Assembly (NCBI GenBank): GCA_032718475.1
Contig: JAUCBJ010000711.1
Location: forward strand, 1-50,119
Source: Nemertoderma westbladi
Lineage: Eukaryota > Animalia > Xenacoelomorpha
Direction: 5' to 3'
DNA: 50,119 bases
The position numbers were made by a program, and so were the translations under genes. Numbering within the stretch: the first letter of the stretch is position 1; the number at the start of each line of letters is the position of its first letter. Positions 1 to 50,119 of this stretch are shown one piece after another. Under the pieces are notes generated by a model that saw only the letters and a list, made by a program, of their open reading frames with translations, made no database searches and had not been told where the DNA came from.

Positions 1-1293
1 TTCTTTAAAGATTTTGAGAAAGGAGTCTTTGAACCCAAACTACGCAAATGGTTTGGAAGAGAGTTCCATATTTTGGGAAAGAAATAGATCGTCGTGCTAC
101 TCTTCTACTCTTCTTCTTCTAAACGAATTTGAGGTAAATAGAAACAACCCTGGGAGGATGCACGAGTGTTATGGGTGTGGATGGTGGCTGTTTTCGGGAA
201 AAGATAAGCAAGAGGGTGATGAGAATTATTAAGACATCAAACATAAGTAAGGAAACTGAAACTTACGCAGACTATGGAGTGGAAGGACGTTTAATTTTTT
301 ATACAAAGGTAAAGAAGATGATCTGTGGTGACTAAATGTAATGCAACGGATAATTTTATTGAGTTTGATGTGAAGAGGTTTAAGAATTGTATAGTGTAGG
401 TGCTTCCCCAAATAACAAGACCATAAAAAACATGAGGATATATCAGTGATAAAAATAATGAGCGCATTATTTGAGAGGGAACAATATGTCGCAGCCTATA
501 GAATAGTCCTCCTGATTTTGAAATTTTTTTTAGGATACTATTTACATGTAAGCGAAACGATAATTTTTTATCAATATGAAGTCCTAGATATTTAGAAGAA
601 TACGTTTCCGTAATTCGTTTGCCGTTAATGACGACGGAAGAGTTTGATGAGTCAAAGTTTAAAGTATTGGGAAACATGGTAAACTCAGTTTTATTAGCTG
701 TTGATTGAGAGTCTGTTAACGATAAGCCAATCTGAAACCTTATGGCAAGATGTAAATTAATGGTTGCAATTAATTGTGAAGATGCACCAGAACGGTGCAC
801 TAAAGAGGTGTCGTCGGCGAATAGAGTTTTGAGAAAGGAGCTGCAGTTGGGAAGATCATTAACATATATCAGAAAAAGGAGAGGTCCGAGGACGACGTAG
901 CCTTGGGGAATACCACATGAAATAGATCTGCTGACGGAGTTGACATTTCCAAGAGAAACAAATTGAGAGCGGTTTGTGAGATAGTCAGAGAGAAGATGGT
1001 GATGAATACCGCGAATAACATAACAGTTTTAATTTAAGAAGAATGGAGTGGTCTAAGGAGTCAAATGCTTTCCTGAGGTCTATGTATTGTATATACAGTA
1101 ACTGATGTAAAGTCTTTATTGTGGAGAGCATCCAGGATTGTTTCAACTATATTAAGGATTGCAAAAGATGTTGTATATTTCTTGCGAAATCGAATTGGTT
1201 AGGACACAGGATGGAATATTTATCGAGATAAGATACTAGTTGAGTATTTATTATAGTTTCGTAAATTTTATTAAATACAGAGAGAAGCGAAAT
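1..1293 (-). pseudogene. Decayed, 5'-truncated non-LTR retrotransposon ORF2 (RT and C-terminus), CR1/L2/Crack group
   Basis: Minus-strand translation across frameshifts gives, in order: ISLLSVFNKIYE (~1293-1258), IDLRKAFDSLDH (~1083-1048), CGIPQG.VLGPLLFLIYVNDLP (~920-850), LFADDT (~826-809), YLGLHIDKKLSF...YGLVIWGST (ORF 291-800) and KIWNSLP (~75-55). Several frameshifts; the element runs off the left edge of the window. Confidence 0.92.
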
Positions 1294-2957
1294 AAAAAAA
1301 TGTTTTGGGAAGAAAAGAAGCAGCTTTTGTTAAGAGTTTGAATTTACCGAAATTTAACTCTCTTCTGTGATGAACTGATACCAATGACACTACTAGGATC
1401 GGCATGCTGCATTGCAGCTGCATTTTTAAGAATGCTGTGCCGGCTTATCTACAAAATTGCACCGCCACAACTCCCTATCACCCATGACATTTGCTAGATC
1501 ATCCGCATCTTCAAGGCCAGTGTCCTTTAAGATGCGCCTCAAGAAAGTCATGGGCTGTCCACCATGCTTATTTGACATGACAACTTCTTTCCGTAACGCT
1601 GAAAATCACAATTTCATCAGAAAATCAAACTAATTTCCTTCTAAATTAACATTTAGTAACATCGATATTATTACCTGTCAATCAAAATAATGATTGACAA
1701 TTACCATATCACTAAAACTACCTACCGGTAGTAAAAAAGAATGACTTTCTCCTGTTCTCCCATCAGTTTCCAGAGCAACTAAGGAAAGTAATGGAAGTAA
1801 GTGAGTGAAAGAATCCATTGTTTCTCTCTGTTTCTTTTCACAATCTTAAGAGTCAGTGGTTCGGGTTATTTATCTACTTACTGTTGTTCCGGGTATTTCT
1901 CGGCCGACGATATCGATAGGAAGACGAGGAGGAACGTTCCAATCAGTTCCGCAAGCGTTCCTTTCCAAAACAACGATGAACAGAATTCGCGATGGCCCAG
2001 GGATATACCCATTGTGTTTACAGCTTAATTTATGTGTTTTAGTCTAGAGCTATAAAAGTGTCAGTATTAATCTATTAAATCGTCACTGCGATACAATATT
2101 GCAGAATATTATGTAAAAGACTTTGTACAATTTTCCAAGATACAGAGAATTGGCCTACTTTTCAGATTTTTTTCCTATATGCTTTAAAATTTGCTTAATA
2201 AAAGTACTTACGCGTAACTGCTTAGGCCTACGTTTAACTAAAAACAATCATATCAACTAATGTATGTAGTATGAGCAGAGTAGTGCATGGGTAGATGGGA
2301 TCAGTGTTTAGAGGCAGGTAAAATAAAGGGCAATTCCAGAATTTATAGAAATTACATGCAAATGTCCCGGTACAAGAAAAATGTAACAGAAACCTGAGTT
2401 AGTTGAATCTCCTTCATTGTTTTGTTTAGAATGTAGAACTGGAATAGTTTGACACCGTGAACTTTTAATTAACATTGTTGCTTCGCATGTCAATCACATT
2501 GTCGTAGAAAAAAATTATCTGCCGAAAACGAACCTCATTAAAAATAAGAGAAAATTAAATTATACTAATGAGTTGACTATACCGGTACCAGTAATAAAAT
2601 CTATAGGTATTTACTTGAACATTCGGCAGTTCGGCATCTACATTCTATAAAAGTTTTAGTACAATTACAGTAGTACTGGTACTGAGAATAAAAATATGTG
2701 ACTTGAAAAATTTGAATTAGAAACATTTTCTATAAATGTGACTTGAAAAATGACCCATAGTTGTAGGATGATTGTAATACCTGCTGGTACAGCTGTACAG
2801 TACTATACAGTAATTACAGATATAATACAGTAATAATGTGGGATATAAGCAGATAGGTAGGCAATAAAGATTGACTATAAATTTTACCGTTTATGTTATT
2901 GGTTTAATTTATTGCTGTCTGGCAGGTAGAAATGAATCTTCCTTTCCTATTTATGTC

Positions 2958-2992
2958 TAGGACTTGACTGGTTGTTAGTCAGTCTACCAGGG
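2958..2992 (-). mobile_element. Putative 3' end (sub-terminal inverted repeat plus stem-loop) of a non-autonomous Helentron/HINE-like element
   Basis: Imperfect hairpin TAGGACTTGACT-ggttgtt-AGTCAGTCTA (2958-2986) is followed directly by CCAGGG (2987-2992), the inverse of CCCTGG at 16004-16009. Confidence 0.4.
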
Positions 2993-3000
2993 TTTACCAG

Positions 3001-6000
3001 GGGTGTGTGCAGGGCCGTTGGGTGGATGACTGAACACATTATAATAGGGGGAGGGGGTGTGTGCAGGGCCGTTGGGTGGATGACTGAACACATTATAATA
3101 GGGGGAGGGGGTGTGTGCAGGGCCGTTAGGTGGATGGCTGAACACATTATAATACGGAGAGGGGGTGTGTGCAGGGCCGTTGGGTGGATGGCTGAACACA
3201 TTATAATACGGGGAGGGGGTGTGTGCAGGGCCGTTGGGTGGATGGCTGAACACATTATAATACGGGGAGGGGGTGTGTGCAGGGCCGTTGGGTGGATGGC
3301 TGAACACATTATAATACGGAGAGGGGGTGTGTGCAGGGCCGTTGGGTGGATGGCTGAACACATTATAATACGGGGAGGGGGTGTGTGCAGGGCCGTTGGG
3401 TGGATGGCTGAACACATTATAATACGGGGAGGGGGTGTGTGCAGGGCCGTTGGGTGGATGGCTGAACACATTATAATACGGGGAGGGGGTGTGTGCAGGG
3501 CCGTTGGGTGGATGGCTGAACACATTATAATACGGGGAGGGGGTGTGTGCAGGGCCGTTGGGTGGATGGCTGAACACATTATAATACGGGGAGGGGGTGT
3601 GTGCAGGGCCGTTGGGTGGATGGCTGAACACATTATAATACGGGGAGGGGGTGTGTGCAGGGCCGTTGGGTGGATGGCTGAACACATTATAATACGGGGA
3701 GGGGGTGTGTGCAGGGCCGTTGGGTGGATGGCTGAACACATTATAATACGGGGAGGGGGTGTGTGCAGGGCCGTTGGGTGGATGGCTGAACACATTATAA
3801 TACGGGGAGGGGGTGTGTGCAGGGCCGTTGGGTGGATGGCTGAACACATTATAATACGGGGAGGGGGTGTGTGCAGGGCCGTTGGGTGGATGGCTGAACA
3901 CATTATAATACGGGGAGGGGGTGTGTGCAGGGCCGTTGGGTGGATGGCTGAACACATTATAATAAGGGGAGGGGGTGTGTGCAGGGCCGTTGGGTGGATG
4001 GCTGAACACATTATAATACGGGGAGGGGGTGTGTGCAGGGCCGTTGGGTGGATGACTGAACACATTATAATACGGGGAGGGGGTGTGTGCAGGGCCGTTG
4101 GGTGGATGGCTGAACACATTATAATAGGGGGAGGGGTGTGTGCAGGGCCGTTGGGTGGATGGCTGAACACATTATAATACGGGGAGGGGGTGTGTGCAGG
4201 GCCGTTGGGTGGATGGCTGAACACATTATAATAGGGGGAGGGGGTGTATGCAGGGCCGTTGGGTGGATGGCTGAACACATTATAATACGGGGAGGGGGTG
4301 TGTGCAGGGCCGTTGGGTGGATGGCTGAACACATTATAATACGGGGAGGGGGTGTGTGCAGGGCCGTTGGGTGGATGGCTGAACACATTATAATAGGGGG
4401 AGGGGGTGTGTGCAGGGCCGTTGGGTGGATGGCTGAACACATTATAATACGGGGAGGGGGTGTGTGCAGGGCCGTTGGGTGGATGGCTGAACACATTATA
4501 ATACGGGGAGGGGGTGTGTGCAGGGCCGTTGGGTGGATGGCTGAACACATTATAATACGGGGAGGGGGTGTGTGCAGGGCCGTTGGGTGGATGGCTGAAC
4601 ACATTATAATAGGGGGAGGGGGTGTGTGCAGGGCCGTTGGGTGGATGGCTGAACACATTATAATACGGGGAGGGGGTGTGTGCAGGGCCGTTGGGTGGAT
4701 GGCTGAACACATTATAATACGGGGAGGGGGTGTGTGCAGGGCCGTTGGGTGGATGGCTGAACACATTATAATACGGGGAGGGGGTGTGTGCAGGGCCGTT
4801 GGGTGGATGGCTGAACACATTATAATACGGGGAGGGGGTGTGTGCAGGGCCATTGGGTGGATGGCTGAACACATTATAATAAGGGGAGGGGGTGTGTGCA
4901 GGGCCGTTGGGTGGATGGCTGAACACATTATAATAAGGGGAGGGGGTGTGTACACTGTACAGGGCCGTTGGGTGGATGGCTGAACACATTATAATAAGGG
5001 GACGGGGTGTGTACAGGGCCGTTGGGTGGATGGCTGAACACATTATAATAAGGGGAGGGGGTGTGTGCAGGGCCATTGGGTGGATGGCTGAACACATTAT
5101 AATAAGGGGAGGGGGTGTGTGCAGGGCCGTTGGGTGGATGGCTGAACACATTATAATACGGGGAGGGGGTGTGTGCAGGGCCGTTAGGTGGATGGCTGAA
5201 CACATTATAATACGGGGAGGGGGTGTGTGCAGGGCCGTTGGGTGGATGGCTGAACACATTATAATACGGGGAGGGGGTGTGTGCAGGGCCATTGGGTGGA
5301 TGGCTGAACACATTATAATACGGGGAGGGGGTGTGTACAGGGCCGTTAGGTGGATGGCTGAACACATTATAATACGGGGAGGGGGTGTGTGCAGGGCCGT
5401 TGGGTGGATGGCTGAACACATTATAATACGGGGAGGGGGTGTGTGCAGGGCCGTTGGGTGGATGGCTGGAACACATTATAATACGGGGAGGGGGTGTGTG
5501 CAGGGCCGTTAGGTGGATGGCTGAACACATTATAATACGGGGAGGGGGTGTGTGCAGGGCCGTTGGGTGGATGGCTGAACACATTATAATACGGGGAGGG
5601 GGTGTGTCCTGGGCCGTTAGGTGGATGGCTGAACACATTATAATACGGGGAGGGGGTGTGTGCTGTGCAGGGCCGTTGGGTGGATGGCTGAACACATTAT
5701 AATACGGGGAGGGGGTGTGTGCCGGGCCGTTGGGTGGATGGCTGAACACATTATAATACGGGGAGGGGGTGTGTGCAGGGCCGTTGGGTGGATGGCTGAA
5801 CACATTATAATACGGGGAGGGGGTGTGTGCAGGGCCGTTGGGTGGATGGCTGAACACATTATAATACGGGGAGGGGGTGTGTGCAGGGCCGTTGGGTGGA
5901 TGGCTGAACACATTATAATACGGGGAGGGGGTGTGTGCAGGGCCGTTGGGTGGATGGCTGAACACATTATAATACGGGGAGGGGGTGTGTGCAGGGCCGT

Positions 6001-8313
6001 TGGGTGGATGGCTGAACTCATTATAATACGGGGAGGGGGTGTGTGCAGGGCCGTTGGGTGGATGGCTGAACACATTATAATACGGGGAGGGGGTGTGTGC
6101 AGGGCCGTTGGGTGGATGGCTGAACTCATTATAATACGGGGAGGGGGTGTGTGCAGGGCCGTTGGGTGGATGGCTGAACACATTATAATACGGGGAGGGG
6201 GTGTGTGCAGGGCCGTTGGGTGGATGGCTGAACACATTATAATACGGGGAGGGTGTGTGTGCAGGGCCGTTGGGTGGATGGCTGAACACATTATAATACG
6301 GGGAGGGGGTGTGTGCAGGGCCGTTGGGTGGATGGCTGAACACATTATAATACGGGGAGGGGGTGTGTGCAGGGCCGTTGGGTGGATGGCTGAACACATT
6401 ATAATACGAGGAGGGGGTGTGTGCAGGGCCGTTGGGTGGATGGCTGAACACATTATAATACGGGGAGGGGGTGTGTGCAGGGCCGTTGGGTGGATGGCTG
6501 AACACATTATAATACGGGGAGGGGGTGTGTGCAGGGCCGTTGGGTGGATGGCTGAACACATTATAATACGGGGAGGGTGTGTGTGCAGGGCCGTTGGGTG
6601 GATGGCTGAACACATTATAATACGAGGAGGGGGTGTGTGCAGGGCCGTTGGGTGGATGGCTGAACTCATTATAATACGGGGAGGGGGTGTGTGCAGGGCC
6701 GTTGGGTGGATGGCTGAACACATTATAATACGGGGAGGGGGTGTGTGCAGGGCCGTTGGGTGGATGGCTGAACACATTATAATACGGGGAGGGGGTGTGT
6801 GCAGGGCCGTTGGGTGGATGGCTGAACACATTATAATACGGGGAGGGGGTGTGTGCAGGGCCGTTGGGTGGATGGCTGAACACATTATAATACGGGGAGG
6901 GGGTGTGTGCAGGGCCGTTGGGTGGATGGCTGAACACATTATAATACGGGGAGGGGGTGTGTGCAGGGCCGTTGGGTGGATGGCTGAACTCATTATAATA
7001 CGGGGAGGGGGTGTGTGCAGGGCCGTTGGGTGGATGGCTGAACACATTATAATACGGGGAGGGGGTGTGTGCAGGGCCGTTGGGTGGATGGCTGAACTCA
7101 TTATAATACGGGGAGGGGGTGTGTGCAGGGCCGTTGGGTGGATGGCTGAACACATTATAATACGGGGAGGGGGTGTGTGCAGGGCCGTTGGGTGGATGGC
7201 TGAACACATTATAATACGGGGAGGGGGTGTGTGCAGGGCCGTTGGGTGGATGGCTGGAACACATTATAATACGGGGAGGGGGTGTGTGCTGTGCAGGGCC
7301 GTTGGGTGGATGGCTGAACACATTATAATACGGGGAGGGGGTGTGTGCAGGGCCGTTGGGTGGATGGCTGAACACATTATAATACGGGGAGGGGGTGTGT
7401 GCAGGGCCGTTGGGTGGATGGCTGAACACATTATAATACGGGGAGGGGGTGTGTGCAGGGCCGTTGGGTGGATGGCTGAACACATTATAATACGGGGAGG
7501 GGGTGTGTGCAGGGCCGTTGGGTGGATGGCTGAACACATTATAATACGGGGAGGGGGTGTGTGCAGGGCCGTTGGGTGGATGGCTGAACACATTATAATA
7601 CGAGGAGGGGGTGTGTGCAGGGCCGTTGGGTGGATGGCTGAACACATTATAATACGGGGAGGGGGTGTGTGCAGGGCCGTTGGGTGGATGGCTGGAACAC
7701 ATTATAATACGGGGAGGGGGTGTGTGCTGTGCAGGGCCGTTGGGTGGATGGCTGAACACATTATAATACGGGGAGGGGGTGTGTGCAGGGCCGTTGGGTG
7801 GATGGCTGAACACATTATAATACGGGGAGGGGGTGTGTGCAGGGCCGTTGGGTGGATGGCTGAACACATTATAATACGGGGAGGGGGTGTGTGCAGGGCC
7901 GTTGGGTGGATGGCTGAACACATTATAATACGGGGAGGGGGTGTGTGCAGGGCCGTTGGGTGGATGGCTGAACACATTATAATACGGGGAGGGGGTGTGT
8001 GCAGGGCCGTTGGGTGGATGGCTGAACACATTATAATACGGGGAGGGGGTGTGTGCAGGGCCGTTGGGTGGATGGCTGAACACATTATAATACGAGGAGG
8101 GGGTGTGTGCAGGGCCGTTGGGTGGATGGCTGAACTCATTATAATACGGAGAGGGGGTGTGTGCAGGGCCGTTGGGTGGATGGCTGGAACACATTATAAT
8201 ACGGGGAGGGGGTGTGTGCTGTGCAGGGCCGTTGGGTGGATGGCTGAACACATTATAATACGGGGAGGGGGTGTGTGCAGGGCCGTTGGGTGGATGGCTG
8301 GAACACATTATAA
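3001..8313. repeat. 54-bp tandem satellite/minisatellite, about 98 copies, G-rich on the plus strand
   Basis: Unit GGGTGTGTGCAGGGCCGTTGGGTGGATGGCTGAACACATTATAATACGGGGAGG repeats almost perfectly; it produces the 18-aa periodic pseudo-ORFs in the track. Confidence 0.99.
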
Positions 8314-8487
8314 TTTTTTTTTTTTAAAAAAAAAAAACCCGGACGAGCCGGTATAATGTAGGACAATCGTTAGTTCACCGGTAGGCCTATAGATGAAAAA
8401 GCACAGTAAATAATCACATGAAATATTAGGTGTCCAAACGTTTCTATTAAAGCAATAATACAAATGTAGCCACTTCGCTAGATTTCC

Positions 8488-11400
8488 TTATTTATTATAA
8501 ATTCCAAAGTAGTCAAGTATGCGCTGGTGCTTTATATCAAATGCTGTGTTCGGTAGCTGATAACAACTCTTAATGAAGGCTGCGTGTAGCTTATCTGATA
8601 ATCTACTGGGACACATCTTCAATCGTGAAAAAATATTCCCTTTATTGTATTTATAATTGATAATAGAAGTGAGTGTAGGAAGTCCATGACATGCGGCACC
8701 TAAACGATATGTGCTGCCCAGACCGCAGTAACGAGACGGAGAAGATCCGGAGCTGTGCGCAGGCCCTCCCAAAGAGTTATTATATTGCAAAGTGAGCCGG
8801 AGAGAGCTCTGGATCAAGGAGCTAGGGCTTTGTAGACCCCTGAACAGTGTTCCGGTGCAATGACTTAAAGCCATTACCGACAAATCGGGAGCCTCATACA
8901 AATTAGAGATAATGCCATCTGAGGCATAATTTCCAACATGAAGAAGACTACGTAGGATCTTCCTATGGTATGCATCTACAGCATTGATATCCGATTTATT
9001 CAGTGCCCCAAAATTATAACAATTCCTGTATAGTATTGATGGTATTGCAAGAGATTTCCAGAGCTTAGCAATGCACCCAACATCGTATCGTTGAGAGGTC
9101 CATCTTTGATTGTGGAAGATTTCTGAGTGAGTTGCTATCGACTTGATGATTTCAGCCTTGTGACTACGATTTTGCCCTATTTTGAAACCTAGAAAAGAGA
9201 TATGTTCTGAGGCATTTGTTAGATGTCCATTGATGGAGAGCTTGTCAGTTATTAATGACGACTTGCCAGAGGAAAAGGCAGTCCAATTTGTCTTAGAATT
9301 GTCAATCTTTAGATTTAGTCGTCCAAGTGAAAAAACTATTTCACTGGCCATCTTTTCCATTGCAGAAGTAGAGGTACTGATCATGATAAAGTCATCCGCA
9401 TAGGAGAAGGCACCTAAGGGAAGTCCATGAATCGTGCAGCCACTGTTATTTTCTTGCACTCTGTTAAAAACTTCCTTCAGATAGAAATTAAACAATGTTG
9501 GGGATAATAGCGACCCCTGTTTCAGTCCCACATACAGCTTTATTCCCTCTGAAGATATGAGATTACCGATACGAACATAGGCACACGTACTAGAGTAATA
9601 TATGAGCAGCAACCTTGCTATATAAGGATTTATTTCCGTTTCCTCCAGCAACTTAGTGATTAGCAGTGGTATATCAACAGAGTCGAAGGCCGCTGCAACG
9701 TCCATCTGTGTAACATACACATTCGATCCCCCAGCAACATAATATTGTATAATCTCCAGAATAGAAGCAATCGCCATGTCAGAACCAATTCCCTTGCGGT
9801 ATGCACACTGTGCTTCAGCTGGCACAATAATTTTTGAAAGGTGTTCCGTGATGATAATTTGTTCCATGAGTTTTCCCAATATAGAAATTGAGGATATTGG
9901 GCGATATGAGCTAGCCATCTGTGTGTCTTTCCCTTTTCCTTTATACAGGTAACTAATTAATGTCTCTCCCAGAGCGCTTGGTAGAGTCCCCAGCTCGACC
10001 GAGAGATTCAAAATATTGGTGACATGAAAACAAATTTCGTCAACATCAGAATACAGGAAGTTTTCAATTGTGAGGCTGTTTCTGTCAGGAGATTTGTTTC
10101 TCCTTAAGGCCAATACAGCATTACGTATCATTCGGGTAGAAAAGCAAGGAATATGCGACTTAGATTGATCGCATGTATCATTCAGCACTTTGTTCAAACC
10201 ACTGATTTTATCCTCGTAATCTGGGGACTGCTGACCTTGAGTAGATTTCAAGTGTTTCTCGAACATACCTAAGTGTTCACCATTGTTGTTAGTCGCAGTG
10301 CTATCAGTTCTGAGATGCCGGATATGTTTCCAGAATGCGTGTGGGTCTGCCTGGTTGGTCCTGGAAGAAGGAATAATATGTGAGATCTTTTTCTTAGAAA
10401 GAAAATTACAAAGACGGCGGGTCGATCTTTTTGATTCTTTAAATGCATGTTTTAGTGGATCATCCTCGTTCTTTCCACCATGGCACCATAAATCGTAAAG
10501 TCTCTTTGTAGTTTGAACTCTATCACACAACTTTTTACTTCGAATTCTGTAGTTACGAGTTCGTTTTCTTGGCTTTAAAATGCATATAGACATACATGCA
10601 CTATCATAGAGCAACTTTTGAAGATCTTTGGCATAATTTTCCAGTGATGTAGGATTGTGATGAAAATTTTTCTTGCTAAACTGTTTATTGAGAACCTCTA
10701 AGCCATCTGTTACAAGTTGTTTGTAGTGGTCTAGCTGTGTTGAAGATGCCCTTGACCAGTTGAAACGTTTTGGCCCAGGAAAGCAATTCTGAGAAGGTGC
10801 TTTGTTGCGATGAAAATGGGAAGAAGAGTTTATGAAACAAGATATAGGAGTATGGTCCGATAAATTATCAGTCTCGTTCATAGGATGACAAATTCCATAT
10901 GTGATCAGTGCCTCGCCTGTTATGTTACTGATAATGTGGTCAATGTAAGACCGTGAGTTGTTGTAGCCATAGAAGGTGTGTAAGGGCCCAGTGAACTTCA
11001 ATGTGGTATCAACTGCTAGAAGATCATTATCTACAAGAAAGCTGTTTAATAGGCGGCCAGATTTTGTTGCTGATTTACGACTTGCACGAGGGCCTTGAAG
11101 AGAACCAACATCTGCATTACTATCACATAGGATAAAAGGGATTGCATCGGAATGTAGTGCTAAGACTGCTTCAAGGCGGCCAAGGAAATCTGAGAACAGC
11201 TCCTGTGGCTTGTTTTGGTCAGGACCATATGCGCAAAGAAAAAGAAAAACATCCCCGGAACTAGTAGCCCCCTTTATTCCAATGATATCATCTTTTGAAG
11301 TTACTTTAGTTAGGTTAGTGAGTAGATCATTCCTGATGAAAATAGCAACACCCCCCTTACTTCGACCAGGCCCTGCGCTATGAGTAGCAGGTAGGTACTC

Positions 11401-11553
11401 ACAGTAATGAAATTTTGATAATCCTATTAGAAATTCTTTACACATTAATTTGTCCATCCAATGCTCCTGTATACAGATGACATCATGCTTCATCAATAGG
11501 TTTTTGACATTTTCTTGATTGGGAATGAAGCCATGGACATTAAGTGTAACCAT
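8488..11553 (-). CDS. LINE ORF2: apurinic-like endonuclease plus reverse transcriptase (1021 aa from the first ATG)
   Basis: APE motifs TLNVHG, ICIQEHW, KGGVAIF, LCDSNAD, YIDHI, LSDHTPI. RT motifs SYRPIS, QCAYRKG, MDVAAAFDSV, GLKQGSLLSPTLFNFY, YADD, FLG. No C-terminal CCHC knuckle is evident. Confidence 0.97.
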   Translation of the reverse strand: MVTLNVHGFIPNQENVKNLLMKHDVICIQEHWMDKLMCKEFLIGLSKFHYCEYLPATHSAGPGRSKGGVAIFIRNDLLTNLTKVTSKDDIIGIKGATSSGDVFLFLCAYGPDQNKPQELFSDFLGRLEAVLALHSDAIPFILCDSNADVGSLQGPRASRKSATKSGRLLNSFLVDNDLLAVDTTLKFTGPLHTFYGYNNSRSYIDHIISNITGEALITYGICHPMNETDNLSDHTPISCFINSSSHFHRNKAPSQNCFPGPKRFNWSRASSTQLDHYKQLVTDGLEVLNKQFSKKNFHHNPTSLENYAKDLQKLLYDSACMSICILKPRKRTRNYRIRSKKLCDRVQTTKRLYDLWCHGGKNEDDPLKHAFKESKRSTRRLCNFLSKKKISHIIPSSRTNQADPHAFWKHIRHLRTDSTATNNNGEHLGMFEKHLKSTQGQQSPDYEDKISGLNKVLNDTCDQSKSHIPCFSTRMIRNAVLALRRNKSPDRNSLTIENFLYSDVDEICFHVTNILNLSVELGTLPSALGETLISYLYKGKGKDTQMASSYRPISSISILGKLMEQIIITEHLSKIIVPAEAQCAYRKGIGSDMAIASILEIIQYYVAGGSNVYVTQMDVAAAFDSVDIPLLITKLLEETEINPYIARLLLIYYSSTCAYVRIGNLISSEGIKLYVGLKQGSLLSPTLFNFYLKEVFNRVQENNSGCTIHGLPLGAFSYADDFIMISTSTSAMEKMASEIVFSLGRLNLKIDNSKTNWTAFSSGKSSLITDKLSINGHLTNASEHISFLGFKIGQNRSHKAEIIKSIATHSEIFHNQRWTSQRYDVGCIAKLWKSLAIPSILYRNCYNFGALNKSDINAVDAYHRKILRSLLHVGNYASDGIISNLYEAPDLSVMALSHCTGTLFRGLQSPSSLIQSSLRLTLQYNNSLGGPAHSSGSSPSRYCGLGSTYRLGAACHGLPTLTSIINYKYNKGNIFSRLKMCPSRLSDKLHAAFIKSCYQLPNTAFDIKHQRILDYFGIYNK

Positions 11554-11644
11554 ACTGATGGAATTTCTTGATTCTGAGTTAGATAAAGGGATGGGATTGG
11601 TAGACTCAGCTGGAAATCCTATATGATTTGTCCCACTTTCAATG

Positions 11645-14600
11645 TTAAAAACGGCACGGTCTTACTCCCCTACCCGCTCTGGTATTTAGATATCCTTCAT
11701 GCGTCATACTATGACTAGTATTAGAGTTATGCATACTACTGGATGGACGGACTTCAGCACTGAGCTTATACTGTGGGGTTTGATAAATATCTGAACGGTT
11801 CTTCCATAGTGTACATTTTATTCCTACAGGCCAGAAATCATCCCCCATTAGCTTTAGAGCAAATCTGCCATCAAGGATAATTTTCATGTTCTTTACTCCT
11901 CTATAAATTCGCGTAGTAATTCTATGTAAGCTGATATGATGTGACCTGAGGTAGTTGACGATATCTTCTTCAGACAGTGCCTTCTCTATACCATTGACAA
12001 ATAAAGTAACATAATTGATTCTATCACTGGGCATCAAATCGCATCTGAAATCGATTGCAAGCTTACTATGGACATTAGAAGTAGAGTCATTTCTGTGATG
12101 GTTTGCATGGTTGACTATGGGCTTTTTCACAAAAGCGTTCTTCCTATGTTGTCGCAAATGTTGACCTTTGGGAAAAGTAGATATATTATCGTTGCGGGTT
12201 ACAAAGTCAGATTTCTGATTTTGCTTCACAACAAAGGGTCTGTTATCTTTGGAAGGAATGGTTTGCTGATAAAAACACTGATCCATCGTTTCTGTAGATG
12301 TATCATCATTAAGAGGGGAGAACCTGTTATACAGTTGTGATTTGTCCTTACCAGTCATGTTCTCCAGTGGAGCTCTATAGGAAGTGAGATTGCACAACCT
12401 TGAGGGATGTGGAGCCAGTTTTGTATTCCAAGGTACATCATCGGGTATGTTTGTAGTTACTGCGGGAGTGGGAATGCATTTGTTACTCACATCATTTACG
12501 GGATCCTCAGAAATTTGAATGCTTGACTTATTTATGTCAAGGCCCTCATACATATTCACACTTAAATCACCTGCGTCATCCACAGTGATGTAAGAATCTG
12601 ATTCATCATTTTCTGTTGGTAATTCAAGGCCACAGTTTTGATCCAGTGAAGATACGAGGGGATTTTTAGAGGATAAGATAGAGTCCAGCTGGTACTGTAT
12701 GCCTAATCTAGTTCGCCTTTCATGATGCATTTCTTCATTAAGGTTGTGAAGTTCCTGCTTCAGTAGATCATGGCTGTGCTCCATCTTACTAAGCCGACTC
12801 TGCAGGACAACTATGGTGTTTAGAAAGTCACGTTTCATTTGCTCAAATGACATGTCTCCTTGATCAGGATGTTCTTGTGTGCGTTTTAGCCGCTTCTTAC
12901 ATGACTCCGTGAATGTTTTCTCTTCAAGACAGCGATGCAATTCAAAGATGTCTATCGCCATTTCATTTGCCGACGCTCTATTACGACACCCTAGGGAAGC
13001 ACAGTTTACAGGAGACATCAGTTTACGAGTTTTTTCTAAAAGTAGATCCCGCAGTAGCTGTCTTTTTTCCATTGAGAGCATTGAAATGAGCCTGATAGCC
13101 TCTTTTCGCGGGTTTTGCATCATTTGGTGGAGAAACGCACCGTCAGATATGTCTATCATTTCCTGATTCCCTTGTTGTCCATTTAGTGCTATAAAGTTTG
13201 AAGGGAGTAGTTGATTATAGATCTGAGTATCATGTACAAGTTTGAACTGATCGATACAATCATAGAGCCATTTGCGGCACTTCAAGCTATCTGTAAGGTA
13301 AGACAGAGCACTGAAGTTGCCATGCGCTGTTGCAAGTGCAAAGAAACAGACATATACACCACAGTCATAGGTGTTTGTTTGCTTTGGGATTGGTTGAGGA
13401 CAGACAGTGACGTGCCATTTGCTGTTAGATATGCTCGAGGTTTCTCTGTTGCGTCCATTAGGGAGAAGGCGGTCAATTTCATCCAAAACTTTTACAATTT
13501 CACACGTAGTTCTAGATGGCATAATGTTGTCAGATTTCAAAGAGGAAAAGCGATATACTTCTTTAGTAATAGAATTGGCTATGTGAATGACAAAGTGGTG
13601 GTTTATACATTCAGGAAAGAACAGCCACTCTGGTGGAGATGATTTGTTGGATCCAAGGTACCGTTTGGCGATATATTTTACAGCACATAACGTATCATAC
13701 TCTTTATTCTGCAGAAGTGTGGTGAGCTGGATGGGAACAGATGTGCAGTGACTGACATTCGTTTCAACTAGCCCCAGGAAGCAGTCTAAAACAGCATCAT
13801 TAAGCCATGCAGCAGGCTGCAGGCATTTTAGATCATCTGGGGTAGGAATAATTCGCGGCAGAGGAATGTTTGAAGCCCCTATATTAGAAAGGTAAACAGA
13901 AATCTCAGTAGCTGACTCACCCTTAAATTTCTCTGCAGGCATTTTTATTTTTGTGGGCGTAATTTCACTAACAGGGCCCTGTGCAATATTGTTAGTATGG
14001 ATTTTAGAGATATTTACACAATCATTATCTATAGTTGGTCTAAAAAAGTCCGTAACTTTCCTACATTGTATATTGCATAGAGTTACATTGTCCTCCAAGT
14101 CCTTACTGATTTCGGATCCTTTCACAGTCATGGATTCCGCGAGTCCCCCTGGGGGTTCTCTGGGTCCCCCCATGGTCGTCCCGGGTTTGCTGGATCCCAC
14201 TGTGTTTATCCCGGATTTGACTGGTCTGCGTGGGGCTGACCCGGGTTCGCTGGGTCCCCCCATGGTCATCCTGGGTTCCCCTGATCCCCCTGTGGAGTAT
14301 GTTGGCTTCGGTTTGGACGCGGCGCTGCATCCCGACTCGTCTCCAGTCGCCATGGAGACAATAGACTTCGTAGTATTGTCTATTGGTTTCGATTGGGACG
14401 CACTGCTGCGTTCCGACTCGTCTCCAGTCGCCATGGAGACAATAGACTTTGTAGTATTGTTTTTTGGTATCAGCCGGGACGCATCGCTGTGTTCCGACTC
14501 GTATCCAGTCGCCATGGAGACAATAGACTTCGTAGTAGAGTCTGTTGGCTTCAGTTGGGACACACCGCTGCGTTCCGGATCGTCTCCAGTCGCCATGGAG

Positions 14601-15757
14601 ACAATATACTTCGTAGTAGAGTTTGTTGGAGTCGATTTGGACGCACCGCTGCTTTTCGACTCGTCCCCAGTTGCCATGGAGACAACAGACTTCGTAGTAG
14701 CCTCTGTTGGTTTCGGTTGGGACGCACCGCTGCGTTTCGACTCGTCTCCAGTCGCCATGGAGACAATAGACTTCGTAGTAATAGAGTCTGTTTGTTTCGG
14801 TTTGGAAGCACCGCTGCGTTCCGACTCGTCTCCAGTCGCTGTGGAGACAATAGACTTCGTAGTAGAGTCTGTTGGAAACGGTTCGGACGCATTGCTGTGT
14901 TTCGACTCATCTCTAGTTGCCATGGAGACAGTAGACTTCGTAGTAGTAGAGTCTGTTGGTTTCGGTTGGGACGCACAGCTGCGTTCCGACTCGTCTCCAG
15001 TCGCCATGGAGACAATATACTTCGTAGAAAAGTCTGTTGGAATCGGTTTCGACGCACCGCTGCGTTTCGACTCGTCTCCAGTCGCCATGGAGACAATAGA
15101 CTTCGTAGTAATGGAGTCTGTTGGTTTCGGTTGGGACGCACCGCTGCGTTCCGACTCGTCTCCAGTCGGCATGGAGACAATAGACTTCGTAGTAGAGTCT
15201 GTTGGAAACGGTTCGGACGCATTGCTGCGTTTCGACTCGTCTCCAGTTGCCATGGAGACAGTAGACTTTGTAGTAGAGTCTGTTTGCTTCGGGTGGTACG
15301 CACCGCTGCGTTTTGACTCGTCTCCAGTTGACATGGAGACAGAAGACTTCGTAGTATTGTCTGTTGGTTTCGGTTGGGACGAACCGTTGCATTCCGACTT
15401 GTCTCCAGTCGCCATGGAAACAATGGACTTCGTAGTAGAGTCTGTTGGAAACGGTTGCGACGCACCACTGCGTTTCGACTCGTCTCCAATCGCCCCAGTG
15501 GGAAACTCTACAGAGACCGCTATTTGAGACACACTCACCGTTTCTCCCGCCATCCTGGCAGATGGCTCCGTAGAACCAGCTTGTAGTTTGGTGTGTACGG
15601 ATGTGTTTTGTTCGGAGTTTATGCTCATCTCGACCTTCGGAATATTCTTACATCTTCCTTGTTTCTTCGGTAAACAACTGGTACATACCAGGCCTCGGTG
15701 AAAGCAAACGCAGTTGGAACACGATCCTGCTCGGTTACACTTGCAACAGGGTGCCAT
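11645..15757 (-). CDS. LINE ORF1 (1370 aa): CXC-like Cys cluster, 27/28-aa Ser/Thr repeats, Ulp1/C48-like peptidase, coiled coil, RRM-like domain
   Basis: First ATG at 15757 in GTA-ATG-G context (the track start at 15796 is TTG). N-terminal CCKC..SCSNCVC..CTSC..CKN. Peptidase motifs WLNDAVLDCFL / NHHF / PKQTNTYDCGVYVC. Heptad-rich IVVLQSRLSKMEHSHDLLKQELHNLNEE. C-terminal TLFVNGIEKALSEEDIVNYL...FWPVGIKC, typical of CR1/L2/RTEX-type ORF1s. Confidence 0.92.
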   Translation of the reverse strand: MAPCCKCNRAGSCSNCVCFHRGLVCTSCLPKKQGRCKNIPKVEMSINSEQNTSVHTKLQAGSTEPSARMAGETVSVSQIAVSVEFPTGAIGDESKRSGASQPFPTDSTTKSIVSMATGDKSECNGSSQPKPTDNTTKSSVSMSTGDESKRSGAYHPKQTDSTTKSTVSMATGDESKRSNASEPFPTDSTTKSIVSMPTGDESERSGASQPKPTDSITTKSIVSMATGDESKRSGASKPIPTDFSTKYIVSMATGDESERSCASQPKPTDSTTTKSTVSMATRDESKHSNASEPFPTDSTTKSIVSTATGDESERSGASKPKQTDSITTKSIVSMATGDESKRSGASQPKPTEATTKSVVSMATGDESKSSGASKSTPTNSTTKYIVSMATGDDPERSGVSQLKPTDSTTKSIVSMATGYESEHSDASRLIPKNNTTKSIVSMATGDESERSSASQSKPIDNTTKSIVSMATGDESGCSAASKPKPTYSTGGSGEPRMTMGGPSEPGSAPRRPVKSGINTVGSSKPGTTMGGPREPPGGLAESMTVKGSEISKDLEDNVTLCNIQCRKVTDFFRPTIDNDCVNISKIHTNNIAQGPVSEITPTKIKMPAEKFKGESATEISVYLSNIGASNIPLPRIIPTPDDLKCLQPAAWLNDAVLDCFLGLVETNVSHCTSVPIQLTTLLQNKEYDTLCAVKYIAKRYLGSNKSSPPEWLFFPECINHHFVIHIANSITKEVYRFSSLKSDNIMPSRTTCEIVKVLDEIDRLLPNGRNRETSSISNSKWHVTVCPQPIPKQTNTYDCGVYVCFFALATAHGNFSALSYLTDSLKCRKWLYDCIDQFKLVHDTQIYNQLLPSNFIALNGQQGNQEMIDISDGAFLHQMMQNPRKEAIRLISMLSMEKRQLLRDLLLEKTRKLMSPVNCASLGCRNRASANEMAIDIFELHRCLEEKTFTESCKKRLKRTQEHPDQGDMSFEQMKRDFLNTIVVLQSRLSKMEHSHDLLKQELHNLNEEMHHERRTRLGIQYQLDSILSSKNPLVSSLDQNCGLELPTENDESDSYITVDDAGDLSVNMYEGLDINKSSIQISEDPVNDVSNKCIPTPAVTTNIPDDVPWNTKLAPHPSRLCNLTSYRAPLENMTGKDKSQLYNRFSPLNDDTSTETMDQCFYQQTIPSKDNRPFVVKQNQKSDFVTRNDNISTFPKGQHLRQHRKNAFVKKPIVNHANHHRNDSTSNVHSKLAIDFRCDLMPSDRINYVTLFVNGIEKALSEEDIVNYLRSHHISLHRITTRIYRGVKNMKIILDGRFALKLMGDDFWPVGIKCTLWKNRSDIYQTPQYKLSAEVRPSSSMHNSNTSHSMTHEGYLNTRAGRGVRPCRF
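13250..13840 (-). other. Ulp1/SENP-like (peptidase C48) domain within ORF1
   Basis: DDLKCLQPAAWLNDAVLD, then FFPECINHHFVI (His codon 13595-13597), YRFSSL, and PKQTNTYDCG (Cys codon 13361-13363). Order and spacing match the C48 motifs. Confidence 0.85.
14290..15495 (-). repeat. Coding tandem repeat inside ORF1, 81/84-bp unit, about 15 copies
   Basis: Protein unit ATGDES(K/E)RSGASQPKPTDS(T)TKSIVSM. DNA period is 81 (CTCCAGTCGCCATGGAGAC at 14341 and 14422); length variants are +3 nt. Confidence 0.97.
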
Positions 15758-15830
15758 TACATTCGATTTAAACGAATTTCGAGATAGCGGCGCCAAGCAG
15801 TCTGGCAGTCGTTGCCGATATATCTTATAG

Positions 15831-16012
15831 TATTAGGCCTATGTCAGTCTATATATATGTCAGTATAGACTACAATGAAATGTGTACAAGTTTGGTTCCA
15901 TTTTCTCAAAATTGACAGACTTATTAGCGTTCCAACATTTTCGACAACGACAACGACGACGACATACGTTTCCTCTAATTATGATATCCCTACGCTACGG
16001 CTGCCCTGGACT
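15831..16012 (-). mobile_element. 5' part of a non-autonomous Helentron/HINE (pearl-like) element
   Basis: Reading minus: CCAGGG terminus, a (GTC/GTT)n microsatellite (15942-15963), then GCTAATAAGTCTGTC (13/15 identical to GCTAATAACTTTGTC at 26601-26615) and AAACTTGTA. Same order of parts as the element at 26445. Confidence 0.55.
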
Positions 16013-16487
16013 TACGTGACCCCACAGTACCGGTATTGATTAGTTTAATTCTGTAATTAGTTATACTTTGGGACGTCACTCTAGTCACCTGCGTGTTTCT
16101 GATAGGTTAATAATTGTAGCCGTTCTACTTCATTTAATGTCAATTTTCTCGCGGAATTCATTCAGTCAATTATTGTGGACTCCAGAGACCTTGTGCGATA
16201 CCGGCAGTATGAATGGCTGCGTGACTGTGACAAACTTCTGCAAAACTGAAAGTATATGACTGCAGGACATGTACCGGTAGCGATTCTGTGTCTATATTCC
16301 CTACAACGTAAGAAGCTGTCTAGAGGTAAGACTGTAGGTAACGTACCGGTAATCAGTACCGGAAGGCGAGTTATCTAGTTTAATATTAATAGTCATCACT
16401 CATCATACTGCCATGTCGAATATACCGGTACGAATTATTTTTTCGATTTCTGTATGATTTTGTCGCCATGCGCAAAATTTTAGTGGC

Positions 16488-16499
16488 TGCGCATGCGCA
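16488..16499. promoter_or_regulatory. NRF1/EWG-type palindromic site, candidate promoter element
   Basis: Perfect TGCGCATGCGCA palindrome, with a further half-site CATGCGCA near 16467-16474, about 130-140 bp upstream of the candidate first coding exon. Confidence 0.45.
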
Positions 16500-16631
16500 A
16501 CTTTCTAGTCAATTTTGAGCGACAACCCTGCCTATGTAATGTAAAACCTTTATAATTCATTATACTGGTCGATTATTAGTTTAACCTCTTATATCATTCT
16601 TCTATAATCAATATCGTTTTGAAAGAAATTA

Positions 16632-16665
16632 ATGTACGCAATGGCTGATAAATTCTACTACAGAG
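16632..16665 (+). CDS. Candidate first coding exon (MYAMADKFYYR, phase 1) of a Pro/His-rich host gene
   Basis: In-frame ATGs at 16632 and 16641 and a consensus donor GAG|GTAAGT at 16665/16666. The phase-1 end matches the phase-1 start of the exon at 18549. Confidence 0.5.
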
Positions 16666-17114
16666 GTAAGTTGCGATACATTTTTTCTGCACAGTACACA
16701 GTAAAGGAGGGGGGGGGGGGGGGGGGGGGGGGGTTGCCAATCAAATACTTCTGTGCTCATAGTCAAAGTTCGGTTGTCGGTTGAAAACACAGAGGTGCTT
16801 CTTTTTAGCTTTTTTACACGGTGAGCAAGTGTCTAAAAAACGAATTTCCTTTTATTTTTTCTTGTTGTTAACTTTATCTCCAACATAACCGCCTAACATT
16901 TTTAACAGTTCACACAATTTTATTGATAGTGCTGCTCTGCACTAGTCTAAGCAAGTAGCGTACTGTAATGCCTTCCTGGATAAGCCACACTGCTTTGCCC
17001 ATTCACAACCTTTCACAAAGTGTGATTTTTGTAGTTGATTAAGCAAATTTAGTAGATATAAATTTTTCAGAAACATCCCGTGTATCCATTATTAAATTTG
17101 CTTATTATTTATTA

Positions 17115-17406
17115 TAGCCCCCCCCCCCCCCCCCCCCCCACACGGAGCAACTTATTTCTCCAAGTTGTTTTTGAAACTTGCTGCTGGACCCCCTCACACA
17201 GAGAAACAAGTTGCTGCAACTTGTTTCTGCTTGTGAGGGAGTCCAGCAACAAGTTGCGAAGTTATATTCCCAGCAACGTTTTTAAAAACTTTTATTACAT
17301 CCCATTTTTACTAGCTAATTTTCGATAATTTCTGTGTGTGAGGGGGTCCAGCAACAAGTTTCAAAAACAAGTTGCAGAAACAATTTGCTCCGTGTGAGGG
17401 GAGCCA
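17115..17406. mobile_element. MITE with long terminal inverted repeats (possibly PIF/Harbinger-like), intronic
   Basis: Left CACACGGAGCAACTTATTTCTCCAAGTTGTTTTTGAAACTTGCTGCTGGACCCCCTCACACAGAGAAA matches the reverse complement of 17328-17397 with few mismatches. TA flanks both sides, the left end carries an expanded C22 tract, and there is an internal palindrome at ~17201-17229. Superfamily is uncertain. Confidence 0.85.
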
Positions 17407-18548
17407 TAGTTATAGCAATGAAATTATTAATTATTATTAATTCGTTACCCTAAAACAGACAACTAATTATTAAAAAACTATCTTCTAAAAAATACTAGCT
17501 ATAGCCCTATAATATAAGAAATAATAGTTAGCCTCGCCTCAATCTTTCAGAACGATAACTACATTCAAAAACACTCATAAAATTCCTCGAAAAATTATTA
17601 CATTAAAAAATCACAGCTATATAAAATATGATTTGTTAAGTCTCAACATGCATTGTATCAATTTTTATAAGACACTAAATAATGAACCGTTGAAATTTTT
17701 AATAAATATGGGGGGGGGGGGGGGTGGTAATGCCACGTTATGTGCATAACTGGCTTCAAATAATATTAAAAAATTCCGAGGTAACGTGTGCACAGTGCAT
17801 ATTACATTGAGTTACTCATGGTTACATTAATTCGAAGTTTGAGTCATAGTTGGGGCCTAATTATATTCAAATATACGTCACATTTAATGTTTTATTGTTC
17901 TCAGGGAGGACACAGGTTATATTTTATGTGGACCCTTTTTGATTTTACCAAAATATTGAGGAGCGAGCCGTGAAGTTAGCGAGCTCCGCGTGCAGGTATA
18001 TACTACTATTCCAACAATAATATTTCTGTGTATTTATTTATATGTCTAATATTTCAGTGTTTATTTCTTAGTAACTCTCAGCTTTCTTTAACGGAAACTT
18101 CTTTTATGAAAAAAAGTTTATAAAGTTTACATAGGTAGACTTATTACGACCTGTATCGTACGTTACTAGATGGCCAATATATTTGAGTTAGTGTTCGAAT
18201 TCGTTGGAGCTCACAATTGTTATATAATTACCGGTATGTACTTGAGCTGACACTTGACAGATATTGACTAAGACCTTTTGACTGAGTCTTTCTGAGGGCT
18301 TGTTGTTCCCAGTGTAGTTCTCATGTCTGCTACTGAAGGCGAACTTCATCAAGGGAGAACTACACATTGTTTATATTTTTAATCTTAAAGAAATTTCTAT
18401 ATTTAAGTTTACATAAATTTATCTCACGTGCTTATGTTGTCCCCCAATCTGTGTCATGTATTTGTGGTATGCTTGTTACACAGTACAGAGTACATTATAT
18501 ATTAAGTTTATTTTCCATAAATTATTGAGTCGCTTTTGCTTTATTTAG

Positions 18549-18787
18549 CGGCCTACCCTGCATACCTTCCAGTGGTACCTCAACCCCACCATCACTACCA
18601 CCACCCCGTACCACCCCACCACCCCCCACACGCCGCCGTTCTTCCTATGATGTACGTACCCATGGTGGGGGTACCAGCGGTTCCATTCCACCCAGCTATG
18701 GCGCCCCACTTTCCTCCCCCTCCATACGAACACCCCCGCGGGCCAGCTTCCTTCCATCCACACCACAACCTGTCCCATCATTCCCCG
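18549..18787 (+). CDS. Internal exon of a Pro/His-rich protein with a PPxY motif
   Basis: Acceptor ttttgctttatttAG|, donor CCG|GTAAGT, and a GC-rich island in AT-rich DNA. Translation AYPAYLPVVPQPHHHYHHP...FPPPPYEHP...HHSP, phase 1 to phase 0. Confidence 0.8.
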
Positions 18788-21229
18788 GTAAGTGTTTAAG
18801 ATAAATAATCGTAGTGTTAGAAAATTCGACATAAAGTAACTTAAATATTGTGACTTATAGTATTATATATAGTACTTATAGATACAAATTTTAAATATTG
18901 TGTCTGTGTATATACTATGTGTATATATATACGATAATACGCTAGCGAGATTAATTGCCAATAGGTAATATAGGAAATTGCTACCGCATAGCCAGGTGTA
19001 AAATATCATTCATGTCATACTTATCTTACAATACGGTAATAAACAGCTCTTAAATTTCCATTATCCTGTCCATGCGATTCGCTTCTCATTGTATTGCACT
19101 ATTGCAACCTCTCATCATTGATGGAGACAGACAAACTAACAGCAATCGCACATAATTTATTTGTTTGATAGTCAGTCACCAGCATTTACAGTTGATAAAT
19201 GGCATTGTCAGCGAATCGATTTTTTCGCTTTATTTCTGCTTGTAGACACAATGTTGGCATTCATCTTAGCTTTAACACGTGTCCGTTCCTCACAGTGCCT
19301 CGCCTCCAATAATAACTAATTAGCATCCCAATGCGTACGATTTCTTTCTTGTATCAACTGATTGCAGCTTGTTTGAAACAGCTGTCCTACAGCATGTTGC
19401 ATCATCCATCATTTAGCTGCACAGATTGCGCGGTGGTAATTTTAATTAATCGCCGCTCTCAAACCTATTGTAAATTTCAAGATGTTGGTTTCCCTTGTCA
19501 CGATGGGGGGAGGGGGGGGGGGGGGGGAATAAACTTTATAATTCTTACTCTCTTAGTATTTGAAACCGCTTAAAAATAGCAAATTATGTCTTTAAATGCG
19601 AACGAGTATAATATTACATACAGTTCGTTGGCGCAAATTGATCCAAATGAAATAAATTTAAAATTTCGTTTGTTGTTTTGGTTAGAAAACGCCGCCTTGG
19701 TAACATGCTCCTTTCCCTTGTTTTCAATTTTGTAAACGCATAGTTGGTGTTTGTGGTCATTTAGAAAATTCTCTAACATTTTCAGGGCTTTTGGGGTCAC
19801 TGAGTTCAATGCTAGCAACGCAACAAACATCCCCATTAGTATATCGGCATTCCAAAATACACATTTTAGTAAGCACATCGAATATTGGGATCTCTAACGC
19901 ACATGTGAATAATTAGTACCAGGTTTTTACTTTTCAGTCGAATCGAAATTTTATTGAATTTTTATATTGGAATAATTTTTTTAAAATTTATCCTTTATTT
20001 GTGTTTTGGAATTCTTATTATCTTATAAGCTGTAGAGGATACTAATTCGTTTATAGTTTTGGTTAGTTTTAGCCCTTTTGTAGCAGCTTTGTGTTTTTAG
20101 TGAAAACGTGGTATTCTTCACATTAGGGTAACTGCAAAATGAAATATAACATCAGAAACTCTGGTGTACTTCACATGTGCCAGGGCAAATGGCTTTCAAT
20201 TTGAAATTGTATTTACATTTTTAACGTAGCCTTGCTGTTTCCACGGGATGTAATAAAAATACAAACAAAAAAGAACAAATCAAAAACTCTTGAAAGGAAA
20301 ACTCGTTAAAACAGATAATATTGAGATGCCGCACGATTATTACATTCAAGAAGATTTAATGTGTCTAACAGACGCCCAGACCAGTGGGGTATAGTTTTAC
20401 ATTTACTTTCTCTTCGCACCTTCAATGTTGTTGCTGATTTTTATGATTCCAGAAGGAGAAAAGCAGTTAGAATTACCCCGACGTAATCCATTTAATTGGT
20501 TTCTCGCAATCGTAATCTTTGATGATACGTAATCCACGTCAGTAATTTATTAATGCCCAATTATTCACATTGATACAAGTGTAGTAGTGCAAGTACAGTG
20601 AGTTTCATCATACCGCCCCGCCGCAAGCATTATGGTCAGCATCATGTGACTGGTAATGTTTGTTTGCTTTCTACGTATTAGGGTGCCCTGGAAAACCGCA
20701 GATGTTCTTGAATTATAATGACATCACAATACTTTGTACGTTCACTACCCTTACTGCAGTGTGTGCATGTATAATAATGTAACTGGCAGATCTCCGCTCT
20801 GTACACCGAAGTTGGATCGATGTATCATAATGGAGTCATTACAATGATGACATATGCTGTTTTTAGAACACAATGTTCTTTGAAGGACTGTTATGTTATA
20901 AAAATGTTATAAAAATGGTGTTATTGGCTCGAGTTTCTTATATGAAGCCGAATAGAACAATACAATGAAATTGACCAGATATCAAGGTGAACCGTATTCC
21001 AATCCATCGCGCCCCTGGTATAGAGTGTGGCCATTCTTCAGATTAGTTTCAATATCATAATATGTTTATATCGAATTAGAAAGCATTATAGGCGACGGGT
21101 TGTTGGACTATCTACACATTTTCAACTTGTATTCCAGAAAATATCACATTGATTTATTATTGGGTTTCAGTAGGGTGTTTTTATTTAATTTAATTTCATG
21201 TAATCTTACAATTTCCTTTCTATAAATCC

Positions 21230-22190
21230 TTTTCGATTTCAGAATATACCACTTGTATTGTATTTCAATAATTACGTTTGATTTACAATATGTGCCATAT
21301 TTATTCATTCAGAAATTACATTTCGATTTCAGAATGCATTGTTTATTTTTCAGAATTACATTCATATTTCAGATAAGAAAATAAGAATTTTGAAATATAT
21401 ATATCATATTTATTTTAGGAGATTAAATTTCGATTTCAGTAAATTCAAAATAGATTTCAGAAACGACCAATTCGGTTTTATAACGTTTTCTAAATATTCC
21501 ATTTTAATTTTACAATACAATATTCGATTTCAGATTTTCCATACAAATTTCAGATGCATGGAGCCAATGCAGTACAAACAAACCGACAATATTAGCAACC
21601 ACCATCAAATATTGCGCTAATTATATTGAAATTCTGAAATCCAAATGCACTGTTTCTGAAACTCCAGTGCTCAAATGTAATATTTTCTGAAATGAAATTT
21701 AATTTATTCTATATAAGTTAATATTCTGCTTATTTTATTCTTATAATTCACACTTACAAAAATATTAAATTTACTGAAGACGTCCAAAATAATTAAATTG
21801 TCATATAGGCCCTATAAACATTAACAAATATGAAATTGAAGACGTATTAATTCATACATATGAATATTTTCAAATATAGCACAACTGAATTAATAACATT
21901 AACAAATATAATATGGGAATTATCCCAGAAGGTCCCTCAGTCCACCCCCCCCCCCCCCCCCCCCCTCCTCGCCGATGGTACCAAGGACGGAGGGCGCATT
22001 ACCCATCTAGATTGCGTCCAGCAACCTCTGCAGTAGAAAATTTCTATATAAGTAATTGAAAAATATTTTATTGAATTTATTTTATGTAAATTTAGCTTCG
22101 TTAATACACTTGGAAATTTGTGGATTTAATCTTCAAATTCAAATTCTATTGCATTTTCTGAAATCAAAGTAATGTTTTCTGAAATATGTG
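21230..22190. repeat. Degenerate foldback-like region of short ATTTCAGA/TCTGAAAT subrepeats
   Basis: About ten TTCAGA-type copies on plus at 21235-21555, then the inverse TTCTGAAA at 21632-21693 and 22156-22184. Confidence 0.45.
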
Positions 22191-22581
22191 GAAAAGGTGA
22201 AGTTTTGATACAAATGTCAAGCAATTCGATAAGGATTTATAAACAATTATGGTGTCATCAGAAAATGGCACTATATTACTGGTCAAGGTTTATAAAAATT
22301 GTCATAACGATTTTTCTGCATTTTGGTATAACTGCACAAGGTTATGAGAAAAATACGGTGTGAAACTTTGCTCTTGGATTCGGAAATTTGGGTTTGGAGT
22401 GTGAAAATTTATTGTGAAAAAAAAACCCTGCATACATCATATATAACTTCACAATACTTGATGTACAGGGACCATTCTCACCAAAATTGGCCAAATGGGT
22501 GTCCTGAAACCATAACTTCTGTTTAGGTTAGATTATCTGCAGCGACATTCATTTGATACCAACATAAACTTATTTTTACAG

Positions 22582-22869
22582 CACACATTCCAGACCTACC
22601 ATCAACCACCAGCTACTCACTCTTCTAGTCTACCACACAACCTGTCATGCTCACCCCCTCCTCCCTACACTATGGTTGCCGGGACATCAGGTGCTAAGCA
22701 ACCATCTACTAACCCCATTTCTAATACCAAAGAATCGCAATCCGATGAAGTACTACAGCATACGTTACCACGCAACAACTCTGGTCCTATTAAGGACTAT
22801 TTTTATAAAGGTATAACTACGGAGAAAACTATTCAAGGGTCTAACCAACACATTAAGTTGTCGGACAAG
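22582..22869 (+). CDS. Internal exon (96 codons) of the same gene, second PPxY motif
   Basis: Acceptor ttatttttacAG|, donor AAG|GTTAGT. Phase 0 matches the previous exon. Open frame HTFQTYHQPPATHSSSLPHNLSCSPPPPYTMVAG...IKLSDK. Confidence 0.78.
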
Positions 22870-25800
22870 GTTAGTGAATGTTTCTTTTTGTTTGTTTGGT
22901 GCTAACTGAGTAGGTGTATAAACTATAAACCATTCAAATGAGTAGGTGTATAAACTATAAACCATTCAAATGAGTAGCTGTATAAACTATAAACCATTCA
23001 AATGAGTAGCTGTATAAACTATAAACCATTCAAATGAGTAGGTGTATCAACTATAAACCATTAAAATGAGTAGCTGTATAAACTATAAACCATTCAAATG
23101 AGTAGGTGTATAAACTATAAACCATTCAAATGAGTAGGTGTATAGACTATATAAACCATTCAAATGAGTAGGTGTATAAACCATTCAACGGAGTAGGTGT
23201 ATAAACCATACAAATGAGTAGCTGTATAAACTATAAACCATTCAAATGAGTAGGCTGTATAAACTATAAACCATTCAAATGAGGAGGTGTATAAACCATT
23301 CAACTGAGTAGGTGTATAAGCTATAAACCATTCAAATGAGTAGGTGTATAAACCATTCAACTGAGTAGGTGTATAAACTATAAACCATTCAAATAAATAG
23401 GTGTATAAACCATTCAACTGAGTAGGTGTATAAACTATAAACCATTCAAATGAGTAGGTGTATAAACCATTCAAATGAGTAGGTGTATAAACTATAAACC
23501 ATTCAAATGAGTAGGTGTATAAACTATAAACCATTCAAATGAGTAGCTGTATAAACTATAAACCATTCAAATGAGTAGCTGTATTAACTATAAACCATTC
23601 AAATGAGTAGGTGTATAAACTATAAACCATTCAACTGAGTAGGTGTCTACACTATAAACCATTCAAATGAGTAGGTGTATAAACTATAAACCATTCAAAT
23701 GAGTAGCTGTATAAACTATAAACCATTCAACTGAGTAGGTATATAAACTATAAACCATTCAACTGAGTAGCTGTATAAACTATAAACCATTCAAATGAGT
23801 AGGTGTATAAACCATTCAACTGAGTAGGTGTATAAACTATAAACCATTCAAATGAGTAGGTGTATAAACTATAAACCATTCAAATGAGTAGGTGCTATAA
23901 ACCATTCAACTGAGTAGGTGTATAAACTATAAACCATTCAAATGAGTAGGTGTATAAACCATTCAAATGAGTAGGTGTATAAACTATAAACCATTCAAAT
24001 GAGTAGCTGTATAAACTATAAACCATTCAAATGAGTAGCTGTATAAACTATAAACCATTCAACTGAGTAGGTGTATAAACCATTCAACTGAGTAGGTGTA
24101 TAAACTATAAACCATTCAAATGAGTAGGTGTATAAACCATTCAAATGAGTAGGTGTATAAACTATAAACCATTCAAATGAGTAGGTGTATAAAACATTCA
24201 ACTGAGTAGGTGTATAAACTATAAACCATTCAAATGAGTAGGTGTATAAACCATTCAAATGAGTAGGTGTATAAACTATAAACCATTCAAATGAGTAGCT
24301 GTATAAACTATAAACCATTCAAATGAGTAGCTGTATAAACTATAAACCATTCAAATGAGTAGGTGTATAAACTATAAACCATTCAAATGAGTAGGTGTAT
24401 AAACCATTCAAATGAGTAGGTGTATAAACTATAAACCATTCAAATGAGTAGGTGTATACACTATAAACCATTCAAATGAGTAGGTGTATAAACTATAAAC
24501 CATTCAAATGAGTAGCTGTATAAACTATAAACCATTCAAATGAGTAGGTGTATAAACTATAAACCATTCAAATGAGTAGGTGTATAAACTATAAACCATT
24601 CAAATGAGTAGCTGTATAAACTATAAACCATTCAAATGAGTAGCTGTATAAACTATAAACCATTCAACTGAGTAGGTGTATAAACTATAAACCATTCAAA
24701 TGAGTAGGTGTATAAACTATAAACCATTCAAATGAGTAGGTGTATAAACTATAAACCATTCAAATGAGTAGCTGTATAAACTATAAACCATTCAAATGAG
24801 TAGCTGTATAAACTATAAACCATTCAACTGAGTAGGTGTATAAACTATAAACCATTCAAATGAGTAGGTGTATAAACCATTCAAATGAGTAGGTGTATAA
24901 ACTATAAACCATTCAAATGAGTAGCTGTATAAACTATAAACCATTCAACTGAGTAGCTGTATAAACTATAAACCATTCAACTGAGTAGGTGTATAAACTA
25001 TAAACCATTCAAATGAGTAGGTGTATAAACTATAAACCATTCAAATGAGTAGGTGTATAAACCATTCAAATGAGTAGGTGTATAAACTATAAACCATTCA
25101 ACTGAGTAGCTGTATAAACTATAAACCATTCAACTGAGTAGGTGTATAAACTATAAACCATTCAAATGAGTAGCTGTATAAACTATAAACCATTCAAATG
25201 AGTACGTGTATAAACCATTCAAATGAGTAGGTGTATAAACTATAAACCATTCAAATGAGTAGCTGTATAAACTATAAACCATTCAAATGAGTAGGTGTAT
25301 AAACTATAAACCATTCAAATGAGTAGGTGTATAAACCATTCAAATGAGTAGGTGTATAAACTATAAACCATTCAAATGAGTAGCTGTATAAACTATAAAC
25401 CATTCAAATGAGTAGGTGTATAAACTATAAACCATTCAACTGAGTAGCTGTATAAACTATAAACCATTCAACTGAGTAGCTGTATAAACTATAAACCATT
25501 CAACTGAGTAGGTGTATAAACTATAAACCATTCAAATGAGTAGGTGTATAAACTATAAACCATTCAAATGAGTAGCTGTATAAACTATAAACCATTCAAA
25601 TGAGTAGGTGTATAAACCATTCAAATGAGTAGGTGTATAAACTATAAACCATTCAAATGAGTAGGTGTATGTATAGTATAAACTATAAACCATTCAAATG
25701 AGTAGGTGTATGTATAAACTATAAACCATTTAAATGAGTAGCTGTATAAACTATAAACCATTCAAATGAGTAGCTGTATAAACTATAAACCATTCAAATG

Positions 25801-26444
25801 AGTAGCTGTATAAACTATAAACCATTCAACTGAGTAGCTGTATAAACTATAAACCATTCAAATGAGTAGCTGTATAAACTAAACCATTCAAATGAGTAGC
25901 TGTATAAACTATAAACCATTCAAATGAGTAGCTGTATAAACTATAAACCATTCAAATGAGTAGCTGTATAAACTATAAACCATTCAACTGAGTAGCTGTA
26001 TAAACTATAAACCATTCAACTGAGTAGCTGTATAAACTATAAACCATTCAAATGAGTAGGTGTATAAACCATTCAAATGAGTAGGTGTATAAACTATAAA
26101 CCATTCAAATGAGTAGCTGTATAAACTATAAACCATTCAAATGAGTAGCTGTATAAACTATAAACCATTCAACTGAGTAGCTGTATAAACTATAAACCAT
26201 TCAAATGAGTAGCTGTATAAACTATAAACCATTCAAATGAGTAGCTGTATAAACTATAAACCATTCAAATGAGTAGCTGTATAAACTATAAACCATTCAA
26301 ATGAGTAGATCTGTATAAACTATAAACCATTCAAATGAGTAGGTGTATAAACTATAAACCATTCAACTGAGTAGGTGTATAAACTATAAATAAACCATTC
26401 AAATGAGTAGCTGTATAAACTATAAACCATTCAAATGAGTAGGT

Positions 26445-27715
26445 GTGGGGCGAGCCACGAAGTTGGCGGAGCCTTAGCGAATTGACACTGTTAGGGGGTG
26501 GGTCAATTTATGCAAATAGTTGTCGTCGTCGTCGTCGTCGTCGTTGTCGTCGTCGTCGTTGTCGTCGTCGTCGTTGTCGTCGTCGTTACGATTTTGACAT
26601 GCTAATAACTTTGTCGGATTTAAAGCTGCCAAGTTGAAAATTTGTAGGTATCAATATAAGCAAAAGTTGAGATTTTTGAGAGACTTTCAGACACCATCAG
26701 TGCAATGGTCTCCCGCTAGAGGGCCACATGTCTAAACATTAAATGGCCACCCATTTCTTTGCTTTTAATCCGTTTAAGCTGAAACTTGGGAAGTATGTAC
26801 TAGACCATTAGCTGTAAATTTCAAAGGAGGCTAATCTGTCTGCAGTTCTCCAGTCTGCCGCTAGAGGGCGAAATGTCCCGAATGTGAAATTATTCTTCCA
26901 TTTAGTTGTTTATGATCTGATTACGCTGAAACTTGTCATATATGTACTAGATGACATCCTGAGTCTTTGTGTGGATTGTAATCGGTCCGAAGTTTTCCAG
27001 TCTCCCGCTAGAGGGCCACATGTCTAAACATTAAATGGCCACCCATTTCTTTGCTTTTAATCCGTTTAAGCTGAAACTTGGGAAGTATGTACTAGACCAT
27101 TAGCTGTAAATTTCAAAGGAGGCTAATCTGTCTGCAGTTCTCCAGTCTGCCGCTAGAGGGCGAAATGTCCCGAATGTGAAATTATTCTTCCATTTAGTTG
27201 TTTATGATCTGATTACGCTGAAACTTGTCATATATGTACTAGAAGACATCCTAAGTCTTTGTGTGGACAGTAATCGGTCCGGAGTTTTCGAGTCTGCCGC
27301 TAGAGGGCGAAATGTAGGAAAGTGATAACCTTTGCGAATTCCTTGATCTTAATCTATTTAAGCTGAATTTTGGAATATACAGTACCGGTATGTACTAGAC
27401 CACATGCCTCGTCTTTGTGAGGAAGGTGATCGATCCGTAGTTCTTTAATATGCCGCTAGAGGGCTAAATGTATGAAAGTGAAAACCTTCCAACATTTCGT
27501 TATTTATGATCCGTCAATCGGAAACTTGGTAGATATGTAATAGACCATAGGCTGTGGCTTTGTAGGGAAACTAATCCTTCCTTCTTCAGTTACCCAGTCT
27601 CCCGCTAGAGGGTTAACGTTTTCCGGGAAAATCTTCTCCTATGTTTTTATAATCCTTTCGAGTTGATACTTAGCATTAACTCATTTCACGTGCTGCGCGA
27701 AGGCCCCACTTCGTG
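26445..27715 (+). mobile_element. Non-autonomous Helentron/HINE (pearl-like) element inserted in the 32-bp satellite
   Basis: Non-satellite block with inverted ends GTGGGGC...GCCCCAC, a 5' hairpin GCCA-cgaagt-TGGC, octamer ATGCAAAT, a (GTC/GTT)n microsatellite at ~26519-26587 and seven ~146-bp internal repeats. The satellite resumes in register after it. Confidence 0.8.
26620..27660. repeat. Internal 145-156-bp tandem repeats of the inserted element, including a duplicated 292-bp dimer
   Basis: CCGCTAGAGGG starts at 26713, 26858, 27005, 27150, 27297, 27453 and 27602 (periods 145, 147, 145, 147, 156, 149). 26713-27004 and 27005-27296 are nearly identical. Confidence 0.95.
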
Positions 27716-30700
27716 TATGTATAAACTATAAACCATTCAAATGAGTAGGTGTATAAACTATAAACCATTCAAATGAGTAGCTGTATAAACTATAAACCAT
27801 TCAACTGAGTAGCTGTATAAACTATAAACCATTCAAATGAGTAGCTGTATAAACTATAAACCATTCAACTGAGTAGCTGTATAAACTATAAACCATTCAA
27901 ATGAGTAGGTGTATAAACCATTCAACTGAGTAGCTGTATAAACTATAAACCATTCAACTGAGTAGCTGTATAAACTATAAACCATTCAAATGAGTAGGTG
28001 TATAAACCATTCAAATGAGTAGCTGTATAAACTATAAACCATTCAAATGAGTAGCTGTATAAACTATAAACCATTCAACTGAGTAGCTGTATAAACTATA
28101 AACCATTCAAATGAGTAGCTGTATAAACTATAAACCATTCAAATGAGTAGCTGTATAAACTATAAACCATTCAACTGAGTAGCTGTATAAACTATAAACC
28201 ATTCAAATGAGTAGCTGTATAAACTATAAACCATTCAAATGAGTAGCTGTATAAACTATAAACCATTCAACTGAGTAGCTGTATAAACTATAAACCATTC
28301 AAATGAGTAGGTGTATAAACCATTCAAATGAGTAGCTGTATAAACTATAAACCATTCAAATGAGTAGCTGTATAAACTATAAACCATTCAACTGAGTAGC
28401 TGTATAAACTATAAACCATTCAAATGAGTAGGTGTATAAACTATAAACCATTCAACTGAGTAGCTGTATAAACTATAAACCATTCAAATGAGTAGGTGTA
28501 TAAACTATAAACCATTCAAATGAGTAGCTGTATAAACTATAAACCATTCAACTGAGTAGGTGTATAAACTATAAACCATTCAAATGAGTAGGTGTATAAA
28601 CTATAAACCATTTAAATGAGTAGCTGTATAAACTATAAACCATTCAAATGAGTAGCTGTATAAACTATAAACCATTCAACTGAGTAGCTGTATAAACTAT
28701 AAACCATTCAACTGAGTAGCTGTATAAACTATAAACCATTCAAATGAGTAGGTGTATAAACCATTCAACTGAGTAGCTGTATAAACTATAAACCATTCAA
28801 CTGAGTAGCTGTATAAACTATAAACCATTCAAATGAGTAGGTGTATAAACCATTCAAATGAGTAGCTGTATAAACTATAAACCATTCAAATGAGTAGCTG
28901 TATAAACTATAAACCATTCAACTGAGTAGCTGTATAAACTATAAACCATTCAAATGAGTAGCTGTATAAACTATAAACCATTCAAATGAGTAGCTGTATA
29001 AACTATAAACCATTCAACTGAGTAGCTGTATAAACTATAAACCATTCAACTGAGTAGCTGTATAAACTATAAACCATTCAAATGAGTAGGTGTATAAACT
29101 ATAAACCATTCAAATGAGTAGCTGTATAAACTATAAACCATTCAACTGAGTAGGTGTATAAACTATAAACCATTCAAATGAGTAGGTGTATAAACTATAA
29201 ACCATTTAAATGAGTAGCTGTATAAACTATAAACCATTCAAATGAGTAGCTGTATAAACTATAAACCATTCAACTGAGTAGCTGTATAAACTATAAACCA
29301 TTCAACTGAGTAGCTGTATAAGCTATAAACCATTCAAATGAGTAGGTGTATAAACTATAAACCATTCAAATGAGTAGCTGTATAAACTATAAACCATTCA
29401 AATGAGTAGCTGTATAAACTATAAACCATTCAACTGAGTAGCTGTATAAACTATAAACCATTCAAATGAGTAGGTGTATGTATAAACTATAAACCATTTA
29501 AATGAGTAGCTGTATAAACTATAAACCATTCAAATGAGTAGCTGTATAAACTATAAACCATTCAAATGAGTAGCTGTATAAACTATAAACCATTCAAATG
29601 AGTAGCTGTATAAACTATAAACCATTCAACTGAGTAGGTGTATAAACTATAAACCATTCAATTGAGTAGGTGTATAAACTATAAACCATTCAAATGAGTA
29701 GGTGTATAAACTATAAACCATTCAAATGAGTAGGTGTATAAACCATTCAACTGAGTAGGTGTATAAACTATAAACCATTCAAATGAGTAGGTGTATAAAC
29801 TATAAACCATTCAAATGAGTAGCTGTATAAACTATAAACCATTCAAATGAGTAGGTGTATAAACCATTCAACTGAGTAGCTGTATAAACTATAAACCATT
29901 CAAATGAGTAGGTGTATAAACTATAAACCATTCAAATGAGTAGCTGTATAAACTATAAACCATTCAAATGAGTAGGTGTATAAACCATTCAAATGAGTAG
30001 GTGTATAAACTATAAACCATTCAAATGAGTAGCTGTATAAACTATAAACCATTCAAATGAGTAGCTGTATAAACTATAAACCATTCAAATGAGTAGGTGT
30101 ATAAACCATTCAAATGAGTAGGTGTATAAACTATAAACCATTCAACTGAGTAGGTGTATAAACTATAAACCATTCAATTGAGTAGGTGTATAAACTATAA
30201 ACCATTCAAATGAGTAGGTGTATAAACTATAAACCATTCAAATGAGTAGGTGTATAAACCATTCAAATGAGTAGGTGTATAAACTATAAACCATTCAACT
30301 GAGTAGGTGTATAAACTATAAACCATTCAATTGAGTAGGTGTATAAACTATAAACCATTCAAATGAGTAGGTGTATAAACCATTCAAATGAGTAGGTGTA
30401 TAAACTATAAACCATTCAACTGAGTAGGTGTATAAACTATAAACCATTCAATTGAGTAGGTGTATAAACTATAAACCATTCAAATGAGTAGGTGTATAAA
30501 CCATTCAACTGAGTAGGTGTATAAACTATAAACGATTCAAATGAGTAGCTGTATAAACTATAAACCATTCAAATGAGTAGGTGTATAAACCATTCAAATG
30601 AGTAGCTGTATAAACTATAAACCATTCAAATGAGTAGCTGTATAAACTATAAACCATTCAACTGAGTAGCTGTATAAACTATAAACCATTCAAATGAGTA

Positions 30701-33700
30701 GCTGTATAAACTATAAACCATTCAAATGAGTAGCTGTATAAACTATAAACCATTCAACTGAGTAGCTGTATAAACTATAAACCATTCAACTGAGTAGCTG
30801 TATAAACTATAAACCATTCAAATGAGTAGGTGTATAAACTATAAACCATTCAAATGAGTAGCTGTATAAACTATAAACCATTCAACTGAGTAGGTGTATA
30901 AACTATAAACCATTCAAATGAGTAGGTGTATAAACTATAAACCATTTAAATGAGTAGCTGTATAAACTATAAACCATTCAAATGAGTAGCTGTATAAACT
31001 ATAAACCATTCAATTGAGTAGGTGTATAAACTATAAACCATTCAAATGAGTAGGTGTATAAACCATTCAAATGAGTAGGTGTATAAACTATAAACCATTC
31101 AACTGAGTAGGTGTATAAACTATAAACCATTCAATTGAGTAGGTGTATAAACTATAAACCATTCAAATGAGTAGGTGTATAAACCATTCAACTGAGTAGG
31201 TGTATAAACTATAAACGATTCAAATGAGTAGCTGTATAAACTATAAACCATTCAAATGAGTAGGTGTATAAACCATTCAAATGAGTAGCTGTATAAACTA
31301 TAAACCATTCAAATGAGTAGCTGTATAAACTATAAACCATTCAACTGAGTAGCTGTATAAACTATAAACCATTCAAATGAGTAGCTGTATAAACTATAAA
31401 CCATTCAAATGAGTAGCTGTATAAACTATAAACCATTCAACTGAGTAGCTGTATAAACTATAAACCATTCAACTGAGTAGCTGTATAAACTATAAACCAT
31501 TCAAATGAGTAGGTGTATAAACTATAAACCATTCAAATGAGTAGCTGTATAAACTATAAACCATTCAACTGAGTAGGTGTATAAACTATAAACCATTCAA
31601 ATGAGTAGGTGTATAAACTATAAACCATTTAAATGAGTAGCTGTATAAACTATAAACCATTCAAATGAGTAGCTGTATAAACTATAAACCATTCAACTGA
31701 GTAGCTGTATAAACTATAAACCATTCAACTGAGTAGCTGTATAAGCTATAAACCATTCAAATGAGTAGGTGTATAAACTATAAACCATTCAAATGAGTAG
31801 CTGTATAAACTATAAACCATTCAAATGAGTAGCTGTATAAACTATAAACCATTCAACTGAGTAGCTGTATAAACTATAAACCATTCAAATGAGTAGGTGT
31901 ATGTATAAACTATAAACCATTTAAATGAGTAGCTGTATAAACTATAAACCATTCAAATGAGTAGCTGTATAAACTATAAACCATTCAAATGAGTAGCTGT
32001 ATAAACTATAAACCATTCAAATGAGTAGCTGTATAAACTATAAACCATTCAACTGAGTAGGTGTATAAACTATAAACCATTCAATTGAGTAGGTGTATAA
32101 ACTATAAACCATTCAAATGAGTAGGTGTATAAACTATAAACCATTCAAATGAGTAGGTGTATAAACCATTCAACTGAGTAGGTGTATAAACTATAAACCA
32201 TTCAAATGAGTAGGTGTATAAACTATAAACCATTCAAATGAGTAGCTGTATAAACTATAAACCATTCAAATGAGTAGGTGTATAAACCATTCAACTGAGT
32301 AGCTGTATAAACTATAAACCATTCAAATGAGTAGGTGTATAAACTATAAACCATTCAAATGAGTAGCTGTATAAACTATAAACCATTCAAATGAGTAGGT
32401 GTATAAACCATTCAAATGAGTAGGTGTATAAACTATAAACCATTCAAATGAGTAGCTGTATAAACTATAAACCATTCAAATGAGTAGCTGTATAAACTAT
32501 AAACCATTCAAATGAGTAGGTGTATAAACCATTCAAATGAGTAGGTGTATAAACTATAAACCATTCAACTGAGTAGGTGTATAAACTATAAACCATTCAA
32601 TTGAGTAGGTGTATAAACTATAAACCATTCAAATGAGTAGGTGTATAAACTATAAACCATTCAAATGAGTAGGTGTATAAACCATTCAAATGAGTAGGTG
32701 TATAAACTATAAACCATTCAACTGAGTAGGTGTATAAACTATAAACCATTCAATTGAGTAGGTGTATAAACTATAAACCATTCAAATGAGTAGGTGTATA
32801 AACCATTCAAATGAGTAGGTGTATAAACTATAAACCATTCAACTGAGTAGGTGTATAAACTATAAACCATTCAATTGAGTAGGTGTATAAACTATAAACC
32901 ATTCAAATGAGTAGGTGTATAAACCATTCAACTGAGTAGGTGTATAAACTATAAACGATTCAAATGAGTAGGTGTATAAACTATAAACCATTCAAATGAG
33001 TAGCTGTATAAACTATAAACCATTCAAATGAGTAGGTGTATAAACCATTCAAATGAGTAGGTGTATAAACTATAAACCATTCAAATGAGTAGCTGTACAA
33101 ACTATAAACCATTCAAATGAGTAGCTGTATAAACTATAAACCATTCAAATGAGTAGGTGTATAAACCATTCAAATGAGTAGGTGTATAAACTATAAACCA
33201 TTCAATTGAGTAGGTGTATAAACTATAAACCATTCAAATGAGTAGGTGTATAAACTATAAACCATTCAAATGAGTAGGTGTATAAACTATAAACCATTCA
33301 AATGAGTAGCTGTATAAACTATAAACCATTCAAATGAGTAGGTGTATAAACCATACAAATGAGTAGGTGTTTAAACTATAAACCATTCAAATGAGTAGCT
33401 GTATAAACTATAAACCATTCAAATGAGTAGGTGTATAAACCATTCAAATGAGTAGGTGTATAAACTATAAACCATTCAAATGAGTAGCTGTACAAACTAT
33501 AAACCATTCAAATGAGTAGCTGTATAAACTATAAACCATTCAAATGAGTAGCTGTACAAACTATAAACCATTCAAATGAGTAGCTGTATAAACCATTCAA
33601 CTGAGTAGCTGTATAAACTATAAACCATTCAAATGAGTAGGTGTATAAACTATAAACCATTCAAATGAGTAGCTGTATAAACTATAAACCATTCAAATGA

Positions 33701-36700
33701 GTAGGTGTATAAACCATTCAAATGAGTAGGTGTATAAACTATAAACCATTCAAATGAGTAGCTGTATAAACTATAAACCATTCAAATGAGTAGCTGTATA
33801 AACTATAAACCATTCAAATGAGTAGGTGTATAAACCATTCAAATGAGTAGGTGTATAAACTATAAACCATTCAACTGAGTAGGTGTATAAACTATAAACC
33901 ATTCAATTGAGTAGGTGTATAAACTATAAACCATTCAAATGAGTAGGTGTATAAACTATAAACCATTCAAATGAGTAGGTGTATAAACCATTCAACTGAG
34001 TAGGTGTATAAACCATTCAAATGAGTAGGTGTATAAACTATAAACCATTCAACTGAGTAGGTGTATAAACTATAAACCATTCAATTGAGTAGGTGTATAA
34101 ACTATAAACCATTCAAATGAGTAGCTGTATAAACTATAAACCATTCAAATGAGTAGGTGTATAAACCATTCAAATGAGTAGCTGTATAAACTATAAACCA
34201 TTCAAATGAGTAGGTGTATAAACCATTCAAATGAGTAGGTGTATAAACTATAAACCATTCAACTGAGTAGGTGTATAAACTATAAACCATTCAATTGAGT
34301 AGGTGTATAAACTATAAACCATTCAAATGAGTAGGTGTATAAACTATAAACGATTCAAATGAGTAGGTGTATAAACTATAAACCATTCAAATGAGTAGCT
34401 GTATAAACTATAAACCATTCAAATGAGTAGGTGTTTAAACTATAAACCATTCAAATGAGTAGGTGTATAAACTATAAACCATTCAAATGAGTAGCTGTAT
34501 AAACTATAAACCATTCAAATGAGTAGGTGTATAAACCATTCAAATGAGTAGGTGTATAAACTATAAACCATTCAACTGAGTAGGTGTATAAACTATAAAC
34601 CATTCAATTGAGTAGGTGTATAAACTATAAACCATTCAAATGAGTAGGTGTATAAACTATAAACCATTCAAATGAGTAGGTGTATAAACCATTCAACTGA
34701 GTAGGTGTATAAACTATAAACGATTCAAATGAGTAGGTGTATAAACTATAAACCATTCAAATGAGTAGCTGTATAAACTATAAACCATTCAAATGAGTAG
34801 GTGTATAAACTATAAACCATTCAAATGAGTAGCTGTATAAACTATAAACCATTCAAATGAGTAGGTGTATAAACCATTCAAATGAGTAGGTGTATAAACT
34901 ATAAACCATTCAACTGAGTAGGTGTATAAACTATAAACCATTCAATTGAGTAGGTGTATAAACTATAAACCATTCAAATGAGTAGGTGTATAAACCATTC
35001 AAATGAGTAGGTGTATAAACTATAAACCATTCAACTGAGTAGGTGTCTAAACTATAAACCATTCAATTGAGTAGGTGTATAAACTATAAACCATTCAAAT
35101 GAGTAGGTGTATAAACCATTCAACTGAGTAGGTGTATAAACTATAAACGATTCAAATGAGTAGGTGTATAAACTATAAACCATTCAAATGAGTAGCTGTA
35201 TAAACTATAAACCATTCAAATGAGTAGGTGTATAAACCATTCAAATGAGTAGGTGTATAAACTATAAACCATTCAAATGAGTAGCTGTACAAACTATAAA
35301 CCATTCAAATGAGTAGCTGTATAAACTATAAACCATTCAAATGAGTAGGTGTATAAACCATTCAAATGAGTAGGTGTATAAACTATAAACCATTCAATTG
35401 AGTAGGTGTATAAACTATAAACCATTCAAATGAGTAGGTGTATAAACTATAAACCATTCAAATGAGTAGGTGTATAAACTATAAACCATTCAAATGAGTA
35501 TAGCTGTATAAACTATAAACCATTCAAATGAGTAGGTGTATAAACCATACAAATGAGTAGGTGTTTAAACTATAAACCATTCAAATGAGTAGCTGTATAA
35601 ACTATAAACCATTCAAATGAGTAGGTGTATAAACCATTCAAATGAGTAGGTGTATAAACTATAAACCATTCAAATGAGTAGCTGTACAAACTATAAACCA
35701 TTCAAATGAGTAGCTGTATAAACTATAAACCATTCAAATGAGTAGGTGTATAAACCATTCAAATGAGTAGGTGTATAAACTATAAACCATTCAATTGAGT
35801 AGGTGTATAAACTATAAACCATTCAAATGAGTAGGTGTATAAACTATAAACCATTCAAATGAGTAGGTGTATAAACCATTCAAATGAGTAGGTGTATAAA
35901 CTATAAACCATTCAACTGAGTAGGTGTATAAACTATAAACCATTCAATTGAGTAGGTGTATAAACTATAAACCATTCAAATGAGTAGGTGTATAAACCAT
36001 TCAACTGAGTAGGTGTATAAACTATAAACGATTCAAATGAGTAGGTGTATAAACTATAAACCATTCAAATGAGTAGCTGTATAAACTATAAACCATTCAA
36101 ATGAGTAGGTGTATAAACCATTCAAATGAGTAGGTGTATAAACTATAAACCATTCAAATGAGTAGCTGTATAAACTATAAACCATTCAAATGAGTAGGTG
36201 TATAAACCATTCAAATGAGTAGGTGTATAAACTATAAACCATTCAATTGAGTAGGTGTATAAACTATAAACCATTCAAATGAGTAGGTGTATAAACTATA
36301 AACCATTCAAATGAGTAGGTGTATAAACTATAAACCATTCAAATGAGTAGCTGTATAAACTATAAACCATTCAAATGAGTAGGTGTATAAACTATAAACC
36401 ATTCAACTGAGTAGGTGTATAAACCATTCAACTGAGTAGGTGTATAAACTATAAACCATTCAACTGAGTAGGTGTATAAACCATTCAACTGAGTAGGTGT
36501 ATAAACTATAAACCATTCAAATGAGTAGGTGTATAAACTATAAACCATTCAAATGAGTAGCTGTATAAACTATAAACCATTCAAATGAGTAGGTGTATAA
36601 ACCATTCAAATGAGTAGGTGTATAAACTATAAACCATTCAACTGAGTAGGTGTATAAACTATAAACCATTCAAATGAGTAGGTGTATAAACTATAAACCA

Positions 36701-39700
36701 TTCAACTGAGTAGGTGTATAAACTATAAACCATTCAACTGAGTAGGTGTATAAACTATAAACCATTCAAATGAGTAGGTGTATAAACTATAAACCATTCA
36801 ACTGAGTAGGTGTATAAACTATAAACCATTCAACTGAGTAGGTGTATAAACTATAAACCATTCAACTGAGTAGGTGTATAAACTATAAACCATTCAACTG
36901 AGTAGGTGTATAAACTATAAACCATTCAAATGAGTAGGTGTATAAACTATAAACCATTCAAATGAGTAGCTGTATAAACTATAAACCATTCAAATGAGTA
37001 GGTGTATAAACCATTCAAATGAGTAGGTGTATAAACTATAAAACCATTCAAATGAGTAGCTGTATAAACTGTAAACCATTCAAATGAGTTAGCTGTATAA
37101 ACTATAATCCATTCAAATGAGTAGGTGTATAAACCATTCAACTGAGTAGGTGTATAAACTATAAACCATTCAAATGAGTAGCTGTATAAACTATAAACCA
37201 TTCAAATGAGTAGCTGTATAAACTATAAACCATTCAAATGAGTAGGTGTATAAACTATAAACCATTCAACTGAGTAGGTGTATAAACTATAAACCATTCA
37301 AATGAGTAGCTGTATAAACTATAAACCATTTAAATGAGTAGCTGTATAAATTATAAACCATTCAACTGAGTAACTGTATAAACTATAAACCATTCAAATG
37401 AGTAGGTGTATAAACTATAAACCATTCAAATGAGTAGGTGTATAAACCATTCAACTGAGTAGGTGTAACTATAAACCATTCAAATGAGTAGGTGTATAAA
37501 CCATTCAACTCAGTAGGTGTATAAACTATAATCCATTCAACTGAGTAGGTGTATAAACTATAAACCCTTCAAATGAGTAGGTGTATAAACTATAAACCAT
37601 TCAAATGAGTAGCTGTATAAACTATAAACCATTCAAATGAGTAGGTGTATAAACTATAAACCATTCAAATGAGTAGGTGTATAAACTATAAACCATTCAA
37701 ATGAGTAGGTGTATAAACTATAAACCATTCAAATGAGTAGGTGTATAAACTATAAACCATTCAAATGAGTAGGTGTATAAACTATAAACCATTCAACTGA
37801 GTAGCTGTATAAACTATAAACCATTCAACTGAGTGGGTGTATAAACTATAAACCATTCAAATGAGTAGGTGTATAAACTATAAACCATTCAAATGAGTAG
37901 GTGTATAAACTATAAACCATTCAAATGAGTAGGTGTATAAACCATTCAAATGAGTAGGTGTATAAACTATAAACCATTCAACTGAGTAGGTGTATAAACT
38001 ATAAACCATTCAATTGAGTAGGTGTATAAACTATAAACCATTCAAATGAGTAGGTGTATAAACTATAAACCATTCAAATGAGTAGGTGTATAAACCATTC
38101 AACTGAGTAGGTGTATAAACTATAAACCATTCAAATGAGTAGGTGTATAAACTATAAACCATTCAAATGAGTAGCTGTATAAACTATAAACCATTCAAAT
38201 GAGTAGGTGTATAAACCATTCAAATGAGTAGGTGTATAAACTATAAACCATTCAAATGAGTAGGTGTATAAACTATAAACCATTCAAATGAGTAGCTGTA
38301 TAAACTGTAAACCATTCAAATGAGTTAGCTGTATAAACTATAATCCATTCAAATGAGTAGGTGTATAAACCATTCAACTGAGTAGGTGTATAAACTATAA
38401 ACCATTCAAATGAGTAGGTGTATAAACCATTCAACTGAGTAGGTGTATAAACTATAAACCATTCAAATGAGTAGGTGTATAAACTATAAACCATTCAACT
38501 GAGTAGGTGTATAAACTATAAACCATTCAAATGAGTAGCTGTATAAACTATAAACCATTCAAATGAGTAGCTGTATAAACTATAAACCATTCAACTGAGT
38601 AACTGTATAAACTATAAACCATTCAAATCAGTAGGTGTATAAACTATAAACCATTCAAATGAGTATGTGTATAAACCATTCAACTGAGTAGGTGTAACTA
38701 TAAACCATTCAAATGAGTAGGTGTATAAACCATTCAACTGAGTAGGTGTATAAACTATAAACCCTTCAAATGAGTAGGTGTATAAACTATAAACCATTCA
38801 AATGAGTAGCTGTATAAACCATTCAAATGAGTAGCTGTATAAACTATAAACCATTCAAATGAGTAGGTGTATAAACCATTCAACTGAGTAGGTGTAACTA
38901 TAAACCATTCAAATGAGTAGGTGTATAAACCATTCAACTGAGTAGGTGTATAAACTATAAACCCTTCAAATGAGTAGGTGTATAAACTATAAACCATTCA
39001 AATGAGTAGGTGTATAAACTATAAACCATTCAACTGAGTAGGTGTATAAACTATAAACCATTCAAATGAGTAGGTGTATAAACTATAAACCATTCAAATG
39101 AGTAGGTGTATAAACTATAAACCATTCAAATGAGTAGCTGTATAAACCATTCAACTGAGTAGGTGTATAAACTATAAACCATTCAAATGAGTAGGTGTAT
39201 AAACTATAAACCATTCGACTGAGTAGGTGTATAAACTATAAACCATTCAAATGAGTAGGTGTATAAACTATAAACCATTCAAATGAGTAGCTGTATAAAC
39301 TATAAACCATTCAAATGAGTATGTGTATAAACTATAAACCATTCAACTGAGTAGGTGTATAAACTATAAACCATTCAAATGAGTAGGTGTATAAACTATA
39401 AACCATTCAAATGAGTAGGTGTATAAACTATAAACCATTCAAATGAGTAGCTGTATAAACCATTCAACTGAGTAGGTGTATAAACTATAAACCATTCAAA
39501 TGAGTAGGTGTATAAACTATAAACCATTCGACTGAGTAGGTGTATAAACTATAAACCATTCAAATGAGTAGGTGTATAAACTATAAACCATTCAAATGAG
39601 TAGCTGTATAAACTATAAACCATTCAAATGAGTAGCTGTATAAACTATAAACCATTCAACTGAGTAGGTGTATAAACTATAAACCATTCAAATGAGTAGC

Positions 39701-42700
39701 TGTAAAAACTATAAACCATTCAATTGAGTAGGTGTATAAACTATAAACCATTCAAATGAGTAGGTGTATAAACTATAAACCATTCAAATGAGTAGGTGTA
39801 TAAACCATTCAACTGAGTAGGTGTATAAACTATAAACCATTCAAATGAGTAGGTGTATAAACTATAAACCATTCAAATGAGTAGCTGTATAAACTATAAA
39901 CCATTCAAATGAGTAGGTGTATAAACCATTCAAATGAGTAGGTGTATAAACTATAAACCATTCAAATGAGTAGGTGTATAAACTATAAACCATTCAAATG
40001 AGTAGCTGTATAAACTGTAAACCATTCAAATGAGTTAGCTGTATAAACTATAATCCATTCAAATGAGTAGGTGTATAAACCATTCAACTGAGTAGGTGTA
40101 TAAACTATAAACCATTCAAATGAGTAGGTGTATAAACCATTCAACTGAGTAGGTGTATAAACTATAAACCATTCAAATGAGTAGCTGTATAAACTATAAA
40201 CCATTCAAATGAGTAGCTGTATAAACTATAAACCATTCAAATGAGTAGGTGTATAAACTATAAACCATTCAACTGAGTAGGTGTATAAACTATAAACCAT
40301 TCAAATGAGTAGCTGTATAAACTATAAACCATTCAAATGAGTAGCTGTATAAACTATAAACCATTCAACTGAGTAACTGTATAAACTATAAACCATTCAA
40401 ATCAGTAGGTGTATAAACTATAAACCATTCAAATGAGTAGGTGTATAAACCATTCAACTGAGTAGGTGTAACTATAAACCATTCAAATGAGTAGGTGTAT
40501 AAACCATTCAACTGAGTAGGTGTATAAACTATAAACCCTTCAAATGAGTAGGTGTATAAACTATAAACCATTCAAATGAGTAGCTGTATAAACCATTCAA
40601 ATGAGTAGCTGTATAAACTATAAACCATTCAAATGAGTAGGTGTATAAACCATTCAACTGAGTAGGTGTAACTATAAACCATTCAAATGAGTAGGTGTAT
40701 AAACCATTCAACTGAGTAGGTGTATAAACTATAAACCCTTCAAATGAGTAGGTGTATAAACTATAAACCATTCAAATGAGTAGGTGTATAAACTATAAAC
40801 CATTCAACTGAGTAGGTGTATAAACTATAAACCATTCAAATGAGTAGGTGTATAAACTATAAACCATTCAAATGAGTAGGTGTATAAACTATAAACCATT
40901 CAAATGAGTAGCTGTATAAACCATTCAACTGAGTAGGTGTATAAACTATAAACCCTTCAAATGAGTAGGTGTATAAACTATAAACCATTCGACTGAGTAG
41001 GTGTATAAACTATAAACCATTCAAATGAGTAGGTGTATAAACTATAAACCATTCAAATGAGTAGCTGTATAAACTATAAACCATTCAAATGAGTAGCTGT
41101 ATAAACTATAAACCATTCAACTGAGTAGGTGTATAAACTATAAACCATTCAAATGAGTAGCTGTATAAACTATAAACCATTCAAATGAGTAGCTGTATAG
41201 ACTATAAACCATTCAAATGAGTAGGTGTATAAACTATAAACCATTCAAATGAGCAGCTGTATAAACTATAAACCATTCAAATGAGTAGCTGTATAAACTA
41301 TAAACCATTCAACTGAGTAGGTGTATAAACTATAAACCATTCAAATGAGTAGCTGTATAAACTATAAACCATTCAAATGAGTAGCTGTATAGACTATAAA
41401 CCATTCAAATGAGTAGCTGTATAAACTATAAACCATTTAAATGAGTAGCTGTATAGACTATAAACCATTCAAATGAGTAGCTGTATAAACTATAAACCAT
41501 TCAAATGAGTAGCTGTATAAACTATAAACCATTCAAATGAGTAGGTGTATGAACTATAAACCATTCAAATGAGTAGCTGTATAAACTATAAACCATTCAA
41601 ATGAGTAGGTGTATAAACTATAAACCAAAACCATTCAAATGAGTAGCTGTATAAACTATAAACCATTCCAATGAGTAGCTGTATAAACTATAAACCATTC
41701 AAATGAGTAGCTGTATAAACTATAAACCATTCAACTGAGTAAATGTATAAACTATAAACCATTCAAATGAGTAGCTGTATAAACTATAAACCATTCAAAT
41801 GAGTAGCTGTATAAACTATAAACCATTCCAATGAGTAGCTGTATAAACTATAAACCATTCAAATGAGTAGCTGTATAAACTATAAACCATTCAAATGAGT
41901 AGCTGTATAAACTATAAACCATTCAAATGAGTAGCTGTATAAACTATAAACCATTCAAATGAGTAGGTGTATAAACTATAAACCATTCAAATGAGTAGCT
42001 GTATAAACTATAAACCATTCAACTGAGTAAATGTATAAACTATAAACCATTCAAATGACTAGCTGTATAAACTATAAACCATTCAAATGAGTAGCTGTAT
42101 AAACTATAAACCAAAACCATTCAAATGAGTAGCTGTATAAACTATAAACCATTCAAATGAGTAGCTGTATAAACTATAAACCATTCAAATGAGTATCTGT
42201 ATAAACTATAAACCATTCAACTGAGTAGGTGTATAAACTATAAATAAACCATTCAAATGAGTAGCTGTATAAACTATAAACCATTCAAATGAGTAGGTGT
42301 ATAAACTATAAACCATTCAAATGAGTAGGTGTATAGACTATAAACCATTCAAATGAGTAGGTGTATAAACTATAAACCATTCAACTGAGTAGCTGTATAA
42401 ACTATAAACCATTCAAATGAGTAGCTGTATAAACTATAAACCATTAAAATGAGTAGCTGTATAAACTATAAACCATTCAACTGAGTAGCTGTATAAACTA
42501 TAAACCATTCAAATGAGTAGCTGTATAAACTATAAACCATTCAAATGAGTAGCTGTATAAACTATAAACCATTCAAATGAGTAGCTGTATAAACTATAAA
42601 CCATTCAACTGAGTAGGTGTATAAACTATAAATAAACCATTCAAATGAGTAGCTGTATAAACTATAAACCATTCAAATGAGTAGGTGTATAAACTATAAA

Positions 42701-45700
42701 CCATTCAACTGAGTAGCTGTATAAACTATAAACCATTCAAATGAGTAGCTGTATAAACTATAAACCATTCAAATGAGTAGCTGTATAAACTATAAACCAT
42801 TCAAATGAGTAGCTGTATAAACTATAAACCATTCAAATGAGTAGGTGTATAAACTATAAACCATTCAAATGAGTAGGTGTATAAACTATAAACCATTCAA
42901 ATGACTAGCTGTATAAACTATAAACCATTCAAATGAGTAGCTGTATAAACTATAAACCATTCAAATGACTAGCTGTATAAACTATAAACCATTCAAATGA
43001 GTAGCTGTATAAACTATAAACCATTCAAATGAGTAGCTGTATAAACTATAAACCATTCAAATGAGTAGGTGTATAAACTATAAACCATTCAAATGAGTAG
43101 CTGTATAAACTATAAACCATTCAAATGAGTAGGTGTATAAACTATAAACCATTCAACTGAGTAGGTGTATAAACTATAAACCATTCAAATGAGTAGGTGT
43201 ATAAACTATAAACCATTCAACTGAGTAGCTGTATAAACTATAAACCATTCAAATGAGTAGCTGTATAAACTATAAACCATTCAAATGAGTAGCTGTATAA
43301 ACTATAAACCATTCAAATGAGTAGCTGTATAAACTATAAACCATTCAAATGAGTAGGTGTATAAACTATAAACCATTCAAATGAGTAGGTGTATAAACTA
43401 TAAACCATTCAAATGACTAGCTGTATAAACTATAAACCATTCAAATGAGTAGCTGTATAAACTATAAACCATTCAAATGACTAGCTGTATAAACTATAAA
43501 GTATAAACCATTCAAATGAGTAGCTGTATAAACTATAAACCATTCAAATGAGTAGGTGTATAAACTATAAACCATTCAAATGAGTAGGTGTATAAACTAT
43601 AAACCATTCAACTGAGTAGGTGTATAAACTATAAACCATTCAACTGAGTAGGTGTATAAACTATAAACCATTCAAATGAGTAGGTGTATAAACTATAAAC
43701 CATTCAAATGAGTAGCTGTATAAACTATAAACCATTCAAATGAGTAGGTGTATAAACTATAAACCATTCAACTGAGTAGGTGTATAAACTATAAACCATT
43801 CAAATGAGTAGGTGTATAAACTATAAACCATTCAAATGACTAGCTGTATAAACTATAAACCATTCAAATGAGTAGCTGTATAAACTATAAACCATTCAAA
43901 TGAGTAGGTGTATAAACTATAAACCATTCAAATGAGTAGCTGTATAAACTATAAACCATTCAAATGAGTAGGTGTATAAACTATAAACCATTCAACTGAG
44001 TAGGTGTATAAACTATAAACCATTCAAATGAGTAGCTGTATAAACTATAAACCATTCAAATGAGTAGCTGTATAAACTATAAACCATTCAAATGAGTAGG
44101 TGTATAAACTATAAACCATTCAAATGAGTAGCTGTATAAACTATAAACCATTCAAATGAGTAGGTGTATAAACTATAAACCATTCAAATGAGTAGGTGTA
44201 TAAACTATAAACCATTCAAATGAGTAGCTGTATAAACTATAAACCATTCAAATGAGTAGGTGTATAAACTATAAACCATTCAAATGAGTAGCTGTATAAA
44301 CTATAAACCATTCAACTGAGTAGGTGTATAAACTATAAACCATTCAAATGAGTAGCTGTATAAACTATAAACCATTCAAATGAGTAGGTGTATAAACTAT
44401 AAACCATTCAAATGAGTAGCTGTATAAACTATAAACCATTCAACTGAGTAGGTGTATAAACTATAAACCATTCAAATGAGTAGCTGTATAAACTATAAAC
44501 CATTCAAATGAGTAGGTGTATAAACTATAAACCATTCAACTGAGTAGCTTTATAAACTATAAACCATTCAAATGAGTAGCTGTATAAACTATAAACCATT
44601 CAAATGAGTAGCTGTATAAACTATAAACCATTCAACTGAGTAGGTGTATAAACTATAAACCATTCAAATGAGTAGGTGTATAAACTGTAAACCATTCAAA
44701 TGAGTAGCTGTATAAACTATAAACCATTCAAATGAGTAGGTGTATAAACTATAAACCATTCAACTGAGTAGCTTTATAAACTATAAACCATTCAAATGAG
44801 TAGCTGTATAAACTATAAACCATTCAAATGAGTAGCTGTATAAACGATAAACCATTCAACTGAGTAGGTGTATAAACTATAAACCATTCAAATGAGTAGG
44901 TGTATAAACTATAAACCATTCAACTGAGTAGGTGTATAAACTATAAACCATTCAAATGAGTAGCTGTATACACTATAAACCATTCAACTGAGTAGGTGTA
45001 TAAACTATAAACCATTCAAATGAGTAGCTGTGTAAACTATAAACCATTCAAATGAGTAGGTGTATAAACTATAAACCATTCAACTGAGTAGCTTTATAAA
45101 CTATAAACCATTCAAATGAGTAGCTGTATAAACTATAAACCATTCAAATGAGTAGCTGTATAAACTATAAACCATTCAAATGAGTAGGTGTATAAACTAT
45201 AAACCATTCAACTGAGTAGGTGTATAAACCATTCAACTGAGTAGGTGTATACACTATAAACCATTCAAATGAGTAGCTGTGTAAACTATAAACCATTCAA
45301 ATGAGTAGGTGTATAAACTATAAACCATTCAACTGAGTAGCTTTATAAACTATAAACCATTCAAATGAGTAGCTGTATAAACTATAAACCATTCAAATGA
45401 GTAGCTGTATAAACTATAAACCATTCAAATGAGTAGCTGTATAAACTATAAACCATTCAACTGAGTAGGTGTATAAACCATTCAACTGAGTTAGTAGGTG
45501 TATACACTATAAACCATTCAAATGAGTAGCTGTATAAACTATATACCATTCAAATGAGTAGCTGTATAAACTATAAACCATTCAACTGAGTAGGTGTATA
45601 AACCATTCAACTGAGTAGGTGTATAAACTATAAACCATTCAAATGAGTAGCTGTATAAACTATATACCATTCAAATGAGTAGCTGTATAAACTATAAACC

Positions 45701-48700
45701 ATTCAACTGAGTAGGTGTATAAACCATTCAACTGAGTAGGTGTATAAACTATAAACCATTCAAATGAGTAGCTGTATAAACTATAAACCATTCAAATGAG
45801 TAGCTGTATAAACTATAAACCATTCAAATGAGTAGCTGTATAAACTATAAACCATTCAAATGAGTAGCTGTATAAACTATAAACCATTCAAATGAGTAGG
45901 TGTATAAACTATAAACCATTCAAATGCGTAGGTGTATAAACTATAAACCATTCAAATGAGTAGGTGTATACACTATAAACCATTCAAATGAGTAGCTGTA
46001 TAAACTATAAACCATTCAAATGAGTAGGTGTATAAACTATAAACCATTTAACTGAGTAGGTGTATAAACCATACAAATGAGTAGGTGTATAAACTATAAA
46101 CCATTCAAATGAGTAGGTGTATAAACTATAAACCATTTAAATGAGTAGGTGTATAAACTATAAACCATTCAAATGAGTAGGTGTATAAACTATAAACCAT
46201 TCAAATGAGTAGGTGTATACACTATAAACCATTCAAATGAGTAGCTGTATAAACTATAAACCATTCAAATGAGTAGGTGTATAAACTATAAACCATTCAA
46301 ATGAGTAGGTGTATAAACTATAAACCATTCAAATGAGTAGGTGTATAAACTATAAACCATTCAAATGAGTAGGTGTATAAACTATAAACCATTCAAATGA
46401 GTAGGTGTATACACTATAAACCATTCAAATGAGTAGGTGTATAAACTATAAACCATTCAAATGAGTAGGTGTATAAACTATAAACCATTCAAATGAGTAG
46501 GTGTATAAACCATTCAACTGAGTAGGTGTATAAACTATAAACCATTCAAATGAGTAGCTGTATAAACTATAAACCATTCAAATGAGTAGCTGTATAAACT
46601 ATAAACCATTCAAATGAGTAGGTGTATAAACTATAAACCATTCAAATGAGTAGCTGTATAAACTATAAACCATTCAAATGAGTAGGTGTATAAACTATAA
46701 ACCATTCAACTGAGTAGGTGTATAAACCATTCAACTGAGTAGGTGTATAAACTATAAACCATTCAAATGAGTAGGTGTATAAACCATTCAACTGAGTAGC
46801 TGTATAAACTATAAACCATTCAAATGAGTAGGTGTATAAACTATAAACCATTCAAATGAGTAGCTGTATAAACTATAAACCATTCAACTGAGTAGGTGTA
46901 TAAACTATAAACCATTCAAATGAGTAGCTGTATAAACTATAAACCATTCAAATGAGTAGCTGTATAAACTATAAACCATTCAAATGAGTAGGTGTATAAA
47001 CTATAAACCATTCAAATGAGTAGCTGTATAAACTATAAACCATTCAAATGAGTAGGTGTATAAACTATAAACCATTCAAATGAGTAGGTGTATAAACTAT
47101 AAACCATTCAAATGAATAGGTGTATAAACTATAAACCATTCAAATGAGTAGGTGTATAAACTATAAACCATTCAAATGAGTAGCTGTATAAACTATAAAC
47201 CATTCAAATGAGTAGGTGTATAAACTATAAACCATTCAACTGAGTAGGTGTATAAACCATTCAACTGAGTAGGTGTATAAACTATAAACCATTCAAATGA
47301 GTAGGTGTATAAACTATAAACCATTCAAATGAGTAGGTGTATAAACTATAAACCATTCAAATGAATAGGTGTATAAACCATTCAACTGAGTAGGTGTATA
47401 AACTATAAACCATTCAACTGAGTAGGTGTATAAACCATTCAACTGAGTAGGTGTATAAACTATAAACCATTCAAATGAGTAGCTGTATAAACTATAAACC
47501 ATTCAAATGAGTAGGTGTATAAACCATTCAACTGAGTAGCTGTATAAACTATAAACCATTCAAATGAGTAGGTGTATAAACTATAAACCATTCAAATGAG
47601 TAGCTGTATAAACTATAAACCATTCAACTGAGTAGGTGTATAAACTATAAACCATTCAAATGAGTAGCTGTATAAACTATAAACCATTCAAATGAGTAGC
47701 TGTATAAACTATAAACCATTCAAATGAGTAGGTGTATAAACTATAAACCATTCAAATGAGTAGCTGTATAAACTATAAACCATTCAAATGAGTAGCTGTA
47801 TAAACTATAAACCATTCAACTGAGTAGGTGTATAAACTATAAACCATTCAAATGAGTAGCTGTATAAACTATAAACCATTCAAATGAGTAGCTGTATAAA
47901 CTATAAACCATTCAAATGAGTAGGTGTATAAACTATAAACCATTAAACTGAGTAGGTGTATAAACCATTCAACTGAGTAGGTGTATAAACTATAAACCAT
48001 TCAAATGAGTAGGTGTATAAACTATAAACCATTCAAATGAGTAGGTGTATAAACTATAAACCATTCAAATGAGTAGGTGTATTAACTATAAACCATTCAA
48101 CTGAGTAGGTGTGTAAACCATTCAACTGAGTAGGTGTATAAACTATAAACCATTCAAATGAGTAGCTGTATAAACTATAAACCATTCAAATGAGTAGCTG
48201 TATAAACCATTCAACTGAGTAGCTGTATAAACTATAAACCATTCAAATGAGTAGGTGTATAAACTATAAACCATTCAAATGAGTAGGTGTATAAACCATT
48301 CAACTGAGTAGGTGTATAAACTATAAACCATTCAAATGAGTAGGTGTATAAACCATTCAACTGAGTAGGTGTATAAACTATAAACCATTCAAATGAGTAG
48401 GTGTATAAACCATTCAACTGAGTAGGTGTATAAACTATAAACCATTCAAATGAGTAGGTGTATAAACTATAAACCATTCAAATGAGTAGCTGTATAAACT
48501 ATAAACCATTCAAATGAGTAGGTGTATAAACTATAAACCATTCAAATGAGTAGGTGTATAAACTATAAACCATTCAAATGAGTAGGTGTATAAACTATAA
48601 ACCATTCAACTGAGTAGGTGTATAAACTATAAACCATTCAAATGAGTAGGTGTATAACTATAAACCATTCAAATGAGTAGCTGTATAAACTATAAACCAT

Positions 48701-49651
48701 TCAAATGAGTAGGTGTATAAACTATAAACCATTCAACTGAGTAGGTGTATAAACCATTCAACTGAGTAGGTGTATAAACTATAAACCATTCAACTGAGTA
48801 GGTCTATAAAGCATACAAATGAGTAGCTGTATAAACTATAAACCATTCAAATGAGTAGCTGTATGAACTATAAACCATTCAAATGAGTAGGTGTATAAAC
48901 TATAAACCATTCAAATGAGTAGCTGTACAAACTATAAACCATTCAAATGAGTAGCTGTATAAACTATAAACCATTCAAATGAGTAGCGTGCTATAAACCA
49001 TTCAAATGAGTAGGTGTATAAACTATAAACCATTCAATTGAGTAGGTGTATAAACTATAAACCATTCAAATGAGTAGGTGTATAAACTATAAACCATTCA
49101 AATGAGTAGGTGTATAAACTATAAACCATTCAAATGAGTATGCTGTATAAACTATAAACCATTCAAATGAGTAGCTGTATAAACTATAAACCATTCAAAT
49201 GAGTAGGTGTATAAACTATAAACCATTCAAATGAGTAGCTGTATAAACTATAAACCATTCAAATGAGTAGGTGTATAAACCATTCAAATGAGTAGGTGTA
49301 TAAACTATAAACCATTCAAATGAGTAGCTGTACAAACTATAAACCATTCAAATGAGTAGCTGTATAAACTATAAACCATTCAAATGAGTAGGTGTATAAA
49401 CCGTTTCTTTTTTAACCTCAAATTTAAATGCCTGATTGACCTGATTGAATTCTAAATCCGGCCATATTAATCTAAAGATAATTCATCATAATCATAACAA
49501 TAACGAAACAATCCTTATAATATCTAAGTGTAAAGGAGTGGGATCAGGATCGGGGTCGGGATCGGGATCCACAATTTTCGGGATTAGGGATCGGGATAGC
49601 AACTGTCGGGAATTTAATTTTATTGAGGTCATCCAAAACATAAAATAGCTA

Positions 49652-50038
49652 ACGTATTTAATATACTCGAATAAGAGTCTGGGCGTTTAAGTTTATAAGT
49701 TGCCAATTGGGGAGGCGTTTAAGTTAAAAATTGTCTGGTTCGAGTGGGTAGGTTTATGTGTATATTCTAGATTTCCAGCATTTTGAATCTAAATACCCTA
49801 AATAAAGGCGCAATGGGATACGCATTGCGTATCTCCTTCTGTCAACCAATACTGGCCCAGTTAACTCTCAACAATGTTAACGTCCCACATTGTAATATTA
49901 TTAAACGCCGTGACCGTTTATTCGGGGAAGGCGTTTAAGTCGCTAATTGGATGGTAAGGGGGGGGGGGGGGGGCGTTAATTCGAGGTGGGCGTTTATTCG
50001 AGGGGGGGGGGGGGGGACTCTTATTCGAGTAAATACGG
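49652..50038. mobile_element. Tc1/mariner-pogo-type MITE with TA target duplication
   Basis: Right TIR GACTCTTATTCGAGTAAATACGG|TA. Left TA|ACGTATTTA(ATATA)CTCGAATAAGAGTC is its inverse with one substitution and a 5-bp insertion. Internal GGCGTTTA subrepeats. Confidence 0.85.
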
Positions 50039-50119
50039 TATCTGCCCTGCCCTCTTTATAGATAAACTTTCGAAAAATCTAATGTACTATAAAATTCCCA
50101 GATACGGTATGTAAAAATT

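What the first reader, a model, noticed from the sequence alone, without database searches (positions are those of the whole stretch)
13250..13840. APE-type LINE whose ORF1 carries a Ulp1/SENP (SUMO-protease-like) domain
Seen: an uninterrupted 1370-aa ORF1 with WLND, the HF/HW-position His, and QxNxxDCG motifs between a Ser/Thr repeat tract and the usual coiled coil plus RRM-like region. Established: these motifs define peptidase C48 (Ulp1/SENP). Such domains are known in some DNA transposons (Mutator-like, Zisupton) and in restriction-like-endonuclease LINEs such as NeSL. ORF1 extras of APE LINEs are usually PHD, esterase or zinc knuckles, and SUMOylation is part of transposon silencing in animals. 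Inference: this could be an undescribed LINE lineage carrying a deSUMOylase/deubiquitinase-like counter-defence or self-processing module in its high-copy RNP protein. Novelty cannot be confirmed without a search.
Basis: partly seen in the sequence, partly recalled or inferred. Interest (0 to 1): 0.88.

Follow-up and report, generated by a model that had tools for sequence, protein, structure and literature searches.

The report
LINE ORF1 with remodelled SUMO-protease domain
An unbroken jumping gene in what is likely an animal genome carries, inside its presumed RNA-packaging protein, a domain related to the enzymes that strip SUMO tags from proteins but with one of the three catalytic residues changed, so it likely grips the host's SUMO-type tags and cuts them slowly at best, which would help the element evade silencing.

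Summary
A minus-strand, two-ORF, APE+RT non-LTR retrotransposon (about 8314-15890) has an open 1370-aa ORF1. Residues about 630-850 pass the Pfam Peptidase_C48 cut-off, match yeast Ulp1 by sequence, and model as a SENP fold. The domain is integral to ORF1, and contigs from two studies show no listed change in it. His721, Gln793, Cys799 and the WLND motif are kept. The triad Asp is Ser738 (0 of 54 relatives have Ser; two base changes from Asp), and the Trp after the His is Phe. So it is a C48 homologue, not a textbook deSUMOylase. My best reading is a selected SUMO/Ubl-engaging module, weakly active or a trap, used against host silencing (40%). Recent decay (25%) and self-processing (17%) are real rivals. 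Ulp1 domains are already known in Ginger1, Mutator and the RLE elements NeSL/Utopia. Ten literature searches found none in an APE-LINE ORF1, but Repbase could not be checked. I found no sibling family in another species, could not compute dN/dS, and could not assign the RT clade. Verdict: new variant of a known kind, moderate interest.

The parts
11645..15757 (-). ORF1, 1370 aa, uninterrupted
   Evidence: openness control
15644..15757 (-). N-terminal Cys-rich motif (9 Cys in aa 4-36), likely zinc-binding; resemblance to CXC domains is recalled only
   Evidence: read from the sequence; no meaningful Pfam or PDB match
14295..15494 (-). 81-bp (27-aa) Ser/Thr-rich tandem repeat, 14.7 copies, 82% matches
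14123..14306 (-). Gly/Pro-rich linker (aa 484-545) holding all four Gly-Gly dipeptides of ORF1
   Evidence: clustering not significant, p=0.21 against local shuffles
13201..13870 (-). Ulp1/SENP (peptidase C48)-like domain, aa 630-852: W651-L-N-D654, H721, F722 (for Trp), S738 (for Asp), Q793, C799
13544..13546 (-). Ser738 codon TCC at the catalytic-Asp position
   Evidence: no other letter listed here in contigs of X1, X2, X3
12668..12853 (-). predicted coiled coil, aa about 969-1030
   Evidence: heptad count; weak Pfam GAS E 0.0064, below cut-off
11723..12070 (-). C-terminal RRM-like region ending in FWP motif (inferred RNA-binding)
8488..11553 (-). ORF2, 1021 aa: APE endonuclease (aa 2-234) and reverse transcriptase (aa 544-792, YADD at 718)
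8314..8337 (-). 3' end: T12 then A12 (poly(A)-like tail) after a roughly 150-nt 3' UTR, abutting a 54-bp satellite
15758..15890 (-). short 5' UTR; 5' boundary inferred at about 15864-15893, where contigs branch and a high-depth repeat begins
   Evidence: tables 2, 7, 8; no target-site duplication of 9 bp or more found

Best explanation
This is an unbroken APE-type LINE whose ORF1 protein contains an in-frame Ulp1/SENP-related domain with Cys, His and Gln kept and the triad Asp replaced by Ser, and the domain likely binds SUMO-type tags on host proteins and removes them slowly or merely shields them, which would weaken SUMO-dependent silencing of the element. Shown: the architecture, the homology, the residue states, and their presence in contigs of two studies. 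Inferred: (1) ORF1p multimerises by its coiled coil and coats the element's RNA by its RRM-like end, so it presents many copies of the domain; (2) the domain has been kept by selection; (3) its ligand is SUMO rather than another ubiquitin-like protein; (4) it works as a Cys-His dyad (Ser standing in weakly, as Asn does in some relatives) or as a substrate trap; (5) the benefit is escape from SUMO-dependent heterochromatin formation.
For: Overall identity to 47 aligned relatives is only 17-26%, yet the domain matches 17 of the 21 columns conserved in at least 80% of them. That pattern points to long selection on the active-site and substrate-entry motifs. D654 is equivalent to Ulp1 D451, which forms the salt bridge to SUMO needed for binding (PMC3216068, passages); the same paper shows that catalytically dead Ulp1 binds SUMO conjugates tightly. 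The model (pLDDT 86.3) ranks SUMO proteases (Z 23.6-20.8 for the SENP1/2/3/5 and yeast Ulp1 rows) above NEDD8 protease (18.5-17.6) and bacterial CE-clan enzymes (15.5 or less). Ser738 needs two base changes from an Asp codon and shows no variant in contigs of X1, X2, X3, so it is not a window error or a one-step hit. Both ORFs are open and the APE and RT motifs are present. SUMO is required for piRNA-guided transposon silencing in Drosophila (bioRxiv 10.1101/533091, abstract). In plants a Ulp1 domain is fused to the VANC anti-silencing protein of VANDAL transposons, with its function unknown (PMC13317346, passages). SUMO proteases with a Cys-His dyad exist in another family (Desi-1; PMC4281951).
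Against: The triad Asp is missing (0 of 54 relatives have Ser), the Trp after the His is Phe (53 of 54 have Trp, 1 Tyr), and a Phe conserved in 38 of 47 relatives is Gln677, in a gappy part of the alignment. I recall that Phe as a SUMO-contact residue. Four misses at 21 conserved columns puts the domain among the 3 of 47 most deviant relatives, as early decay would also give. The fold model used an alignment of C48 relatives, so its SENP ranking is partly circular; the single-sequence model failed (pLDDT 38.5). No related family with this architecture was found elsewhere, so there is no dN/dS. A joined form lacking 11978-13120 exists in X2 and X3 contigs, so broken derivatives of ORF1 persist. 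ORF1p of LINEs is mainly an RNP protein, and access to the element's own chromatin is assumed.
Confidence: 0.4

Rival explanations
1. Decaying passenger: the domain was once an active captured protease, has lost activity in this lineage, and is kept only because the ORF1 frame must stay open to reach the coiled coil and RRM.
For: Asp->Ser, Trp->Phe and Phe->Gln at conserved columns. Contig depth over the domain is only 2.2-3.9 times the flank. No relatives with the architecture were found.
Against: Cys, His, Gln, the N-x-x-D-C-G motif and WLND are all intact despite 17-26% overall identity. The domain has no large deletion (188 aligned residues at 2.0 A to SENP5). ORF2 is just as divergent from its nearest relatives (25% at best), so odd residues may reflect a fast-evolving lineage.
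Confidence: 0.25
2. Self-processing protease: the domain cuts ORF1p after a Gly-Gly in the linker just upstream, releasing the Cys-rich/repeat N-terminal part from the C48-coiled-coil-RRM part. Its pocket has drifted from SUMO specificity, as in viral CE-clan maturation proteases (recalled).
For: All 4 Gly-Gly dipeptides of ORF1 lie in aa 490-538, about 90-140 residues before the domain, and one reads Thr-Gly-Gly like the end of SUMO (SUMO end recalled). Cutting in cis would tolerate a weak catalytic centre and altered SUMO contacts.
Against: The linker is Gly-rich: 4 or more GG arise in 21% of local shuffles, and none elsewhere has p=0.08. Two of the four are followed by Pro, which I recall blocks Ulp1 cleavage. 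The SUMO salt-bridge Asp is kept.
Confidence: 0.17
3. Deubiquitinase or deneddylase that protects the element's own proteins from degradation, or tunes DNA repair at the insertion site.
For: CE-clan folds include ubiquitin- and NEDD8-specific enzymes (rows 24-26 and 31-49). Ginger1 transposases carry either Ulp1 or OTU domains, and a repair role was proposed (PMC2836005, passages).
Against: Sequence and fold hits rank SUMO proteases first, and WLND is of the SENP type.
Confidence: 0.13
4. Artefact or nested insertion: the domain comes from a mis-assembly or from a DNA transposon fragment that landed in frame in this one copy.
For: Ulp1 domains are common in DNA transposons. The locus lies among satellites, and no target-site duplication was found.
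Against: One X1 contig spans 12026-14361 with 0 differences, and X2 (another study) covers 13153-14361 with 0 differences. The frame is continuous. GC and GC3 of the domain (0.42/0.40) match the rest of ORF1 and ORF2 (0.39-0.42/0.35-0.42). No convincing inverted repeats bracket it among the 25 longest of 98 pairs shown.
Confidence: 0.04

Closest known systems
NeSL (nematodes) and Utopia-1_TSP non-LTR retrotransposons (PMC4640811, passages)
   Same: Non-LTR retrotransposon encoding a Ulp1-like cysteine protease domain upstream of the RT.
   Different: Those are RLE elements with the protease at the N-terminus of the single RT protein. This element has an APE endonuclease and two ORFs, and the domain sits in ORF1 ahead of a coiled coil and RRM-like end.
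Ginger1 and Mutator/KIU (VANC-Ulp1) DNA transposons (PMC2836005; PMC13317346; passages)
   Same: Transposon-borne PF02902 domain of unknown function; in KIU it is fused to an anti-silencing protein.
   Different: Cut-and-paste DNA elements with DDE transposases. No RT, no RNP protein.
Yeast Ulp1 and human SENP1/2/3/5 catalytic domains (PDB 1euv, 9gnn, 2g4d)
   Same: Sequence and predicted fold (Z 23.6, rmsd 2.0 A over 188 residues to 9gnn); WLND, His, Gln, Cys.
   Different: Triad Asp is Ser, the Trp after the His is Phe, about 20% identity, and the domain is embedded in a retrotransposon protein.
ORF1p types with accessory domains (PHD, esterase, CCHC) of APE LINEs (PMC4120745; PMC3905857; passages)
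   Same: Modular ORF1 with coiled coil and RRM-like region plus an add-on domain. The C-terminus matches a PHD-bearing ORF1-like protein.
   Different: The add-on is a protease-fold domain. The survey of 448 Jockey-group ORF1s has 0 occurrences of 'protease', 'peptidase' or 'ulp' in its main text. ORF1 here is unusually long, with a 27-aa repeat tract.

Membership tests
Peptidase C48 (PF02902) sequence family | Score above Pfam gathering cut-off | tested here: met
   27.9 and 32.6 bits against 20.7
Peptidase C48 (PF02902) sequence family | SENP/Ulp1 fold | tested here: met
   Model pLDDT 86.3; Foldseek E 4e-10; VIA Z 23.6, rmsd 2.0 A, 188 aligned. The model was built with a C48 alignment, so this is not independent of the sequence match.
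Canonical Ulp/SENP SUMO proteases (not filed as a member) | Cys-His-Asp catalytic triad | tested here: not met
   C799 and H721 present; Ser738 where 49 of 54 relatives have Asp and 5 Asn
Canonical Ulp/SENP SUMO proteases (not filed as a member) | Invariant oxyanion Gln | tested here: met
   Q793; Gln in 54 of 54 relatives
Canonical Ulp/SENP SUMO proteases (not filed as a member) | Trp residues forming the Gly-Gly tunnel | tested here: inconclusive
   W651 kept; second Trp is Phe722 (aromatic; 53 of 54 relatives Trp, 1 Tyr)
Canonical Ulp/SENP SUMO proteases (not filed as a member) | SUMO salt-bridge Asp (Ulp1 D451) | tested here: met
   D654 in WLND
Canonical Ulp/SENP SUMO proteases (not filed as a member) | Cleaves SUMO precursors or conjugates | not testable with these tools
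   needs a bench assay
APE-type non-LTR retrotransposon (LINE) | ORF2 with N-terminal APE and RT | tested here: met
   PF03372 E 4.9e-9, PF00078 E 2.1e-25; best PDB hit human L1 ORF2p E 1.4e-19
APE-type non-LTR retrotransposon (LINE) | 3' poly(A) or simple-repeat tail, no LTRs | tested here: met
   T12A12 at 8337-8314; self-BLAST of 8301-22900 shows no terminal repeat
APE-type non-LTR retrotransposon (LINE) | Target-site duplication | tested here: inconclusive
   No shared word of 9 bp or more between 8200-8345 and 15758-16600; ends lie in repeats
APE-type non-LTR retrotransposon (LINE) | Dispersed, 5'-truncated copies | tested here: inconclusive
   Contig depth is higher over most of ORF2 than ORF1 in X1, X2, X3, which fits, but the tool warns that depth is no copy number; no genome held
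NeSL/Utopia (RLE group) | Single protein with C-terminal restriction-like endonuclease | tested here: not met
   Two ORFs, N-terminal APE, no Pfam family above E 0.32 in the last 230 aa of ORF2
RTE group (RTEX/Proto2) | RT phylogeny with named reference elements | not testable with these tools
   No labelled references available. An 11-row tree of unnamed RTs puts it with P0058 (95/92, both long branches) and P0057 (82/86). The RTEX/Proto2 likeness is recalled from motifs only.
Ginger1/Mutator DNA transposons | DDE transposase and terminal inverted repeats | tested here: not met
   No such Pfam hit in either ORF; no convincing inverted repeats

The most novel reading that the evidence does not exclude
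An undescribed lineage of APE LINEs has turned its multimeric RNA-coat protein into a counter-defence weapon: a SUMO-protease-fold domain with a naturally remodelled Cys-His-Ser centre that traps or strips SUMO on the host silencing machinery. It would be the first animal LINE-encoded anti-silencing factor of this type and a natural non-canonical C48 active site.
Probability: 0.22. Interest if true: 0.85.

Novelty: new variant of a known kind. Interest (0 to 1): 0.5.

Why it matters
Ulp1 domains have been captured repeatedly by unrelated transposons (Mutator, Ginger1, NeSL/Utopia), and the papers read here state or imply that their role is unknown. A copy inside a LINE ORF1p adds a new setting: the stoichiometric RNP protein rather than the integration enzyme. 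It also offers a clean test, because the domain is discrete, both ORFs are open, and LINE reporter assays are standard. If the domain engages SUMO, it links the known SUMO dependence of piRNA-guided silencing to a transposon-encoded countermeasure in animals. The Ser at the triad position would show how far a C48 active site can drift, or mark a move from enzyme to SUMO-binding module.

Tried and rejected
No host genome is held, so copies could not be counted by tblastn. Relatives with the same architecture: word-indexed searches with ORF1 aa 620-900 (852 candidates) and aa 900-1370 among shorter proteins (2718 candidates) gave none. HMMER against 1.84 billion proteins gave only generic C48 proteins at 23-38% identity over the domain (one at 56% over 34 residues) plus one ORF1-like C-terminal match. 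Locus scans gave one distant RT fragment (L001) and nothing in viral or prokaryotic contigs. The ESM Atlas gave no usable hit for aa 600-1370 and only unnamed eukaryote clusters for aa 1225-1335. These collections hold few animal transposon proteins, so absence is weak evidence. dN/dS could not be computed: contigs of X1-X3 show no listed differences in the domain even at 80% likeness. No RNA holder was listed; this says nothing about expression. X4 holds only small parts, which is no proof of absence. The single-sequence fold failed. No complex with SUMO was predicted, so binding is open; a pass would largely have reflected likeness to solved SENP-SUMO structures. Gly-Gly clustering was not significant. 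The N-terminal Cys motif and the RRM-like region had no meaningful Pfam or PDB hit. No Rfam family in 1-28500. The 465-aa antisense ORF over the repeat (14130-15527) was rejected as a by-product of the 81-bp repeat. For clade assignment, the supplement of PMC11203168 (searched; parts 1 and 63 of 65 read) has no clade-labelled sequences, and Kapitonov 2009 (PMC2829327) is not held.

Full report
Anatomy. The window holds one long retrotransposon on the minus strand. ORF1 runs 15757->11645 (1370 aa) and ORF2 11553->8488 (1021 aa), 91 bases apart. ORF2 carries an APE endonuclease (PF03372, E 4.9e-9) and an RT (PF00078, E 2.1e-25); its best solved relative is human L1 ORF2p. The expected catalytic motifs can be located (QEH, YIDH, SDH, YADD). 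A roughly 150-nt 3' UTR ends in T12A12 at 8337-8314 and meets a 54-bp satellite. The 5' end is inferred near 15864-15893, where contigs branch and a very high-depth repeat begins. No target duplication of 9 bp or more was found. The host is probably an animal; this rests on the element types in the window and on unchecked notes about the same genome.

ORF1 reads, from the N-terminus: a 9-Cys motif (aa 4-36, no database support); a 27-aa Ser/Thr-rich repeat, 14.7 copies; a Gly/Pro linker; the domain in question (aa 630-852); a predicted coiled coil (13 of 17 hydrophobic a/d positions); and an RRM-like end. That end matches an unnamed PHD-bearing protein at 32% over 125 aa, but Pfam gives only E 0.16, so 'RRM' is inferred.

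The domain is a real C48 homologue. It passes the Pfam cut-off. All 19 of 19 PDB sequence hits at E<=1 are Ulp/SENP proteases, yeast Ulp1 first. 53 of 55 hits in the large HMMER search carry PF02902. With 47 of these 55 hits as alignment (I left out P0011, P0042 and six long multi-domain proteins), the model reached pLDDT 86.3. It matched SENP5 at Foldseek E 4e-10 and Z 23.6, 2.0 A over 188 residues. That fold result is not independent of the alignment, and without an alignment the prediction failed. The domain is integral: the frame is open far beyond chance (831 codons against at most 193 in 2000 shuffles), and its base composition matches the rest of the element. Contigs from two studies cover it with no differences in X1 and X2, and one unlisted difference in the X3 piece. 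X1 and X3 are one sample and may be the window's own source.

SENPs use a Cys-His-Asp triad, an invariant Gln and tunnel Trp residues (PMC4281951, passage). Here W651, D654, H721, Q793 and C799 are kept. The Asp position holds Ser738, where 54 relatives have Asp (49) or Asn (5). The Trp after the His is Phe (53 Trp, 1 Tyr). The Ser codon TCC is two changes from Asp and shows no variant in the contigs. Of 21 columns conserved in at least 80% of 47 relatives the domain matches 17; 3 of the 47 deviate as much or more. So motif retention against 17-26% background identity argues for long selection, while the four misses leave room for recent loss of catalysis. I therefore file it in the PF02902 sequence family but not as a canonical SUMO protease.

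Family. Contig depth over the domain is 82.2, 42.6 and 133.8 against 23.8, 10.9 and 62 in the flank (X1, X2, X3). It is higher over most of ORF2, where more variant letters and pieces under 90% identity occur. This fits a small, young family with 5'-truncated copies, but the tool warns that depth is not copy number. X2 and X3 also hold a joined form skipping 11978-13120, downstream of the domain. No sister family with this ORF1 was found in any collection. The nearest RTs are 25% identical at best and unnamed. In an 11-row tree the element groups with P0058 and P0057, away from the other rows, on long branches. Its motifs remind me of RTEX/Proto2 (recalled, untested).

Mechanism. I favour a SUMO-engaging module acting against host silencing (0.40). 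The SUMO salt-bridge Asp is kept, and an inactive Ulp1 domain is known to trap SUMO conjugates (PMC3216068, passages). SUMO is needed for piRNA-guided silencing in flies (bioRxiv 10.1101/533091, abstract). A plant transposon fuses Ulp1 to its anti-silencing protein (PMC13317346, passages). All steps from homology to function are inferred. Rivals are decay (0.25), self-processing at the Gly-Gly linker (0.17; clustering not significant), ubiquitin or NEDD8 specificity (0.13) and artefact (0.04).

Novelty. Ulp1 domains are documented in NeSL and Utopia-1_TSP, which are RLE elements (PMC4640811, passages), and in Ginger1 and Mutator (PMC2836005, passages). Ten full-text searches (listings, several for background) showed no APE LINE with a C48 domain in ORF1. 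Term look-ups for 'protease' gave 0 in PMC4120745, PMC5203782, PMC11203168, PMC13343379, PMC10294476 and PMC5753468. PMC3905857 and PMC7846101 were read as passages and added nothing on this. I read main-text passages only, and their supplements (unseen except for PMC11203168 and a search of PMC7846101) may list domains. Repbase, Repbase Reports and subscription reviews were not searchable, so an existing entry cannot be excluded. Among earlier notes of this scan the Ulp1-bearing LINE findings name NeSL/Utopia as closest; searches for an APE-LINE ORF1 case returned none.

Verdict. A real and apparently undescribed domain combination, in one small family of one organism, with an altered catalytic centre and no functional or comparative support yet. 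New variant of a known kind; interest 0.5.

Noticed in passing
window 3000-8314: 54-bp satellite, about 98 copies at 97% matches, strongly G-skewed, with long open frames on both strands; it begins directly at the LINE's poly(A)-like tail. Whether the LINE inserted at its edge or generated it is unknown.
   Followed up: partly
window 8314-8337: The 3' tail is a perfect T12A12 palindrome, preceded by a short CCGG..CCGG motif, so the RNA end could fold back on itself.
   Followed up: no
window 22907-49401: 32-bp AT-rich satellite of about 850 copies filling half the window.
   Followed up: no
window about 26440-27717 and 15887-16020: A 1.3-kb non-coding insert in the 32-bp satellite with a (GTC)n run, 145-bp internal repeats and short inverted ends. 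A similar, very high-depth repeat (531-2940 in the four runs against 11-62 nearby) flanks the LINE's 5' end, and its loose ends match the insert's start. It resembles non-autonomous Helentron/DINE-1-type elements (recalled).
   Followed up: partly
window 6-1293 (minus): Decayed remnant of another LINE RT (tblastn with P0060, E 7e-20), not matched by the focal ORF2.
   Followed up: partly
window 17134-17401: Inverted repeat with arms of about 73-81 bp at 86-90% identity, MITE-like.
   Followed up: no
window about 18549-18789 (plus): GC-rich Pro/His-coding stretch bounded by AG and GT, possibly a host exon (read).
   Followed up: no
window 11977/13121: Contigs of X2 and X3 hold a joined form that skips 1143 bases of ORF1 (coiled coil and start of the RRM-like region) with one extra letter; its depth does not add up with the neighbouring contigs.
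   Followed up: partly
window 14130-15527 (plus): 465-aa antisense open frame over the 81-bp repeat; contigs suggest that repeat number varies between copies (joint 15235->15549).
   Followed up: partly
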